Shown here: positions 1 to 64,000 of the stretch, one piece after another
Layout: the number at the start of each line of letters is the position of its first letter
How positions within the stretch are numbered: position 1 is the first letter of the stretch
Virus record (IMG/VR): IMGVR_UViG_3300043603_000010
Location: 1-64,000 of that record
Direction: 5' to 3' (one strand)
DNA length: 64,000 nucleotides
From: a virus
Taxonomy: Duplodnaviria; Caudoviricetes
The notes under the pieces: model-generated
Database searches by the model: none
Seen by the model: the letters and a program-made list of their open reading frames with translations, nothing else
What the model was told of the DNA's origin: nothing
Translations under genes and position numbers: made by a program

Positions 1-92
1 CCGTCTGCGGGCCACGCGCCGGACTCACCCGCGACAGCCCGGCGCCCGCGCTGGCAGCGGTCCGGGCCGCACCGAGGATCGCCACCGCCAAG

Positions 93-692
93 GTGCAGTC
101 CTCCAGTGCTGCCTCCGTCGCGGTGGCGTTCGTCAGGGCCCGGGTCGGCGGCAGCTACCGCTACGGCGGCAACGGCCCGGCCTACGACTGCTCCGGCCTG
201 ACCCAGGCGGCCTGGGCGGCGGCCGGAGTGGACATCCCGCGCACCAGCCAGGAGCAGCTGGCCTCGCTGCCCCGGGTCAGCCTGTCCGCGCTCCAGCCCG
301 GTGACATCGTGGGCTACTTCGGCGGCAGCCACGTCACGGTCTACGTGGGCGGCGGCATGGTCGTCGGAGCAGAGAACCCGGTCACCGGGATCGCCCTGAT
401 CCCGCTCAGCTGGGGCCACCAGGTGCCGTACACCGCCGTCCGGCCGTCCGGCGGGGTCGTCACCCGCACCGTCAACGTCCCGGCCACCCGGGCGCAGGGC
501 GCCCCCCAGGCAGCCCTGCCGCACAAGGCCCTGGCCAAGGGCACCCACACAGTCCGCTCCGGCGAGTGGCTGTCCTCCATCGCCCGGGAGTACCACGTGG
601 CCGGGGGCTGGCAGAAGCTCTACCAGCTGAACAAGGGCGTGGTGGGGGGCAACGCAGACCTGATCTACCCTGGGCAGGTGCTCACGCTGTAG
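93..692 (+). CDS. NlpC/P60 peptidoglycan endopeptidase with C-terminal LysM (true start may lie upstream)
   Basis: YRYGGNGPAYDCSGL and SHVTVYVGGG NlpC/P60 motifs; HTVRSGEWLSSIA...LIYPGQVL LysM. Confidence 0.9.
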   Translation: MQSSSAASVAVAFVRARVGGSYRYGGNGPAYDCSGLTQAAWAAAGVDIPRTSQEQLASLPRVSLSALQPGDIVGYFGGSHVTVYVGGGMVVGAENPVTGIALIPLSWGHQVPYTAVRPSGGVVTRTVNVPATRAQGAPQAALPHKALAKGTHTVRSGEWLSSIAREYHVAGGWQKLYQLNKGVVGGNADLIYPGQVLTL

Positions 693-774
693 CGCGGCAT
701 CAGGCCAGGGACCGGCGGTCATAGGGCTTGTCCGGTGTAACCCGGTCACCGGTCGGACTTCCCAGGAGGCAGTG

Positions 775-897
775 ATGATCCACCGCAGCACGTACGGCGT
801 GGTCGGCAGCAACGGCACCGTGGTCCGCACCGAGCGCGCCACCTGGCTCCAGCTCTTCGGCCGGGTTCCGCTCTGCCGGACCGTCACGGTAGCCTGA
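775..897 (+). CDS. Small hypothetical protein, 40 aa
   Basis: GGAGG RBS at about 765-769; MIHRSTYGVVG...TVA; not in the ORF track. Confidence 0.5.
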   Translation: MIHRSTYGVVGSNGTVVRTERATWLQLFGRVPLCRTVTVA

Positions 898-929
898 CCC
901 CGGTTCCTTACTCTCGGTTCCCCGCACAA

Positions 930-966
930 CAGGACCGGGCCCTTCCAGCGACAGGGTCCGGTCCTG
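930..966 (+). terminator. GC-rich hairpin, probable terminator
   Basis: CAGGACCGGGCCCT...AGGGTCCGGTCCTG inverted repeat. Confidence 0.55.
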
Positions 967-993
967 CTGCACGTCAGGGGCTACCGTGGACGA

Positions 994-1596
994 ATGAGCC
1001 GACCCACCGCAGCACGCCACCGCCGCACCCCTTGGAAGCGCCGCGCCATGGCCGGTGTGCTGCTGGCTTCCGCTGCCGGGGGCGTGTCCCTGGCGTCGTT
1101 CGGCCCGTCGTCCGCCCCGCCGGACCACCCGCTGGACGCCACGGTGTACCCCGCCCTGCCCCCTATCGGCGGAGGCACCGTCCTGTGGACGCCCCGTGCA
1201 TCGAGCCCGCAGCGGACGGCCGGAGCCGGGGTCGCCATGGCAGCGGGGAGCAGCCCCCTGTCGTCCCTGTCGCCGTCCGCGTCCGCGTCCGCGTCCGGCA
1301 GCAGCGGACCGCCGTCCTCCTCCGCAGCCGTCACAGCGCCGTACACAGCTGCGACCAGATCGAGCAGCGCGGCGCAGACGCAGGAGAGTCCGGCAAGTCC
1401 TTCGGCCGATCGGACCCATGTCCGACACCGGCCGACGGCCAGTCCCAGCGCTCCGCCGTTCCTGTCCGCGCCCCCGAGCAGCACGGCGTCCACCACTACT
1501 ACATCTACGGCCACGACTGCTACGGCCGACCCGGTGCCGACCTGGTGCGTGCTCGGCATCTGCCTGCCGTGGTCGACGCATCACGCCGGAGGCTAA
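994..1596 (+). CDS. Ser/Pro/Thr-rich secreted or membrane-anchored protein
   Basis: Basic N-terminus, then a hydrophobic segment and a long low-complexity S/A/T/P body. Confidence 0.65.
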   Translation: MSRPTAARHRRTPWKRRAMAGVLLASAAGGVSLASFGPSSAPPDHPLDATVYPALPPIGGGTVLWTPRASSPQRTAGAGVAMAAGSSPLSSLSPSASASASGSSGPPSSSAAVTAPYTAATRSSSAAQTQESPASPSADRTHVRHRPTASPSAPPFLSAPPSSTASTTTTSTATTATADPVPTWCVLGICLPWSTHHAGG

Positions 1597-1605
1597 CCTG
1601 TTGGC

Positions 1606-1782
1606 ATGGCGCACATGGGAATGGTCGTAGTCGAGTGCCCGGCGTGCGGGGATCCGATCGTCCTGACCGCGAGTGCGTCACTCGGAGAGCCGGACGGCGA
1701 CGGGCAGGTCGTCTCCCTTGTCGACGTCGACAAGACACCGATCGCAGACCATTTCGAGCAGCACGTAAGGGATGTCCAGTGA
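1606..1782 (+). CDS. Small CxxC hypothetical protein
   Basis: MAHMGMVVVECPACGDPI...; stop overlaps the next start. Confidence 0.55.
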   Translation: MAHMGMVVVECPACGDPIVLTASASLGEPDGDGQVVSLVDVDKTPIADHFEQHVRDVQ

Positions 1783-2114
1783 CCGTGACCCGCGCCAAGT
1801 TCCGCTGCCTCAGCGTCAAGACCTTCTCCTCCGGAGCGATCCAGGGAACCCGCTGGACGCCCGACGGCACCACGGAGATCGTGTCCAGCTACCCCCGGGA
1901 GGTCGTCTTCAGCGCTGTCGCGGACAACGACACCCTGGAGAACCTGCGGTTCGCGCAGTTCACCCCGGCCGGGACGCTGACCATGACCGTGGACAACCCG
2001 GCAGTGGAGATCGTGCCGGGGCTGGAGTACTACCTGGACATCAGCCCGGTTCCCACCGGCGACGTGACGGCGGACGCCGGAGTCGCGCAGGGTACGGGCG
2101 GGGCGCTGATGTGA
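1779..2114 (+). CDS. Conserved phage hypothetical protein (TRAKFRC type)
   Basis: VTRAKFRCLSV...FAQFTPAGTLTMTVDNPAV...YYLDI; translationally coupled to both neighbours. Confidence 0.7.
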   Translation: MTVTRAKFRCLSVKTFSSGAIQGTRWTPDGTTEIVSSYPREVVFSAVADNDTLENLRFAQFTPAGTLTMTVDNPAVEIVPGLEYYLDISPVPTGDVTADAGVAQGTGGALM

Positions 2115-2329
2115 TGGCGCACACGCCTCGGCTGATCGTGGTCGGCTACCTGGCGGAGACGCAACCGCCCGACGGCACGCCGGTGACGGAGCTGCTGCGC
2201 TGCGGTGACTGCGGCGCGCTGGTGTGCGTCGGCGAGAGCCAGCGGATGCACCTGTCCTGGCACCGGTCCCACGACAACAACGGCCCCGGCGACGCCTCCG
2301 CCCTGCCGGTCGGTCGCAGGGCCTGGTGA
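2114..2329 (+). CDS. Small zinc-binding hypothetical protein
   Basis: CGDCGALV...HLSWH; TGATG coupling. Confidence 0.6.
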   Translation: MAHTPRLIVVGYLAETQPPDGTPVTELLRCGDCGALVCVGESQRMHLSWHRSHDNNGPGDASALPVGRRAW

Positions 2330-2441
2330 TCTGCCCGTACTGCCGGGGCTCCCGGCTCAACCCGTTCCACCTGCTGGTCCGGATGATGTTCGGCCCGTGC
2401 GGCGGGCGGTAGGGGTAACCGGGTCGCTGTAGTCTGCGGCC

Positions 2442-3338
2442 ATGAGCCTCTACCAGCACCTGGAGCGCGACGTCGAGCGCGTCTTCCACCGGTTCGAGCC
2501 GACGGACAGCCGCCTGGGGCGGCACGTCAACCACGACAGCCGCAACTACGGCTACGCCCTGCCCGTCCTGCCGAAGTCCGCAATCCAGACCGTGCACTGG
2601 AAGCGCGCCATCCCGATCCTGGACCAGGGCCAGCTGGGCAGCTGCACCGGCAACGCCGGGACCGGGTTCCTCGGGACCGCCAACGCGGCCGGGTCCGGAC
2701 TCACCTCGGTCGTCATCACGGCAGCGGCGGCCAAGGCCAGCCACGGCCACTTCACCGCCGGGACCTGGTTCCTGGACGAAGCGTTCGCCGTCAAGCTCTA
2801 CGGCCTGGCCACGGCGATCGACCCCTACCCGGGCACCTACCCGCCCACCGACACCGGGTCCGACGGCCCGTCCGTCGGCGCTGCGCTGAAGCTGCTGGGG
2901 CTGGCCGCCAGCTACTCCCACGCCTTCTCCCTCGCGGCGCTGAAGACCGCGATCCAGACCGGCCCGGCCATGTGGGGCACCGAGTGGCTGGAGTCGATGT
3001 TCGACCCGGACCCGTCCGGCACCCTGACGGTGGACCCGTCCTCCGGCGTGGCAGGCGGCCACGAACTGGTGATCTCCGGGTTCGACGTGTCCGCCGGGCT
3101 GTGGACCGTGGACAACTCCTGGAACACCAGCTGGGGACTGCTCGGATCCTGCCTCGTCACCGACAGCGACATGGCGTACCTGCTCACGCAGCAGGGCGAC
3201 GTCACCGTGCCGTCCCTGGTGCTGCCGGTGCCTCCGGCTCCGCCCGTGCCGCCCACCCCGGTCCCCACCGGCGCCACGGCGCAGCAGCTCTGGGACGCGC
3301 AGAAGGTCGTCGCCCTGGGCATGGGGGTCGCGGTCTGA
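2442..3338 (+). CDS. Papain-like cysteine peptidase (C1-like)
   Basis: DQGQLGSCTGNA (Gln/Cys), GGHELV (His), VDNSW (Asn). Confidence 0.85.
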   Translation: MSLYQHLERDVERVFHRFEPTDSRLGRHVNHDSRNYGYALPVLPKSAIQTVHWKRAIPILDQGQLGSCTGNAGTGFLGTANAAGSGLTSVVITAAAAKASHGHFTAGTWFLDEAFAVKLYGLATAIDPYPGTYPPTDTGSDGPSVGAALKLLGLAASYSHAFSLAALKTAIQTGPAMWGTEWLESMFDPDPSGTLTVDPSSGVAGGHELVISGFDVSAGLWTVDNSWNTSWGLLGSCLVTDSDMAYLLTQQGDVTVPSLVLPVPPAPPVPPTPVPTGATAQQLWDAQKVVALGMGVAV

Positions 3339-3562
3339 TGCAGCCCACTGTCGGCAGAATCGTGCACTACGTCAGCTACGGCACCCCGGGCGGCGAGTAC
3401 ACCTCGCAGTGCCGGGCCGCTGTCGTCACGGAGGTCAACCCGGACGGAGCCGTGGGACTCGCGGTTCTCAATCCCACCGGGATGTTCTTCAACCAGGGCG
3501 TCATGGCCGACTTCACCGAGAACCAGGGCGGCACCTGGCACTGGCCGGAGCAGGTGGACTGA
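3338..3562 (+). CDS. Conserved small phage protein (PTVGRIVHY type)
   Basis: MQPTVGRIVHYV...CRAAVVTEV...GTWHWPE; coupled. Confidence 0.75.
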   Translation: MQPTVGRIVHYVSYGTPGGEYTSQCRAAVVTEVNPDGAVGLAVLNPTGMFFNQGVMADFTENQGGTWHWPEQVD

Positions 3563-4953
3563 TGTCCGTCCAGGTACCGTTCCGGGGCTTCATTCTGGAC
3601 CAATCGACCATCGACGCTGTTCTCCTGATGGAACGGCTCCTGGGCTACCCGGTCCGGATCATGCAGGGCTCCTGGTCCAATGTGTCTGCCTCCGCCGGGA
3701 CGCATTCCGCAGGCGGGGCGGTCGACGTCAGTATCGAGGACGCCAACGGCAACCTGCTCCCGTTGGCACAGCAGATCGACATCGTTCATGCAGGGCGTGC
3801 CGCCGGATTCGCAATGGAGCGGCGCACCCCGGCAGAGGGCTTCGTCTACCACGCACACGGGATCCTGCGCGGAGATCTGCTGGTCTCCCTGTCGGCGGCC
3901 GAGCAGCTGGTGCAGTGGGATGCTGGGCTCAACGGTCTGGCCGACCACGGACCGGACGACGATCCTGTCGACGTCGCTGCCGGACGACCTCCGGTCTACC
4001 CCCGGGGAGCACCTGTGGCACTCGTTCTGGACATCGCCTGGGACCGTCCCACCACCGCGCAGATCAAGGCGACTGGTGCCGTCGGCGTGGTGAGGTATTT
4101 CTCCCCGGATGCGACCAAGAACATCACGGCGGCGGAGGTCACGGATTACATCGCCAACGGCATCTCTGTGGGCACGGTGTACGAGTCCACCGCCGGGCGC
4201 GCCACCGCCGGACAGGCGGCCGGAGCGGCGGACGCGCACCTGGCGGAGGAGCAGCGCGTCAAGGTCGGCCTGCCGAACACGCACCGCCACCACTTCGCCG
4301 TGGACTCCGACGTGCCCTGGTCCTCGGTGCAGGCGTACTTCGCCGGAGCCGCGTCCGTGGTCGGGCTGGTCCGTGTCGGCACGTACGGCAGTTTCCGGGT
4401 GATCGAGGGAGCCTACGGCTACGGCATCCGCAAGCTCTGGCAGACCCTCGCCTGGTCCGGCGGCCAGGTCTCCTCCCACGCCACCCTGTACCAGTCCGGC
4501 GGCACCCTGCTGGGCGGCCAGGCGGACATCAACCGGACCCTGGCCACGGACTGGGGCCAGACACCACGACCAGGAGCTGTAGACATGCCCCTCACCCAGA
4601 CGGACGCGGACCTGGTGGCGAACACGCTGCTGGCCAAGCTGAACAACACGACGATCGCCACGGCGGTAGTCGGCAAGATGGAGTCCGGCAAGACCGGCAC
4701 GGCTTTCGACCGGGACCTCCTGGCCGGACCCGCCTTCTGGTGGCTGCGGCTGCTGGCGGACCCCACGCTCCCGCTGCCCACCGGGCCCGACCTGCCCCCG
4801 ATCGTGTCCTACGTGGCGGAGATCCGCGCCGCGCTGGCCGGGGACACGGCCGTGGTGCTCACCCCGGCGCAGGTGCAGGCCATCGCCGACCAGGTGGGAG
4901 CGGCGCTGGGAGCCCAGGTGGCCGACGTGCTGGCCGCCCGGCTGGCGACGTGA
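3562..4953 (+). CDS. Endolysin: N-terminal Zn-peptidase-like domain plus DUF1906/GH25-like glycoside hydrolase
   Basis: SAGTHSAGGAVD...HAH metallopeptidase-like motif; LDIAW...VVRYFS...VYE...HFAVDSD...GTYGS...WQTLAWSGG DUF1906-like; start at ATG 3562. Confidence 0.8.
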   Translation: MSVQVPFRGFILDQSTIDAVLLMERLLGYPVRIMQGSWSNVSASAGTHSAGGAVDVSIEDANGNLLPLAQQIDIVHAGRAAGFAMERRTPAEGFVYHAHGILRGDLLVSLSAAEQLVQWDAGLNGLADHGPDDDPVDVAAGRPPVYPRGAPVALVLDIAWDRPTTAQIKATGAVGVVRYFSPDATKNITAAEVTDYIANGISVGTVYESTAGRATAGQAAGAADAHLAEEQRVKVGLPNTHRHHFAVDSDVPWSSVQAYFAGAASVVGLVRVGTYGSFRVIEGAYGYGIRKLWQTLAWSGGQVSSHATLYQSGGTLLGGQADINRTLATDWGQTPRPGAVDMPLTQTDADLVANTLLAKLNNTTIATAVVGKMESGKTGTAFDRDLLAGPAFWWLRLLADPTLPLPTGPDLPPIVSYVAEIRAALAGDTAVVLTPAQVQAIADQVGAALGAQVADVLAARLAT

Positions 4954-5128
4954 CCGGCGACGTCCGCAGGTCGGTGTACCTGCGCAACCGCTCCGTACTC
5001 ACCCCGCGCCAGCGCCGTCGGATCCGGCACAAAGTCAACCGCTCGCTGCGCCCGCTATCCTGAGCGCACCTCGCCACGTCACCGCACGACCGCGTCCGGA
5101 AACCGCGCACCGTGCGGGCGAGCGGGCA

Positions 5129-5165
5129 CAGAACCCCTGCCTCCCCGTCATCGGCAGGGGTTCTG
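5129..5165 (+). terminator. Hairpin between lysin region and terminase
   Basis: CAGAACCCCTGCC...GGCAGGGGTTCTG 13-bp stem. Confidence 0.55.
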
Positions 5166-5189
5166 CTGCGTCCGGGGCAGACTGATCGT

Positions 5190-6548
5190 GTGAGCCAGGA
5201 CGCCCAGAAGGTTGCAGCCAGGGCCGCAGCCCTGCTGGGTGAGCGGATTGCTCTGCTGCGCCAGCCCGGATGGCAGCCGCTGCCGCACCAGACGCCTCCC
5301 CCTGGCAGCTGGTACGGCTGGTTGCTGCTGGCCGGGCGAGGCGCGGGCAAGACGGACGCCTGCGCGCACTACGTGGCGGAGCACGTGAAGGGGCCGCCGT
5401 GCATTCCCGGGCCGGTCCCGCACTGGATCGGGATCATTGCTCCGACCCTCGGGGACGCGGCTACGTCCTGCGTCAACGGCCCGTCCGGGATCAAGGCGCA
5501 CAGTCCTGATGCCCGGATGGTGAACCGGCCCGGCGGCCTGTCCGTGGTCTGGCCCAACGGCAGCGAGGCGAAGCTGTTCGGAGCCAACACGGAGGAGGAC
5601 ACGGAACGCCTGAGGTCCGGTGGCAACCGGTGCCTCGCGTGGCTGGAGGAGCTGGCCGCGTGGCGCTGGCAGGACGCGGCGTGGGCGCAGATGCGGTTCG
5701 GCCTGCGCCTCGGGGTGCGCCCGCACTGGATCGGGTCGACCACTCCGAAGCCGCGCCCGCTGATCAAGCGCCTGGCCAAGCACGAGATCAACGACGTCAC
5801 CCTGTCCCGGGCGTCGATGTACGACAACCCGCACCTGCCGCTGCACATCCGCCAGGCGCTGGAAGACGAGTACTCCGGCACGCAGCTGGGCCGCCAGGAG
5901 CTGATGGCGGAGCTGATCGATCAGGACGAGAACGCGCTGTGGACCCATGAGCGGATCGACTTGGCCCGGTGGCAGTACGCGGACCTGCCGGACCTGAAGC
6001 GGATCACTGTCGGCGTGGACCCGTCCGGCGGAGCCGGGGAGCAGGGCATCGTCGTGTCCGGCCGGGCGCAGCTGCCGCGCAACGACACCGACCGGCGGCT
6101 GCTGCACCACGGGTTCGTGCTGGCGGACCGGACCGTCCACCTGTCCCCGGACCAGTGGGCGCGGCGCGCTGTGCAGGCGGCTGTCGACTACGAGGCCAAC
6201 GACATCTGCGTAGAGATCAACTACGGCGGAGACATGGCGGTGTCGACCATCCGGTCCGCTGCCGACGACATGGGTGTGCCGATCCCGATCCGGATCGTCC
6301 GGGCTACCCGGGGCAAGGCGATCCGCGCGGAACCGGTGGCCGCGCTGACGGAGCAGCTCCGCTGGCACCATGCCGGGCAGTTCCCCGAGCTGGAGGACCA
6401 GCTCTGCACCTGGCACCCCGATCTGGACTGGAGCCCGGACCGGCTGGACGGGATGGTCTGGACCGCGTGGCACAACAAGGTCGTCCACCTGCCCCCGGGA
6501 CTGGCGGGCAAGGGGCTGGGCCGGGTGCCGTCGCGGCAGATCGGGTGA
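5190..6548 (+). CDS. terL: Terminase large subunit
   Basis: Walker A LAGRGAGKT, Walker B WLEELAAW, motif STTP, nuclease VGVDPSG, SPDRLD; likely GTG start at 5190. Confidence 0.93.
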   Translation: MSQDAQKVAARAAALLGERIALLRQPGWQPLPHQTPPPGSWYGWLLLAGRGAGKTDACAHYVAEHVKGPPCIPGPVPHWIGIIAPTLGDAATSCVNGPSGIKAHSPDARMVNRPGGLSVVWPNGSEAKLFGANTEEDTERLRSGGNRCLAWLEELAAWRWQDAAWAQMRFGLRLGVRPHWIGSTTPKPRPLIKRLAKHEINDVTLSRASMYDNPHLPLHIRQALEDEYSGTQLGRQELMAELIDQDENALWTHERIDLARWQYADLPDLKRITVGVDPSGGAGEQGIVVSGRAQLPRNDTDRRLLHHGFVLADRTVHLSPDQWARRAVQAAVDYEANDICVEINYGGDMAVSTIRSAADDMGVPIPIRIVRATRGKAIRAEPVAALTEQLRWHHAGQFPELEDQLCTWHPDLDWSPDRLDGMVWTAWHNKVVHLPPGLAGKGLGRVPSRQIG

Positions 6549-6672
6549 CCGCACGTAGGATGGGACCGCCTTGAGGCGGGGCCGCTCGCCCACGGAGGAA
6601 CTGAGGGCGCCTCTCCAGAACCCCGGCCGCCGTGCCGGGGTTCCGTGCGACCGGCGGGCTATATTCGCCGGT

Positions 6673-6870
6673 GTGACCACTGCCGTATGGTTCGTCATTC
6701 TCGGCCTGGCGCTCATCGCGTCCAAGGGCCGCAAGGTGTGGGCGCTCTGCCTGCTCTCCCTGGTTCTGGGCCTGTACTTCGGCCACTCGCCCCTGCACAG
6801 CTGGGCACTGACTGTCATGCACTGGTTCGGGAACGTGGGAGCCTGGGTGAGGGCGAACACGACCGGATAA
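6673..6870 (+). CDS. Small membrane protein
   Basis: Two hydrophobic segments; start uncertain (track starts at 6571). Confidence 0.55.
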   Translation: MTTAVWFVILGLALIASKGRKVWALCLLSLVLGLYFGHSPLHSWALTVMHWFGNVGAWVRANTTG

Positions 6871-6939
6871 GCCCAGGCTCTTTAGTCCGTCCGGTCGTGC
6901 GATACTCCCTGTGAGATCCCCGACCTAGGAGCGTCCTGC

Positions 6940-7281
6940 ATGAACACCCCCTCCGAACCGATGCTCATCGGTGCCCTGCTGTCGTCCGTCCTCGGACTTC
7001 TGGTCATGCTCGGAGTCTTCGGCCTGACCACCGACCAGGCAACCGCGATCACCGCAGCCGCGTCCGCACTCTTCATGGTGGTTGCGGGCATGTTCACCCG
7101 GCCGGTCTCGCCCGGTCTGTGGACTGCTGCGGTCACCGCCATGGCGGATCTCGCAGCCACGTTCGGCGTGCACTGGTCCGTGGGGACCGTCGCGGCCGTG
7201 AACCTCGTGGTCGTCAGTTTCCTGGCCGCCGTGTTCCGGGGCCACGTGACCCCCACCACGACTCGCGGGAAGGCTGTGTAA
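6940..7281 (+). CDS. Holin-like membrane protein
   Basis: 113 aa, about 4 TM segments, internal duplication (TAIT/TAAVT), basic C-terminus. Confidence 0.6.
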   Translation: MNTPSEPMLIGALLSSVLGLLVMLGVFGLTTDQATAITAAASALFMVVAGMFTRPVSPGLWTAAVTAMADLAATFGVHWSVGTVAAVNLVVVSFLAAVFRGHVTPTTTRGKAV

Positions 7282-7470
7282 GTGCCGGGAACATCAGGGA
7301 AGCTGTGGCGCTTCCTAGTCCGGCGGACTGCTGCGGAGCAGTCCGCTCCGAGCATGGACGCCGACGGGTGGACGCGCCAGAGCATGACCCGCCAGGAGTA
7401 CCCCGGCCCGGATCCGTTCCGGGGGCTCACCGAGTCGGACCCGGTGTTCGGCTGGAGGCGCGAGCACTGA
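7282..7470 (+). CDS. Hypothetical protein
   Basis: 62-aa ORF abutting both neighbours. Confidence 0.5.
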   Translation: MPGTSGKLWRFLVRRTAAEQSAPSMDADGWTRQSMTRQEYPGPDPFRGLTESDPVFGWRREH

Positions 7471-7865
7471 TGCCGATCTGGCTGCTCCTGCTGCTCATGG
7501 TCCTGGCCGTCTACCGGTTCACCCGGCTGGTGGTCAAGGACACCTTCCCGCCCGTGCTCCGGGTCCGGGACAGGCTGGCCGGAGGCTGGCGTCCGGCCAC
7601 AGGGGAGGAGATGCGCGACACAGATCTGCCTGTGTCGCAGCTGGACCTGGGCCATGGCACCGTGTCTGCGGTCTACAACAAGCGCTCCTCTCGGTCCCCG
7701 TACTGGCTGGCGGAGCTGCTGTCCTGTTCCTGGTGCGCGTCCGGCTGGGTGTCCGGAGCGGTCACGGCCGCCGTGGCGCTCACGGTCGGCCTGCCGTCCC
7801 CGTGGCTGGCCGGTCCCGCTGTCTGGGGCGCGGCGGCCCTGCTGGCGTCCCGGAGCTGGGCATGA
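7470..7865 (+). CDS. DUF1360-like membrane protein
   Basis: LAVYRFTRLVVKDTFPP...RDRL...ELLSCSWCASGWV. Confidence 0.75.
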   Translation: MPIWLLLLLMVLAVYRFTRLVVKDTFPPVLRVRDRLAGGWRPATGEEMRDTDLPVSQLDLGHGTVSAVYNKRSSRSPYWLAELLSCSWCASGWVSGAVTAAVALTVGLPSPWLAGPAVWGAAALLASRSWA

Positions 7866-8176
7866 GGGCCCGCTGGCCGCGCGCCCTGAACTGCGTGACC
7901 GCCACGGCGTCCATCGCCGCGCTGGCGCTGCTGGCCGCGTGCTCATCCGGGTCCGCGTCCTCCCCGCTCGAACCGGATCCGGCGGGCACCGCCGCGTGCA
8001 GTACGGCTCTGCACCAGCTGTACGACACGTACTCCGCCACCGGGACCACGCCTCCGCTGACGTCCGCTCCGCCGCAGTGCAGGGGCGTTAGCACGGCCGA
8101 CCTGAACACGATCGTGGACCAGATCATCGCGAGCGCCTTCGCCAGTGCCTTCCCGGAAGGGAGCGCGACACCGTGA
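7862..8176 (+). CDS. Putative lipoprotein
   Basis: Signal peptide with LLAAC lipobox. Confidence 0.65.
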   Translation: MRARWPRALNCVTATASIAALALLAACSSGSASSPLEPDPAGTAACSTALHQLYDTYSATGTTPPLTSAPPQCRGVSTADLNTIVDQIIASAFASAFPEGSATP

Positions 8177-8706
8177 CGTACGAACCGCAGCCCGGGGACA
8201 TCGGGCTCACTCAGATCCACGGAGGCGTGGGACTGGGGATCAGGATCGGCCAGTGGCTCAACGGTGACGGGTTCGCCGACTACGAACACGCGTTCGTCGT
8301 GGTCGGTGAGGTGGACGGGTATGACGGTCCGCAGCTGATCGAGGCGGAGCCCGGTGGCGCCCGGCAGATGCCGCTGGTGACGTACGACGCGGACCGGGTG
8401 GCCTATCTGCACTGCCCGGAATCCGACCGGGACGCGGTAGCAGCCGCTGCGCTGGAGCTGATCGGCACGCCGTACTCCTTCCTGGACTACGGATCGCTCG
8501 CGCTGCACCGGCTGCACATCCCGGCTCCGCTGCTCCGGCGGTACATCAGGTCCTCGGGGCACGAGATCTGCTCCCAGCTGGCGGACCTAGCAGCCTGCCG
8601 GGGCGGCTGGCACCTGTATACGGATGGGAGATGGCCTCAGGATGTCACACCAGGTGACTTGAGACTCCTCGTCAGGAAGCAGAATGCAGACTTGCTCAGT
8701 GACTGA
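8173..8706 (+). CDS. Permuted papain-like NlpC/P60 (YiiX/YaeF-like) protein
   Basis: PGDIGL...YEHAFVV...IEAEPGG...IGTPYSF...ICSQL (His before Cys). Confidence 0.8.
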   Translation: MTYEPQPGDIGLTQIHGGVGLGIRIGQWLNGDGFADYEHAFVVVGEVDGYDGPQLIEAEPGGARQMPLVTYDADRVAYLHCPESDRDAVAAAALELIGTPYSFLDYGSLALHRLHIPAPLLRRYIRSSGHEICSQLADLAACRGGWHLYTDGRWPQDVTPGDLRLLVRKQNADLLSD

Positions 8707-9265
8707 ATGTGCGAAACCAGCCGTGGCCAGGGGCTGGTGCGGGATGCATTACCAGCGGTGGTCCCGGAACCGAGACCCCCTTGTGACGCTGCCCCGGTCG
8801 GGGAACCGGACACTCCGGGTAATTCCTGAGATTCGTACCTGCCGCGTGTGTTCTTTTGTAGGGCCCCGGGACAAGTTCCGTCCGAAGAACAATATTTGCA
8901 AGCCTTGCTCAGATGCATACAAGGAACAGTGGAAGGCTCGGAACCCGGACAAAGTGGCTGCTTCTAAAGCGAGGCAGGCACCTGTCAGGCAGACGTACGA
9001 ACTACGTCGGCGAGCCTTGCGCGCGGGAGTTGATCCAGATGAATACGTCCGGATCCTAGCAAGCCACTCAGGTCTCTGCGATATTTGCGGTAGGGGTCCC
9101 GAAGCGGGAGGAAAACGTCGGTTGGCCATTGATCATGACCATTCGACAGGGCTGTTCAGGGGACTCCTTTGCGGCCCCTGCAACACTGCTCTGGGGTCTT
9201 TCGGAGATGATGCGGAACGGATGAAAGCGGCGATTGCTTATCTGGAGCAGGAGCGGTCCGCGTGA
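8684..9265 (+). CDS. Endonuclease VII-type HNH (homing-like) endonuclease
   Basis: CDICG...LAIDHDHSTGLFRGLLCGPCNTALG; N-terminal CSVTEC...GWCGMHYQRW; visibly lower GC. Confidence 0.88.
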   Translation: MQTCSVTECAKPAVARGWCGMHYQRWSRNRDPLVTLPRSGNRTLRVIPEIRTCRVCSFVGPRDKFRPKNNICKPCSDAYKEQWKARNPDKVAASKARQAPVRQTYELRRRALRAGVDPDEYVRILASHSGLCDICGRGPEAGGKRRLAIDHDHSTGLFRGLLCGPCNTALGSFGDDAERMKAAIAYLEQERSA

Positions 9266-9465
9266 CGGTCACGCGTATCCTCACCGGCATGGTCGGACCC
9301 CGGATGTACTGTCCGAGCTGCGGTGAGGTCCGCCATGCCGAGACCACCGGACCGCTGCGGATCCTGCCGCACTGGACCGGATCGTCCTCCGTGGAACCGG
9401 GGGAGAAGCTACGACGGCGCTGCTCCGGCGGACCCGTCGACCCGGAGGAGGACAGGGCACCGTGA
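9262..9465 (+). CDS. Small zinc-ribbon hypothetical protein
   Basis: CPSCG...H...C; coupled. Confidence 0.55.
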   Translation: MTVTRILTGMVGPRMYCPSCGEVRHAETTGPLRILPHWTGSSSVEPGEKLRRRCSGGPVDPEEDRAP

Positions 9466-9569
9466 ATACCTGGCTGTGGATCCTGGTCGTCGTCGGCGGT
9501 GTGCTGGCCGGGATGGGAATCGGCGTGTACCTGGTGCTCCGCACCTTCGGGAAGGGAATGAACTGGTGA
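9462..9569 (+). CDS. Small single-TM protein, 35 aa
   Basis: MNTWLWILVVVGGVLAGMGIGVYLVLRTFGKGMNW; GTGA overlaps at both ends. Confidence 0.55.
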   Translation: MNTWLWILVVVGGVLAGMGIGVYLVLRTFGKGMNW

Positions 9570-9826
9570 CCGTACCGCAGAACGGGTCCAGGCCCGTGCA
9601 GTCCCCGGTGGACCCGCTGAACCCGTTCATCGGCGAGTACCCGGCGCACCTGGTGAACGACGTGTACAACGGGCCGATCGGCCAGCGACTGATCATGACC
9701 ATGCGGGTGGGCAACGCCACAGTGACGGCGATGCTGGCCAAGGACGACGCGATCAAGTGGCGGGACCAGATCACCGAGTACATCGGCAAGATGAACGGCC
9801 TGATCCTGCCGCCGTCCGGTGGCTGA
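9566..9826 (+). CDS. Hypothetical protein
   Basis: GTG start overlapping previous stop; GC3-biased frame. Confidence 0.6.
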   Translation: MTVPQNGSRPVQSPVDPLNPFIGEYPAHLVNDVYNGPIGQRLIMTMRVGNATVTAMLAKDDAIKWRDQITEYIGKMNGLILPPSGG

Positions 9827-9849
9827 TTTAGTCCAACCGGTAATACGAA

Positions 9850-9878
9850 TTGACATCCGGGCCGACCGGTCCTAGCGT
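9850..9878 (+). promoter_or_regulatory. Sigma70/HrdB-type promoter for the Y-RNA/Ro60 cassette
   Basis: TTGACA (9850-55), 17 nt, TAGCGT (9873-78); predicted +1 near G9886, the first base of Y RNA unit 1. Confidence 0.8.
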
Positions 9879-9885
9879 GGACCCC

Positions 9886-10025
9886 GTCTAGGTGCGCAGG
9901 TGCTCGGTACTTCACCCAAACTGCGGGTCGCGGGTTCGAATCCCGCTGGCGGTCGGAAGACCGATGTAGCTCAGTGGATAGAGCAGCAGTCTCCAAGAGC
10001 CGATCACCGACTTTGATCTCCGGAC
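9886..10025 (+). ncRNA. YrlA-like Y RNA unit 1 (circularly permuted tRNA-like domain)
   Basis: T-arm GCGGG-TTCGAAT-CCCGC precedes an acceptor-like stem closed by GGAA, then D-arm GCTC-AGTGGATA-GAGC; ends pair into a long stem with GGTGCG / TTGATCT. Confidence 0.85.
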
Positions 10026-10035
10026 ACACAAGCTT

Positions 10036-10176
10036 CCCGCAGGTGCGACAGAAGATCCTTACTTCCCTCTGGAGGACGTGGTTGCGGGTTCGAGTCCCGC
10101 CAGCTGGCCCAACACGTCAGCTGTAGCTCAACTGGCAGAGCGCGTACGTCAGGATCATCGCCTTGACCTCTGCGGG
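10036..10176 (+). ncRNA. YrlA-like Y RNA unit 2
   Basis: T-arm GCGGG-TTCGAGT-CCCGC, stem CAGCTGG/TCAGCTG, D-arm GCTC-AACTGGCA-GAGC; closing CCCGCAG/CTGCGGG and GATCCT/AGGATC. Confidence 0.85.
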
Positions 10177-10194
10177 TCACAACTGAATACGCAC

Positions 10195-10267
10195 CTCCCG
10201 GTGCGAAGGCAAATCGGGTACGTCTCGGTAAAAGAAACCCCCGGACCGCCGTTACTGATCTCGGGAG
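10195..10267 (+). ncRNA. Short Y-RNA-like unit 3 (no tRNA-like domain)
   Basis: CTCCCG/CGGGAG closing stem with the same GGTGCG and ACTGATCT motifs. Confidence 0.65.
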
Positions 10268-10281
10268 GCCACAGCATCGGT

Positions 10282-10383
10282 ACCTGGTGCGCAGTGGACG
10301 GTTCCTTCGGTTCGAATCCGGAGCACTCTCCCCGAAAGGGTCGGGGTGTTCGGCGTAAACCGTCCGCGCTACTGATCTCGGGT
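10282..10383 (+). ncRNA. Y-RNA-like unit 4 (T-loop present, D-arm absent)
   Basis: GGTGCG 5' motif, GGACGGTT/AACCGTCC stem, GG-TTCGAAT-CC, CCC-GAAA-GGG, ACTGATCT 3' motif. Confidence 0.7.
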
Positions 10384-10424
10384 CCACTGCTCAGCCTCCC
10401 TCCGACCGAGTGGAGGCTTTTCCC

Positions 10425-12044
10425 TTGTCCAAGTTCAACAGCCCGACGGCGCGCCCGACGGCGCGCCAGCCCGTGACCACGACCGGGCCCGCCACCACGT
10501 ACGAGGGCGGAGCGGGGTTCGCCCGCGATACCCGGTCCGACCTGGTTCTGCTCGCCGTGACCAACATGGTCGGTGAGCAGACCTTCTACGAGAGCGGCAG
10601 CGACCGGGACACCAGGTACGCCGGTCTGGTCCGCGCCTGCGCGGTCAGCGACCCGCAGTGGACCCTGGACTTCCTGCGCTGGCTGCGCGGTGAGGCCAAC
10701 ATGCGCTCCGCCTCCCTGGTCGGCGCGGCGGAGTTCGTCAAGGGCCGCCTGGAGGCCGTGGCCGCCGGGGACCTGGTGCCCGACATCAGGGCGGAGAACA
10801 CCCAGGTCGGGGGCTGGAACCGCAAGGCGGTGGACGCGGTGCTCCAGCGGGCCGACGAGCCCGGCGAGTTCCTCGCCTACTGGACGTCGCACTACGGCCG
10901 CAGGCTGCCCCAGCCGGTCAAGCGCGGTGTGGCGGACGCGGTCCGGCGACTGTACACGGAGCGGTCCCTGCTGAAGTACGACACGGCCAGTCACGGCTAC
11001 CGCTTCGCCGACGTGATCGACCTGGTGCACCCGGGTCCGGCGTCCGAAAAGCCGTACCAGGGCGACCTGTTCGTCCACGCCCTGGACCGACGTCACGGCC
11101 ACGCCGACAGCATCCCGGAGCGCCTGCTCAAGATCCGAGCCAACGCGTCGCTGCGCAGCTCGGACAACCTGTCGGCATGGTTGAACCCGCAGACACTGGA
11201 CGCCGCAGGGATGACCTGGGAGGACGCCCTGTCCGCCGTCGGGTCCAAGGTCGACAAGGCCGCGCTGTGGTCCGCCATGATCCCGTCCATGGGGATCATG
11301 GCGCTGATCCGCAACCTGCGGAACTTCGATGAGTCCGGAGTCACGGACGCGGTGGCCACCAAGGTCTGCGCCCGGCTGATGGACCCTGCGGAGATCGCCC
11401 GGTCCCGCCAGTTCCCGTTCCGGTTCCTGTCGGCGTACCGCGCCGCTCCGTCGCTGCGCTGGGGCTACGCCCTGGACACCGCGCTCACCCTGGCGACGTC
11501 CAACATCCCGGCGCTGCCCGGCCGCACCCTGGTCATGGTCGACACGTCCGCGTCGATGCAGGGCGCCGTGTCCGCCAAGAGCACGATCCGGCACGTGGAC
11601 GTCGGCGCGCTGTTCGGCGTGGCGCTGGCGGCCCGGGGCAGCCAGGTGGACCTGGTGGGGTTCGCCGACGGGGTGTTCCCCCACCCGCTGCGGAAGGGTG
11701 GTTCGGTGCTCGCGCAGACCGAGGCGTTCACCCGGCGGGTCGGGGAGGTCGGCCACGGCACCAACACAGTCGGCGCTCTCCGGGCCGCGTACAGCGGCCA
11801 CGACCGGGTGGTGATCCTGCACGACGGGCAGTACGGCAGCTTCGCTCTCAACTGGCCGCAGCTGTCCACCGTGCTGGCGCCGGGCGTCCCGCTGTTCAGC
11901 ATCGACACGACCGGCTACCAGGCCGCGCCGGTGGATGCCTCGCAGCCGAACCGGTACGAGATCGGCGGGTTCTCGGACAAGCTGTTCACGATGGTGAGTC
12001 TGCTCAGCCGGGGACGGGACGCCGGTTGGCCGTGGGAGGGGTAG
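10425..12044 (+). CDS. rsr: Ro60/TROVE-domain RNA-binding protein with C-terminal vWA domain
   Basis: SKFN...TTYEGGAGF...LAVTNMVGEQTFYE...EANMRS...MGIMALIRNLRN...QFPFRFLSAY...LVMVDTSASM (MIDAS); TTG start after GGAGG. Confidence 0.93.
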   Translation: MSKFNSPTARPTARQPVTTTGPATTYEGGAGFARDTRSDLVLLAVTNMVGEQTFYESGSDRDTRYAGLVRACAVSDPQWTLDFLRWLRGEANMRSASLVGAAEFVKGRLEAVAAGDLVPDIRAENTQVGGWNRKAVDAVLQRADEPGEFLAYWTSHYGRRLPQPVKRGVADAVRRLYTERSLLKYDTASHGYRFADVIDLVHPGPASEKPYQGDLFVHALDRRHGHADSIPERLLKIRANASLRSSDNLSAWLNPQTLDAAGMTWEDALSAVGSKVDKAALWSAMIPSMGIMALIRNLRNFDESGVTDAVATKVCARLMDPAEIARSRQFPFRFLSAYRAAPSLRWGYALDTALTLATSNIPALPGRTLVMVDTSASMQGAVSAKSTIRHVDVGALFGVALAARGSQVDLVGFADGVFPHPLRKGGSVLAQTEAFTRRVGEVGHGTNTVGALRAAYSGHDRVVILHDGQYGSFALNWPQLSTVLAPGVPLFSIDTTGYQAAPVDASQPNRYEIGGFSDKLFTMVSLLSRGRDAGWPWEG

Positions 12045-12069
12045 TCTGACCCCTGCTGAGTGAGACACG

Positions 12070-12101
12070 AGCCCCGGCCGTTCTGCAAAGGGCCGGGGCT
12101 T
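12070..12101 (+). terminator. Terminator after Ro60
   Basis: AGCCCCGGCC...GGCCGGGGCT stem followed by TCT. Confidence 0.7.
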
Positions 12102-12172
12102 CTCGCTGTCCGGAAGGTGCTGGGGAAGATCCGCGCTACGCTGCCCCCATCGACCGGACGGAGGGCCGGAGT

Positions 12173-14014
12173 ATGCCGTGGTACAGCGCATTCGGCTTCG
12201 GGCCCCGCGCTCCGGCCCGCAAGGAACTGCCGGACATGGCCGCGCTGGTGGCCGCTGTCGCCCCGGTGCGTGCTCCGCAGGGCCAGTTCATGCGGCACCC
12301 GGACCGCTGGCAGAACCAGGTCTGGGGCTATTTCGACACGCTGGGGGAGTACAACTACGGCGTCCAGTGGCTGGCGTCGATGCTCTCCCGGGTCCGGCTG
12401 CGCGCGGCGAAGATGACGCCCGGCTCCGACGAACCGGAGATCATCGATGTGGGCCCGGCTGCCGAGATCATGGCCAAGCTGGGCCGGGGCGTCGGCGGCC
12501 AGAGCGAACTCATGCGCCGGATGTCCGTCCAGCTGTCCGTCCCCGGCGAGTGCTACCTGATCGGTGAGGAGCGCTTCGGGGAGGAGATCTGGTCGGTCCG
12601 GTCCATCGACGAAGTGCGGGCCAGCGCGAGCGGGGCCACGCTGGAGAACGGCGGCGGCTGGGAGGTCACCGACGAATCCAACCCGAACCTGGGGCAGATC
12701 TGGCGTCCGCTTGAGGCGGACTCGATCCCGGTCCGGATCTGGCGTCCGCACGACCGCTGGTACCACCTGGCGGACAGCCCGTCGCGGTCCGCTCTGGAGA
12801 TCCTGCGTGAGCTGGAGCTGGTCAACCGGCACATCCTCGCCCAGTACCTCAGCCGCCTGGCGTCGGCCGGAGTGCTGCTGCTCCCGGAAGAGGTCAGCTT
12901 CCCGGCGAAGGAGGAGTACGCCGACAGCGCGGACCCCTTCGTCGAAGAGTGGATCGACATCGCCGCACAGGCGATCAAGAACCCCGGGGATGCGTCGTCG
13001 ATCATCCCGATCATCCTCAGGCTGCCCTCCGACTACATTGCCGCCGTCAAGCACCTGGACTTCACCCTCAAGATCGATGATCACATCATCGACAAGCGCA
13101 ACAGCGTGCTGAAGCGGCTTGCGACCAAGCTGGACCTGCCGTCCTCGGTGCTGTTGGGCCTGGAGGACATGAACCACTGGAACGCCTTCGCCGACCAGGA
13201 GTCCGGTACCCGTGAGCACGTCGCTCCGGCAGCGGAGACGATCTGCGACGCGCTGACGCACGGCTACCTGAAGCCCCGGCTGGAGGCCAGCGGAGAGGAT
13301 CCTGCCGGTTGGGTCGCCTGGTACGACTTGTCCGAGCTGGAGATCAAGCCGGACCGCTCGCAGAACGCCGAAGCTGCGTACGACCGGATGGAGCTGTCCG
13401 GAGAGGCGTACCGCCGGGAGAACGGGTTCAACGAGACCGACGCGCCCACCGACGAAGAACTGAAGACCATCCTGCTGAAGAACCTGGTGCGGACCGCGCA
13501 CGGCGCGGCGCCGGGTGCGGTGGACATCCTGGTCGGGACCGAACTGCTCACTCCGGCCACCCAGGGCCCCGGTGCCTCGGACAGTCAGGTGGGTATCGTC
13601 CCGGAGCCCGGCCAGCACCTCCCGGAAGGAGAGCAGGCGCCGGTCGCCCCCGCCGCGCCTCCGGACAAGACCGCTCCGGCCGGGCCTCCGCAGAAGGCAG
13701 AGGCCAGCGCAGAGGACGTGCTGCGCAGGCACCAGCAGGCGACCACGCAGCACGTCCTGGTGTTCCGCGCCGGAGAGCAGTGGGACCTGCGGCATCCGGA
13801 CGTCTGCGGGGACCACGCTTACGCATGCCCGTTCACCGAAGCGGTGGCCGGGGGCGGACTGGCTGTCCGGCCGGGGACACCCGGGTCCTACATGTGCCGT
13901 CTGGACGCGTTCGGACGGCTGCGCATCGACGGTCCCGCGCTGTACACCGACTTGTCCGGCATGGCGTCCACCCTGCTCACTCCGGCGGGTGCGAACGGGA
14001 GGAGCCGTGGCTGA
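12173..14014 (+). CDS. Portal protein
   Basis: Actinophage portal-like WQNQVWGYFDTLGEYNYGVQWLASMLSRVRL...RLASAGVLLLP...NHWNA; position before head genes. Confidence 0.82.
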   Translation: MPWYSAFGFGPRAPARKELPDMAALVAAVAPVRAPQGQFMRHPDRWQNQVWGYFDTLGEYNYGVQWLASMLSRVRLRAAKMTPGSDEPEIIDVGPAAEIMAKLGRGVGGQSELMRRMSVQLSVPGECYLIGEERFGEEIWSVRSIDEVRASASGATLENGGGWEVTDESNPNLGQIWRPLEADSIPVRIWRPHDRWYHLADSPSRSALEILRELELVNRHILAQYLSRLASAGVLLLPEEVSFPAKEEYADSADPFVEEWIDIAAQAIKNPGDASSIIPIILRLPSDYIAAVKHLDFTLKIDDHIIDKRNSVLKRLATKLDLPSSVLLGLEDMNHWNAFADQESGTREHVAPAAETICDALTHGYLKPRLEASGEDPAGWVAWYDLSELEIKPDRSQNAEAAYDRMELSGEAYRRENGFNETDAPTDEELKTILLKNLVRTAHGAAPGAVDILVGTELLTPATQGPGASDSQVGIVPEPGQHLPEGEQAPVAPAAPPDKTAPAGPPQKAEASAEDVLRRHQQATTQHVLVFRAGEQWDLRHPDVCGDHAYACPFTEAVAGGGLAVRPGTPGSYMCRLDAFGRLRIDGPALYTDLSGMASTLLTPAGANGRSRG

Positions 14015-17000
14015 GGACGCGTACTTGTCGAGGATCGGACCGTCTGAGCAGACCCTGGCGGAATGGCAGGAGTCACTCAGGGAGAGCACTGAGCAGCGGT
14101 CTTCTCTGTACGCTAGGGGCGGTGTCCTCCCTTCTGGAGTGATCATTACGTACAACGGCACTAGTTTTCCGGAAGAAGTCCGTCCGGTCAGGGTCCGCGA
14201 CTCCTGGCGCGAGGCGCTGCGCCAGCGCGGCCACCGGGCCGCCGTTGAGTACGCGGTGAACTTCGACGTCTCCTCCGACGCGCACAGCGGCTGCATGGTC
14301 GCCCTGATGCCGACGGCGGCCGACGCGGAACGCCTCGCTCTGCCTGATGGCGAAGCTGCTGACCAGCTGCACTGCACGCTGCTGTTCCTGGGAGGCGATG
14401 CGTCGGCGTGGCCGGACGCGCAGCGCGAAGGTCTGATCGAATCCGTGCGGCAGTGCTTCGCAGGCGCGCCCGTCCTGTCCGGGAACATCTTCGGAGCCGC
14501 CCACTGGAACGGCGACGGCGACGCGCCCTGCTGGGTGTGGAACGTCGGCGGCGGGGACGTGGACCTGGCCCACGGAGCTGCGCAGGAAGCCCTGTACGAG
14601 TGCGGGTCCCAGACGGCTCCCGACCAGCACGCTCCGTGGGCCGCGCACATCTGTGCCGTGTACACCGGGAACTTGTCCCCGCTTCCGGACCTGGAGGAGC
14701 GGCTGGGTCCGGTGGAGTTCGACCGGGTCCGGATCTCCTTCGGCGACACCGACACGGACATCCTGCTCGGGGACTCCCCGGTGACCGCTGCGGCCCGGGT
14801 CGATCCGGCCAACGGCGTCTTCCGCCGCAGGCTCACGCCGGTGGAACTGGCCAGCAAGTTCGACTTCGCCGGGCACCAGCGCAGCTGGCAGGACGCGCGC
14901 GCGGCAGCGCTGCACGACTGGGGCCCGGTGGCGTCCGACTGGCGGAACCAGATCAGTGCGCAGCTGGTGGCGGGGACCGATCCGGACCAGCTCACGCTGA
15001 CCACGACGGCCGGTGCGGACGTCCTGTACCGGCGCATGCTGGACGCGGCCGGTGCGGCGGCCCGTGCCCAGCAGCGCGCGGCGGAGCAGCAGGGCGTGAC
15101 GGTCCCGGAGTGGTCGCTGGAGGGCGACGGGGTGACGGCGGCCCTGTCCGGCCTCACACTGCTCCGGAAGATGGCGCAGACCACGTCCCGAGTGATCAGC
15201 TTGTCCCTGCTCACCTCCGCTCAGCGCAAGGCGCTCCGGCTGCTCGGCACCTTCTCCGGGATCCGGCTGGCGTCGGAGGTGGACGCGTTCCTCCAGGGGC
15301 TCACCGACAAGGTGGCCAAGGACAACATCGGTACCGCGATCACCGCTGCGCAGGCGTACGGCCAGCAGCTGGTCCTGGACGTGGCTCCGCAGGCCACCTA
15401 CTACGCGAGCGAAGTCCTGGACGACCGGTGCTGCCAGCCGTGCCGGGAGATCGACGGCAAAGCATTCTCCAACCTGGGCGATGCGGAAGCCACCTATCCG
15501 GGCGGCTGCTACGAGTCCTGTGACGGCGGCGGGAGCTGCCGTGGAACGATCGACACCGTATGGGGCGACGTGACAGCATCGGGCGCACCTGAGGAGGGCG
15601 CAGTGACCACAGCCGAAGAACTGGGGACCAGGCCGAACAAGGGCACCTCGAAGGACAGGCGGCTCAAGGAGAACCAGACGGCTTCGGACGCCCCGTGCGC
15701 AGAGTGCCCGGGGGATGCGGAGCACTTCGACCTCCGGGTGACCCCGGTGGCACAGCAGAGCGAGACCTTCGTCTGGGACGGGTCCGCGTCCCGGTTCACC
15801 GACCCGCAGTACCAGAAGGCCGCAGCAGCCTGCGACCCCGGGGACGGCACGGTCAAGGACCGCTGCTTCCTGCCGCACCACGATCCGGACGGCACGCTCA
15901 ACCGGGACGGACTGGCGGCAGCGGCCGGGCGCTTCTCCGGTCTGAGCGGCCACAGCGCGGCTGCGGTCGCCAAGGCGCGCTCCCACCTGGCCGCGCACTA
16001 CCGCTCGATCGGAGAAGACGTGCCCCCGAACCTGGAGACGGCCGCGCACACGCACAGCCTGGCGGTCGACTGCCCGCCCGGATGGAAGCCGGACACGGCC
16101 AGCGACGGGTGCGTGCCCGCAGACTGGCAGCCCGGGGACAGCGCGCCAGACTGCCCGGACGGCATGGTGCGCGACCCCGACGGAGACGGCTGCGTATCCG
16201 CGCCGGTGCAGGCCGCAGCCGTGCAGACGCAGGAGCCGGTGGTCGAACCGTCCGGCGGTCCCACCGCTCCGTGGGAGGGTGTGCTGGCGGTGGAGGGCGT
16301 GCCCACCGGCGACGGCCGCCAGTTCGCTCCGGACGCGCTGGACTGGCGGGACCTCCCGCTGCCGCTGCGCTGGAACCGGGTGGACAGCCACGGTGGAGAA
16401 GTGCGCACCGAGGCGGTCAACGTGGGCCGGATCGACTCGATCGAGCGAGTGGGCAACCAGCTGCGCGCCAAGGGAGTGTTCGACCTGAGCACCCCGGACG
16501 GCCAGACCGTGCACGACAAGGTCAAGGGCAAGTTCCTGCGGGGCGTCTCCATCGACGCGGACAACATCCAGAACGCGGACGTCGAACTGGTCTTCCCGGA
16601 CTCTGCGGAGATGGATGATGACGACCCGCTGGCCGCGCTCTTCGGTCCTCCGCCGGACATGGTCGTGTACCACGGCGGCCGGATCTCCGGCGCCACGATG
16701 TGCGACATCCCGGCCTTCCCGGAAGCGTTCATCGCCCTGACCGACGCGGACGGCGCGATGGTCGCCGGAGGCGCGCTCACCGGGGAGGAGTGGGACTTCC
16801 TCCAGCAGGCGGCCGACCGGGCGCGCACGGAGCGCCGGACCACGGTGTCCGCGATCCCGGAGCAGCCCCCGGCCGCCTGGTTCGAGAACCCCGGACTGTC
16901 CCAGGTCACCGGTATCACGGTGACCCACGACGGGCGGGTGTACGGCCACGCGGCGCAGTGGGGCAGCTGCCACATCGGGCAGGCCGGGTGTGTGCAGCCG

Positions 17001-17507
17001 CCTCGCGAGGACTACCACGCGCACTTCCTGACCGGTGAGGTGGTCTGCTCGGAGGGCAGCACCGTCAGCGTCGGGCAGATCACCGTCGGCATGGGCCACG
17101 CGTCGATGAACGCCAACGCGCAGGCGGCAGTCGAGCACTACGACGACACGTCGTGCGCTGTGGTGGACGTGGCCGTGGGCAACGACGTACACGGTATCTG
17201 GGTGGCCGGAGCAGTACGACCGGACGCGGACCCGGCGAAGGTCCGGGCCCTGCGTGCGGCCGGGCGCGTCTCCGGCGACTGGCGGCGCATCGGCGGCAAG
17301 CTCCGGCTGGTCGGCCTGCTCGCCATCAACGTGGCCGGATTCGCCCTGGAGACCCGTACCCGGGCCCGGGTGGCGTCGGGCGCACCGATGGCGCTGGTTG
17401 CCGCCGGTATGATCGACACGTCCGACAGCTACACCGAAGCAGAGATCGACCGGATGGCCATGCGCAGGGTGATGGACATCCTGGCCCGTCAGAACGAAGG
17501 AGAATGA
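14007..17507 (+). CDS. Head multidomain fusion: 2H phosphoesterase, MuF-like minor head domain, prohead maturation protease
   Basis: QLHCTLLFLG and PWAAHICAVY 2H motifs; DDRCCQPCREIDG...CDGGGSCRGT MuF-like; WEGVLAVEGVPTGDGR and DGRVYGHAAQWGSCHIG protease-like; GGAG RBS and GTG at 14007. Confidence 0.75.
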   Translation: MAEDAYLSRIGPSEQTLAEWQESLRESTEQRSSLYARGGVLPSGVIITYNGTSFPEEVRPVRVRDSWREALRQRGHRAAVEYAVNFDVSSDAHSGCMVALMPTAADAERLALPDGEAADQLHCTLLFLGGDASAWPDAQREGLIESVRQCFAGAPVLSGNIFGAAHWNGDGDAPCWVWNVGGGDVDLAHGAAQEALYECGSQTAPDQHAPWAAHICAVYTGNLSPLPDLEERLGPVEFDRVRISFGDTDTDILLGDSPVTAAARVDPANGVFRRRLTPVELASKFDFAGHQRSWQDARAAALHDWGPVASDWRNQISAQLVAGTDPDQLTLTTTAGADVLYRRMLDAAGAAARAQQRAAEQQGVTVPEWSLEGDGVTAALSGLTLLRKMAQTTSRVISLSLLTSAQRKALRLLGTFSGIRLASEVDAFLQGLTDKVAKDNIGTAITAAQAYGQQLVLDVAPQATYYASEVLDDRCCQPCREIDGKAFSNLGDAEATYPGGCYESCDGGGSCRGTIDTVWGDVTASGAPEEGAVTTAEELGTRPNKGTSKDRRLKENQTASDAPCAECPGDAEHFDLRVTPVAQQSETFVWDGSASRFTDPQYQKAAAACDPGDGTVKDRCFLPHHDPDGTLNRDGLAAAAGRFSGLSGHSAAAVAKARSHLAAHYRSIGEDVPPNLETAAHTHSLAVDCPPGWKPDTASDGCVPADWQPGDSAPDCPDGMVRDPDGDGCVSAPVQAAAVQTQEPVVEPSGGPTAPWEGVLAVEGVPTGDGRQFAPDALDWRDLPLPLRWNRVDSHGGEVRTEAVNVGRIDSIERVGNQLRAKGVFDLSTPDGQTVHDKVKGKFLRGVSIDADNIQNADVELVFPDSAEMDDDDPLAALFGPPPDMVVYHGGRISGATMCDIPAFPEAFIALTDADGAMVAGGALTGEEWDFLQQAADRARTERRTTVSAIPEQPPAAWFENPGLSQVTGITVTHDGRVYGHAAQWGSCHIGQAGCVQPPREDYHAHFLTGEVVCSEGSTVSVGQITVGMGHASMNANAQAAVEHYDDTSCAVVDVAVGNDVHGIWVAGAVRPDADPAKVRALRAAGRVSGDWRRIGGKLRLVGLLAINVAGFALETRTRARVASGAPMALVAAGMIDTSDSYTEAEIDRMAMRRVMDILARQNEGE

Positions 17508-17509
17508 CC

Positions 17510-17620
17510 ATGTGCGGCTGCACTCCCCAGGTTGCGCCCCCTCCGCCCCCTCCGCCTGTCGAGACGCCCGCTCCGCCGGTGGAGCAGGCAGGACTCCTGG
17601 AGACTGCTCCGGCGGAGTAG
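17510..17620 (+). CDS. Small Pro-rich MCGC peptide
   Basis: MCGCTPQVAPPPPPPPV; follows GAAGGAGA RBS. Confidence 0.5.
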   Translation: MCGCTPQVAPPPPPPPVETPAPPVEQAGLLETAPAE

Positions 17621-17635
17621 TCCAGGATCGAAAGT

Positions 17636-17674
17636 CATTAGCCCCATCGGTTCGACGAATCGATGGGGCTAATG
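17636..17674 (+). terminator. Hairpin upstream of capsid gene
   Basis: CATTAGCCCCATCG...CGATGGGGCTAATG 14-bp stem; AT-rich tract with TATGGT downstream may be a promoter. Confidence 0.6.
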
Positions 17675-17765
17675 CACGTTCTTTTGTGTTTCCAAGGTCG
17701 ACTGCTATGGTTCGCCCAAACGCGTGATCAAATATCGTGCCCCGTGCGCTCCTTGGAGGCCACCC

Positions 17766-19550
17766 GTGGCGGAGGAACTGTTCACCTGCCCCCCGGATCT
17801 CACGCTTGTGAGCGACGGGGACCTGTCGGCCCTCCAGACGAGGGCCACAGCTGAGTTCGACCGCGTCCACGGTCTGGACGACCCGTCCGCGAAGGACATG
17901 TCCTACGCGATCACCCTCGCCCAGGACCTGGACAAGATCAAGGCCGAGCTGAAGGTCCGCGACGTCCGCGCGGCGGAGAACGCCCGGCTGTCCAAGGACT
18001 CCATCTCGCAGACCATGGCTCGGCTGAACGAGCAGGTGCACGGCGAGCAGGAAGTACGCCCGGAGCAGAGCACCGGGATGGACGCCGACGCTATCGCGGC
18101 AGCCGCTGCGAAGGGTGTCACCGAGGGCCTGATGGCCGTCTTCGCCGACCGGCGCGGCGGCTCCCTGGACACCACCGCACGGCAGGTGGCCAGCCTGCGC
18201 GAGACCGCGCGCCGCGCGCCGGACCCGAAGGTCCCCGAGGCGCAGCCCGCCGTAGTCGTCGCGGCCGTGGACATCCCGGACCGCCAGGTCCACTCCGGCG
18301 GCACGATCCCGGACATCGAGGCACTGGCGGACGCGTTCATCACGCGGGCAAAGTCCCTCCCGGCGACCCACGTCGGCCAGGCGTCCCCGCGCCACATGGT
18401 GGCGTCGGTGCGCAACAACTTCGATCACGTGATCGACGACCGTACTCCGGTCTCCGACGTGGAACGCCTGTTCAAGGAGCTGACCAGCGGAGAGCGGCAG
18501 CGCGCCCTGGTCGCAGGCGGCGGATGGTGCGCCCCCTCCGAACTGCGCTACGAGCTGTTCAACATCGCCGACGCGCCGTCTGGCACCATCGACCTGCCGA
18601 CCGTGGGCGTCAGCCGGGGCGGCATCCGCTTCCCCACCAGCCCCAGCATCGCGGACTCGTTCTTCACTGCCGGAGGCAGCAACGCCGCATCCGGCATGGG
18701 CGGGTTCAAGTACGCCTTCAGCAACGCCACGGACCCCTGGCTGTGGTCCGAGACCGACGACATCCTCACCGTCACCGGCTCGGTCAACAAGCCGACCCTG
18801 CGCGTCCCGTGCGCCGCGTTCAACGACGTCCGCCTTGAGGCCTACGGCCTCACCCTGACGGCGGGCAACCTGACCGACTCCGCCTACCCCGAAGCCACGC
18901 AGAACTTCCTGCGGCTGCTCCGGGCCGCGTACGCCCACGCGATCAACGCACGCCTGATCGGCCTCATGGCCACCGCGTCCACGGTCACCGCTGCCATCGG
19001 CGCGGCGAGCATGCCCGCGTTCCAGACCCTGCTGGACGGTGTCGAGATGGGAGCGGTCGACTACCGCGCCCGGTTCGGCATGTCGGACGAAGCGGTCCTC
19101 GAAGTGGTCATGCCCTCCTGGGCGCGCGCCTTGATCCGGGCCGACCTGGCGTGGCGCGTCTACGGTGACAGCTCGCTGCTCTCGGTCTCCAACCAGCAGC
19201 TGATGAGTTACTTCGCCGACCGTGGCGTCCGGATCCAGTTCGTCAGCGACTGGCAGGTGCGCACCTCCGGCAAGCCCGGCGACCCGGCGACCCCGGTCCT
19301 CGCGCAGCAGACCAGCGTCCAGTTCATGATGTACGCGGCCGGGACCTTCATCCACGGGACCGGGCTCACCCTGGACCTCGGGATCGTCCGCGACTCCGTC
19401 TTGAACAGTGAGAACGACTTCACCGCCGCGTGGGCGGAGGAGGCGCACCTGATCGCCAAGGTGGGTCACGAGTCCCGGCTGTACACGGCCACCCTCGCGG
19501 TCAACGGCACTGGCGCACTCGGACAGGCTGCGAACGGAACCTACGTCTAG
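17766..19550 (+). CDS. Major capsid protein with N-terminal scaffold-like domain
   Basis: Coiled-coil N-terminus; ALVAGGGWCAPSELRYELF...DLPTVGVSRGGIRF...RDSVLNSENDF motifs typical of actinophage capsids; GGAGG RBS and GTG at 17766. Confidence 0.85.
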   Translation: MAEELFTCPPDLTLVSDGDLSALQTRATAEFDRVHGLDDPSAKDMSYAITLAQDLDKIKAELKVRDVRAAENARLSKDSISQTMARLNEQVHGEQEVRPEQSTGMDADAIAAAAAKGVTEGLMAVFADRRGGSLDTTARQVASLRETARRAPDPKVPEAQPAVVVAAVDIPDRQVHSGGTIPDIEALADAFITRAKSLPATHVGQASPRHMVASVRNNFDHVIDDRTPVSDVERLFKELTSGERQRALVAGGGWCAPSELRYELFNIADAPSGTIDLPTVGVSRGGIRFPTSPSIADSFFTAGGSNAASGMGGFKYAFSNATDPWLWSETDDILTVTGSVNKPTLRVPCAAFNDVRLEAYGLTLTAGNLTDSAYPEATQNFLRLLRAAYAHAINARLIGLMATASTVTAAIGAASMPAFQTLLDGVEMGAVDYRARFGMSDEAVLEVVMPSWARALIRADLAWRVYGDSSLLSVSNQQLMSYFADRGVRIQFVSDWQVRTSGKPGDPATPVLAQQTSVQFMMYAAGTFIHGTGLTLDLGIVRDSVLNSENDFTAAWAEEAHLIAKVGHESRLYTATLAVNGTGALGQAANGTYV

Positions 19551-19583
19551 CCAAGCCGGAACGCTGAACGGAGGTGAATCCGC

Positions 19584-19871
19584 GTGTCCACGTTCTTCGG
19601 TGGGGAATTGTCCGTCCCGACTTCCAGTGCGACCCTGGTCGTCGCTTCTGCCGACCTGGCGCGCAGGGTTCATCTCCGGGACATCTCCGGAGGGCCAATT
19701 CTGATCAGCTACGACAGCACGTCCGTGCTGACGGGTGTGCACGTAGCTGATCTGGCTTCGGACGTGGGTGTACTCGATTTCGTGCTCCCCTGTGGACAGG
19801 AACTCTGGGCTTTCCAGGCCAGTGGTAGCGCGAAGACCCTTGCCGTACTCGTCAGCGCGGCAAGGGGGTAG
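19584..19871 (+). CDS. Small virion-associated hypothetical protein
   Basis: GGAGG RBS; located between capsid genes. Confidence 0.6.
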   Translation: MSTFFGGELSVPTSSATLVVASADLARRVHLRDISGGPILISYDSTSVLTGVHVADLASDVGVLDFVLPCGQELWAFQASGSAKTLAVLVSAARG

Positions 19872-19874
19872 GTC

Positions 19875-20792
19875 ATGGCCGGTGCTCGGCAAGTAGTCGA
19901 CGGTCCCGACTTCACCATGCTCCCGTACGGGCTGTGGGACGCGCTGGAGAAGCGCACTCCGAACGACCCGCACTGGCAGAACGGCGTGACCTGGCAGGAG
20001 TACTGCCCTACGGCAGCCAACCAGACGTTCTACGACGCCTGCCTTGCGGTCACCGGGACCGGCGGCTCCCCGCCGTCCATGTCCTCTCCGAAGCTGACCG
20101 GCAACGTCGTCAGCACCAACCGGGGCGCGACCGTCTTCCAGGTCTATGCGGAGTTCGACTGCTCCCCGGTCGGCCTGGACCAGATCAACGCGGCGGCCGA
20201 CGTAGCGCTGAAGAAGGTCGAGAACAGGGACGTCGAAGCTGCGTTCTGGACCGGGGTCGCCGGAGGCCAGACCGTGGTCTGGCCGCACCTGGCAGCGAAC
20301 GCCGCCCTGAACGATCCCCAGGGGATCACGCTCCAGATGGCAGCCACCCCCCTGGTCACCGGCGGAGTGAACGCCGCGTCCGCGCTCGGTGCCCTGGAGA
20401 ACCAGCTGGCCAGCTGCTACGCCGGACGCGGGTACATCCACGTGCCCCGGACCGCGCTGGCCACACTGGCGGCGAACAAGCTGCTCGACTGCTCCCAGCA
20501 GGACCAGGGGGAGCTGTACACCTGGGCCGGGAACCGGGTCGTGGTCGGCGGCGGATACACCGGCAGCTCCCCGTCAGGGGGCGCTCCGGCCACCGGGACT
20601 TCGTGGATCTACGCCACCGGGCAGGTCTTCGGCTACCGGTCGGACATCTTCGTCCAGCAGATGCCGGGGACGTTCGACCGGACGGAGAACACCGTCCACA
20701 TGATCGCCACGAGGAACTACGTCATCGGCTTCGGCTGCTGCCTGACCGGCGCTCTGGTCAACCTGGGCGTCCCTTCCAATACGTCCACGTAG
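19875..20792 (+). CDS. Minor capsid/decoration-like structural protein
   Basis: PYGLW...HWQNGVTW...ALGALE...YIHVP...TWAGNRVVVGGGY...ATRNYV; synteny. Confidence 0.6.
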   Translation: MAGARQVVDGPDFTMLPYGLWDALEKRTPNDPHWQNGVTWQEYCPTAANQTFYDACLAVTGTGGSPPSMSSPKLTGNVVSTNRGATVFQVYAEFDCSPVGLDQINAAADVALKKVENRDVEAAFWTGVAGGQTVVWPHLAANAALNDPQGITLQMAATPLVTGGVNAASALGALENQLASCYAGRGYIHVPRTALATLAANKLLDCSQQDQGELYTWAGNRVVVGGGYTGSSPSGGAPATGTSWIYATGQVFGYRSDIFVQQMPGTFDRTENTVHMIATRNYVIGFGCCLTGALVNLGVPSNTST

Positions 20793-20804
20793 GGATGTGA
20801 ACAG

Positions 20805-21497
20805 ATGTCCGCCACAGCGTCCTGCGCCGTCCCGATCAAGGGCAGCGTCTACCGCCTTGTCCAGCTCAACTCCTGTGGGAACCCTGTCACGGGCACCTCG
20901 GGGATGCAGGTCGTGAGCAAGTCCTTCGTCCAGGTGGCCATGGCGCCCCAGTACGAGGACGGGGTGGAGTTCTTCGACCGTACGGCCGACGGCACGCCCT
21001 GCGTCAACCAGAAGGACGACCCCGTACTGAAGCGCATGGTCAACACCGTTGACCTCTGCGAGATCAACCAGACCGGGCAGTCCTACATGATGTCCGCGCG
21101 GGAGTTGGCGACCGGCGCGCCCGCCACCGGGTCCGGCTTCGCCATGGGCGAGGGTATCGCGTCCAACCGCTTCTCGTTCGAGGTCTGGCAGCAGGTGGCC
21201 GGATCCGGCGCGTGCGACCCTGTCACCGGGTTGCAGCGGTACATCTACAACGCCTGGCCGAACTGCGGCGCGGCGCAGCTGGGCACGTACACGATCGCCA
21301 ACGCGACCACGAACATGCAGATCATCGTGGAGACCAGGGCTGTCTCCATCTCCTCCACGCTGGGCTGGTACGCCAAGAACGGCAGCGCCACCTGGCTCCA
21401 GTCCGGGTTCGCGCCGGTGGCCACCGATCACTGGTACTGGAACATCACCACGACGCCCCCGCCCGCCCCGCAGTGCAACCCGCTGGCGGCGCTGTAG
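20805..21497 (+). CDS. Probable major tail (tube) protein
   Basis: IKGSVYRLVQLNSCG...PQYEDGVEF...FSFEVW...YNAWP; synteny. Confidence 0.65.
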   Translation: MSATASCAVPIKGSVYRLVQLNSCGNPVTGTSGMQVVSKSFVQVAMAPQYEDGVEFFDRTADGTPCVNQKDDPVLKRMVNTVDLCEINQTGQSYMMSARELATGAPATGSGFAMGEGIASNRFSFEVWQQVAGSGACDPVTGLQRYIYNAWPNCGAAQLGTYTIANATTNMQIIVETRAVSISSTLGWYAKNGSATWLQSGFAPVATDHWYWNITTTPPPAPQCNPLAAL

Positions 21498-21499
21498 CC

Positions 21500-21805
21500 A
21501 TGACCGTGCTCCTGGAACCGCCGGTGCAGCGGTGGGTATGCCCCAACTGCAACGCGACCGACACCACCCGGGGCATGCCCAACCGGTTCCACCCGTGCCC
21601 CGGGATCGGCGGCCTCACCGCGCCGCTGGTCCTGGCTGGAACGGACTGCCGGGTGGTCGCCGTCATGCGGGAGGACTACGTGGGCGGTGAGCTGGTGCAG
21701 GTGGACGACCGGAACCGCCCGGTGATGGCTGTTCTCACCCTGCGCCCCGACGGCAGCAACGACGTACTGGTGAACGCGCCCACAGCGCGGGGAACGGGAG
21801 CCTGA
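21500..21805 (+). CDS. Small CxxC protein
   Basis: RWVCPNC...FHPC; clean frame. Confidence 0.6.
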   Translation: MTVLLEPPVQRWVCPNCNATDTTRGMPNRFHPCPGIGGLTAPLVLAGTDCRVVAVMREDYVGGELVQVDDRNRPVMAVLTLRPDGSNDVLVNAPTARGTGA

Positions 21806-21806
21806 G

Positions 21807-22298
21807 ATGGCCTGGACAGACAGCAGGATCTTCCAGGCATGGGTGGTCCAGCCCATGCTCCGGCAGGGCACTGCACCGACCGGCGGCACCGGCGAGATCG
21901 TCACCAACGACACGGTGACCGCTGCGCTGTTCAACAACACCGGGACCCCGGACCGGACCGTGGCTGTGGGCTCCACCGGCTACAACACCGGCCAGTGGGT
22001 GACGGCCAACGAAGTGACCGGCGCGTCCGAATGGGTGGCCGGGGGCCGGAACCTGGCGTCCAAGACCATCACTCCGTCGGCGGGTGTCGTCACCTTCACA
22101 GCCGCGAACCTGGCCGGGTCGGCGACCGTGACCATGGCCAACATCTACGGAACGCTGGTCTACGACAACACGGTGACTGGTGGAACCGTCGCCGACCAGG
22201 GCATCTGCTACAACTACTTCGGTGGGTCGCAGTCGGTTACGGCAGGGACATTCAGTGTAAATTGGTCTGGATCGGGCATTTTCTCGTTCACGGTCTGA
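21807..22298 (+). CDS. Virion structural protein
   Basis: Thr/Gly-rich beta protein ending FSVNWSGSGIFSFTV. Confidence 0.6.
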   Translation: MAWTDSRIFQAWVVQPMLRQGTAPTGGTGEIVTNDTVTAALFNNTGTPDRTVAVGSTGYNTGQWVTANEVTGASEWVAGGRNLASKTITPSAGVVTFTAANLAGSATVTMANIYGTLVYDNTVTGGTVADQGICYNYFGGSQSVTAGTFSVNWSGSGIFSFTV

Positions 22299-22312
22299 GA
22301 CGGCGGTGAACG

Positions 22313-23020
22313 GTGGCGATCTCCGAGGACACCTCGAACCAGCCCGTCCCCGTGCACGTGACCGCCACCACCGCCACCACCGCCAGCTTCTCGCCGCAGG
22401 CGGGCACGCTCCTGGTGGCGTTGATCGGGGCACTGGGACCGAACTTCGCCACCACGACCGTGACGGTGACCGACTCCCTGTCCGGGAAGTGGTCCCTGCT
22501 GAAGCGGCAGAACACGAACACGACCGGGATCGGCGGGTCCTCGGAGATCTGGTACAGGTACCTGGACACCGCGCCCGGGTCGCTGACCGTCAACGCCGTC
22601 TGGACCCCCAACGGTGACCCCGGCGGGAACCTGGTCGTGCGCAGCCTGCTCGGTGCTGCTACTCCGTCCGGGGCAGCGGGTGGGACCGGCGGGGCGTCGG
22701 TCGCCCCGACAGCGACACTGACGCCGATCCAGCTGGGTTCGTGGGTCTACGGCGCATGCGTGGACTGGACCACGAACCCGGTCATGGTCGCCAACGCCAA
22801 CACGACGATCATCGACCAGTTCAACGACACGACCAACGGCGACACGTACGCGATCTTCAAGGGTGCCGCTTCCACAGCGTCCCTGGTGTCCACGGCCTAC
22901 GGGTTCACCAATGCCAACGCCGGGTTCAACACAGCGGCAGTGGAGATCCTCCCCGCCGGTTCCGGAAACCCGATCCCGCTGGACGTCAGCCAAGCCGTCA
23001 AGCGTGCAGCCACCTGGTAG
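22313..23020 (+). CDS. Virion structural/fibre-like protein
   Basis: Thr/Gly-rich beta composition within the structural operon. Confidence 0.6.
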   Translation: MAISEDTSNQPVPVHVTATTATTASFSPQAGTLLVALIGALGPNFATTTVTVTDSLSGKWSLLKRQNTNTTGIGGSSEIWYRYLDTAPGSLTVNAVWTPNGDPGGNLVVRSLLGAATPSGAAGGTGGASVAPTATLTPIQLGSWVYGACVDWTTNPVMVANANTTIIDQFNDTTNGDTYAIFKGAASTASLVSTAYGFTNANAGFNTAAVEILPAGSGNPIPLDVSQAVKRAATW

Positions 23021-23029
23021 GAGAACTCC

Positions 23030-23293
23030 ATGGCAGCTCTTCCCGCACAGCAGTTCCCGATGCGCTTCCTGTCCGGAGACAGCGACCGGTGGGCGGTGTT
23101 CACCGTGCTGAACACCAGCGCCGGGGACACGATCGACGTCGGGGCGTACTTCACCATCGTCAAGCGCGCGACCCTGCTCGGGGTGACCGTGGCAGCCGCT
23201 GTCTCCGCTGCGGTCAGCGGGACCGTCGTCACCATCCCGGCCGGAGCGGCGAACGACGCGGCGATCCTCACCGTGTACGGCTGCGCGATCTGA
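23030..23293 (+). CDS. Small virion protein
   Basis: GGAGA RBS; 87 aa. Confidence 0.6.
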   Translation: MAALPAQQFPMRFLSGDSDRWAVFTVLNTSAGDTIDVGAYFTIVKRATLLGVTVAAAVSAAVSGTVVTIPAGAANDAAILTVYGCAI

Positions 23294-23796
23294 TGGCCGC
23301 GCAGTTCGTTGCCTACAACTGTGCGATCGACTCCACCACAGGAGTGATGGCCGGGACCAGCTACACTACCGGGGCGAAGTGCGGGATCCAGCTGGTCCCT
23401 GCGTCCGGTTCAGCGATCCTGGTCGTAGAGATCGGGATCAGCTTCTCCGGAACCACGGCCGGAACCCCGTCGATCGTCACCCTGGCCGACGCCGGAGCGG
23501 CGGCTACCGGGCTGGTCGCGCACAGCACGTCCACCATCATGGCCACCGGGTCCACGTCCAAGACGAGCACGCTCCAGATGGGGACCGCCCTGTCCGGGTA
23601 CGGTGCGGTCGCCATCGTCACCAACACCACCGCCCGGCAGTACTGGGGCGCGCAGGTCGGCACGACGACCCAGTACGAGAAGCAGTACCCGCTGGGCCGG
23701 GAACCCTTCCTGCCATCGGGAGGATTCCTCCAGATGCGCATCAACACGGCTGCCACACTGACGGCTATCGGATACATCGTCCTCGAAGAGGTCTGA
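23293..23796 (+). CDS. Virion structural protein
   Basis: TGATG coupling at 23293; MAAQFVAYN...QYEKQYPLGREP. Confidence 0.6.
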   Translation: MAAQFVAYNCAIDSTTGVMAGTSYTTGAKCGIQLVPASGSAILVVEIGISFSGTTAGTPSIVTLADAGAAATGLVAHSTSTIMATGSTSKTSTLQMGTALSGYGAVAIVTNTTARQYWGAQVGTTTQYEKQYPLGREPFLPSGGFLQMRINTAATLTAIGYIVLEEV

Positions 23797-23812
23797 CCGG
23801 GAGGGGTGGGCT

Positions 23813-25594
23813 GTGGCACGGTTCGGGCGCAGCTACCCCATCGGCACAGCCACGCGTGTCTACACCGGGACGGCCACCGGCGGGTCCAGCACAACCGCTA
23901 CAGCCGGACTCGCAGCCTCCACCGGGACCGCGTACAGTGCAGGTCCTGCCCTGGCAGCACTGCCTGCCGACGCGTCCGGAACCGGCACGGCGTACACGCC
24001 CACCGCTGCTCCGGCAGCCCTGCCCGGGACCGCTGCGGCCACCGGTACGGCCTACGCTCCCGGCAACTCCGTCGCCGTGCAGGGGACCGGGTCCGCAGCT
24101 TCCACCGGAACCGCGTACGGCGCTTCCGCCTCCGGGTCCGTCGCGGTCACAGCCGGGCTCGCGTCCGGCACCGGAACCGCGTACACAGCCGTCCCGGGCC
24201 CCGGTGCGGCTCCCGGGACCGCCGCAGCGACCGGGAGCGCCTACGCCCCGTTCGCTTCCCCGTGGACCGCTGCCGCGACCGGCACTGCCTATGCTCCGTC
24301 GGCCGCTGTCGCCGTCCAGGGGGCAGGAACTGCTACTGCTACCGGTACGGCGTACAACGCCGCTGGAGCGCCCGCTGTCACCGCAACCGCCGGGCTCGCC
24401 GCAGCCACCGGCACGGCGTACACCGCGCTACCGGCCGTCACTGCTGCGGGGACCGGGCTCGCATCCGCGACCGGCCGGGCCTACGGGCCCGACACCTCCC
24501 CGGGAACCGCTGCCGCGACCGGCACGGCGTTCGCGCCGTCGGCCGCTGTCACCGTAACCGCAGGGCTCGCGTCCGGAACCGGCCGGGCCTACGGGCCCGA
24601 CACTTCTCCGGGAACCGCGTCGGCCACCGGCACGGCGTCCGCGCCGTCGGCCGCTGTTACCGTCCAGGGGGCCGGAACCGGCGCAGCCACCGGAACGGCG
24701 TACGGAGCGACAGCCAGTACGTCCAGTTCGGTCGTCGCCGCAGCGACGACCGCTGCCGCGACCGGCGCCGCGTACGCTCCGGGGACCGCTCTGGCAATCC
24801 AGGGGACCGGGAGTGCACAGGCCACCGGTACGGCTCCGGGCCCCACCGCTGCTCCGGCTGCCCTGGCCGGGAGGGCGCCCGCCACCGGGACCGCCACCAC
24901 GGCTGCCGCCGGGACCGCAGCTGCCGCCGGAGCAGCATCCGCCACCGGGACCGCTCTCCAGCCAGTTCCCGGGGCAGCGGCCCTGCCGGGGGACGCGGCT
25001 GCTGCCGGGACGGCCTACGCTCCGTCGTCGGGGCAGTCGGTCAGCGTGACCGCCGGGCTGGCTGCCGGAACCGGCACCGCGTACGCGCCGTCGGCCGGGC
25101 AGGGGATCACGGCTACTGCTGGAGCCGCGCCCGCCAGCGGAGCCGCCTACGCGCCGTCGGCAGCGCTGGCCTCCGGCCCCGGTGCCGCGTCCGGGTCCGG
25201 CACCGCCTACGCTCCGGCGACCACGCCCGGCGTCACCGCAACAGCCGGGACCGCAGCCGCGACCGGGCACGCCTACACGGCTGCCCCCGGACCGGGGGCC
25301 GCACCGTCGGCCGCCGCTGCCACCGGGCGGGCACTGGACGCGGCGTTCACCGCGATCCTGGTCCACGCCGGACTCGCACGCGGGTTCGGGGACGCGTTCG
25401 GCGTGGCCACCCGCTTCCCGGTCACGGACGCCCGGTCGAACGCCAGCGGGCGCGAGCCGCCCACCGCCGCGTCCGGACGTGAGCCGTGGTCCGCGTCCCA
25501 CGGCAGCGAGCCCGGACCGGCGTCCGGCCGGGAACCGGTATCGTCAGCCACGGGCCGCGAACCCGTGACCTCGGTGTCCGGGAGGGAACCGTGA
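23813..25594 (+). CDS. Ala/Thr/Gly repeat protein (TGxAY repeats) with C-terminal GREP repeats
   Basis: About 20 copies of an (A/S)TG(T/S/R/A)AY motif; six xxGREP-like repeats at the C-terminus. Confidence 0.75.
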   Translation: MARFGRSYPIGTATRVYTGTATGGSSTTATAGLAASTGTAYSAGPALAALPADASGTGTAYTPTAAPAALPGTAAATGTAYAPGNSVAVQGTGSAASTGTAYGASASGSVAVTAGLASGTGTAYTAVPGPGAAPGTAAATGSAYAPFASPWTAAATGTAYAPSAAVAVQGAGTATATGTAYNAAGAPAVTATAGLAAATGTAYTALPAVTAAGTGLASATGRAYGPDTSPGTAAATGTAFAPSAAVTVTAGLASGTGRAYGPDTSPGTASATGTASAPSAAVTVQGAGTGAATGTAYGATASTSSSVVAAATTAAATGAAYAPGTALAIQGTGSAQATGTAPGPTAAPAALAGRAPATGTATTAAAGTAAAAGAASATGTALQPVPGAAALPGDAAAAGTAYAPSSGQSVSVTAGLAAGTGTAYAPSAGQGITATAGAAPASGAAYAPSAALASGPGAASGSGTAYAPATTPGVTATAGTAAATGHAYTAAPGPGAAPSAAAATGRALDAAFTAILVHAGLARGFGDAFGVATRFPVTDARSNASGREPPTAASGREPWSASHGSEPGPASGREPVSSATGREPVTSVSGREP

Positions 25595-25920
25595 GCATCA
25601 ACATCGGGACCTATGTGATCGGGGAGATCCCTCCGCCGTTCACCTACCAGTTCCTGGACAGCTCCGGGGCGCCCATCGACCTGACGAACTACACGGCACA
25701 GTTCGCCTGCCAGGAGTTCTACGGCGCCCCGTTCACCGGGACCGCGTCGGTGAGCGACGCGGTCAACGGGAAGGCCACGTACGTGTGGGCCGGTGGCGAA
25801 TTCTCCACCGCTGGCCAGTACCGGGCTACCTTCACTGTGGGCGACCACACGAACCGGTTCACATCCGAGTCCATCGTCTTCACCGCGCAGCTGCCTGTCG
25901 GCGCTGTGCCGAGCATCTGA
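25591..25920 (+). CDS. BppU-like/Ig-fold small tail protein
   Basis: FLDSSGAPIDLTNYT...SDAVNGKATYVWAGGEFSTAGQYRATF. Confidence 0.55.
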   Translation: MSINIGTYVIGEIPPPFTYQFLDSSGAPIDLTNYTAQFACQEFYGAPFTGTASVSDAVNGKATYVWAGGEFSTAGQYRATFTVGDHTNRFTSESIVFTAQLPVGAVPSI

Positions 25921-25930
25921 GGAGGCGGCG

Positions 25931-26728
25931 ATGACCCTGGAGAACGGACCCTGCCAGGACTGGACTCCGGTCTGGACCTGCGACATCTCCACCTTCTCGC
26001 CGACCGTCACCGGGTCGGCCGTGAGCCTGGCCACGCAACTGCTGTGGGGTCTGTCCGGCAGGCAGTTCGGGCTGTGCGAAGCCACGCTGCGGCCGTGCCG
26101 CCGGGAGTGCTACGAGAGCTTCCCCGCACAGTCGTACGCCGCGCCGTGGTCCGTCTTCGGCGCGGCGGCCACCGCCGGATGGGATTCCAGCTACTGGTTC
26201 GCCTCCTCCTGCGGGCGGTGCCGGGACAACTGCTCCTGCGGGGAGGTGCCCGAAGTCCTGCTTCCGGCGCGGGTCAACAGCGTGGTCCAGATCAAGGTGG
26301 ACGGTGCTCCGCTGGTGACCGGCTCCTACCGGCTGGACAACAACCGGATCGTGGTGCGCACCGATGGCCAGCGCTGGCCGCGCTGCAACAACCTGGTCCT
26401 TGACGACACTCATGCGGGGACCTGGTCGATCACCGCGCTGTGGGGGCTGGACGTACCGGCGGCGGCAGGCCCAGCCGTCGGCCAGATGGCGTGCGAGATC
26501 GCCCGCGCGATGATGGGGCAGGACTGCCAGCTCCCGGCCAACGTCACCCAGCTGGTCCGGCAGGGTGTCACGATCACCATGCCGAACATTCAGGACCTGC
26601 TGGCAGAAGGCCGGACCGGGCTCAACCTGGTGGACTGGTTCCTGGCGGCGGTCAATCCGAACAGCCTCACCCAGCGGGCCCGGACGTACAGCGTCGACCA
26701 CCGCCCCGTGCGCAGGGCCGGATCATGA
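25931..26728 (+). CDS. Head-to-tail adaptor-like protein
   Basis: Cys-rich; ATQLLWGLSGRQFG...CQLPANVTQLVRQGVTI...GLNLVDWFLAAVNP. Confidence 0.7.
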   Translation: MTLENGPCQDWTPVWTCDISTFSPTVTGSAVSLATQLLWGLSGRQFGLCEATLRPCRRECYESFPAQSYAAPWSVFGAAATAGWDSSYWFASSCGRCRDNCSCGEVPEVLLPARVNSVVQIKVDGAPLVTGSYRLDNNRIVVRTDGQRWPRCNNLVLDDTHAGTWSITALWGLDVPAAAGPAVGQMACEIARAMMGQDCQLPANVTQLVRQGVTITMPNIQDLLAEGRTGLNLVDWFLAAVNPNSLTQRARTYSVDHRPVRRAGS

Positions 26729-26871
26729 GGGCCGCCTGGAAGCGCTGGCGTTACCGGCGGGCGCAGTGCAGCTGGGAGGTCTTCCTCTTCAACTACGGCA
26801 CGATCGGGAAGTGGATCCAGGTCCGGGACCTGAACAGCATGACCGGCGTCTGGAAGAAGTGGCCGCTGTGA
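26725..26871 (+). CDS. Small Trp-rich hypothetical protein
   Basis: ATGA/GTGA overlaps on both sides. Confidence 0.5.
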   Translation: MRAAWKRWRYRRAQCSWEVFLFNYGTIGKWIQVRDLNSMTGVWKKWPL

Positions 26872-27377
26872 CGACACCGCTCCGGGGACCGCTGAAGTGG
26901 TACACCGTCATGGCGTGGATCAGGGATGCGGTGAACGCGGCCCTGGTCCCGGCTGTGCCGTCGGCAACGGTCGTCCCCGGCGCCATCGCCTGGGACAGCG
27001 CGGACTGCGGGGCGCTGTACGTGTCGGCAGTCCGCTACTACCACAGCAACGAGTTCCCCGACATCGTGGCCTTGCCGACAGGCAACTGCGACGCCAGCTG
27101 GGATGCGGCGGAGATCGTGGTCCAGGTGGTGCGCTGCGTCAACGGGCCGGACGGCTCGCAGTCGATCGCTCCACCCCGAGGCGCGCTGGACGGTGCGGCA
27201 CAGCAGATCGCGTCGGACGCCTGGTACATGATGACGTCGGTCACCGCTCTGCTGTGCCAGCTGGAGGAACAGGGAACAATCGGGTACTACCTGCTCGGGG
27301 AGACGATCCCGCTCGGGCCGACCGGAGCCAACGGCGGCACGGACCTGCGCGTGGTTATTGGAATCTCCCGTGGGTAG
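26868..27377 (+). CDS. Tail terminator/completion-like protein
   Basis: Synteny; PGAIAWDSADCGALYV...VQVVRC. Confidence 0.55.
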   Translation: MTTPLRGPLKWYTVMAWIRDAVNAALVPAVPSATVVPGAIAWDSADCGALYVSAVRYYHSNEFPDIVALPTGNCDASWDAAEIVVQVVRCVNGPDGSQSIAPPRGALDGAAQQIASDAWYMMTSVTALLCQLEEQGTIGYYLLGETIPLGPTGANGGTDLRVVIGISRG

Positions 27378-27753
27378 CGTCACGCAGATCAAGATTGACC
27401 AGGTGGCGGTCCGCAACATGTTCCGCAGTCCGACCGGCATGGTCGGCAGGCGGCTCATCGCGCAGGGCAAGGAGATCGAGCGGCTGGCTTCCGAGAAGGC
27501 GGCGAAGCACAACATGCGGGACTGGGTGCACTCCACCCCGCTGCCGTCGCTGTACGGAGTTAACGTCCTGATCTACTGCGACCACCCGGCGGCCGTCTAC
27601 GTCCTGGGCGGCACGCGTCCCCATGACATCCACTACACGAAGCCCCAGGCTCTTCAGTTCAAGGTCGGTTGGCGCACGGTGACCGTGGTCCACCACCCCG
27701 GGTACCGTGGCGATAATTTTCTCAAGACAGCGATGGAGGAGGCCCGGATCTGA
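27370..27753 (+). CDS. HK97 gp10-like tail completion protein
   Basis: AVYVLGGTRPHDI...VHHPGYRGDNFLKTAM. Confidence 0.65.
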   Translation: MGSVTQIKIDQVAVRNMFRSPTGMVGRRLIAQGKEIERLASEKAAKHNMRDWVHSTPLPSLYGVNVLIYCDHPAAVYVLGGTRPHDIHYTKPQALQFKVGWRTVTVVHHPGYRGDNFLKTAMEEARI

Positions 27754-27795
27754 CTCCGGACGGATCTTGGTAGGAGCACGTCTAGCCTGGCCCGT

Positions 27796-28227
27796 ATGGC
27801 GAAGAAGGATTTCAGTAAGAAGCGTGAGCGGATCAGTTTCGAGATCGACGGTGAGGACTTCGAAGCTGCGGAAGCGATCCCGGCCGACGACCTGGCGCGC
27901 GTGGTGACCATGCTGAACAGCGTCGATCCCAACGTGGCCACACCTACCGAGCAGGTGGAGGCCTTCAAGTCGTTCATGGAGACATGCCTGTTCCCGGAGT
28001 CGTACGAGCGGTTCGCCTACCGGATGGGCAACAAGGCCAACCCGATCGACCTGGACCAGGTGAACGACATCTCCACTTGGATAGTCGAGCAGTACGGGAT
28101 GCGCCCTACCAAGCCGTCTGCCGACTCGTCCAGTGGGCCACCCAGCCTGGCGTCTGGCATGTCCTCGACGGTAGAACCGCAGGTCGTAGTGTCGACTTCG
28201 GAGCCCTCCCTTTCGACCGCTTCCTGA
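27796..28227 (+). CDS. Tail assembly chaperone (G-like)
   Basis: FEIDGEDF...PIDLDQVNDISTWIVEQYGMRPT plus Ser-rich tail; directly upstream of the tape measure. Confidence 0.8.
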   Translation: MAKKDFSKKRERISFEIDGEDFEAAEAIPADDLARVVTMLNSVDPNVATPTEQVEAFKSFMETCLFPESYERFAYRMGNKANPIDLDQVNDISTWIVEQYGMRPTKPSADSSSGPPSLASGMSSTVEPQVVVSTSEPSLSTAS

Positions 28228-28454
28228 ACTTCGTCTACGCGGAAATGCTGGAAGGCCTTCAGGCCAAAGAGGGCCAGACCATGGAGGACGCGGTGCGCCA
28301 GTTCGACGCAGAGCTGCTGGTCTCCTCCTGGCGCGTCTTCCCCGGCCAGGATGAGCCGGACACTGGGGACCGGGACCCGAACGCCCCGTACTGGTGGACG
28401 TCGGACGAAGACGCGTCCGCCAGCTTCCTCGCGGCCGTGGGCCAGGTGCTCTGA
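28104..28454 (+). CDS. Tail assembly chaperone frameshift extension (T-like, -1 frame)
   Basis: The -1 frame reads PYQAVCRLVQW...LDG...LPFDRFLNFVYAEM and ends at the TMP start. Confidence 0.7.
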   Translation, partial: PYQAVCRLVQWATQPGVWHVLDGRTAGRSVDFGALPFDRFLNFVYAEMLEGLQAKEGQTMEDAVRQFDAELLVSSWRVFPGQDEPDTGDRDPNAPYWWTSDEDASASFLAAVGQVL

Positions 28455-31400
28455 TGATCAGCCTGGGGCGCGGGACGCTGCTCGGGATGGGCTACATCCG
28501 GATCTCCGCAGACACCTCTGCGGCGGAGGGGTCGCTGGGCCTGCTCAGCAAGGCCGCTGCCGGGACCGTGCTGGCTGTCGCGGCTATCGGGATAACCACC
28601 ACGGTCATGGCAGCGAACTTCAACAAGGACATGTTGAAGATCAGCACGCAGGCGGGCGGCACGTCCCAGGACGTGAAGACCCTGTCCAAGGACGTTCTGA
28701 ACATGAAGAACGTCCAGCAGGGGCCGGACCAGCTGGCCGAATCGCTGTACCACCTCAAGTCGATCGGGCTGGGCAACGCCGACGCGATGAAGGACCTCCG
28801 GGTCGCCTCCGACCTGGCGGCCGTCGGCGGCTCGAACCTGGAGGCGACCACCAACGCGCTGGGCGGCGCGTGGCGCTCCGGTATCAAGGGCGCCGCCACC
28901 TTCGCCCAGTCGGCCGCCACGGTGAATGCGATCATCGGCGCGGGCAACATGCGGATGGAGGACTTCGTTGCGGCCATCGGCACCGGCATCCTCCCAGCCG
29001 CGAAGACGTTCGGCGTCTCGCTGTCCTCCATGGGCAGCGCTCTCGCGCTGATGACGGACGAAGGCATCCCGGCCACCGACGCGGCCACCCGGCTGAAGAT
29101 GTCGCTCTCCCTGCTCGCGGCTCCCAGCAACGTAGCGAGCAAGCAGCTTGCGAAGATCGGTCTGACCGGTCTCCAGCTGGCGAACGAGATGCGTTCCCCG
29201 GCCGGGCTGGTCGGCGCCATCGGACTGCTGAAGAGCCACCTGGACGCGTCCGGCATGAGCCTGTCCGAACAGGCCATTTTGCTGAGCCACGCGTTCGGCG
29301 GCGGCCGGTCGTCGTCGGCCATCCTGACAATGATCAACAATTACGACGTCCTGGTGAAGAAGCAGAGCCAGATCAACAACTCGCTGGGGAACTTCTCGGC
29401 AGCCGTGGCCGCGCAGCGGGCCACCGTGTCGGCGCAGCTGAAGATCCTGGAGTCCAGCTTGGAGGCGACCGGGATAAAGATCGGTGAGTTCCTGATCCCG
29501 CCGGTCACCAAGTTCATGACCTTCCTGAACTCGACCGCCATCCCCGGGATCGAGAAGTTCAGCGGCTACCTGTTCCATCTGGTACCGGTCGACCGGATCA
29601 AGTCCGACTTCGGCACGGTGTCCGGGATCATCGGCCAGTTCTACGACGGACTGGTAGGGAAGAAGCAAGCGGCGTCCAAGCAGGCCGGGCCGACCATCCT
29701 GCCCTGGTCCACGATGGGGACCGGACTGGCGTCCGGCGGTGTCGGGTCTCTCGCGCAGCAGCTGATGGGTTCCCAGGTACCGAAGTTCCTGGGGAACGCC
29801 ACCTCTTCCGGCCGGAGCAACAGTCAGCTGCTGAACAGCCAGCTCCCCAGCGCGCTGTCCGCCGGGTATGCGGTGTCCGCCGGACCGAAGTCGGCTGCGG
29901 CCGGGCAGTCGATGGTGGCTCAGGTCCCCGGGTCGAAGTACATCCCAGCGGTAGCGGCCAAGCCGCCGGACCCGTCCGTCTGGGTCAAGTTCGGCATCGC
30001 CATCGCCGGGGCCGGACTCCAGATCCTGGGCCTGGCCAAGTCCCTCGCCGTCTCACTGCTGCCCCCGATCACGAAGATCGTCGTCCTCATCGCGACCGAC
30101 TTCCTCCCGGTCGTGATCAAGCTTGCCCTGATGGCGCTCCCCTACCTGGTCACCGCGTTGAAGGGGGTCGGTATCGCACTGGGCGCCGTACTGGGCTTCC
30201 TGGTCAACATAGGCCCCTGGTTCCAGTCGCTGGGCGGCTGGGGCGCCCTGCTGATCGCTGTCGCCACTCCGCTGGCTCTCCTGGTCGGGACACTGGGAAC
30301 GTTCAAGCTCCTGGCCATGGGCCTGTCACTGGCGGAGAGGGGAGTGGAGCTGGCCACGCTCGCCTGGGGCAAGGCGCAGATGCTGTTGAACATCGTCACC
30401 GAGGCGAACCCGTTCGTCCTGGTGGCCACTGCTGTGATCGCGCTCGGTCTGGCCTTCTACTACGCGTACACGCACAGTAAGACCTTCCGCGACATCGTCC
30501 AGGACACGTTCCACGGGATCAAGACCGTAGCCCTGGACGTCTTCGGCTTCCTGACCCACGGGCTCGGCCAGTTCACTTTGCTGCTGCTCGGACCGATCGG
30601 CGTGCTCCTGCTGCTGGCCGTCCACTGGCGCGGCACCTGGACTGTGATGAAGGACACCGCGCTGGCCGTCGCCGGATGGTTCGCGGGCCCCTTCGTCGGC
30701 TTCTTCCTGTCCATCGGACGCTGGTTCACCGGCCCCTTCGTCGGCTTCTTCCTGTCCATCGGACGCTGGTTCACCGGCCCCTTCGTCGGCTTCTTCATGA
30801 CCATCGGATCATGGTTCAGCGGCCCCTTCGTCGGCTTCTTCATGACCATCGGACGCTGGTTCAGCGGCCCCTTCGTCGGCTTCTTCATGACCATCGGACG
30901 CTGGTTCAGCGGCCCCTTCGTCGGCTTCTTCATGACCATCGGACGCTGGTTCAGCGGCCCCTTCGTCGGCTTCTTCCAGTCCATGTGGAACGTGATCCAG
31001 GGCGTACTCCGGTTCCTGGTCAACGGCTTCCTGTCGATGGCGTCCACGGTCATCCATGCAGCGGCTGACATGTTCGGCTGGGTGCCCGGGATCGGCGGCA
31101 AGCTGAAGTCCGCTGCGAAGCAGTTCGACATCTTCCGGGACAGCGTCAACGCGGCCCTGGGCGGGGTCAACGGGAAGAACGTCCAGGTCAACGTGGGCTT
31201 CACGGCAGGCCAGGTGCACGGCAAGGCTGTAGCGGTCTTCGCCACCGGCGGTCCGGTCTTCGGCGCGGGCACTACTACGTCGGACTCCATTCCGGCCCGG
31301 TTGTCCAACGATGAGCACGTGTGGACGTCGGCGGAGGTGCACGGCGCGGGCGGGCACGGCGCGGTCACCGCCATGCGCAGGCAGGCGCTCGGGTACGCCA

Positions 31401-32128
31401 GGGGCGGCCCGGTGGGGATCTCCGTCGGCGGTTCGCGCACCACGCCGTCCGCTGTCGGGGCAGCGGTGTCCCAGAGCATCACCGACCTGGTGGCAGCCAA
31501 CATCAACGCCCTGGCCAAGGCAGTCAAGGACGCTACTGCCGCCGCAGCGGCAGCCGCTGCGGCAGCGTCCGGTTCGGCCGCCCTGAACAACTCCGGCGGC
31601 TTCTCCGGCGCTGCTGTCGGCGCGGCGCAGCAGTACGCGCAGTCCCTGCTGGGTCGGTTCTTCTGGAGCGGCGACCAGATGGGGCCGCTGATCAAGCTCT
31701 GGAACCAGGAGTCCGGCTGGAACCCGTACGCGGTCAACCCGTCATCGGGCGCCTACGGGATTCCGCAGGCGCTGGGGCACGGCCACCCCTACAACCTGGG
31801 GGACTACAAAGCGCAGATCCTCTGGGGGCTCCAGTACATCGCGGGCCGGTACGGCTCCCCGGGCGCGGCCTGGCAGCACGAGATGGCGAACAACTGGTAC
31901 GACACCGGCGGCTGGCTGCCGACCGGGACCAGCATTGCCCACAACGGCACCGGGCGCCCGGAACGGGTGGTCGGACCCGGCGGTGCGGGAGCAGGCGGGG
32001 ACGTCCACATCCACGTGCACAACCACGGAGTGATCGGCAGCCAGCGCGAGACGGAGAACTGGCTGGTGGCCTCCCTGGTCGGTGCCAAGCGCAACGGCCG
32101 CCTGCGCACGATCATCCCGGGGACGTGA
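28454..32128 (+). CDS. Tape measure protein with C-terminal lytic transglycosylase domain
   Basis: About 1220 aa, Ala/Gly-rich helical; FATGG motif; WNQESGWNPYAVNPSSGAYGIPQAL SLT-like motif. Confidence 0.92.
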   Translation: MISLGRGTLLGMGYIRISADTSAAEGSLGLLSKAAAGTVLAVAAIGITTTVMAANFNKDMLKISTQAGGTSQDVKTLSKDVLNMKNVQQGPDQLAESLYHLKSIGLGNADAMKDLRVASDLAAVGGSNLEATTNALGGAWRSGIKGAATFAQSAATVNAIIGAGNMRMEDFVAAIGTGILPAAKTFGVSLSSMGSALALMTDEGIPATDAATRLKMSLSLLAAPSNVASKQLAKIGLTGLQLANEMRSPAGLVGAIGLLKSHLDASGMSLSEQAILLSHAFGGGRSSSAILTMINNYDVLVKKQSQINNSLGNFSAAVAAQRATVSAQLKILESSLEATGIKIGEFLIPPVTKFMTFLNSTAIPGIEKFSGYLFHLVPVDRIKSDFGTVSGIIGQFYDGLVGKKQAASKQAGPTILPWSTMGTGLASGGVGSLAQQLMGSQVPKFLGNATSSGRSNSQLLNSQLPSALSAGYAVSAGPKSAAAGQSMVAQVPGSKYIPAVAAKPPDPSVWVKFGIAIAGAGLQILGLAKSLAVSLLPPITKIVVLIATDFLPVVIKLALMALPYLVTALKGVGIALGAVLGFLVNIGPWFQSLGGWGALLIAVATPLALLVGTLGTFKLLAMGLSLAERGVELATLAWGKAQMLLNIVTEANPFVLVATAVIALGLAFYYAYTHSKTFRDIVQDTFHGIKTVALDVFGFLTHGLGQFTLLLLGPIGVLLLLAVHWRGTWTVMKDTALAVAGWFAGPFVGFFLSIGRWFTGPFVGFFLSIGRWFTGPFVGFFMTIGSWFSGPFVGFFMTIGRWFSGPFVGFFMTIGRWFSGPFVGFFMTIGRWFSGPFVGFFQSMWNVIQGVLRFLVNGFLSMASTVIHAAADMFGWVPGIGGKLKSAAKQFDIFRDSVNAALGGVNGKNVQVNVGFTAGQVHGKAVAVFATGGPVFGAGTTTSDSIPARLSNDEHVWTSAEVHGAGGHGAVTAMRRQALGYARGGPVGISVGGSRTTPSAVGAAVSQSITDLVAANINALAKAVKDATAAAAAAAAAASGSAALNNSGGFSGAAVGAAQQYAQSLLGRFFWSGDQMGPLIKLWNQESGWNPYAVNPSSGAYGIPQALGHGHPYNLGDYKAQILWGLQYIAGRYGSPGAAWQHEMANNWYDTGGWLPTGTSIAHNGTGRPERVVGPGGAGAGGDVHIHVHNHGVIGSQRETENWLVASLVGAKRNGRLRTIIPGT
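30677..30976 (+). repeat. 45-bp (15-aa) tandem repeat within TMP, 7 copies
   Basis: WF(A/T/S)GPFVGFF(L/M)(S/T)IG(R/S). Confidence 0.95.
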
Positions 32129-32131
32129 GCC

Positions 32132-34993
32132 GTGGCCATCGGAGTCCGCAGTTCGCCCGCCACCGGGACCAACACCGGCGGCGGTGCTGTCGCTGTGCCG
32201 ACCCCGCCGTCCTTCGCGGCCGGGGACCTCCTGGTCATGGTCCTGCTCCAGGACGGCAACAGCAACGAGACCGCTCCGTCCGGGTGGACCCGGCGGGCCC
32301 GGGACAACGCGGGGTCCTCCGGCGGTCCGGTCGCCTCTCCGCACGCCGTGGTCTACACGAAGATCGCAACCGGGTCCGAGGGGGCTTCGGTCTCCGTCAC
32401 CTACTCCAGCGCGTCCTGGCCGTCCGGCAACGCGAACGTGCTCGGATTCATGTGCGGCTACACCGGGACCAACACGTCATCCCCGGTGGAAGTGGTCGCC
32501 ACCGACAGCGACTCGGCACCGGCGAGCGCGGCGCAGGTGCACCCGCAGCTGACTACGTCGGTGGCCAATGACTGGCTGATCACCGTCCGGTTCGGCTCCG
32601 GGTCCGGCACGCCGACCACCACCTGCTCCGTGGGTACCGACGTCGAACGCAAGGACGCCACCTTCAGCGAGCTGAACCTGGCCTACTACGACAGCAACAC
32701 CGCGCTGTCGGCCGGGACCCAGACCCAGCGCACCACGACCACCAGCGCCCCGAACGACGACGGCGCGGTCATGTTCTCCCTGGCGATCAAGCCCGCCACC
32801 GGGGCGGCTGCGGCCACCGCGTTCCCGTCCACAGCGGCAGCCACCGGTACCGCGTCCGGTGCTTCGTCCGCCACCGTGGCCGGAGGCTGGTCCACGGTCT
32901 GCGGCACCGGGTCCGCGCCGTTCTACACCTGGGCGGTGGACTGGGCGCAGTCCGGCATGACTGCGGCCGGGAAGATCCTGAGCACCAACGGCTACCTGGA
33001 CAGCGGGGACCTCACCGGATGGGCCGCGTCCAACTCCGTGGTGTCCTACGCCTACGTCCCGGTCGGCCAGCGGCTGCTGCGCACCTTCACCGTGGTCCCT
33101 AACGGGTCCTCCGCCTCCGGCGGGGTCAACGACAGCGCGCCCGCGCCCGGGGTCACCGCCGGGAACTCCTATATCGCGGACTGCTGGGTCTACTCCGCAC
33201 AGGGCTGGTCCGACGTGCGCGCCTGTGTCGACTGGTACACCGCCGGAGGCGTCTTCGTCAGCTCCGGACTCGGGTCGGCCACCGTGCTGTCCGCCGGAGT
33301 GTGGACGCACCTGCGGCAGACCCTGGTGGCTCCGGCGACAGCCTCGCAGAGCCTGGTGCGCTTCCGCTGGGGCAGCACTCCGCCGTCGTCCACGGTCTTC
33401 TCCGTGTGGGGCGTCCTGCTGATGGACCCCACCCTGACGGAGACCCGGATGACCCCGGACGCCACCGCCGTGGTCCAGGGGGACATCCTGGACGGGGGCG
33501 CCGCCGGATCGGTCACCGCCACGTGGGGCCGGGACCAGTTCCGGCCGCTGTCCCCGGCCGCGCTGGGCACCGGCGCCACCGCGCTGACCAACAAGGACCG
33601 GGTGTACTCGCCGGACTGGCCCACGTCCCCGCTGGCGGGCGACCAGGACGCGGCCCGCCCGGTGCAGGGGCAGGTCGTCTTCAACGGCACCGTCTACCCG
33701 CTGTTCTTCGGCTACCTGGACGACTACACCGTGACGGTGTCCCGCAGCAACCGCTCGGTGGCGCTGTCCTTCCAGGACGGCCTGTCGCGGGCCCAGAACA
33801 CGGCGGTGTCCACTGCGCTCTACCAGGGCATCCGGACCGGGGACGCGGTCAACGTGATCCTGGACGCCATCCACTGGCCGGGGCCGCGCGACATCGACCC
33901 CGGCGGCACGGTGATGCCGTACTGGTGGCTGGAGAACACCCTGGTCCCCACAGCGCTGGACGACCTGGTCCGGTCCGAGGGGACGCCCGCCATCGCCTAC
34001 CCGGCGCCGGACGGGACGTTCGTCTTCCGCGACCGGCACCACCGGCTGCTGCGCCCGCAGTCGCTGGTCGTCCAGGAATCCTACGCAGCCGGGGAGCTGG
34101 GCGTCTGCGGTACGACCCCACCGGCAGGACTGTCCTTCTCGGAGCCGTTCACCTACGCCCACGGCTGGAAGGACATCGTCAACAGCGTGTCCTTCAGCGT
34201 CGGCGAGCGGGCTCCCAGTGCGGACGTCTCCGCTGTCTGGACGTCGAACACGCCGGTGTCGGTGCAGGCCGGGCAGACCGTCCTGGTCCAGGTGTCGGCT
34301 TCGGACCCGTTCATCGACCCGCTGGTCCCGGTGGCCGGGACCGACTTCACCGTTACGGCGGGCGGCACGGTCAACGCCGGTCTGACCAGCGTCAACGCGC
34401 AGTCCGCGACGATCACTCTCCAGGCGGTGGGCAGCGACGCCACCGTGTCCGGGCTCCAGCTGCGTGCCACCGCCGTCCCGGTGGCCAGCACGGTGACCAT
34501 CAGCGCACAGGACACCGCGTCGATCTCCCAGCACGGGCAGCAGAACTACCCGAACACCGTGCCGTGGGCGGGCTACGCCGACGCGCAGGCCGTGGCGCAG
34601 CTGATCATCAACAGGTACGCGCAGCGGCGCCCCACGGTCCAGCTCACGGTGGAGTCCTCGGACCCGCAGCATTTCGCCGCTGTGGTCGGCACCGAGATCT
34701 CCGACCTGGTCAACATCGAGCATGACGAGATGGGTCTGGACAGCCCGTTCTATGTCGAGCACATCGCCCACGCGGTGAGCCGGATGAACCCCCCGGGGCA
34801 GCCCCCGGTGCACCTGGTGACCCTGGGCTGTGAGGAGCAGGGCGGCGCGACCGGGAACCCCTTCACCTTCGACCAGCGCGGTGCCGGGTTCGACGACGGC
34901 GAGTTCGGCAGCGGTGCCGACACACCGGATACAGTCTTCATATTCGATGATCCGGTCCAGGGCCGGTTCGATTACGGATTGCTGGGGACGTGA
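32132..34993 (+). CDS. Large minor tail protein (carbohydrate-binding-like domain plus tail hub)
   Basis: 953 aa after TMP; TPPSFAAGDLLVMV, CBM-like middle region, LTNKDRVYSP...PLFFGY hub-like C-terminus. Confidence 0.75.
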   Translation: MAIGVRSSPATGTNTGGGAVAVPTPPSFAAGDLLVMVLLQDGNSNETAPSGWTRRARDNAGSSGGPVASPHAVVYTKIATGSEGASVSVTYSSASWPSGNANVLGFMCGYTGTNTSSPVEVVATDSDSAPASAAQVHPQLTTSVANDWLITVRFGSGSGTPTTTCSVGTDVERKDATFSELNLAYYDSNTALSAGTQTQRTTTTSAPNDDGAVMFSLAIKPATGAAAATAFPSTAAATGTASGASSATVAGGWSTVCGTGSAPFYTWAVDWAQSGMTAAGKILSTNGYLDSGDLTGWAASNSVVSYAYVPVGQRLLRTFTVVPNGSSASGGVNDSAPAPGVTAGNSYIADCWVYSAQGWSDVRACVDWYTAGGVFVSSGLGSATVLSAGVWTHLRQTLVAPATASQSLVRFRWGSTPPSSTVFSVWGVLLMDPTLTETRMTPDATAVVQGDILDGGAAGSVTATWGRDQFRPLSPAALGTGATALTNKDRVYSPDWPTSPLAGDQDAARPVQGQVVFNGTVYPLFFGYLDDYTVTVSRSNRSVALSFQDGLSRAQNTAVSTALYQGIRTGDAVNVILDAIHWPGPRDIDPGGTVMPYWWLENTLVPTALDDLVRSEGTPAIAYPAPDGTFVFRDRHHRLLRPQSLVVQESYAAGELGVCGTTPPAGLSFSEPFTYAHGWKDIVNSVSFSVGERAPSADVSAVWTSNTPVSVQAGQTVLVQVSASDPFIDPLVPVAGTDFTVTAGGTVNAGLTSVNAQSATITLQAVGSDATVSGLQLRATAVPVASTVTISAQDTASISQHGQQNYPNTVPWAGYADAQAVAQLIINRYAQRRPTVQLTVESSDPQHFAAVVGTEISDLVNIEHDEMGLDSPFYVEHIAHAVSRMNPPGQPPVHLVTLGCEEQGGATGNPFTFDQRGAGFDDGEFGSGADTPDTVFIFDDPVQGRFDYGLLGT

Positions 34994-35364
34994 GCATGAG
35001 CAGCCAGGCGCGAGCGTACGTCTACGGCGGTGACTGGGTCGCCGACTGCCCTTATCCCTTCTGCTACAGCACGGACTTCCTGTTCGCCCTGCGGCACCCG
35101 GGACGCCCGCACGGGCCGAACAACCCGCGCGAGGCACGCAAAACCGTCTTCCTGTGCTCGAACTGCCAGCAGCTGGCGGAGATCGACTGGCCTCCGGACT
35201 CGGTGATGGGCGGGATCATGTCGGTCCTGGCGCTGCGGCCGGTGCCCGGGACGCGCAACTGGTACCCGAAGGACCACGACGTGGCCGTCCGCTTCCATGT
35301 CGAGCACGGGCAGACTGTGGAAGAGTTGCGCGAGGAGAACGAAGCCCACGGAGTAGCGGTCTGA
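34990..35364 (+). CDS. Cys-containing hypothetical protein
   Basis: WVADCPYPFC...CSNC...RNWYP. Confidence 0.65.
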   Translation: MSMSSQARAYVYGGDWVADCPYPFCYSTDFLFALRHPGRPHGPNNPREARKTVFLCSNCQQLAEIDWPPDSVMGGIMSVLALRPVPGTRNWYPKDHDVAVRFHVEHGQTVEELREENEAHGVAV

Positions 35365-35666
35365 TGGAGCTGATCAACCACGGGCTGCTCCAGTACGGAG
35401 CTGTCGGCATCCTGGCCATCGTGGGCGGCCTGGTCTCGAAGATGCTGTTCGAGAGGTGGAGCAAGGCGCAGGCGGCGGAGGTGGAGCGGATGGTCCAGGC
35501 GCTGGACCGGGAGACCAAGCGGGCTGACCGGCTGGAAACAGAACTGGGACGACTCAACGAGGCGGTACGTGGTGGCTACGTGGACGCGATCACCCGGGCT
35601 ACGCAGGCGACCACTGAGGCGGCCAATGCCGTTGCTCTCGCCCTGGCCACGGTCCGCCGGAGCTGA
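35364..35666 (+). CDS. Membrane protein, TM plus coiled coil (holin/antiholin-like)
   Basis: LLQYGAVGILAIVGGL then coiled coil; coupled. Confidence 0.65.
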   Translation: MELINHGLLQYGAVGILAIVGGLVSKMLFERWSKAQAAEVERMVQALDRETKRADRLETELGRLNEAVRGGYVDAITRATQATTEAANAVALALATVRRS

Positions 35667-35670
35667 TCAC

Positions 35671-35886
35671 ATGTCGAACCGGCCCAGCCCGGTGGATCGC
35701 ATGGTTGCGGAGTCCGAGCGGCTCCGGCGGGAACTGGCGCGGCTGCGCGATGAGCTGCTGCGCACGGCCGACTCGCTGACCACCGAGGCGGCCCGGCTGC
35801 GGGTGGAAGCGGAAGCAGTCCGTGAAGCGCAGGGTGCCGGTGAAGAGGAGGGTGAGGACGGTGACGGAACCGGTCGGGGGGCCTGA
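35671..35886 (+). CDS. Coiled-coil hypothetical protein
   Basis: Heptad Leu pattern. Confidence 0.55.
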   Translation: MSNRPSPVDRMVAESERLRRELARLRDELLRTADSLTTEAARLRVEAEAVREAQGAGEEEGEDGDGTGRGA

Positions 35887-36349
35887 ACCGGAGACGGCTG
35901 AGCAGCGCAGTATCCGACTGGCGGCTGCGGCGACAGCTCTGGTTGCCGAACTGGAGGAGTTCAGCGACGACGCGGGAGTCCAGTTCGTCACTCTGGCCAA
36001 GCGGGCACAGCAGAACCGGGTGCTGATCTGGATCGGTCTGGTCTTGGTCGCTCTGGGCATTGGTTTGTCGGTGGTGGTAGGGCTGACCGTGCTCCAGGTC
36101 CAGGACAACAGCCGGACGAACAGCGAACTCACACACCGGCTGGACGTCAGTCAGACCGTCACCCGGAAGAACACGCTGTGCCCGCTGTACATCCTGCTGC
36201 GGGCCGGAGACACCAAGGCCGCGCGCGACGCCTCCAAGGACAAGGCTGCGTTCGACAAGTCGTACATGGTGATCAACCAGGGGTACGCGGCCCTGAACTG
36301 CCAGGAGTTCACACCCTCACCGGTTCCCTCTCCCACCGCCGCGCCGTAG
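35861..36349 (+). CDS. Single-TM membrane protein (spanin-like possible)
   Basis: TM VLIWIGLVLVALGIGLSVVVGL; CPLY...C. Confidence 0.6.
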   Translation: MTEPVGGPEPETAEQRSIRLAAAATALVAELEEFSDDAGVQFVTLAKRAQQNRVLIWIGLVLVALGIGLSVVVGLTVLQVQDNSRTNSELTHRLDVSQTVTRKNTLCPLYILLRAGDTKAARDASKDKAAFDKSYMVINQGYAALNCQEFTPSPVPSPTAAP

Positions 36350-36416
36350 CTCCGGCAGGGGGTGCGCCGTCCGGGTGGCACGATGGGCGGCAACGGACTC
36401 CCGGAGGAGCGGACCC

Positions 36417-36611
36417 ATGTCCCAGCTGGCGGCATCACTCGAACAGACCATCGCGGCGGCCCGTGCAGCGGCCAAGGAGCACGTGGACGCGGCCACGGCG
36501 GGACTGGTGGCGCGGATCGAGGAACTGGAAGCCAAAGTGGACCAGCTGCTGGTCCCGGACAAGGCACCGGCGGCCCGGTCCGCACGCGCCAAGAGCGCCC
36601 CCACCCCCTGA
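36417..36611 (+). CDS. Small coiled-coil protein
   Basis: GGAGGAG RBS; ATG 36417. Confidence 0.55.
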   Translation: MSQLAASLEQTIAAARAAAKEHVDAATAGLVARIEELEAKVDQLLVPDKAPAARSARAKSAPTP

Positions 36612-36636
36612 CTGACCCGGCGCAGCCAGAGAGGGC

Positions 36637-37170
36637 GTGGTCCGTGTGACCTGGAGCCCGCCGTTCACAGCGGTGGCGGGGAGCGTGTTCACCGCTGCCC
36701 AATTCAATCAGTACGTGAGGGACAACCTCAACGAGACCGGACCGGCGATCGTAACGGCGGCCGGGCAGTACCTGGTCTCCGACGCGGCGAACTCGCTCGC
36801 GGCCCGCTCCCCGTCCCGTGCTTCGGTCAACACCAGCCAGACCACGACCGCCACGTCCTACGGGGACCTGGCCACCGTCGGCCCGGTCGTGACCGTGGTC
36901 ACCGGCACGTCCGCCCTGGTGACCATCGGGTCCGCGCTCCAGAACTCGGGTACCGCCAACTCCCTGATGGGGTGGGCCGTCTCCGGGGCGTCCACCATCG
37001 CGGTCACGGACGACGTCGGCGGGGCGTACGGCACCACCGGCGCCACGGTCACCGGGACCTTCCTCCAGACCGGGCTCACCCCGGGTTCGAACGTCTTCAC
37101 TGCCAAGTACCAGGTCTCCGCCGGTACCGGGACCTTCACCTTCCGGAACATCACGGTGCTTCCGTTTTGA
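36637..37170 (+). CDS. Minor tail/fibre protein
   Basis: TWSPPFTAVAGSVFTAAQFNQYVRDNLNET N-terminus typical of actinophage minor tail proteins. Confidence 0.7.
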   Translation: MVRVTWSPPFTAVAGSVFTAAQFNQYVRDNLNETGPAIVTAAGQYLVSDAANSLAARSPSRASVNTSQTTTATSYGDLATVGPVVTVVTGTSALVTIGSALQNSGTANSLMGWAVSGASTIAVTDDVGGAYGTTGATVTGTFLQTGLTPGSNVFTAKYQVSAGTGTFTFRNITVLPF

Positions 37171-37430
37171 CCACCGTCAAGCAGTACGTGCAAGCGATCC
37201 GGCCGGTGGCCCGGAAAGTCGGCCAGGCCATGGGAGCGGACGTCGGGATCCAGTCGGAGGAGCAGCGCATCACGCTCAACCTGATTATGGGCATGGTGTG
37301 CGTCCTGATCAAACTCCTGGTGGACGCCGGACTGATCACCGACGCACAGGTGACCGTGGCGTTCCAGACGTTCCTCAGCACGCCGAACGACTATCCGGAC
37401 GTGCCGCCGCAACCGCCGTACGGCAACTGA
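37167..37430 (+). CDS. Hypothetical protein
   Basis: TTGA overlap; GC3-biased frame. Confidence 0.55.
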   Translation: MTTVKQYVQAIRPVARKVGQAMGADVGIQSEEQRITLNLIMGMVCVLIKLLVDAGLITDAQVTVAFQTFLSTPNDYPDVPPQPPYGN

Positions 37431-37443
37431 CCGAGAGGGTTCC

Positions 37444-38526
37444 ATGCGCATCACGGTCTACCCGGCGGACACCGCCGGTTGCGGCAGCTACCGGTTGCGG
37501 TGGCCCGCGCAGGCGCTCATCGCGCAGGAGAGCGGCCACACGATCCGGGTCCTGGACCCCGAGCAGCGCGACATCGAGCTGAAGATCAAGGACAACGCGG
37601 TGGAGCGCCTGGTCCTGCCGAAGGAACCGCCGGACCTGGTGGTCATGCAGCGGCTCACCCACCCGTGGATGGCTGCTGCCGTCCCGTTTCTGCGCGCTGC
37701 GGGGATCGCCGTGGTGGTCGACGTCGACGACGACCTGTCCGCGATCCACCCCCGTAATCCTGCGTACATGAGCATGCACCCGCGACCGGCCCGGCTCGCG
37801 CAGCAGTACCGGGGGGAGATCCGGCACTCCTGGCAGAACCTGGTGTCCGCCTGTCAGGACGCGACCCTGGTCACCTGCTCGACTCCCGGACTGATGCCGG
37901 TCTACGCCCCGCACGGGCGCGGCGCCGTGGTGCGCAACTGCGTACCGGAGCGGTACCTGAAGGTGGAGCACCAAGACAGCGACGTGATCGGCTGGCCCGC
38001 CGCGCTGGTCTCCCACCCCGACGATCCCGGCGTGGTCGGCGGAGCGGTCGCCCGCATCGTCGGCGAAGGCGCGCAGTTCTGTACTGTCGGCCCGGCCACG
38101 GGGACCGGCGCGGCGTTCGGCCTGCTGCGCGACCCGGCCGGAGCGGAGATCGAGGACCTGTACGCGTGGCCGGACGCGGTGGCCGAGCTGGGCATCGGCA
38201 TCGCCCCGCTGGCCGACACCCGGTTCAACCGGTCCAAGTCGGCGCTGAAGCCGCTGGAGCTGTCTGCTGTCGGCGTGCCGTGGGTCGGCTCGCCCCGGCC
38301 GGAGTACGCACGGCTGAACGCGCAGGGCTGCGGTGTGCTCGCCGACACGCCCCGGCGCTGGTACAAGGAGCTGAAGAAGCTCCACAACGACGAAAAAGCC
38401 CGCACCGACCTCTCTGCCGGTGGCAGGGAAGCGGTGCGGGCGATGACGATCGAGGGAAACGCGTGGCGCTGGCTGGAGCTGTGGGAACTGGCCGTGAAGA
38501 TGCAGCGCGGTCAGGCGCCGGGATAG
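37444..38526 (+). CDS. Glycosyltransferase (GT-B/GT4-like)
   Basis: GCGSYRLRWP...VVMQR...VDVDDDL...GIGIAPLADTRFNRSKSALKPLELSAVGVPWVGS. Confidence 0.85.
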   Translation: MRITVYPADTAGCGSYRLRWPAQALIAQESGHTIRVLDPEQRDIELKIKDNAVERLVLPKEPPDLVVMQRLTHPWMAAAVPFLRAAGIAVVVDVDDDLSAIHPRNPAYMSMHPRPARLAQQYRGEIRHSWQNLVSACQDATLVTCSTPGLMPVYAPHGRGAVVRNCVPERYLKVEHQDSDVIGWPAALVSHPDDPGVVGGAVARIVGEGAQFCTVGPATGTGAAFGLLRDPAGAEIEDLYAWPDAVAELGIGIAPLADTRFNRSKSALKPLELSAVGVPWVGSPRPEYARLNAQGCGVLADTPRRWYKELKKLHNDEKARTDLSAGGREAVRAMTIEGNAWRWLELWELAVKMQRGQAPG

Positions 38527-38873
38527 CCGATATCCCTGGCAAGCTTCATGTAGTAGTCCACGAGGCTGACCGGTTCACCGGCCCGCACGGGCACGGGGTC
38601 GTCCCCGAAATAGATGGTCTGGTGGTCCTTGCGGGCGTTCGCGGTGACCGGCGGCTGCGGTCGGAAGAACGCGACGACCAGGTCCGTCCATTCGCCGTGC
38701 ACCAGTTCGCCCTGGCCCGGGACGGTGTCCCACGCCGTGGTGGCCGTCCACTCGTCACCGGTCCAGGTGTAGGTGATGACCAGGTCCCCGGCCCAGTCGT
38801 TCTGACTGTCCTCCAGGTGGACCCGGGTCATAACCGGTCCGGCCGTTGTCTCCAGATGTGTCGAACGGATCAT
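38511..38873 (-). CDS. Hypothetical protein
   Basis: AAGGAG RBS; convergent overlap with the glycosyltransferase. Confidence 0.6.
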   Translation of the reverse strand: MIRSTHLETTAGPVMTRVHLEDSQNDWAGDLVITYTWTGDEWTATTAWDTVPGQGELVHGEWTDLVVAFFRPQPPVTANARKDHQTIYFGDDPVPVRAGEPVSLVDYYMKLARDIGYPGA

Positions 38874-38887
38874 TCTGCTCTCCTTGG

Positions 38888-39763
38888 TCAGTCGGCCGTC
38901 TCCTGGAGCATCCCCCGGAGCATTTCGAAGTCGAACAGGGGCTTCATCCCGAACGCCGCGCGCACCCGGTCCTCCCAGTCCTGGGCGGTGAGATCCAGCA
39001 CCGACAGCCCGTCACCGAACCGGTGGCCGGTCCAGCAGTCGGGGCGCATCTCCCGCAGGCCGGTGTCGCTGTTCCGAAGTTCGATCATGCACAGCGCCCA
39101 CTGCTCGGACGCGGGCAGTTCATCGAACCAGTCATCGTCCTCCTCCGTACGACCGAGCATCTTCCGGTTCGGGAAGCTCTCCGTCACGGAGTAGGACATC
39201 ACTACGGGTTCGTCGTCCCGGGCCCGCAGGAGTGTGATGACGTCCTCCCAGCCCAGCGGAGCCTGCTTCAACGGAGCCCCGGGCCGGGGCTGGTAGCGCA
39301 GCGTCTTCCGGAAGATCCTCAGATCAAGACCTTCCTGCACGATGTCGGCGAGCCAGGCCCGGTTCGGACCGTCGACCCAGCCGTGGATCTCGTTCTGCCC
39401 CGCGATCCGGGCCGCCAGTCGGACTACGTCGTTCCCCATCACCAGTGCGGTGTTGAGCGCGAGCGTCAGCGGGTGCAGTTCGCGGCCCTGGTAGCGCATG
39501 AGTGCTCCGGCTCCGCCGGAGTCGGTCCGGAACGCGGTGCCGAAGTCGCGAGTCCAGTTCCGCGTGTTGGGGTTCTGGTAGGCGCCGTGCTTCAGGTAGT
39601 GCTCCGGCGGTACCAGGACGTACAGGTGGTCGGTGCCCGGGGACGTCCCGTCCAGGTTGAGCATGCCCACCGCGAGGTCGTAGACGAAGCCCCTCAGGTG
39701 GGCTCCCTCGGCTCCGAGCAGTTCGGCGTCCCCGGAGGGGGAGTTGAAGTAGATGCGGGACAC
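38888..39763 (-). CDS. Hypothetical protein, 291 aa
   Basis: AAGGA RBS; clean long frame. Confidence 0.7.
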   Translation of the reverse strand: MSRIYFNSPSGDAELLGAEGAHLRGFVYDLAVGMLNLDGTSPGTDHLYVLVPPEHYLKHGAYQNPNTRNWTRDFGTAFRTDSGGAGALMRYQGRELHPLTLALNTALVMGNDVVRLAARIAGQNEIHGWVDGPNRAWLADIVQEGLDLRIFRKTLRYQPRPGAPLKQAPLGWEDVITLLRARDDEPVVMSYSVTESFPNRKMLGRTEEDDDWFDELPASEQWALCMIELRNSDTGLREMRPDCWTGHRFGDGLSVLDLTAQDWEDRVRAAFGMKPLFDFEMLRGMLQETAD

Positions 39764-39776
39764 AGGAGTCCTTTCC

Positions 39777-39968
39777 TCAGTCGGTCGGTACGGTCAGTGC
39801 GGGGAGCGACAGCGTGATCTCGTCCACCCGGTGCTCCATGGCGGTGATCTGCGCATTGATGTAGAGCGCGTACTTCGGGTCCATCCCGGCCAGCTCGGAC
39901 CGCTTCTCCTCCAGCCGGGACCGGAGGCGCTCGCAGTGCTCACTCATGTCCTGCGGGGACATCGCCAT
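39777..39968 (-). CDS. Small coiled-coil protein
   Basis: 63-aa ORF abutting neighbours. Confidence 0.55.
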   Translation of the reverse strand: MAMSPQDMSEHCERLRSRLEEKRSELAGMDPKYALYINAQITAMEHRVDEITLSLPALTVPTD

Positions 39969-39969
39969 C

Positions 39970-40482
39970 TCAGACCGCCTCCGGCAGGTGGACCGTATCC
40001 ACTGCTCGGCTGCGGCCCTTGACGGCGATCCGTTTCGGTCCGACAGCCACGCTCCGTGGTAGCAGGGCCGATTCCGGGATCCGGTCGGTGAGCCACGAGT
40101 GCCCGCAGGACAGGCAGACCTGGTGCAGGTTCTCGATGCCGTCGGTCCCGGGCGCGTCCAGGACGGTGTCCACGGACCGGCACACCGGGCACTTGGCCCG
40201 GGACCGGCGCCGTCGGATGGCCGACCTGTTCGCCGTCGTGGTCCCGGCCCAGTTTCCCTCCAGCCGGTGCTCGATCGCGTAGGACAGGCACTCCGGCCGC
40301 ACGGTGCAGTGGCTGCACAGGCGGATGATCATTTCGTCGACCCGGGCGTCCTCGTTCGCCGGGAAGATCAGATCGTCTAGCTCCTCCGGTCCGAGTTCCT
40401 TGACCAGCCCTCGGCAGAACGCGTCCTTGCTCCACTCCGGAGCCCGTGGCAGCGGCTCCCGGTTCACTGCGTATCCGCTCAT
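39970..40482 (-). CDS. whiB: WhiB-family transcription regulator with extra C-terminal Zn ribbon
   Basis: WSKDAFC...LIFP...CSHCTVRPECLSYA...GNWAGTT; CPVC...CLSC. Confidence 0.85.
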   Translation of the reverse strand: MSGYAVNREPLPRAPEWSKDAFCRGLVKELGPEELDDLIFPANEDARVDEMIIRLCSHCTVRPECLSYAIEHRLEGNWAGTTTANRSAIRRRRSRAKCPVCRSVDTVLDAPGTDGIENLHQVCLSCGHSWLTDRIPESALLPRSVAVGPKRIAVKGRSRAVDTVHLPEAV

Positions 40483-40566
40483 TCCTCTGTCCCTGTCCCC
40501 AGCGGTGTTTTCTCCAGAATGGGGCCGGACCGGATCCGTGGACCCGGTCCGGTCGTACCAATACGG

Positions 40567-40746
40567 CTACCGCAGCACGACGGCGCGCGGCGTACGCCTG
40601 CGCACCCGGTCCGGCTGCGGCCGGTCGTCCTCGATCGTCAGCGCGATGATCTCGCGCAGGGTCTTGGACCTCTGCTCCCGGGGTGCCCGCTCCCTGCGCA
40701 GCTGCGCACGGAGACCGCTGATCCGGGCCGCGTTCCTGGTAGCCAT
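40567..40746 (-). CDS. Small basic protein
   Basis: AAGGAGAGAACG-ATG leader; MATRNAARISG...; 59 aa; not in the track. Confidence 0.55.
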   Translation of the reverse strand: MATRNAARISGLRAQLRRERAPREQRSKTLREIIALTIEDDRPQPDRVRRRTPRAVVLR

Positions 40747-41064
40747 CGTTCTCTCCTTGGTCGTGTACGGGATCCTTGCGCGCCCGCCGCTCCCTCACGG
40801 GGTACGCCGGTCCGGTACGGACCACGGCGGCGGGCTCTCCTCACTCAGTTCCAGCGGGCCCCACGGTGCATGTCCGCCACCGACGCCTTGACGTCGGCCA
40901 GCAGGCTGAACCCGGCCGGGCAGGGGGCGGCCCCGTACCCGATGTGCGCGCACTGCGCGCAGCCGTCCCGGTGGTCCTCCCACCGGCCCAGGTCCCAGCT
41001 GTACGGCAGGACCCGGGTGACCGGGTCCCCGACCACGGGCACCGTGACGAAGTCGTCCACCGGG

Positions 41065-41412
41065 TCACCTCCGCTTCTCGGTGAGGGACGTTCCGCCCTC
41101 CACCGGCCGCAGCGCTCCGGGGCAGCGTCGGGCCCCGTCCCGGGACTGCCAGACATGGCCGTCGTGGTCGTACGGCTCCAGGCAGTCGTCCACCGGTTCC
41201 CCGTGCACGCTGTACCTGCGGATGAGCCGGTTGTCCTCCCGGACATAGTCCATCAGCAGCCAGACGGACCGGGTCCCGGATCCGATGATGATCCGCTTCG
41301 GTCCTTCCCGGGTGTATTCGACAGCCAGGAAGTTCTCACCCCCGGCCGCCAGATCGTTCAGGGCGTCGGCGATCCGCAGGCCCAGAAGGGCGCGCTGCTC
41401 ACTGCTGATCAC
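41065..41412 (-). CDS. Hypothetical protein
   Basis: Coupled to thyX. Confidence 0.6.
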   Translation of the reverse strand: MISSEQRALLGLRIADALNDLAAGGENFLAVEYTREGPKRIIIGSGTRSVWLLMDYVREDNRLIRRYSVHGEPVDDCLEPYDHDGHVWQSRDGARRCPGALRPVEGGTSLTEKRR

Positions 41413-42143
41413 GGTGCGGTCCTTCCGTAGTCGTCGAACAGCTCCAGGGCCACCGGGACGATCCGGCGCGCCTGCTGCTCCATCAGCTCCGCCACCATCT
41501 CGATCTCCTTCAGGGGGAAGGTGGGGACCGTGGTGGCGCCGGTCACCCGCCGCAGCGACAGGAAGTTCATCAGGCTGCGCAGGTTGATCGTCAGGATCCA
41601 GGACGTGTAGATGTTGACCGGCAGCACCATCCGGGCCACTTCGCGGGCGATCCCGGCGTCCAGCATCTCCCGGTAGCGCTGGTAGGACTCGGTGCTGTTC
41701 TCCATGATCAGGTTCCGCGCCCGGTGGTACTGCTGGTCCCGGCCGGGGCCGAACACGTAGGCACCCGGCTTGCCGGTCTGCACCATCGGCCGGTCGCCCC
41801 GGGGCAGGTAGAACACCGGCTCCAGCTCCCGGTACCGGGCCGACGTCTCGTTGATCGAAGCGATCCGGTGCCGATGCGCCTCACGGGCCACGAACACCGG
41901 GGCGTCGATGAAGAACCGGAAGACCACCGACTCCCAGGGGGTGCCGTGCCGGTCCCGCATCAGCATGTTCAGCAGACCCCGGTCGGACTTCGTCAGTCCT
42001 CCGCCCTTGCGGTCCGCCCGGCTGCCGAGGTACGGCGCCACCCGGGCGGTGTCGCAGACAACGGTGTCGTCGCCCATGCTGTCGAGCAGCTTCACCGACA
42101 TGTCACTGCGGAACCGGGTGTCCTGCTGCGGGGCGGTCACCAC
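41409..42143 (-). CDS. thyX: FAD-dependent thymidylate synthase
   Basis: RHGTPWE...AREAHRHRIASINETSARY (RHRx7S motif)...NLRSLMNFLSLR. Confidence 0.95.
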   Translation of the reverse strand: MVTAPQQDTRFRSDMSVKLLDSMGDDTVVCDTARVAPYLGSRADRKGGGLTKSDRGLLNMLMRDRHGTPWESVVFRFFIDAPVFVAREAHRHRIASINETSARYRELEPVFYLPRGDRPMVQTGKPGAYVFGPGRDQQYHRARNLIMENSTESYQRYREMLDAGIAREVARMVLPVNIYTSWILTINLRSLMNFLSLRRVTGATTVPTFPLKEIEMVAELMEQQARRIVPVALELFDDYGRTAP

Positions 42144-42478
42144 GGATTCCCCGGGCAGTAGCGCGTCTCCTGGGCGGAGACGCCCTGAGCCCAGTAGTGG
42201 CTGCCGTGGTCACCGAGCAAATGGCAGACGCGGACCGGGACCGGCTCCACCAGCAGCGGAGCCGCTGCGGCCGGGTTGAGGGCCGCTTCACGGCGAATCG
42301 CGTCCACGGCCCGGTCCACTCCTGTCTGGACGGTGTCCAGGGCCGCGTCCACGCCCGCGCGGAACCAGCGCAGGCCGTCCGCGTGCGCCGGGTCGTCCAC
42401 CGGCTGGAGGGAGGACGGGACGGCGACGCCCTTGTAGCGGCCGGAGCGCAGTTTCCGCTCTGTCTCGGTCAGCTTCAC
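42137..42478 (-). CDS. Hypothetical protein
   Basis: GTG start overlapping upstream stop. Confidence 0.5.
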   Translation of the reverse strand: MKLTETERKLRSGRYKGVAVPSSLQPVDDPAHADGLRWFRAGVDAALDTVQTGVDRAVDAIRREAALNPAAAAPLLVEPVPVRVCHLLGDHGSHYWAQGVSAQETRYCPGNPW

Positions 42479-42675
42479 GTCTGTGCCTCCGCCCATGTCA
42501 CGATTGCCGCGTACTGGTCGGCGATCTGCTGTGCGTGCTCGACCTGACGGTCCAGCGTCTCCTTGTCGAGCAGGGAGAACGGGCCGTCCCTGTCGGATTC
42601 GTACTGCGCCAGCGCCAGGTCCGCCTGTGCGAGGGAGTAGCGCAGCTCCGCCAGGACCACACCGTCGATCTTCAT
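42475..42675 (-). CDS. Small hypothetical protein
   Basis: Coupled; MKIDGVVLAELRY resembles 43430-43810 MKISELVLADLRM. Confidence 0.55.
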   Translation of the reverse strand: MKIDGVVLAELRYSLAQADLALAQYESDRDGPFSLLDKETLDRQVEHAQQIADQYAAIVTWAEAQT

Positions 42676-42863
42676 CGACGCCCCTCCTTCCAGCAGTCGG
42701 AGCAGATGTCCCTGCCGTTCTTCGTCCGGTGCCAGCCCGCCCGACGCGCCTGACGTCGTGCCTCGGCTTTGGTTCCGGCATCCGGGATCGACCCGGAGTC
42801 AAACGGACCCTCGTCATGCTCGGGTACGTCGCAGAACAGGAACGCTCGTAGATAGACCGTCAC
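42672..42863 (-). CDS. Small Zn-binding protein, paralog A
   Basis: FCD...GWHRTKNGRDICSDCWKEGRR. Confidence 0.6.
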   Translation of the reverse strand: MTVYLRAFLFCDVPEHDEGPFDSGSIPDAGTKAEARRQARRAGWHRTKNGRDICSDCWKEGRR

Positions 42864-43054
42864 CGCTGCCCCTCCTTCCAGCAGTCGGGGCAGATGTCCC
42901 GGCCGTTCTTCGTCCGATGCCAGCCCTGCCGCCGGAGTCCCTTGCGAGCAGACGTGGCCGTCGGCCGGGGACCGAGAGGGGAGTCCCAGGCATCGCACCG
43001 CGCTCCAGTGTCCTGGTCGACTCCGTCACATTCGATATACGCTCTCGCGGTCAC
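42860..43054 (-). CDS. Small Zn-binding protein, paralog B
   Basis: IECDG...C...GWHRTKNGRDICPDCWKEGQR. Confidence 0.6.
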   Translation of the reverse strand: MTARAYIECDGVDQDTGARCDAWDSPLGPRPTATSARKGLRRQGWHRTKNGRDICPDCWKEGQR

Positions 43055-43437
43055 GAGTTCACCTCCGTCATGCAGTGCCGCTCCCAGGCGCGGGAGACGT
43101 CGTCCAGCGTGGCCTCGGATGTGCTGCCGGAAGCCGAGGACAGCAGCGCCTTGCCGCACTGGCAGTGCGGTGCGATCTCCGGCGGCAGCGTCGGCGGGCA
43201 GTGCGCGAGCCACTGCGCGAGCACGGGTAGCCACGGCTTGTCGGGCCGTAGCGGGATCGGAGTGAAGTCGCGCCCGCACTGGCACCGGAAGTAGAACTCC
43301 ACGTCCCCGTACTCGATCACCAGGGCGTGGCCGGAGGCGTGCTCCAGGACCAGCGCGTGGCCTCCGGCCACCGTCTCGCGGAAGTCGGGGTCCGGCGGAT
43401 CGGCAGCCAGGGGCTGGTAGAATGCGCGCTCAGGCAC
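43051..43437 (-). CDS. Protein with two CQCG motifs
   Basis: FRCQCG...WLAHC and HCQCG...WERHC internal duplication. Confidence 0.6.
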   Translation of the reverse strand: MPERAFYQPLAADPPDPDFRETVAGGHALVLEHASGHALVIEYGDVEFYFRCQCGRDFTPIPLRPDKPWLPVLAQWLAHCPPTLPPEIAPHCQCGKALLSSASGSTSEATLDDVSRAWERHCMTEVNS

Positions 43438-43810
43438 GGGGAGTCTCTTCCGGCGCAGTCTCCCGGTACAGCCGGAGGATCATCCGGATCTCGCTGGTGG
43501 TCAGGTAGGCCGTGACTCCGCTATCGGTCCAACCCGACTCCTCCCGGTCGCATTTCTCCAGCAGCCGTGCGACGCGGACCGGCAGCGGACCGGCAGCCTC
43601 ACCCGGGTCGGCGTTGTGCGCCTGTGCCAGGCTGATCAGGACGGCGTACTCCTCCGCTCGGCTGTCGGCCTTGGCGGACCGTCGCGCATGCTCTTCCTGA
43701 CCGAGAGGGCCGATTGACGCACGCTCCTTCTCCCGGTAGGCAGCTGCGTACCGGACATACGTGGCATGCTCCATGCGCAGGTCCGCCAGGACCAGCTCAC
43801 TGATTTTCAT
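43430..43810 (-). CDS. Hypothetical protein
   Basis: GAGGAGAACG-ATG leader. Confidence 0.6.
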   Translation of the reverse strand: MKISELVLADLRMEHATYVRYAAAYREKERASIGPLGQEEHARRSAKADSRAEEYAVLISLAQAHNADPGEAAGPLPVRVARLLEKCDREESGWTDSGVTAYLTTSEIRMILRLYRETAPEETPRA

Positions 43811-44186
43811 CGTTCTCCTCTGTCATGCCTTTCAGGGTGCTGACCTTGGCGAACAACTGCTTGGCCGCGTCGGATTCCAGCAGGGTGGCTGCCTCCTCCT
43901 TCGCCATCGACGTACGCCCGACCAGATCGGCGGGTACGCGGAAAGAAGAACCGTCGTCCCGGACAACGCCCCTACGGATCATCTCCGCAGTGAACCGGCC
44001 CTGGTCCGGATTGCCGTCCCGGAAGCTGAGCGACTCCGCCACCCGGGCGTCATGCTCGCGCTGGTCGGCGCGGACAGCTTCCTCGAACTCGGTCACCCCG
44101 TCCTGGAGCGAGTGCGCCGGGATCTCTGCGTCGATCCCTGACCGCAGAGCGGCCAGAGCCGTCTCGTAGGTGTCGTACGTGCTCAC
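43797..44186 (-). CDS. Hypothetical protein
   Basis: GGAGGAG RBS. Confidence 0.6.
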   Translation of the reverse strand: MSTYDTYETALAALRSGIDAEIPAHSLQDGVTEFEEAVRADQREHDARVAESLSFRDGNPDQGRFTAEMIRRGVVRDDGSSFRVPADLVGRTSMAKEEAATLLESDAAKQLFAKVSTLKGMTEENDENQ

Positions 44187-44331
44187 TTCGACTCCTCCCG
44201 GAGGACTTCGCTGATCTCCTGCACCAGCTTCGCCGCCCGGCGCTTGCGCGTCAGGAAGTTAACAGCGGCGCCCCAGACGACCGACCACATGCCTCCGACA
44301 GCGGCTCCGGCGATGAACTCCCAGGACATGC

Positions 44332-44757
44332 TCATCCCTCCGTCCTCTCGATCTGTGCGCTTCCGAGGTTCCAGCAGGGCGAGGTACCGAGGGTTACGGC
44401 GGTCACGCGCCAGCTGGTGAACTCCAGGCCAGGACTGCCGTTACCCGTATTGCCGTAGTGGATCAGGGCGGAGTCGGGGATGTCGTCCACGTCCAGTTCC
44501 ATCCACACGGCACCCTGCGCAAGCGCGTCGGCGATGTCCGGGTCCGTGAGCGTGCCGGACGCGGTCAGGATTCCGTCCCGGATCTCCAGAGCGTCTATCG
44601 TGCCCCCGTAGCTGGCCAGTTCGTCGTAGCCGCCCCGGACCGGCAGCGGGAAGGCGTGGTGCCGTACGGTGCCGTCGGCAGGCGCGCGCAGCATGCGGCC
44701 GTCGTGCGTCCAGGTGTCGAGCAGGGCGATCGGGGCTGTGAAACGGATCGTCTTCAC
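44332..44757 (-). CDS. Hypothetical protein resembling the N-terminal part of the prohead protease fold
   Basis: APIALLDTWTHDGRML...LPV...GTIDALEIRDGILTASG...ELDVDD...VTAVTL. Confidence 0.5.
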   Translation of the reverse strand: MKTIRFTAPIALLDTWTHDGRMLRAPADGTVRHHAFPLPVRGGYDELASYGGTIDALEIRDGILTASGTLTDPDIADALAQGAVWMELDVDDIPDSALIHYGNTGNGSPGLEFTSWRVTAVTLGTSPCWNLGSAQIERTEG

Positions 44758-44953
44758 CGCACACCGCCCCTCAGCCGAGCGAGCAGGATCCGCGCCGTCT
44801 CGCCGGTGAACGCGTCGTCTAGTTCGTCCGCCGTGAGCGCCAGCACGGCACCCATGGGAGGGATGTCGGCCCGCGTCCAGCCGTCGGGCGCGGTCGGGTC
44901 CAGTACCGCCCAGCGGCCGGACACCTGTTCCGGCGTGCTCTCGGTCTTGTCCG

Positions 44954-45301
44954 TCATCTCTCCTCATTCCTTGTCGGGTCTGAAAGGTTCTGCTCGCGCC
45001 AGTGCGCGATTCCGGACGCGTTCGCCCGGCGGCACTTGGGGCACGGAGGTTCACCGTTGCGCAGGTGCCTCCGGTAGGCGGTGCGGTCACCGCAGTCCTC
45101 GTACCAGCCGATCAGTCCGTGCAGCACGGCCAGGTGGACCGCGTGCACGGTGCTCCTGGCGTCCAGCTTCCGGATGGCCCGGTGCACGGCCATCCGGGTT
45201 CCCGCCTCGGTGGTTCCGAGCCGCTTGGCGGCCTGGTGGTTGGTGTCCCCGAGCGCCATGCGCTGGAGCGCGTCCGTCTCCCGCCGTGTCAGCGGTTTCA
45301 C
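44954..45301 (-). CDS. LuxR-type HTH protein with C-terminal Cys/His motif
   Basis: LTRRETDALQRMALGDTNHQAAKRLG...AIRKLDARS; CGDRTAYRRHLRNGEPPCPKCR. Confidence 0.75.
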   Translation of the reverse strand: MKPLTRRETDALQRMALGDTNHQAAKRLGTTEAGTRMAVHRAIRKLDARSTVHAVHLAVLHGLIGWYEDCGDRTAYRRHLRNGEPPCPKCRRANASGIAHWREQNLSDPTRNEER

Positions 45302-45837
45302 CGGACCGGGCCGGTCATCGTGTACGCGTCCGGGTGGAGTGGGCACCCGACGTGCCGGTCGGCGTGCATGTGCCGACGGCCGTCCGCCGCGCAGTGCGGA
45401 GAAGCGGGGCAGGTCGGCGAGCAGCGGCAGACCGCTCCGGCCGGGGGCTCGCGCCAGCCGGTCCATCCATGGTCGTCCTTGTCGGCGGTCCAGGCGGCCA
45501 GCGCGGCGGTGTCCGCTGCGCTCAGCGTCCCGATACCTCTGCCGCCTGACGCCGACTTCCAGCCGACCGAGACCGAGACGGTACCGGGGAACGGCGACCG
45601 CAGCCGGGCATAGTGCAGAGGGGTCTTGAACACCAGCTCCCGCAGGTGGTCAGTGCCCAGCCAGGTGCGCAGCTCGGTGAACTGCTCCCGCTCCAGCAGG
45701 AACGACGCCCCGCCCCCGATGGTCCGGTGGAACACACGCAGATCCGTGGTGCGGTCCAGCGGCTTCCGGTACCGGGGTCCGAGTTCGACCACCGTGCGAC
45801 CGTCGGCACAGCGTGCCTGGAATCCATCGATCTTCAT
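45298..45837 (-). CDS. Hypothetical protein
   Basis: GAGGAGAGAACG-ATG leader. Confidence 0.55.
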   Translation of the reverse strand: MKIDGFQARCADGRTVVELGPRYRKPLDRTTDLRVFHRTIGGGASFLLEREQFTELRTWLGTDHLRELVFKTPLHYARLRSPFPGTVSVSVGWKSASGGRGIGTLSAADTAALAAWTADKDDHGWTGWREPPAGAVCRCSPTCPASPHCAADGRRHMHADRHVGCPLHPDAYTMTGPVR

Positions 45838-45867
45838 CGTTCTCTCCTCGATCAAGTGGTGCTCGTG

Positions 45868-45940
45868 AGCCCCGAGCAGGTCTCGAACCTGCTGCCTGCT
45901 GATTACGAATCAGCTGCTCTACCGGATGAGCTACCGGGGC
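45868..45940 (-). tRNA. tRNA-Thr(CGT)
   Basis: GCCCCGG/TCGGGGC acceptor, GCTC/GAGC D-stem, GCTGA-TTCGTAA-TCAGC, GCAGG-TTCGAGA-CCTGC; no encoded CCA. Confidence 0.9.
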
Positions 45941-46010
45941 GGGAGGAGCTTTCTTCCAGAAGGACCGTCGCCGGGTATCTGGCCCGGCGGGGTACTCCCC
46001 GCCTTCTTCG

Positions 46011-46082
46011 CTCCCGCTCCGGGGCTCGAACCCGGCCAGCCGACGCCATGGACGCCTGCTGTCCTCCGGCAGTGGTGCGGGA
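46011..46082 (-). pseudogene. Degenerate tRNA-like element (CAT in loop)
   Basis: Good T-arm CCGGG-TTCGAGC-CCCGG, partial acceptor, weak D and anticodon arms, C33. Confidence 0.5.
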
Positions 46083-46112
46083 AGGTGCCCGGCCGGAGCC
46101 GGGCCGTACGGG

Positions 46113-46310
46113 TCAGACCTGGTCCTCCACCATGTGCTTCAGGTGCGCCTGGTCGGCGTCCCAGGCAGCGGCGTACTGGAGCGCCTCGCCCTCGCGGCAC
46201 ACGGCCACCGGGACGACGTCCCCGGTGCTCTCGTCCAGCTTGGCGGTACACCCGGTGTGCTCCACCAGGTGGCTCTCGAACTCGCGCTGGGTGCTCGGGT
46301 CTCCGAACAT
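46113..46310 (-). CDS. Small hypothetical protein
   Basis: AAGGAGAGAAGGA leader; MFGDPSTQREF. Confidence 0.55.
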   Translation of the reverse strand: MFGDPSTQREFESHLVEHTGCTAKLDESTGDVVPVAVCREGEALQYAAAWDADQAHLKHMVEDQV

Positions 46311-46345
46311 AGTGTCCTTCTCTCCTTTGTCGGGTGGTGCGTGCA

Positions 46346-46430
46346 GTGGCGGGCGGCGATTCGAACGCCGCACCCCTCGCCGGTCGCTCCTCTCCGGAGC
46401 TACTGGGTTCGGCTCTGCTCATGATCCGCC
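46346..46430 (-). ncRNA. tRNA-like element with T-arm and acceptor-like ends but atypical core
   Basis: GCGGCG-TTCGAAT-CGCCGC; GGCGG/CCGCC ends; no canonical anticodon arm. Confidence 0.4.
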
Positions 46431-46477
46431 AGTACAGATGCCTCTGTACTTCCAGCTGCCGGTGCGCACCGGCCGCG

Positions 46478-46549
46478 CTCCTCGCCGTGGATTCGAACCA
46501 CGATCAGCCACTCCAGGGGCGGCTGTCCTGCCGGTTGGACGAACGGGGA
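46478..46549 (-). tRNA. tRNA-Gln(CTG)-like, non-canonical (C33, acceptor mismatch)
   Basis: TCCCCGT/GCGAGGA, GTCC/GGAC, GCCGC-CCCTGGA-GTGGC, CGTGG-TTCGAAT-CCACG. Confidence 0.7.
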
Positions 46550-46619
46550 AGGTGTCCGGCCGGAGCCGGACCGTTCTTCGATCTCTTTCGCTCTTTTCCA
46601 TCTTACTGCGCACTTACGG

Positions 46620-46691
46620 TGGACGCAACGCGGGTCGAACGCGCATCCCGCCTCTTTTAAGGAGGCTGCTCTTCCGTTGAGCTATGCGCCC
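46620..46691 (-). tRNA. tRNA with UAA anticodon (nominally Leu, reads UUA) on a short-variable-loop body
   Basis: GGGCGCA/TGCGTCC-A73, GCTC-AACGGAA-GAGC, GCCTC-CTTAAAA-GAGGC, variable GGGAT, GCGCG-TTCGACC-CGCGT. Confidence 0.8.
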
Positions 46692-46697
46692 CCGGGG

Positions 46698-47405
46698 TCA
46701 GTCCTCCGGGACCTGTACAGGGGTGGCGAAGACACGGGTGTACGTGTTGATCGTGGGGTACTCCTCACTGCGGCCGTACACCTCCCAGCGCCGGGCCCTG
46801 GTCGCTTCTGCGACGGTACGCGCGAAGCCGGGGCCGATGCACACGGGTTCCCCGCCGTCGTCCGGCAGCACGCAGCGGCCGTTCTTCGTGAACGGTGCTC
46901 CGTCGACGTGGACGGAGACGACCACGCCACGACGGGCGGTGCCGCTGTCCGTCCAGCCGACCCACGATCCGGCCTCGAACGGCGCGGTGGCCGGACGCGG
47001 AACCGACCGCTTCTTGCGGGACCGCCTGACGTCGCGCACGACCGCTTCCGTCTCACCGGGGAAACTGGCCCGCAGCCGGGCGTACGCGCCGTCCTGGGGA
47101 CGCGCCTTCGGTCCGGTAAGGGCCAATTCGGCGTCCAGGTACCGGAGGCGTGCCTCACGCTCCTCCGCCTTCAGCACAGAGCGGGCTTCCAGGTCGACTC
47201 CGGGGCCGTAACCGGGATCCCGGGCCATTGCGGCGTAGTACTCCTCCTTGGCGTCGTCGCGGACCTTCTCCAGCCCGGCCAGGACGCCCGTGTAGCCGTC
47301 GCGCACGGCGGCGGTGACCGTCTTCGTGTGCGCGGCCTGCGTGCCTGATGTGGTGACTACGGTCTCCGCTCCAGCGAAGTGCAGCCTGGTGGTGTGCTCG
47401 GTCAT
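46698..47405 (-). CDS. Hypothetical protein
   Basis: GGAGGACGAC-ATG; SH3/KOW-like WVGW...RGVVV segment. Confidence 0.6.
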   Translation of the reverse strand: MTEHTTRLHFAGAETVVTTSGTQAAHTKTVTAAVRDGYTGVLAGLEKVRDDAKEEYYAAMARDPGYGPGVDLEARSVLKAEEREARLRYLDAELALTGPKARPQDGAYARLRASFPGETEAVVRDVRRSRKKRSVPRPATAPFEAGSWVGWTDSGTARRGVVVSVHVDGAPFTKNGRCVLPDDGGEPVCIGPGFARTVAEATRARRWEVYGRSEEYPTINTYTRVFATPVQVPED

Positions 47406-47860
47406 GTCGTCCTCCGTGCGGTGTGGTTGTACCAGGACACCGAGCGCGAGCAGGACCCGCAGCGGATCCACCGGCGCTTCGTCTGGGTGTTCTCGAACGA
47501 GACCGGCTGCGCGGGGTGCACCTCACGGGACCGCTGGAGGCAGTCCTGGCAGTCGTTGGCCTGCTCGTTGGGGCCCCGCAGCAGGAACGGCACGCCGTGC
47601 CCGCAGACGGCCGCCTGGGGGATGTCCCCGAACAGTCCGGGGAACTGCGCCCGGCCCGGGAACGCGGCACGGGCCGCCATCACGACGCCCTTGTAGCGGA
47701 ACCCGTCCAGGCCGTCGGCCAGGGCGCGGACGCGTTCCAGCGCGTCCAGCTCCCACTCCAGTTCCAGCCGTTCGAGCAGGACGCGCAGGGAGTCCTGCGT
47801 CTTCGGGTGCATGCCGTCCGCGAAGGACAGCAGGTCGTCACGTGCGGACATGGCTTTCAT
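47402..47860 (-). CDS. Hypothetical protein with Cys motifs
   Basis: GAGAGGAG RBS. Confidence 0.55.
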   Translation of the reverse strand: MKAMSARDDLLSFADGMHPKTQDSLRVLLERLELEWELDALERVRALADGLDGFRYKGVVMAARAAFPGRAQFPGLFGDIPQAAVCGHGVPFLLRGPNEQANDCQDCLQRSREVHPAQPVSFENTQTKRRWIRCGSCSRSVSWYNHTARRTT

Positions 47861-48419
47861 CTCCTCTCTCGGGGTGGGGCGCTCCGCACCCGTTGCAGGT
47901 GCAGCGCCCGGTGTCCTTGTCGCGGCACTTCGGGCAGCGGCAGTAGCAGAGCAGGAACCCGCGAGCGGGCCCGCAGTAGCTGGCGTGCTCCGGGGACAGC
48001 GGCGGGTGCTTGCGTGCGCCCTGCTCCACCAGGTCGACCAGCAGAGACGCCCGCCGCGCGGCGGTCCCCGGGTCCAGGCCTGCGTCCAGGTACGCCCGCA
48101 CCAGGTGGTCCACCACTGTGCGCCGCGCCGCTCGGCTGTCCTCCATGGCCTTCCTCCATCTGAGCATCCGCTGGTAGTCGTTCAGGGCGCGTCGGCAGCG
48201 TCGGCAGGGCGGGGTCCGCTCGCGCCGGTGGATCATCCATCCGGCGTAGCTGCCGCACTTCCCGCTGGTGCAGGCGGCTCGTGCCCGCAGGCAGTCCCCG
48301 CAGGGACGCTCGTTGCGGCGCCGGTGCCGCAGCCACCCGTCGTTGCTGCCGCAGTCCTTCAGGCCGATCCCCAGCATGCGGCGCTGGTCCTCCGTCCAGA
48401 CGACTCCGTGCCCGTTCAT
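47838..48419 (-). CDS. Protein with repeated CG-x-H-x-PC-x-C Zn motifs
   Basis: CGSNDGWLRH...PCGDC and CGSYAGWMIH...PCRRC; same motif as the 44954-45301 C-terminus. Confidence 0.65.
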   Translation of the reverse strand: MNGHGVVWTEDQRRMLGIGLKDCGSNDGWLRHRRRNERPCGDCLRARAACTSGKCGSYAGWMIHRRERTPPCRRCRRALNDYQRMLRWRKAMEDSRAARRTVVDHLVRAYLDAGLDPGTAARRASLLVDLVEQGARKHPPLSPEHASYCGPARGFLLCYCRCPKCRDKDTGRCTCNGCGAPHPERGDESHVRT

Positions 48420-48497
48420 TCGGCCTTCTCTCCTCGATCTGTTCAGGCGTACAGGACCGGGGTAGGCGTCCGGCAGTCAGCGCATCGGAGGTGCCCC

Positions 48498-48566
48498 GTG
48501 CTGGAGACCGTCCTGATCATCGTGCTCATCGTCGCCATCGTCCTGTTCGTCCTGCGACGGTTGTAG
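48498..48566 (+). CDS. 22-aa hydrophobic peptide on the opposite strand
   Basis: GGAGGT RBS; MLETVLIIVLIVAIVLFVLRRL. Confidence 0.6.
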   Translation: MLETVLIIVLIVAIVLFVLRRL

Positions 48567-48581
48567 CCGGTCGTCCCTGCG

Positions 48582-48653
48582 CACTCGCAGCCGGTCATGA
48601 TCCGGCATCTCCGCCTTGAAAGGGCGGCGGGCATCCGATTACCCCATGCGAGC
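48582..48653 (-). tRNA. tRNA-Glu(TTC)-like with atypical T-loop
   Basis: GCTCGCA/TGCGAGT-G73, GGGT/GCCC, CCGCC-CTTTCAA-GGCGG, GCCGG-ATCATGA-CCGGC. Confidence 0.7.
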
Positions 48654-48683
48654 GGGTGCCCGGCCGGAGCCGGGCGGGTGGTG

Positions 48684-49286
48684 CTACTTCTTGTGTGCGG
48701 AGAAGCTGAACGACGGTGCTCCGACCAGCTGGACCGACTTCGTGGCCGCGTCCCACTTGGCCGGGCCGAACACGGTCTGCACCGGACCCTCCCAGTAGTC
48801 GGCGTAGGGCTTGCCGTCGGCACCGACGCAGATCACGTAGGTCCCGGCGGAGTCGCCGGAGTAGACGCCGGTCGGGTCCATCTGCCCGACCGTGATGTTG
48901 CCGCCGTTCGACTCGCTGTGCCCGACCACCTGTTGCGGGTTGGTCAGCTGGTCGGTGGACGGGATCGGCGCACCGATCGACGGGCAGACCTGGATCGGCG
49001 CGTACCCGGCGGACCCGGAAGCGCCCATCGGGAAGAAGAACGTGGTGGTCTCGACACCCTGTGCCTGCGCGTTCTCCAGCTCGATCAGGTTCTGCCGGAG
49101 CTGGCTGTACGTGTAGCCCGGGATGCCCTGGTTGTTGATCAGAGTCCCGGAGTCGGTGGCCTGCTTGGACGACTCGACGTTGTTGGCGCTCGGCTTGCTG
49201 CTGCCGAAGCAGGCGGTCAACCCGAATGTGGCCAGCACGGCGACCGAGACGGCCACGGCGATACGCGACCCGGCGATGTTCCTCAT
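48684..49286 (-). CDS. Lipoprotein
   Basis: Signal peptide with LTAC lipobox. Confidence 0.75.
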   Translation of the reverse strand: MRNIAGSRIAVAVSVAVLATFGLTACFGSSKPSANNVESSKQATDSGTLINNQGIPGYTYSQLRQNLIELENAQAQGVETTTFFFPMGASGSAGYAPIQVCPSIGAPIPSTDQLTNPQQVVGHSESNGGNITVGQMDPTGVYSGDSAGTYVICVGADGKPYADYWEGPVQTVFGPAKWDAATKSVQLVGAPSFSFSAHKK

Positions 49287-49300
49287 GCGGCGGTTCCCCT

Positions 49301-49684
49301 TCACTTGGCGGACCCTGCGGAGCAGTGGTCAGCGACGTACGCGGCCTGGTCGGTCGGCAGCGGATCGCCGGTGACCTGGTCCGCGTCCTGGCAGACGATG
49401 TTGACGAGTGCCTTCTGCTGCGCCTTCAGCGCTGCCGTCTCCGCTGCGTCCCCGGAGACCTCGGTGATCTGCGTCCCGATGGCCTGCGCGTCAGCGATCT
49501 TGTTCGTGATCTGCTCGCGCAGGGTCTGCTGGTTGCTGTAGCCGTTGCGGACCAGGTGCGCGTCCCGGGCGGCGTTCTGACCGGCGAACCACCATCCGGC
49601 CTGCCAGCCCCCCAGGACGATCCCGGTGACGATGGCAGCGGCCAGCAGGACGCCGAGGACACCTCTGGTCATTGCTGTGAACAC
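49301..49684 (-). CDS. Single-TM protein with coiled coil
   Basis: GAGAGGAGAGCAT-GTG leader; N-terminal TM. Confidence 0.65.
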   Translation of the reverse strand: MFTAMTRGVLGVLLAAAIVTGIVLGGWQAGWWFAGQNAARDAHLVRNGYSNQQTLREQITNKIADAQAIGTQITEVSGDAAETAALKAQQKALVNIVCQDADQVTGDPLPTDQAAYVADHCSAGSAK

Positions 49685-49711
49685 ATGCTCTCCTCTCACT
49701 CGGTGTGTGCG

Positions 49712-49784
49712 TGCGCCCGGCAGGGGTCGAACCTGCGCGCTCCGGGGCTTCACTCCGGTGCTCTGCCAGCTGAGCTACGGACGC
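49712..49784 (-). tRNA. tRNA-Phe(GAA)-like
   Basis: GCGTCCG/CGGGCGC-A, GCTC-AGCTGGCA-GAGC, CCGGA-GTGAAGC-CCCGG (A-C mismatch, G32), GCAGG-TTCGACC-CCTGC. Confidence 0.75.
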
Positions 49785-49811
49785 GGGCGCCCCGGCGGTC
49801 CGGGGCCGTTC

Positions 49812-50240
49812 TCAGAACTCCGGCAGCGGCTGCACCGGCGGCAGCCAGGCGACCTCCACTCCGTCGGACTTGCGGACCCAGCGTTTGCCGGGGCCCTGCG
49901 ACCGGTACGGGTCAACGCTGTCGGCCAGGTGCGCCCGTGCGGGGTTGGCCACCAGGTCGGACCTGGGGCTCACCCGCAGCTCCTGCGCCACGGCGTGCCG
50001 GGTCAGTTCGTCGGCCCGCTTCAGCCGGACGGACAGTTCGGTGGCCACGGTGCAGGCGGTGGACGTCGCGTTGTTGACGTACGGCATCACCATCCGCGCG
50101 TCCTCCGCTCCCTTCTCCAACCACTGGCAGGCCTGGTTGACCGCCCGGCGCAGCTCGGTCGGTGTGGCCGCCTTGACGAAGGCTCTCAACCGATCCTCGA
50201 ACGCGTCGATATCGCCGATCCGTACGCTAGGTGCGTTCAT
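49812..50240 (-). CDS. Hypothetical protein
   Basis: GAGAGGAGAGCACG-ATG leader. Confidence 0.65.
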   Translation of the reverse strand: MNAPSVRIGDIDAFEDRLRAFVKAATPTELRRAVNQACQWLEKGAEDARMVMPYVNNATSTACTVATELSVRLKRADELTRHAVAQELRVSPRSDLVANPARAHLADSVDPYRSQGPGKRWVRKSDGVEVAWLPPVQPLPEF

Positions 50241-50252
50241 CGTGCTCTCCTC

Positions 50253-50525
50253 TCACTTCGGGTTCTGCCGGGCCACGCGCTGCATGAAGTCGATCGCGTT
50301 GACCAGGCTGACGCGCTGCTCCGGGGTGTCGGTCCCGGTGATGTGCGTCACGTGCGGCACCCTGGCCATGTCGGTGTGGACCCGCCAGAACGGCCCTGCG
50401 CTCCCGTCGCGGAAGACGTCCGGGTAGTCGTAGACCAAGTGCGTCCGTGCGGCTTCGTGGACGCAGTCGGCATGGACGAACCCGGCTTGCGCCGCAGCCG
50501 CGTCCAGCATCTTCAGACTGGCCAT
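50253..50525 (-). CDS. Hypothetical protein
   Basis: GAGAGGAGAGCACG-ATG leader. Confidence 0.65.
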   Translation of the reverse strand: MASLKMLDAAAAQAGFVHADCVHEAARTHLVYDYPDVFRDGSAGPFWRVHTDMARVPHVTHITGTDTPEQRVSLVNAIDFMQRVARQNPK

Positions 50526-50553
50526 CGTGCTCTCCTCTCGATCGGTGTATGCG

Positions 50554-50636
50554 TGCGCCCGGCCGGACTCGAACCAGCACTGTCACCGACTGCCCTTACA
50601 GGCGTCGGCTGCCTCTGCCTATTGGGCTACGGACGC
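50554..50636 (-). tRNA. tRNA-like element (GTA/Tyr in loop) with extended anticodon arm
   Basis: Same acceptor as 49712-49784; D-arm GCCCAATAGGCAGAGGC; GCCGA-CGCCTGTAAGGGCAG-TCGGT; GCTGG-TTCGAGT-CCGGC. Confidence 0.6.
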
Positions 50637-50663
50637 GGGTGCCCGGCCGGAGCCGGGCCGTTC

Positions 50664-51101
50664 TCAGGACCGGCCGATCCGCACCGTGTTGGGTGCCTGC
50701 GGCTTGACGTACAGGACGTTGATCCCGCTGACTTCCAGCTGGCCGTCCTTCATCTTCACCTCGAACCCCTCTGCCGGACCCGAGTCCGCGTCCCGGAACT
50801 CCACCGTGACACCGTGGCCCAGAGGGCGGACATCCTTGCCCGGGTCGTCACCCCAGCCCCCGTCACTGACGGCGGAGGTGGACAGCCACAGGAAGGTGTC
50901 GCTGTCGGCGGGTCCCTCGTTCAGCAGGGCACGGGCCGCGTCCACCTCTTCGGCCGCCTTCTCCGCAGTGCGGAGCCTGGACGCCTCTGCACTGCGGAGC
51001 CGGACGTCCAGGACGGCAACCAGCTGCTGCACCCATGCAGGCTGCTTGGCCAGCCTGGGGTCCTTGGCCTTCTCGTGCAGCTGCTCGTTGGTCATCGTCA
51101 T
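50664..51101 (-). CDS. Hypothetical protein
   Basis: GAGAGGAGAGCACG-ATG leader. Confidence 0.65.
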   Translation of the reverse strand: MTMTNEQLHEKAKDPRLAKQPAWVQQLVAVLDVRLRSAEASRLRTAEKAAEEVDAARALLNEGPADSDTFLWLSTSAVSDGGWGDDPGKDVRPLGHGVTVEFRDADSGPAEGFEVKMKDGQLEVSGINVLYVKPQAPNTVRIGRS

Positions 51102-51128
51102 CGTGCTCTCCTCTCGGTCGGTCGTGCG

Positions 51129-51199
51129 CACCCCCGGCCGGTCATGATCCGGCACTTCCGCCTTGAGGGGGCGGCGAGCATCCGTTACTCAACGGGGGC
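51129..51199 (-). tRNA. tRNA-Glu(CTC)-like, C33 and atypical T-loop
   Basis: GCCCCCG/CGGGGGT-G, GAGT/GCTC, CCGCC-CCCTCAA-GGCGG, GCCGG-ATCATGA-CCGGC. Confidence 0.65.
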
Positions 51200-51230
51200 G
51201 GGTGCCCGGCCAGGCCGGGCTGTTCGGTGG

Positions 51231-51452
51231 TCACGGCTCCAGGCACTCCTCCGAGACCTCGAATGCGGAGAAGGCGACCACGTGCAGGTCCGCCGGATAG
51301 ACGCCCTTCTCCTTGGCCCATTCCTGGAGCATGAGCCTCTCAGTCTGGTCCTCGGAGAAGACGTCGACCGCGTCCCCGGTGATCGTCCACTTGCCGGAGA
51401 CGAGACCGAAGGAGTGTGCTTCCACCAGGGCGACGTACGCGTACCTGGCCAC
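51231..51452 (-). CDS. Small hypothetical protein
   Basis: 73-aa ORF with GAAGGG RBS. Confidence 0.55.
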   Translation of the reverse strand: MARYAYVALVEAHSFGLVSGKWTITGDAVDVFSEDQTERLMLQEWAKEKGVYPADLHVVAFSAFEVSEECLEP

Positions 51453-51454
51453 GG

Positions 51455-51700
51455 CTACCGCCCTTCCGGCTTCAGCAGGGACACCCGGACGTCCGTGTCC
51501 GTGCCGGGGTACGGCGCGAGCAGGGAATCCGTACGCAGATGGACACCGAGCCGGGCACCGGCAGCCATGCCCGGCAGGCTCAGCACTTCCCAGCGGGCCG
51601 CCTGCAACAGCGCGTTGCGGTTGTCGAGCGCGGTCAGCGTCAGGAACATGCGCTCTTCCTCGGTCGGCTCCGCCACCAGGTCGAACAGGGTCCTGGTCAT
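51455..51700 (-). CDS. Small hypothetical protein
   Basis: GAGGAGAGAACG-ATG leader. Confidence 0.6.
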   Translation of the reverse strand: MTRTLFDLVAEPTEEERMFLTLTALDNRNALLQAARWEVLSLPGMAAGARLGVHLRTDSLLAPYPGTDTDVRVSLLKPEGR

Positions 51701-51733
51701 CGTTCTCTCCTCGGTCGTCGGATCGTACGTGCG

Positions 51734-51816
51734 TTCCCCGCCGTGGACTCGAACCACGATCGCCGAAGCACCGGAACCAGCCGGGTACGGTCTGTCCGCC
51801 GGTCGGACAGCAGGGA
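51734..51816 (-). ncRNA. tRNA-like element with 8-nt anticodon-position loop and long variable arm
   Basis: TCCCTGC/GCGGGGA acceptor, TCC/GGA D-stem, GACCG-TACCCGGC-TGGTT, CGTGG-TTCGAGT-CCACG. Confidence 0.55.
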
Positions 51817-51862
51817 TGGTGCCAGCCGGGCAGGGTTCGTCACACCCCCTGCCCGGCCGGGT

Positions 51863-52063
51863 CTAGTGGAGGACCATCGCGAGAAGGAACGCCGTCATGA
51901 AACCGATGACGACGATGGCGGTCGGTAGGCCTGGATGGTCGGAGACGGACAGGAAGCCGTCCGTGATCTCGTCCAGGACGGACCGCCGTGGCTTCTCCGG
52001 TCCGACGCGCTTCGGGTCGTACCGACGGGATGGCCCGTTGCGGACGTACAGCCCGGCGTTCAC
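51863..52063 (-). CDS. Small C-terminal TM protein
   Basis: 66 aa with C-terminal hydrophobic helix. Confidence 0.5.
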   Translation of the reverse strand: MNAGLYVRNGPSRRYDPKRVGPEKPRRSVLDEITDGFLSVSDHPGLPTAIVVIGFMTAFLLAMVLH

Positions 52064-52196
52064 AGGCTCAGCAGCCAGAGCAGCAGGGGGTACATCATCG
52101 CGCAGATGATCAGGCTGAACGCCAGCTCCACCACGGTCTGCGCCGCGTTGGACCGGGAGGCGAACCTCCCGATTACGTCCACGATCCGCCCGGCGT

Positions 52197-52373
52197 TCAC
52201 CGCGCGTGGGTCAGGTCGTACCGGACCCGGCGGGGAGCGCCGGAGACGAACGCCAGGGCCCGCTCCTGCGCCCGTTGCGGGCTGACGTAGGAGGCGAAGA
52301 CCCGGCGGACCGGCCTGCCGTCACTGCCGGTGTAGGCCACCTGAACGCAGTGGCGGGTGTTGATCGTGCTCAT
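52197..52373 (-). CDS. Small hypothetical protein
   Basis: GAGAGGAGAACGGCC-ATG leader. Confidence 0.55.
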   Translation of the reverse strand: MSTINTRHCVQVAYTGSDGRPVRRVFASYVSPQRAQERALAFVSGAPRRVRYDLTHAR

Positions 52374-52449
52374 GGCCGTTCTCCTCTCGGTCGGACTGAG
52401 TGCCCGTGGCCGGGGAACGGACCGCAGTCCGCTTCCCGCCATGCTGTAC

Positions 52450-52845
52450 TCAGCTCCCTGCGCGGTACTTCTCGATCGCCTCGGCAACCGCCAGCACCAG
52501 TCCGCCATTGTCCAAGCGACCGGACAGCTGCTGCTGGAGCCCAGCCGCGTGGATAACCTCCCACGCCGCCTCTACACGCCGGTCGTACGCCAGCTGATCA
52601 CTGGTGAGCAGTTTCGGGGAGTACCCGACGTACCGGTTGCTCAGGTCGAAGTAGAGGCCCGTGGACAGTACGAACTGCCAGTCGAACGGGTACCGGCTGT
52701 CCCGGATCTCCGTCACGGTGGCGTACTTCCGTCCGATCTTGGTCACGGTCACCGGAACCGGCTCCGGAGCCTTACGGCCGGACTGTCCGGGCAGGACCAG
52801 CAGTTCCATGCCGACGGACAGCGTCGGCATCTCGGGTCGCTCCAT
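52450..52845 (-). CDS. Small beta-barrel (SH3-like) hypothetical protein
   Basis: LSVGMELLV...VTVTKIGRKYATV; AAGGAG RBS. Confidence 0.6.
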   Translation of the reverse strand: MERPEMPTLSVGMELLVLPGQSGRKAPEPVPVTVTKIGRKYATVTEIRDSRYPFDWQFVLSTGLYFDLSNRYVGYSPKLLTSDQLAYDRRVEAAWEVIHAAGLQQQLSGRLDNGGLVLAVAEAIEKYRAGS

Positions 52846-52975
52846 GATCTTCGTCCCTCTCCTTGGTCGTTGTTCAGCTGGGGTGGGCGGGTTTCTTTCA
52901 GCCGTACCTTCACCGGCACCACGGCCCCGTCTGGCGGGTACCGGCCGGTTTCTGAGTACCGCCCACGGCCTTCAC

Positions 52976-53025
52976 GTGCTCCCCGGTGCCTTGACGGCGT
53001 ACGGCGGATCCCGCCGGGGAGCTGG
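52976..53025 (-). repeat. About 50-bp structured intergenic repeat, copy 1 (others 56149-56198, 57724-57765)
   Basis: GTGCTCCCCGGTGCCTTGACGGCGTACGGCGGATCCCGCCGGGGA shared with 56149. Confidence 0.9.
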
Positions 53026-53029
53026 TGGA

Positions 53030-53488
53030 TCAGATCAGACGGGACAGCTGGTCGACGTCGGCCAGGGCGTCGTTGACCGCGTCCTCCAACTGGTGGCGGA
53101 CAGCCATCTGCTCGCCCTCATAGGAGACGAACCAGCTGCCGGTGCCGTCCTCCCACTCGGTCTCCGCCGCGTACGGCTCGCCCCGGTAGGTGAAGGTGTA
53201 CGCGCTGGGGAGCCCGTTGGCGCCGGTCTCCGCTGCGGTCAGCACGACCGTGCTGCCGTCGGGACGGAGGTGACCGAGAGTGCCAAGGGGAGCTTCGTCC
53301 GCCAGGATCTCCTCTGGACCGGCGTACTCGTTGCGCCCGTCGATCTCCGCGAACACTCCGGCGTTGTCCAGGGTGTCGAGGTCCCGGGCGATCTGCGCGT
53401 ACACGCCGATCTTCCCGTCGGCCGCGATCTGCCGCAGCCGGGCCAGTGCCTCGCTGACCGCCGGAGTGACGTCCATGGGCTGGATCAT
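53030..53488 (-). CDS. Hypothetical protein
   Basis: GAGAGGA RBS. Confidence 0.6.
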   Translation of the reverse strand: MIQPMDVTPAVSEALARLRQIAADGKIGVYAQIARDLDTLDNAGVFAEIDGRNEYAGPEEILADEAPLGTLGHLRPDGSTVVLTAAETGANGLPSAYTFTYRGEPYAAETEWEDGTGSWFVSYEGEQMAVRHQLEDAVNDALADVDQLSRLI

Positions 53489-53490
53489 GG

Positions 53491-53715
53491 TCAATTCCTC
53501 TCGTTCAGGGCGTGCAGGACGGAGCGTCCGGCGGGGGTGAGCCAGAGCGCCTGGGACTTCGTCCGGGACACCAGGCCCCGGTGCAGCAGCGGGTTGACGA
53601 CCGGACCGGCCGGGAGCCGGAGCGCCCCGGCCAGATCCACCTCAGTCAGCACGGCGTGCTGGTCGGCGGTGACGAACCGGCCGGGGTTCCTCAGGTACTG
53701 CTCCATCGTGGTCAC
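53491..53715 (-). CDS. Small winged-helix-like protein
   Basis: LLHRGLV...LWLTPAGRSVL. Confidence 0.55.
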   Translation of the reverse strand: MTTMEQYLRNPGRFVTADQHAVLTEVDLAGALRLPAGPVVNPLLHRGLVSRTKSQALWLTPAGRSVLHALNERN

Positions 53716-54050
53716 TTGTGACTTGCCTCCAGCCGCTCCGCATAGGACTCAGCAGCCGAACGGCTCATGATTCCGGAGCTGGCGAACGTGTTGGTCTCGG
53801 TGTCGACCACGCCGTACGACCGGCCGCAGTCGCGGACGGTGTAGCGCATGACCTTGATCTCGCACTCGCGGCCGGTGAAGCGGTAGCCGTCCGGGTCCCT
53901 GTCCTGTGCGAACTTCCACGGCTTGGGGTCGTGGCTGCCGCGCGGCAGGTAGGCCATCTCCCGGTTGACCCAGGGAGCGACGGAACAGACGACCTTGTTC
54001 TCTCCGCGACGGAACGCCTTGCGCAGTTCGCGGGTGAAGTTGCGTGCCAT
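53712..54050 (-). CDS. Hypothetical protein
   Basis: GAAGGA RBS. Confidence 0.6.
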   Translation of the reverse strand: MARNFTRELRKAFRRGENKVVCSVAPWVNREMAYLPRGSHDPKPWKFAQDRDPDGYRFTGRECEIKVMRYTVRDCGRSYGVVDTETNTFASSGIMSRSAAESYAERLEASHK

Positions 54051-54292
54051 GGCAGCATCCTTCTGTTCGGAGTGACGTGTGAGCGGCAGCAGCGGGCGTA
54101 CGCCGCATGGTGTCGGGAAACCCTCCCGCTGCTGCCGTGTGGCCCATCGGAGCCGGGCGCCCGGACGCTGCCGGACCTACGCGAACGCTCCCGTGTTCCC
54201 CGATGGGGCCTGCTGACGGACCGTGGGGTCCGCATGGTGCCCGGCCGGGGTACTCGATCCCCGGCGGGGCTGGTTGGTTGCACTGTTCAAAG

Positions 54293-54507
54293 GGGCGCTC
54301 ACCGGGTTCTCCGGCTCTCCCGCCCACCTCCCGCCTTAGCCTTCTCAGGGGCCTTATCTCGGGGGTGTCCGGTGGTCTGGCACCGGCACCTTGTTCTGTT
54401 GTTTCGCGTTCTTTGGTACATCTCTAATGTACTTCGCAGAGATGCGCTTGTCAAACTTTCCGCAACGCTCTGACGTGCAACGTTGAAGATTCTTTGAGAA
54501 AGTCTCC
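54293..54507 (-). promoter_or_regulatory. Repeated strong leftward promoter plus leader, copy 1
   Basis: Minus strand TTGACA (54454-49), 17 nt, TACATT (54431-26); TACAT-TAGAG-ATGTA palindrome. Confidence 0.85.
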
Positions 54508-54515
54508 CGTCAGCC

Positions 54516-54695
54516 CTACTGGCGGGTGCGCCATTCGGCGACCCATTCGGGATGGTGCTCGGGGCACCAGGCGTCCCCGTTCCGCTGGAGGAACCAGCCG
54601 TCGGCTCCCGCCCTGATGGCTCCCCAGCGGTGGACGGGGTACGTCTTCTCGCAGCCCTCACGGCTGCACTTCCGGTGGAGCGTCTTCGGCTTCAC
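54516..54695 (-). CDS. Small Zn-binding protein
   Basis: CSREGC...GWFLQRNGDAWCPEH. Confidence 0.55.
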   Translation of the reverse strand: MKPKTLHRKCSREGCEKTYPVHRWGAIRAGADGWFLQRNGDAWCPEHHPEWVAEWRTRQ

Positions 54696-54697
54696 GG

Positions 54698-55213
54698 TCA
54701 GCCCCCGTTGTCCTCGATCCAGGCGGCGGCCTGCTTGGCGCTGCGAGCCTGGTGAGCAGTGAGTCCGGTGTCCCGGTCCACCACCCAGAACGCCCCGTCG
54801 GCGCGGTTCAGGTAGTCGTCGGCGTGGTGGGTGAAGTACCGGCCCGCGTTGCCCTCCGCAGCCGTGCGGAGACGGTTCACCTGGACGTAGGGGCGTCCGT
54901 TGCTGGCGGTCCCCCGGTACCAGCCGGACAGCCCGTACGCAGCCGCGTACGCGTCCAGACGGTCCGCGTGGAAAGGACGGTCGGCCTCCGAAGAATGCAT
55001 TTCCGCTCCGGCCAGTGCCAGCATGACGTCCAGGTGCGGACGCCCCTGCCGCTGGTACAGCGCTGCCAGCCGGGCGCTGCCCCAGGCGGCACGGCGGTCC
55101 TGCGCTTCCAGGAGTGCGCTCATGGCAGTCATGGACCATGAGCTGACCTCCCGGTCGGGGACCGGCGGTGCGTCGGGCAGCGTGGCCATCAGGTCGGGCA
55201 CGTCGGTCGTCAT
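54698..55213 (-). CDS. Hypothetical protein
   Basis: GAGAGGAGGAACCG-ATG leader. Confidence 0.65.
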   Translation of the reverse strand: MTTDVPDLMATLPDAPPVPDREVSSWSMTAMSALLEAQDRRAAWGSARLAALYQRQGRPHLDVMLALAGAEMHSSEADRPFHADRLDAYAAAYGLSGWYRGTASNGRPYVQVNRLRTAAEGNAGRYFTHHADDYLNRADGAFWVVDRDTGLTAHQARSAKQAAAWIEDNGG

Positions 55214-55467
55214 CGGTTCCTCCTCTCAGTGCTTGACGTGGGTACGGTGCACGGCCGGGGCGCTGTGCCGGACCGGCGCCGGTGTGGAAGCGTGCCGGAC
55301 CGGGGTCGTCAGACCGCCCCTGGAGCCCAGCCAGACGGCCAGCAGCACCAGGAGGACCGCGACGGTACCGCTCAGCCAGGACGGCACGCTGACGCGGCTC
55401 CTGCGGCTCTCGCGGACGTACGTGCCCCGCCGGACCGGGCGCCCCTTGAGGCTGCTCCTGCGCCTGC

Positions 55468-55830
55468 TCACGATGTCCCTCCTTCCGCTGCCTGCGGCAG
55501 CAGTCCCAGCGCGGTGAACGCGCGTCGCAGCTCCTCCGTGCTGACCTTGACGTCCTGGTACCGGCCGTTCCCTGTCTGGAAGTAGAACCAGCCGTCCCGC
55601 GCCGCGCTGAACTCCAGCGCGAACGCGGGATCGAAGTAGTCCAGCGCGTAGCACATGTGCGTGAGCCGGTCCGGGACCCCTTCCAGATGCGGTCCGGAGA
55701 CCAGGCCGAACACGCGCTGCTTCGGGTCGTCGCCCGGTTCGCCGGAGACGCCCAGCAGGGCAGCGGGGTCGTGCCGGTCGCCGTAGTGCACCGTCGCCTG
55801 GACGGTGGCCGTGCACAGGTAGCGGTCCAT
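55468..55830 (-). CDS. Hypothetical protein
   Basis: GGAGG RBS, coupled. Confidence 0.55.
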   Translation of the reverse strand: MDRYLCTATVQATVHYGDRHDPAALLGVSGEPGDDPKQRVFGLVSGPHLEGVPDRLTHMCYALDYFDPAFALEFSAARDGWFYFQTGNGRYQDVKVSTEELRRAFTALGLLPQAAEGGTS

Positions 55831-56114
55831 CACGGCTTCGCCTCCTGGATCACGTTGTCGATGTAGCTGGAGCACTCGGTGTCGTTGAAGTCGAAGAAGC
55901 TGGTCACCCGGCCCTGCCGGTTGAGGACCAGCACGACGATCCGGGGCCAGCCGCCACGGCTGCGGATCCGGTACTTGACCGTGGTGTGGCCGATCAGGAG
56001 GGCGGCGCCCAGGCTGTGGTACGCCGTGTCCTGGCTCACCGGGTAGCCCTGGTACCCCGACAAGTCGGAGTAGACCCGTTCGACGTCCTTGTAGTTCTCT
56101 TCGGTGTACGGCAT
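55830..56114 (-). CDS. Hypothetical protein
   Basis: AAGGAGAGGACGC-ATG leader. Confidence 0.6.
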   Translation of the reverse strand: MPYTEENYKDVERVYSDLSGYQGYPVSQDTAYHSLGAALLIGHTTVKYRIRSRGGWPRIVVLVLNRQGRVTSFFDFNDTECSSYIDNVIQEAKP

Positions 56115-56418
56115 GCGTCCTCTCCTTGGTCGTCGGATCCGTGCTTGCGTGCTCCCCGGTGCCTTGACGGCGTACGGCGGATCCCGCCGGGGAACTGGAT
56201 TTCTCCTCAGTACTGGGGCGGGTTCTTCGGCCCGCTCGGGTTCGGTCGGGGAGGCCACTCGGAATGGTTCTTCGGCCGCTTCGGAGTGGGCGGCTTCGTC
56301 GGCCGCTTCGGCTTGTCGGGAGTTCCGGACACGTGCTCTCCTTTGTCGGTCCTGGTGTTCCTGCGTGCCCCCGGCCCGATTCGATCAGGCACCTCACGGC
56401 TGGTCGGGGGCTCCGTGC

Positions 56419-57666
56419 TCAGCGGTTGGTCAGCGTCATCAGCTGACGGTGCGCCTTCGTCTTCGTCTCGCCGTCGGTGTCCAGCAGCAGGGCGGAGGCG
56501 CGGGCGATCTCCTCCGTCATGGTCTTGCCGGGCCGCTTCGGGGCGACGTGGTCCAGGTAGTCCGTGATGGCCCGCTCCGCCGCGTAGGCGGTCCGGCCCA
56601 GGTTCCCGGCCTCGGTGCCGAACATCCCCATCAGGGTCTCGGTCCGCTTGGCCGCGATGGTCACCGCTGCCTTCTTCGTGGTGTCCTCCTCCGGCGTCCA
56701 CAGGGTGTCCAGCAGGGCCTGGAACTCGTTCAGCGCGATGTCGGTGTGCGCCAGCGCGGTCTCCTCAGCGGCGAACGCCTCGAAGTAGGTCACCGACATG
56801 CCGAGCGCCCGGCGGGCCTCCTTGACCCGGTCGGTGATCCCGGCGGTGTGGCGGATCTTCCAGATCCGCTGCGCGTCGCGGACCGCGAAGCCCTCGGTGT
56901 TCTTGCACAGCGGACGCCACGGAGTGGTCATCGCCTGGAAGGACCCGGTGCCGTCGTGGGTGTTGCGGACCATCACGAACGGAACGATCTCATCGTTGAT
57001 GCCCTCGGGGTCGATCGTGACCGTCTGCGGCAGCCGCAGCGAGACGAACACGCTCGCTCCGTTCCGCATGGTTCCGGCGGACTCGAAGGTCACCGACATG
57101 TCGCCCACCAGCTCCTGGAGGAACCCGAAGGCGTCGGTGTTCTGGGTCGGGGTGTAGCCCGCCCCGACGGCACCGAGCGGGGCGCCGGTGTCGGTGCGCA
57201 CGGTGACGAACCGGCCGGGGTGCTCGCGGGTCTCGCCGTCCCAGGTGAACGACGCGGGGATCTTGGCAACGGTGAAGTCGTTACCGGACAGCCTGAGTGC
57301 CTCTTCGATGTCCGAAGTGCCCTCGGGGATGACCTGGCCCAGCGCGTGCCATGCGGGCTTGCCCGCGAGGTAGAGCGCGGTGGACCCGTCGGCCAGTGTG
57401 TCCAGGCCGGTGTTGGCGGTGACCTCGATCAGTTCGCCGGTGGCCGCGTTGCGGTTGACCGTGAAGGTCTCTCCGGCATCCCAGCCCTCGGTGACGGTGT
57501 AGGTGTCGCCGCTGACGCGGGCCTTGCCGTCGGCGACCATCTTGTCCAGGCCCGCGATCCGGTCGGCGGCGGATGCGGCGCGCCGGATGTCGGCGGTCCG
57601 CTCGTTCTCCAGCTGGTTCACCTTGGCGGTGGCGAAACGGTCGTTGACGTCGATCGGTGCGGACAT
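56419..57666 (-). CDS. DUF932 / TIGR03299-like phage-plasmid protein
   Basis: PAWHALG...FVTVRTDT...LGAVG..YTPTQN..AF.FL...FESAG.MRNG..VF...NTHDGTGS...TPWRPLCKNT...IRHT. Confidence 0.85.
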   Translation of the reverse strand: MSAPIDVNDRFATAKVNQLENERTADIRRAASAADRIAGLDKMVADGKARVSGDTYTVTEGWDAGETFTVNRNAATGELIEVTANTGLDTLADGSTALYLAGKPAWHALGQVIPEGTSDIEEALRLSGNDFTVAKIPASFTWDGETREHPGRFVTVRTDTGAPLGAVGAGYTPTQNTDAFGFLQELVGDMSVTFESAGTMRNGASVFVSLRLPQTVTIDPEGINDEIVPFVMVRNTHDGTGSFQAMTTPWRPLCKNTEGFAVRDAQRIWKIRHTAGITDRVKEARRALGMSVTYFEAFAAEETALAHTDIALNEFQALLDTLWTPEEDTTKKAAVTIAAKRTETLMGMFGTEAGNLGRTAYAAERAITDYLDHVAPKRPGKTMTEEIARASALLLDTDGETKTKAHRQLMTLTNR

Positions 57667-57803
57667 GGTGTGCTCCTTGATCGGTCGTGAGGCTGCCGCA
57701 CCTCCCGGACGGGGGTGCGGGGCGTGCTCCCCGGTGCCTTGCGGCGTACGCCGACCCCTCGGGGTCGCGGCGGGTGCTGGTCGCGCTGTTCTCGGTGGAC
57801 GCC

Positions 57804-58008
57804 TGCCGGGTTCTCCGGCTCTCCCGTCCCTCCCGGTCTTAGCCTTCTCAGGGGCCCTATCTCCGGGATGTCCGACGGTCTGGCGTCGGCGCCTTTGCAG
57901 TTGTTTCGCGTTCTTTGGTACATCTCTAATGTACTGCGCATCTCTGCGCTTGTCAAACGTTACGCAGTTCTCTGACGTGCATCTTCGTAGATTCTTTTAG
58001 AGAATCTC
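57804..58008 (-). promoter_or_regulatory. Repeated leftward promoter plus leader, copy 2
   Basis: TTGACA (57956-51), 17 nt, TACATT (57933-28). Confidence 0.85.
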
Positions 58009-58010
58009 AC

Positions 58011-58042
58011 GTCCGGCCGGGGATCTCGGTCCCCGGCCGGAC
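58011..58042 (-). terminator. Hairpin terminator candidate
   Basis: GTCCGGCCGGGGA...TCCCCGGCCGGAC. Confidence 0.6.
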
Positions 58043-58048
58043 CGGCGG

Positions 58049-58399
58049 TCAGTGCTGCTCGGGCTTGTGGGCCCGCAGGGTGCCGTTACGGCCGACCTTG
58101 CCGTTCTTGCCGCAGTCGCGGCAGTCGTCGTAGATCCGGCGGCTTCCGGTGCGGACGGTGCCGGAGTTGGGGCACATCGCGTCGGCCTTGGCCGCTGCCT
58201 GCGCCTGTCCGGCTGCGACGTCCTCGGTGGTGCAGCAGTCGGCGCAGGGCGTCCAGTCCTGGACGTCTTCGGCCGGGATGGCGAAGGGGTCGCCGGTGGC
58301 GATCAGCCGGTGGGCGTTGGCGCAGTACCAGGAGGTGTGGCGGTGGGTGCCCTTGCCGGTGCGGTAGTAGACGGTCGCGGTGGCTGTGGTGGTGTTCAT
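58049..58399 (-). CDS. Small Cys/His-rich protein
   Basis: HRH...YC...PCADCC...CPNSG...CRDCG...RAH. Confidence 0.6.
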   Translation of the reverse strand: MNTTTATATVYYRTGKGTHRHTSWYCANAHRLIATGDPFAIPAEDVQDWTPCADCCTTEDVAAGQAQAAAKADAMCPNSGTVRTGSRRIYDDCRDCGKNGKVGRNGTLRAHKPEQH

Positions 58400-58482
58400 C
58401 TCAGGCTCCCTGGTCAGTGTCTTCGTTTCGTTCAGCTGTGCGAACAACAGAATCCGTGCGGAGTGCCCGGCCGGGCTGGCAC

Positions 58483-58737
58483 TCATACCGCGTCCAGTAC
58501 GGTCCGACCGGCGTCCGTGATGCGGTAGACCCTGGGGTGGTAGTCGCGGCCCTGGAAGTCCTGGAGAACTTCGCCCGACCGAACGGACTCGATCAGACCC
58601 CGGCGCTTCAGGGCGTCCAGGCCGTTGGCGGTGCAACCTCTGGCGTTCTGTTCCAGGGTTCCGACAGTCGTGACGGTTCCGACCGTGCTCAGGTTGACGA
58701 GGGTCTTCATCATGTTGGCGCTCAGTTTGGTGTTCAT
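58483..58737 (-). CDS. Small winged-helix protein
   Basis: LDALKRRGLIE...YRITDAGRTVL. Confidence 0.6.
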   Translation of the reverse strand: MNTKLSANMMKTLVNLSTVGTVTTVGTLEQNARGCTANGLDALKRRGLIESVRSGEVLQDFQGRDYHPRVYRITDAGRTVLDAV

Positions 58738-58901
58738 GGGGTGTCCCCTTGATCGGTTCAGATGATTGGCCGTGCGTAGCGCTCGGCAGCGGTACTTGAT
58801 CCGCTGCCGGGCCGGTCGTGCAGGTGGTTCGGTTCACCGTTCCTCAACCCGGTTCGACCGGGGAGGCCTTCGGCTCTGCGCTGTGTTCGGTTGTTCTGAA
58901 T

Positions 58902-59110
58902 GGGCGCCCACCGGGTTCTCCGGCTCTCCGCCCCTCCGAGTCTTAGCCTTCTCAGGGGCCTTATCTCTCGGATGTCCGGTGGTCTGGCACCGGCACCTTG
59001 TCCTGTTGTTTCGCGTTCTTTGGTACATCTCTAATGTACTGCGCAGAGATGCGCTTGTCAAACAGTACGGAGCTCTCTGACGTGCAGTTATAGAAATTAT
59101 TTGAGGAAGT
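58902..59110 (-). promoter_or_regulatory. Repeated leftward promoter plus leader, copy 3
   Basis: TTGACA (59061-56), 17 nt, TACATT (59038-33). Confidence 0.85.
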
Positions 59111-59132
59111 TTCCCGGATCGGAGACGCAGAA

Positions 59133-59160
59133 CAGCCCCCGGAGACTGCTCCGGGGGCTG
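59133..59160 (-). terminator. Terminator after the glycosylation cluster
   Basis: CAGCCCCCGGAG...CTCCGGGGGCTG. Confidence 0.7.
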
Positions 59161-59180
59161 CTTCGGTACGGCGCCGGTGA

Positions 59181-60059
59181 TCAGTCGGCGAAGGCGCGCC
59201 GGACTCCTTCGTCCAAGGAGACGGCCGGGGTCCAGTACTGCGCCATCAGCAGCGGGTCCCCCACCCGGCTGAGCACTCCGGCAGGGGCTGAGGGATCCCC
59301 GATGATCTCCGGTTCGTACCCGGCCTCGGTGCAGACCCGGCGGGCCAGCGCGTAGAAGCTGGTGCCGGAACCGGTGCAGATGTTGATCGGCCCGTCCGCT
59401 CCGGCGGAGACGGCCGCCAGCGTGCCGTTCACCACGTCGTCCACATGGACGAAGTCCCGGACGCAGTGGCCGCACCACAGCCGGAACGGGTCCTCCTTCT
59501 TCTTCGCCCGGTCCACGAACGCGCGGAACGGGTAGTCCGCGTCCTGGTCGGACCCGTAGCCGGAGAACGGCCGGACCACGGTGACCGGGACTCCGGCTTC
59601 GCGCAGCCGCTGGCACAGGATCTCACCCATGACCTTCGTCCAGCCGTACACCTGGTCCGGCTGCATCACGTCGTGCGGCAGGTAGACGTCGCCCTCCTTC
59701 AGGCGGGACCCGTGGTTGCGCTGGTAGGCCACCGGGTACGCGGCGCTGCTGGAGAGGTAGAGCACCCGGCCGGGCTCCGCCACGGCGGCCCAGCGCAGCA
59801 GCGCCGCGTCCAGTTCCAGGTTGACCGCCGTGGCCAGGGGGTCACCGTCGATGACCGCCCGTCCCCCGACCACGGCCGCACAGTGCACCACCAGGTCGAA
59901 CGGCTCCACCTTCGCGCCGGTGCCTCGCAGCCAGTCCCGGACGTCCTGGGACGGGGAGTGCCGGATGTCGATCCCGGTCACCGCGTACCCGCGCTGCTTC
60001 AGCTCTGCGGTGAAGTGCCGTCCCAGGAACCCGGCGTCGCCGGTGACCAGTGCACGCAT
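59181..60059 (-). CDS. NAD-dependent epimerase/dehydratase (extended SDR)
   Basis: ALVTGDAGFLG, LSSSAAY, YGWTK (YxxxK), RPFSGYG, RDFVHVDD. Confidence 0.92.
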   Translation of the reverse strand: MRALVTGDAGFLGRHFTAELKQRGYAVTGIDIRHSPSQDVRDWLRGTGAKVEPFDLVVHCAAVVGGRAVIDGDPLATAVNLELDAALLRWAAVAEPGRVLYLSSSAAYPVAYQRNHGSRLKEGDVYLPHDVMQPDQVYGWTKVMGEILCQRLREAGVPVTVVRPFSGYGSDQDADYPFRAFVDRAKKKEDPFRLWCGHCVRDFVHVDDVVNGTLAAVSAGADGPINICTGSGTSFYALARRVCTEAGYEPEIIGDPSAPAGVLSRVGDPLLMAQYWTPAVSLDEGVRRAFAD

Positions 60060-60127
60060 GGAAGAGCCCCTCACGCCGTGGATGCTCTCCGCAGCGTAAG
60101 GGGCGGGTACTCCGGGCTGTGCCCGGG

Positions 60128-60721
60128 TCACCAGCGTTCGGGCGACCCCGAAGTGTTGCCGGTCGATCCGGGTCCGTGGTTCCAGTACCAGGTGCGCCGG
60201 TTCAGATGGACGAACTGCGCGCCTTCGGCCAACATCGCCCGCCAGGCGCCCCAGTCCTCGTTCGGGTTGTCCGACGGCCCCAGCGGCTGGAAGCCCCCGA
60301 CGTCCCGCAGCAGGTCCGTGCGCACCAGGACGGTGACCGGGATGTAGTTGCGGCGCTCCAGTTCGGAGGCGCTGAACGGCTGACCCTCCATGTCACCGAA
60401 CGGGTCGAAGCCCCCGACCACGGTGAACCAGGGGTAGACCAGGTCGGCGCCGGTGGCGTTCTGGAGGGCGAACATGCGCTCCAGGTGCTCCGGGTCCCAC
60501 CAGTCGTCATCGTCCAGGAACGCGGTCCACCGGGTGTCGACCATGGCCAGTCCCCGGTTGCGAGTGGCCGCACCGCCCTCCCGTCCGTGGTCGGTCACGG
60601 TGACCAGCGCGTCCGGTCGCAGCGTCTGCATCAGGACGGAGTCGACCGCCCGGTGCAGCTCCTTGTCGGCGCGGGGCGGAATCGAGGGGATCACAGCGGT
60701 CACGCCGGGGCGCAGAGGCAT
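60128..60721 (-). CDS. Glycosyltransferase family 2
   Basis: VTAVIPS...RAVDSV...GGAATRNRGL...AFLDDDD...EDWGAW. Confidence 0.88.
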   Translation of the reverse strand: MPLRPGVTAVIPSIPPRADKELHRAVDSVLMQTLRPDALVTVTDHGREGGAATRNRGLAMVDTRWTAFLDDDDWWDPEHLERMFALQNATGADLVYPWFTVVGGFDPFGDMEGQPFSASELERRNYIPVTVLVRTDLLRDVGGFQPLGPSDNPNEDWGAWRAMLAEGAQFVHLNRRTWYWNHGPGSTGNTSGSPERW

Positions 60722-61335
60722 CAGTTCACCAGCCACATCTGTGTAGGGACCACGTCGGGGGTCAGGTACTCCGGTGTGAAGACCTGGTGCGCCACGGTGC
60801 GGGCGAATCCGGCCGCCGTGAGCATCGCGCCCACGGCAGGGGAGTCCCAGCCCCAGTAGTGCTCCGGGTTTCCGTGACCGGTCTCCCCTTCGGGAGTGGT
60901 CAGCACCAGGTACCGGGTGAGCGGCCGGAGCATCCGCAGGAAGGCGTCCGGATCGTCCAGGTGCTCCAGGGTCTCCGAGCAGACGAAGAGGCACTGCCCT
61001 TCACCCATCATCCTCAGCGTGCCCGGCAGGGAGCCGACCACGTCCAGGCCGAACCGGCTCGATTCCCCGTTGACGTCGCCCAGGAACGGGGGCTGCCCGG
61101 TACTGAGCCGGGCTGCCAGGGAGATCGTCAGCATTCCGTCCCCGCAGGACAGGTCCGCGATCCGGAAGACCGACGGCTGACCCCGGTCGGACGCCAGAGC
61201 CGCCACGGTGAATTCCACCGTGGCCTTCACCCGTTCTTCGTGGTCGGGCCACCAGGTGTGGTCGTAGCCGCTCGGGTAACGGTCGGTGTAGAACGCGGCG
61301 GTGTCGTCCACGGCGGGCCGCAGCCTGGTCCTCAT
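60721..61335 (-). CDS. Class I SAM-dependent methyltransferase
   Basis: IADLSCGDG; CSETLEHLDDP; LVLTTP; NPEHYWGWD. Confidence 0.85.
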   Translation of the reverse strand: MRTRLRPAVDDTAAFYTDRYPSGYDHTWWPDHEERVKATVEFTVAALASDRGQPSVFRIADLSCGDGMLTISLAARLSTGQPPFLGDVNGESSRFGLDVVGSLPGTLRMMGEGQCLFVCSETLEHLDDPDAFLRMLRPLTRYLVLTTPEGETGHGNPEHYWGWDSPAVGAMLTAAGFARTVAHQVFTPEYLTPDVVPTQMWLVN

Positions 61336-61979
61336 ACCGCCACCGCCGGACCGATGGCCTGGACGACCTGGAACAGGCCGACTTCCGCCTGCTCGGTGAG
61401 CTGCCATCCGGCACCGTTCAGCATGTCCCGGTACCCCTGCGCGTCCCAGGCCCAAGCGTGCTCCGGGCTGTGGCTGGCCGGGCTCTCGTTCCACGGGGAG
61501 GAGCAGACCAGCTGCTTCACCCCGCGCAGCAGCAGCCTCCGCAGCACACCGTGCGGGTCGGCCAGGTGCTCCAGCACCTCGGTCATCACCACGACGTCCC
61601 CCAGCGCGGTCTCGGACCAGTCGGCTCCGAAGACGTCGCGTGCGTACGCCTGCACCCCGCGCTCGGTCCATCCGGCAGCGTTCGCCGGGGCGAAGTCGTA
61701 GCCCCAGCACTGCCCCAGGTCCGGACTGCCCTTCAGCAGAGAGAGCAGCCCGCCGTCCCCGCAGCCCAGGTCGGAGACGGTCAGCGGGACGAAGTCGGTC
61801 ATGCGCCAGGCAGCGGCCTCCCGGTGGCTGCGGCCGAAGTCCCGGACGAACGCGGCGGCCTGCCGCAGCCGGGGGACGTGGAACTCCTGCTCCAGGTGCG
61901 GGGCGCGCTCCCGGTCGGCGTGGAACTCCGGCGTGCTGACGTACGGCACGTCCCCCTCGAACAGCCTGTACTCGGTCAC
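61332..61979 (-). CDS. Class I SAM-dependent methyltransferase
   Basis: SDLGCGDGG; WGYDF; TEVLEHLADP; SPEHAWAWD. Confidence 0.88.
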   Translation of the reverse strand: MTEYRLFEGDVPYVSTPEFHADRERAPHLEQEFHVPRLRQAAAFVRDFGRSHREAAAWRMTDFVPLTVSDLGCGDGGLLSLLKGSPDLGQCWGYDFAPANAAGWTERGVQAYARDVFGADWSETALGDVVVMTEVLEHLADPHGVLRRLLLRGVKQLVCSSPWNESPASHSPEHAWAWDAQGYRDMLNGAGWQLTEQAEVGLFQVVQAIGPAVAV

Positions 61980-62662
61980 AGCCCGTACTCCTCCTTCACC
62001 CGGTCCACGGCCCGCGCGAACCGGCCGTCCGAAACGAAAGCCTCCCATGCGGCACGGTCGGCGGTGTCCACGGAGGGCGCGTTCACTTCCGCGTACCGGT
62101 CGTCCCACGGCGCGGTTCCGCCCACCGGGTGCAAGTGCTCGATCACTACGTCCGGCAGGTGGACCAGACCGCCCAGAGCCTGCCCCAGGGCGAGCCAGAA
62201 GTTGTCGGCATACAGATGCGTGAGCACCGGCGGGGCGAAGAACCCCAGCGCGGTCACGACCCGGGACGGCATGAACACGGCCGTGGGCAGGTTCGCCCCC
62301 TGGATCCGGTCGTCGCCGTAGACCACGGCCGGGCCCTCGCGGTCCAGCGCGCTCTGGACGGCGGTGTCCCAGTGCTCGGTGCGCGGCAGGTGGTCATCCC
62401 CCATGAAGCCGATCCACGGGTACCGGTCGGCGTACTTCAGCGCCACCTGGTTCAGCGTGCCGACCAGCCGCAGCCGGGGGCCCATCGCCACCCGGTCCAG
62501 CCCGATCTCCAGGTAGCGGCCCCGCTCGGGGTCGTCGTCGTCCAGCGCGTACAAGAAATCGGCGCACCTGGAATGGGTCTCCAGGCGCGCCGTCTCCAGT
62601 CGCCGGACGTTATCCGGTCGCCCCCGGGTGGGAACGACAACGAGAATACGTCCTTTGCCCAT
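61976..62662 (-). CDS. Glycosyltransferase family 2-like
   Basis: ILVVVPTRGRP...LDDDD...FMGDDH...HLYADN...IEHLH. Confidence 0.85.
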   Translation of the reverse strand: MGKGRILVVVPTRGRPDNVRRLETARLETHSRCADFLYALDDDDPERGRYLEIGLDRVAMGPRLRLVGTLNQVALKYADRYPWIGFMGDDHLPRTEHWDTAVQSALDREGPAVVYGDDRIQGANLPTAVFMPSRVVTALGFFAPPVLTHLYADNFWLALGQALGGLVHLPDVVIEHLHPVGGTAPWDDRYAEVNAPSVDTADRAAWEAFVSDGRFARAVDRVKEEYGL

Positions 62663-62664
62663 GT

Positions 62665-63099
62665 TCAGTCCTTCTCCCTGTTGGACGGTGCCTTCCAGGC
62701 GGCAATTCCCAGCACCGCCACGATTCCGAGAGCCAGCACGGACCCGGCCATGGCCTGGAATCCGGCGACGACCGTCCCGAACAGCGCCATCGCCAGGAAG
62801 ACGACAGCTGCCACTGCTCCCAGCACGATAGCGACAGCTCCCGCAGCGAGCGGAATCCCGACGAATCCGAGAATGACCCACTGCCCGTGCTTGTCCAGCG
62901 GACCCGCTTCCTTTTCAGCGGGCGGAGCCTGTGGCGGGGCGGCGTGGTAGTGGACGTGCACGCTGGACCCGCCCGACGGCGGCACCCCGTGCGGGTACCT
63001 GCTCAGCGCAGCGGCTTCCCGGATGGCCCGGGACACCTGGTCCTGCGCGGGCAGGTCCGGGTCGTAGGGCTCGATCTCCCCGTACACCGGCTCAGGCAC
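62665..63099 (-). CDS. Membrane protein, SpdD-like (plasmid spreading) candidate
   Basis: Pro-rich N-terminus, VHVHYH, two C-terminal TM helices. Confidence 0.5.
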   Translation of the reverse strand: MPEPVYGEIEPYDPDLPAQDQVSRAIREAAALSRYPHGVPPSGGSSVHVHYHAAPPQAPPAEKEAGPLDKHGQWVILGFVGIPLAAGAVAIVLGAVAAVVFLAMALFGTVVAGFQAMAGSVLALGIVAVLGIAAWKAPSNREKD

Positions 63100-63376
63100 G
63101 GCGCCGCTCCTTCCGCAGTTCGGCCCAGGCGGTCACCAGGTAGATGCCCAGGCACAGCATCACGTCGGCCGCCAGCAGCATGACCTCCGCCTTGGCGAAC
63201 GCGTCCGTGCGCATCGGCGGGTTGTGCGCGCCGGTGTAGGACGCCAGCACCAGGAACGCGACGATGCCGAGCACCCAGTGCACCCCCCGGGCCGTCCGGG
63301 TGGCGAACCCCTTCCGGACGATGTCGTTCACGGTCCAGCGGGCCTGGTGTGCCGCCTTGCGGCGGATCTCCTTCAT
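63092..63376 (-). CDS. Two-TM membrane protein
   Basis: GAAGGAGGAACGATC-ATG; two hydrophobic helices. Confidence 0.65.
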   Translation of the reverse strand: MKEIRRKAAHQARWTVNDIVRKGFATRTARGVHWVLGIVAFLVLASYTGAHNPPMRTDAFAKAEVMLLAADVMLCLGIYLVTAWAELRKERRRA

Positions 63377-63449
63377 GATCGTTCCTCCTTCTTGTCACAT
63401 TCGTGTCGCACGCCGTCTGACGCGAGACCCTTCTTAAGGCCAGATGCCG

Positions 63450-63525
63450 TTTGACAGCTCCTGACACGCTCTGACAGACCCTGGACAGACACTGACAAAC
63501 AGGTCACGTCTGACAGGCTCTGACA
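63450..63525. repeat. Phased TGACA direct repeats (clt-like)
   Basis: TGACA at 63452, 63462, 63472, 63493, 63511, 63521; GGACA at 63483. Confidence 0.75.
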
Positions 63526-64000
63526 TCATCCGCCGTAGCCGTTGACCGACCGCAGCTGCGTCCGGATCCGGTACAGCGCCTTGCCGTCGCCCTCTTCCAG
63601 GACTCCGGTCTCCAGGAGGCGCTTCAGTTCGTCGTAGACCCAGGTGCGGCCCTTGCCGATCTCCGCCACCCAGTCCTTGAAGTCCGATCCCCGGACTTCA
63701 AGGACGCCATCGGCAGCCATCTCTTCGATCTTCATGGCCAGCGCTTCGCGTGCTTCGTCGGCGCCCACCACCTCCTCCGGTGCGGCCTGCGGCAGGTTGC
63801 CGATAGCTCGGACCGGCGGCAGTTCCTGAGTGATGTCCACAGGTCCGTCCTCCGTCTCCTTGACCAGTTCAGGTCCCTGAGTCTCTTCGTCGGCGTCTTC
63901 GTCGGTGCCGTCCGGCATGTCGACCGGGACCAGCGGCAGCCTCGCCGTGATCGCCTGGTCGGTCAGGCTCGGGATCCCGGCTCCGAGCCGCATCTTCGTG
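63526..64000 (-). CDS. C-terminus of a TraB/FtsK-like DNA translocase (partial, extends beyond window)
   Basis: Acidic linker then winged helix EVRGSDFKDW...GKGRTWVYDELKRLLETGVLEE...YRIR, resembling Streptomyces plasmid TraB C-termini. Confidence 0.55.
   Translation of the reverse strand, partial: TKMRLGAGIPSLTDQAITARLPLVPVDMPDGTDEDADEETQGPELVKETEDGPVDITQELPPVRAIGNLPQAAPEEVVGADEAREALAMKIEEMAADGVLEVRGSDFKDWVAEIGKGRTWVYDELKRLLETGVLEEGDGKALYRIRTQLRSVNGYGG

Follow-up and report, generated by a model that had tools for sequence, protein, structure and literature searches.

Near the end of the 64,000-nucleotide stretch of DNA analysed here (the window), a tailed-phage genome of 90,647 bp encodes a complete TraB-type DNA translocase, whose stop codon is followed directly by an array of phased short repeats and two genes for small membrane proteins. 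We consider it probable, at roughly two chances in three, that these elements form a genuine Streptomyces-type dsDNA transfer module (TraB-clt) built into the phage genome. The homology of TraB, its domain architecture and intact motor motifs, the positional conservation of the array and the long residence of TraB in the lineage support this reading directly; we infer, in addition, that TraB binds the repeats, that DNA is transferred and that the membrane proteins take part. With a complete one-protein pump (TraB), repeats at which it probably docks, and a pair of small membrane proteins like those serving Streptomyces plasmids in mating, the phage may also be able to pass its DNA between hyphae without virions.

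The TraB protein

The gene traB lies at 63526-65508 on the minus strand of the genome (1526-3508 of locus L001) and encodes 660 residues. The window holds its 3′ part (Table 1), which appears in the list of open reading frames as a minus-strand frame at 63526-63999 running past the window edge. The original prediction assigned this partial frame to a TraB-like translocase ending in a winged helix, and the full-length protein bears it out. The match to the NCBIfam model NF041214 (plasmid_TraB) extends end to end (positions 8-635 of 639; E 1.9e-101), scoring 340 bits against an equivalog cut-off of 800. In tblastn searches, TraB is 26-36% identical, over ~90% of its length, to sequences in 48 actinomycete plasmid records, mostly annotated as traB. 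It is 27% identical over its full length to the experimentally characterised TraA/TraB of pWTY27 (E 2e-41). A Pfam scan of the protein returned no significant domain, and the FtsK_SpoIIIE model did not match.

Upstream of the window edge, the protein carries the membrane helices and the FtsK motor, with Walker A and B motifs, that such an assignment implies. The AF2 model (pLDDT 76) consists of four N-terminal helices, followed by the motor and then the winged helix. The N-terminal helices are hydrophobic and form a membrane anchor (residues 14-119, pLDDT 86-90). Walker A reads GAPNAGKT, and Walker B and the catalytic glutamate are contained within VVVDFEE. The database homologues of TraB number 28; Gly273, Gly278, Lys279 and Glu372 (G273, G278, K279 and E372) are invariant across 26 homologues. 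The best PDB sequence match of the family profile is the FtsK motor 2ius (E 6e-6), and the top Foldseek matches of the model are also FtsK motor domains, with E about 1e-13 for about 400 columns.

The C-terminal domain adopts an H-H-H-beta-beta arrangement in the AF2 models. Its top Foldseek neighbours are all winged-helix DNA-binding domains (probabilities of 0.9-0.99, but E values of at least 0.026), and FtsK-gamma is absent among these top matches. The recognition helix is probably formed by residues 621-634, inside GKGRTWVYDELKRL, which is encoded at 63616-63657.

Table 1. Features of the traB 3′ region and the genes downstream, in window coordinates.
Feature	Position	Strand	Remarks
traB, 3′ part	63526..64000	-	residues 504-660 of 660; remainder past window end
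TraB winged helix	63565..63762	-	H-H-H-beta-beta in AF2 models, pLDDT 80-90
Candidate clt	63451..63525	-	seven phased copies, TGTCAG / TGTCCA / TGTCAA on the coding strand; 75 nt
Conserved box	63430..63446	-	CTGGCCTTAAG(A); between array and 94-aa gene
Degenerate outlying copy	63417..63422	-	CGTCAG (coding strand); between conserved box and ribosome-binding site of next gene
94-aa protein gene	63092..63376	-	two hydrophobic helices; GAAGGAGG just upstream
144-aa protein gene	62665..63099	-	SSVHVHYHAAPPQAPP (VHVHYH motif, Pro-rich), then three hydrophobic segments
Glycosyltransferase-like gene	61976..62663	-	VVPTRGRP motif; first of a conserved glycosyltransferase / methyltransferase / epimerase block on the same strand

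Repeat array downstream of traB

Seven TGACA/GGACA copies with spacings of 10, 10, 11, 10, 18 and 10 nt had been described next to traB, and the sequence reproduces them exactly. On the plus strand, TGACA starts at 63452, 63462, 63472, 63493, 63511 and 63521, and GGACA at 63483; read on the coding strand, the first TGTCAG copy starts 1 nt past the TGA stop of traB. The word is concentrated at this site. CTGACA occurs eight times on the plus strand of the entire 90,647-bp genome, with five of the eight at 63461-63525, and the chance of such clustering within 65 nt is about 7e-11. Elsewhere in the genome CTGACA is under-represented 3-5-fold relative to Markov expectations. The proposed likeness to clt agrees with the position, number and phasing of the copies, with the retention of the position in relatives and with a layout like that of the pWTY27 clt.

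Arrays of TGTCAG are also found in five related loci (L005, L007, L011, L014 and L015), where 5-9 copies spaced by 10-13 nt start 1-7 nt past the traB stop. One or two extra copies are present in these loci where the outlying copy of Table 1 sits, and boxes related to CTGGCCTTAAG (ctggccTAAGAc, gacctaagac and ctggccttaggg) occupy the equivalent place. Further relatives have different repeat words at the same site after traB, and the words used across the clade include TGTCAG, TGATCA, TGTCGG and TGTCAC; L016 and L030 are of the TGATCA type. The position of the array relative to the traB stop is kept among relatives whose TraBs are just 35-45% identical. A hexamer is repeated at least four times in the 142 nt past the traB stop in 18 of 36 non-redundant loci, compared to 7.7% of control windows (binomial 2e-11); in the other 18, a strong hexamer array is absent from these first 142 nt. 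Ranked by maximum hexamer count, only three of the 36 downstream windows rank within the top 1% for the locus to which they belong. Since low-complexity coding windows score high too, this count is a blunt statistic, and the enrichment in 18 of 36 is therefore the fairer summary.

Controlling for the motor, the word content after traB follows the winged helix (partial Mantel r 0.30, p 5e-4); controlling for the winged helix, it does not follow the motor (r 0.06, p 0.17). These tests remove shared ancestry only partly, and linkage alone could give some of the co-variation because the coding sequence of the winged helix physically adjoins the repeats.

The array could instead be mainly regulatory: TraB, as an autoregulator, or a different DNA-binding protein of the phage would bind it as an operator or promoter of the membrane-protein and glycosyltransferase operon, and it would be no transfer origin. 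We regard this as unlikely. Exactly like the functional pWTY27 clt, the array lies across or directly beside the traB stop, and its words follow the TraB winged helix; moreover, a sigma-70 consensus scan of 62600-64000 detected no consensus promoter, and no terminator or Rfam family was found in that interval. A regulatory role would nonetheless suit an array located in the 149-nt gap between traB and the 94-aa gene, with one or two more copies just before the ribosome-binding site. The conserved box CTGGCCTTAAG, which may be a promoter -10-like element, is kept across relatives, and a small winged-helix protein (TrmB/MarR-like) is encoded nearby (genome 68905-69162). The regulatory and clt roles are compatible with each other.

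A second, denser repeat system, consisting of 18 copies of TCCGGA, lies 2.6-3.9 kb upstream of the TGTCAG array. These repeats may represent an alternative candidate binding target.

Two small membrane-protein genes

The two membrane-protein genes that had been noted after the repeats, one with a Pro-rich N-terminus containing VHVHYH, are listed in Table 1. They overlap by 8 nt, and the glycosyltransferase-like gene begins 2 nt past the stop of the 144-aa gene. The gene order is conserved, consisting of traB, the array, a two-helix protein, an HxH/Pro-rich membrane protein and a glycosyltransferase. In most relatives examined, the first gene past traB encodes a two-helix protein of 65-94 residues. 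A tblastn search of the relatives with the 94-aa protein gave no match, and the 144-aa protein has weak tblastn homologues at the same position in L005, L011 and L014. In an alignment of the latter family (A3), an H-x-H motif and a proline are almost invariant; the alignment as a whole varied too much to be used for scanning genomes. Neither protein could be assigned to a Pfam, NCBIfam or PHROG family, nor could 10 homologues identified by position. Atlas leads for the membrane proteins were unnamed actinomycete clusters and DUF6251 (at 0.85). The description of these proteins as Spd-like thus holds for their position, size, membrane character and translational coupling, but does not extend to homology, as none to known Spd proteins is detectable.

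The phage replicon and its lineage

The 90.6-kb replicon, a metagenomic virus record, is a real tailed phage, as originally proposed, with a host that is Streptomyces-like. Its virion module comprises terminase, portal, MuF/protease, major head protein, head-tail adaptor, tape measure and endolysin, and CheckV gives a completeness of 100%. A clade of 75-99-kb phages, with at least 21 near-complete genomes, has TraB as a conserved protein. A portal orthologue is encoded in 20 of 20 TraB-bearing IMG/VR records of at least 90% completeness (49-62% identity). Searching IMG/VR with a single portal sequence gave no match, and an alignment was required as the query. The distances of TraB and portal are correlated (Mantel r 0.78, p 2e-4, n 13), and TraB is evidently a long-term resident of this phage lineage that has diverged in step with the portal.

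In most plasmids, traB is under kil-kor control by a GntR-type TraR. The phage genome has no match to GntR (PF00392) or TraR, none to ParA (PF01656, PF13614), and no integrase of either the tyrosine or serine recombinase type; thus, the usual plasmid context of traB is absent. A PHROG scan for small regulators yielded no repressor and no other lysogeny call. The only maintenance-type genes are those for a ParB_N-domain protein (87312-87989) and for the phage's own primase-helicase and PolA. Within the clade, ParA, recombinase and GntR/TraR are restricted to a sister subgroup of 90-99 kb, to which the elements of cultured Streptomyces belong; the ParA-minus subgroup, which includes this phage, was not represented among the isolate genomes searched, which for Streptomyces were species representatives. 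Both subgroups have kept TraB.

This distribution bears on a second alternative, in which TraB acts inside the cell, for example by moving copies of the phage or episome through sporulation or vegetative septa as these close, so that spores and compartments inherit the genome in the manner of FtsK/SpoIIIE segregation, or by excluding incoming DNA. As the genome lacks the ParA partition ATPase, another segregation device would be useful, and both the FtsK fold and motifs and the conservation of TraB in ParA-plus and ParA-minus subgroups alike agree with such a function. However, the nearest characterised relatives are all conjugative TraBs, and chromosomal FtsK-type segregation needs no dense array at a single locus. 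Pumping through a septum between compartments is, besides, mechanistically the same as intramycelial spreading. An exclusively intracellular TraB therefore seems quite unlikely to us. Least probable is that the repeats are a pac site or replication-origin iterons independent of TraB: short phased repeats are typical of both, and the word TGATCA of some relatives is that of the P1 pac site, but the terminase gene (5112-6548) and the replication genes (about 73-84 kb) are both distant from the array, which stays tied to the traB stop across relatives with TraBs 35-45% identical.

Proposed mechanism and significance

If the TraB-clt module works as we propose, TraB would be anchored in the membrane by its N-terminal helices and assemble into an FtsK-like ring. 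The C-terminal winged helix would dock on the phased TGTCAG array at the stop of its own gene, which would act as a clt in cis, and the motor would drive the dsDNA of the phage, unprocessed, through a membrane or septum so that it enters the adjacent hypha or compartment. Help would probably come from the two small membrane proteins, whose genes would be co-transcribed, in the way that Spd proteins help plasmids. Transfer could serve either a plasmid-like prophage, by conjugation, or an infecting genome, by mycelial spread. A phage-plasmid or conjugative-prophage lifestyle is plausible as a hypothesis; the genome itself lacks ParA, an integrase and TraR. A further reading, which is possible but which we hold tentatively, dispenses with a plasmid-prophage: TraB, the clt array and the two membrane proteins of a new family would pump the replicating dsDNA across septal walls or where hyphae touch, independently of virions. 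The logic of such virion-independent mycelial spread by TraB is comparable to that of plant-virus movement proteins.

With a functional module, the soil actinophages of this clade could spread in two ways, as virions and by pumping dsDNA on contact, and the second of these, if real, would alter views of host range, of receptor-based resistance and of gene flow within Streptomyces communities. It raises the question of whether a phage without plasmid-maintenance genes can cross the septa of a multicellular host using a conjugation pump. In addition, winged helices and repeat words (TGTCAG, TGATCA, TGTCGG and TGTCAC) occur in the clade as natural pairs that could help to decode how TraB reads DNA. 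The idea of phage-borne transfer is itself already known, with pZL12, shown in the laboratory to be a plasmid as well as a phage and carrying a tra locus, as the precedent. In a passage of Thoma et al. (2015; PMC4447253), SpdB2-like proteins of actinophages are suggested to spread phage DNA.

Comparison with known systems

The module most resembles that of pWTY27 (NC_013667.2), for which binding of TraA to clt was footprinted and clt is needed for transfer (Wang et al., 2012; PMC3583192). TraA is a full-length homologue of the phage TraB, with membrane helices, motor and winged helix, and its clt is likewise made up of short, direct repeats that have TGACA as their core, overlapping the traA stop and extending into adjacent non-coding DNA. 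TGACACC occurs four times on the coding strand of the pWTY27 clt, which also has CCCGCCC and inverted repeats, whereas the candidate clt of the phage has seven or eight TGTCAG, i.e., the TGACA core in reverse orientation. The replicons also differ, pWTY27 being a 14-kb Streptomyces theta plasmid and the phage 90.6 kb.

In pSVH1, an FtsK-like TraB reads 8-bp direct repeats via its C-terminal winged helix (Reuther, 2006; Vogelmann, 2011; Thoma, 2015, PMC4447253); Vogelmann (2011) and the pZL12 paper are cited here as relayed in PMC3583192, PMC4447253 and PMC4487206. The two systems share a lone FtsK-like TraB with a C-terminal winged helix and small membrane proteins encoded in a translationally coupled operon. 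The phage differs in having no detectable homologue of SpdB2, SpdB3 or Spd79 and no GntR-type TraR. Its repeat word is also different, that of pSVH1 reportedly being GACCCGGA. FtsK and SpoIIIE share with TraB the motor fold, the Walker motifs and a C-terminal winged helix that reads short DNA words; however, they are only about 14% identical to it, the Pfam FtsK_SpoIIIE model does not match, and FtsK-gamma was not retrieved among the top Foldseek matches.

pZL12/phage ZL12 (GQ919031; Zhong et al., 2010, J Bacteriol 192:3747) is plasmid and phage in one, with a tra locus, and its transfer is described in PMC3583192 as requiring the major tra gene and two adjoining genes. It resembles the present phage as a replicon of roughly 90 kb that combines virion genes with an FtsK-like transfer gene, but the phage backbones are unrelated. 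The transfer protein pZL12.71c is only a remote relative of TraB (hhalign 96%, E 5e-9; BLASTP not significant), and the neighbouring genes encode 766 and 398 residues, compared to 94 and 144 here. None of the ParA, ParB, integrase and GntR regulator encoded by pZL12 is present in this phage. Identity of the genome with pZL12 or a close relative was ruled out, given the different backbone and the lack of a tblastn match to TraB in a phage collection containing pZL12.

A relative in a cultured host is pS1D4-14.2 of Streptomyces sp. S1D4-14 (NZ_CP041606.1, 98.8 kb), which belongs to the same phage lineage (portal 53% and TraB 36% identical). Contigs comprising whole elements of this lineage are also present in Streptomyces sp. 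NRRL S-455 and S. africanus. The TraB of these elements is annotated only as a hypothetical protein, and our literature search found no paper calling them phage-plasmids. These elements come from cultured strains, have ParA and a tyrosine recombinase, and use the words TGTCGG or CGTCAG. They are syntenic with the phage through traB, the repeats, the small genes and the glycosyltransferase (annotated as family A in pS1D4-14.2), methyltransferase and epimerase genes.

A full-length TraB-type protein

The partial ORF with the motif GKGRTWVYDELKRL, reported in the original prediction, is the C-terminal portion of a 660-aa protein whose gene runs past the end of the window (Table). The FtsK ATPase and transmembrane segments anticipated upstream are present, as a motor with Walker A/B motifs and four membrane helices. 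The phage protein is a full-length, TraB-type translocase. It matches the NCBIfam model plasmid_TraB (NF041214) over positions 8–635 of 639 with an E-value of 1.9e-101, at a score (340 bits) far under the 800-bit equivalog cut-off, and tblastn matched it to 48 actinomycete plasmids, mostly from Streptomyces and mostly annotated traB, with 26–36% identity over ~90% of the length. A Pfam search gave no significant domain in TraB, and Pfam alone would miss the protein. The Walker A residues G273, G278 and K279 (GAPNAGKT) and the Walker B glutamate E372 (VVVDFEE) are invariant across 26 aligned homologues, and the profile of this alignment has the FtsK motor (2ius) as its best PDB sequence match (E-value 6e-6).

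The AlphaFold model of TraB (pLDDT 76) consists of four membrane helices (residues 14–119), a mixed domain, a confidently predicted motor (~262–510), a disordered acidic linker (517–577) and a winged helix (583–648) of three helices and two strands. FtsK motor domains rank top in Foldseek (E-value ~1e-13, ~400 columns), with the conjugation coupling protein TcpA and EccC/EssC next. Folded alone, the C-terminal domain (pLDDT 82) is nearest to the winged-helix DNA-binding domains of IclR, GntR, DtxR and FadR, with weak E-values. FtsK-gamma is absent from the top Foldseek matches of the C-terminal domain.

Table. Features of the traB locus and its surroundings; L001 is the stretch that runs past the window end.
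Feature	Genome position	Position in L001	Strand	Remark
Glycosyltransferase, two class I methyltransferases, GT2, NAD-dependent epimerase	59181-62663		minus	after the membrane genes
Gene for 144-aa protein	62665-63099		minus	
Gene for 94-aa protein	63092-63376		minus	
Repeat-bearing gap 3' of traB	63377-63525			between traB and 94-aa gene
Conserved CTGGCCTTAAG box	63430-63446			between array and next gene
Five CTGACA copies	63461-63525		plus	
traB (660-aa ORF)	63526-65508	1526-3508	minus	window part 63526-63999
Segment encoding GKGRTWVYDELKRL	63616-63657		minus	within traB
TCCGGA palindromes (18)	66123-67450	4123-5450		just upstream
DEAD/ResIII helicase gene	73376-76216	11376-14216		HINT/intein insertion

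The repeat array and its relatives

The features of the finding are all on the minus strand. Seven TGACA/GGACA copies, as originally described, are found on the plus strand with spacings of 10, 10, 11, 10, 18 and 10 nt, and the coding-strand consensus is TGTCAG, the first copy of which begins one base past the traB stop. Because five of the genome's eight plus-strand CTGACA copies sit in this gap (probability of such clustering inside 65 nt ~7e-11), the array is not due to chance. Elsewhere in the genome, CTGACA/TGTCAG appears to be avoided, with 8 copies on both strands together, compared to 28–46 expected under Markov orders 0–3. The conserved CTGGCCTTAAG box may be an unusual promoter. Its position is kept, with the variants TAAGAC and TAGGGA, in relatives whose TraBs are only ~40% identical, and several relatives have an inverted TGACAC 11 nt ahead of the CTGGCCTTAAG-like box.

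We gathered loci of relatives from IMG/VR (30) and from isolate genomes (13). Five loci (L005, L007, L011, L014 and L015) contain 5–9 TGTCAG copies with 10–13 nt spacing, starting 1–7 nt past the traB stop and followed by a CTGGCCTTAAG-like box and one or two more copies ahead of the next gene. The words at the equivalent place in other relatives are TGATCA, TGTCAC and TGTCGG/CGTCAG, as well as GTGCGCAC in Embleya and Yinghuangia, and CCTGACACC, the word of plasmid pWTY27, in chromosomal Streptomyces elements. A hexamer occurs at least four times in the 142 nt past the stop in 18 of 36 non-redundant loci, compared to 7.7% of control windows (2e-11), and a clear array is missing from this 142-nt window in half of the relatives. 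In partial Mantel tests, the word content of this stretch correlates with the winged helix once the motor is accounted for (r 0.30, p 5e-4), and controlling for the winged helix leaves no correlation with the motor (r 0.06, p 0.17). This co-variation supports, but does not prove, a pairing between winged helix and repeats, with shared ancestry and physical linkage both contributing. In its behaviour the array resembles the clt of plasmids, the repeats on which TraB docks, and we regard it as a candidate clt.

Downstream membrane genes

Of the two small proteins, the first (94 aa) contains two hydrophobic helices, and the second (144 aa) carries the predicted VHVHYH (an H-x-H motif) and Pro-rich N-terminus, with three hydrophobic segments. 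Their genes share an 8-nt overlap, and the second stop is followed after 2 nt by a glycosyltransferase-like gene. Most relatives examined share the order traB, array, a 65–94-aa two-helix protein, a 124–168-aa protein and a glycosyltransferase, the larger protein having a VHIHHH-type motif, a Pro-rich stretch and membrane segments. This protein is weakly linked to its positional counterparts by tblastn. Two histidines and one proline are nearly invariant in their alignment; the nearly invariant H-x-H(-H-H-Y) cluster precedes the Pro-rich stretch in the ~124–168-aa family and is suggestive of metal binding. Pfam, NCBIfam and PHROG gave no family for either membrane protein or ten counterparts, and ESM Atlas returned only unnamed actinomycete clusters. 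The two proteins are thus Spd-like (plasmid spread) by analogy rather than members of an Spd family on these searches. The glycosyltransferase/methyltransferase/epimerase block that follows might alter the cell envelope or glycans; in pS1D4-14.2 and in IMG/VR relatives it is likewise found in synteny with traB.

TraB in the phage lineage

The genome is a single contig of 90,647 bp (68.9% G+C; the window is its first 64,000 bases), and CheckV completeness of this IMG/VR virus record is 100%. As predicted for a phage, the window encodes a terminase, portal, MuF/protease fusion, major head protein, head-tail adaptor, tape measure and endolysin; primase-helicase, PolA and the intein-containing helicase lie beyond it. 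A portal orthologue (49–62% identity) is present in 20 of 20 TraB-bearing IMG/VR records at least 90% complete, and TraB and portal distances correlate (Mantel r 0.78, p 2e-4, n=13); therefore, TraB is, on these comparisons, an old resident of the lineage, not a recent insertion. Four complete genomes without TraB (67, 71.5, 78.5 and 122 kb) are found among more distant portal relatives.

The TraB-bearing relatives form two subgroups by size and gene content. In the 90–99-kb subgroup, most genomes encode a tyrosine recombinase and ParA is frequent; this subgroup includes pS1D4-14.2 and whole-element contigs of two other cultured Streptomyces. The 75–90-kb subgroup, to which the present genome belongs, is without either. 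TraB relatives from isolates in a genome-collection scan are at most 36% identical, which matches the identity seen for the ParA-plus subgroup and for chromosomal elements. Searches of the present genome found no ParA, integrase or GntR/TraR, and no repressor was recognised.

Proposed function

Every element of the original observation was confirmed, and its interpretation is partly supported. We favor a functional TraB-clt module, with which the phage would transfer its own dsDNA across a membrane or septum (probability about 0.68). Such transfer would serve either a prophage of plasmid type (the case in pZL12 and probably in the ParA-plus subgroup) or the spread of an infecting genome through septate mycelium. 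Since the present genome is without maintenance genes, mycelial spread by TraB stays alive, if doubtful. A primarily regulatory array, serving as operator or promoter, is improbable, and such a role would be compatible with that of a clt. It is less probable again that TraB partitions genomes among compartments or spores, not into other cells, and a pac site or origin iterons are very unlikely.

The TCCGGA palindromes are a caveat for all readings. They form three clusters (6, 5 and 7 copies) within or close to a 502-aa ORF that has a T5orf172/MUG113 domain and lies two genes upstream of traB. The word occurs 99 times genome-wide, compared to ~31 expected, with 23 copies in one 5-kb bin; this enrichment is genome-specific and the word is not common to relatives. 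The clusters could be iterons, a centromere or binding sites of another protein.

Comparison with known systems

Our literature search, incomplete in coverage, found no paper calling the present clade or pS1D4-14.2 phage-plasmids. Functionally, the nearest precedent is the Streptomyces plasmid-phage pZL12, judging from the 2010 work as relayed in PMC3583192 and PMC4487206. It is a different phage, whose record has ParA, ParB, an integrase and a GntR regulator, and its FtsK-like gene is a remote relative of the phage TraB (hhalign 96%, E-value 5e-9; BLASTP not significant). According to Thoma et al. (2015, PMC4447253), plasmid clt loci contain direct 8-bp repeats that their own TraB reads. TraA of pWTY27, which has been studied experimentally, shares 27% identity with the phage TraB end to end (E-value 2e-41). 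RefSeq also annotates a 'phage major capsid protein' gene on this 14-kb plasmid, where it lies ~800 bp downstream of traB and clt (L144:2843-3701; NC_013667.2 10642-12102). The plasmid's footprinted, functional clt comprises 16 bp within traA and the adjoining 159 bp, and it includes four TGACACC repeats (PMC3583192). In the sequence, these repeats straddle the traA stop codon; in the phage, the first TGTCAG starts one base past the stop.
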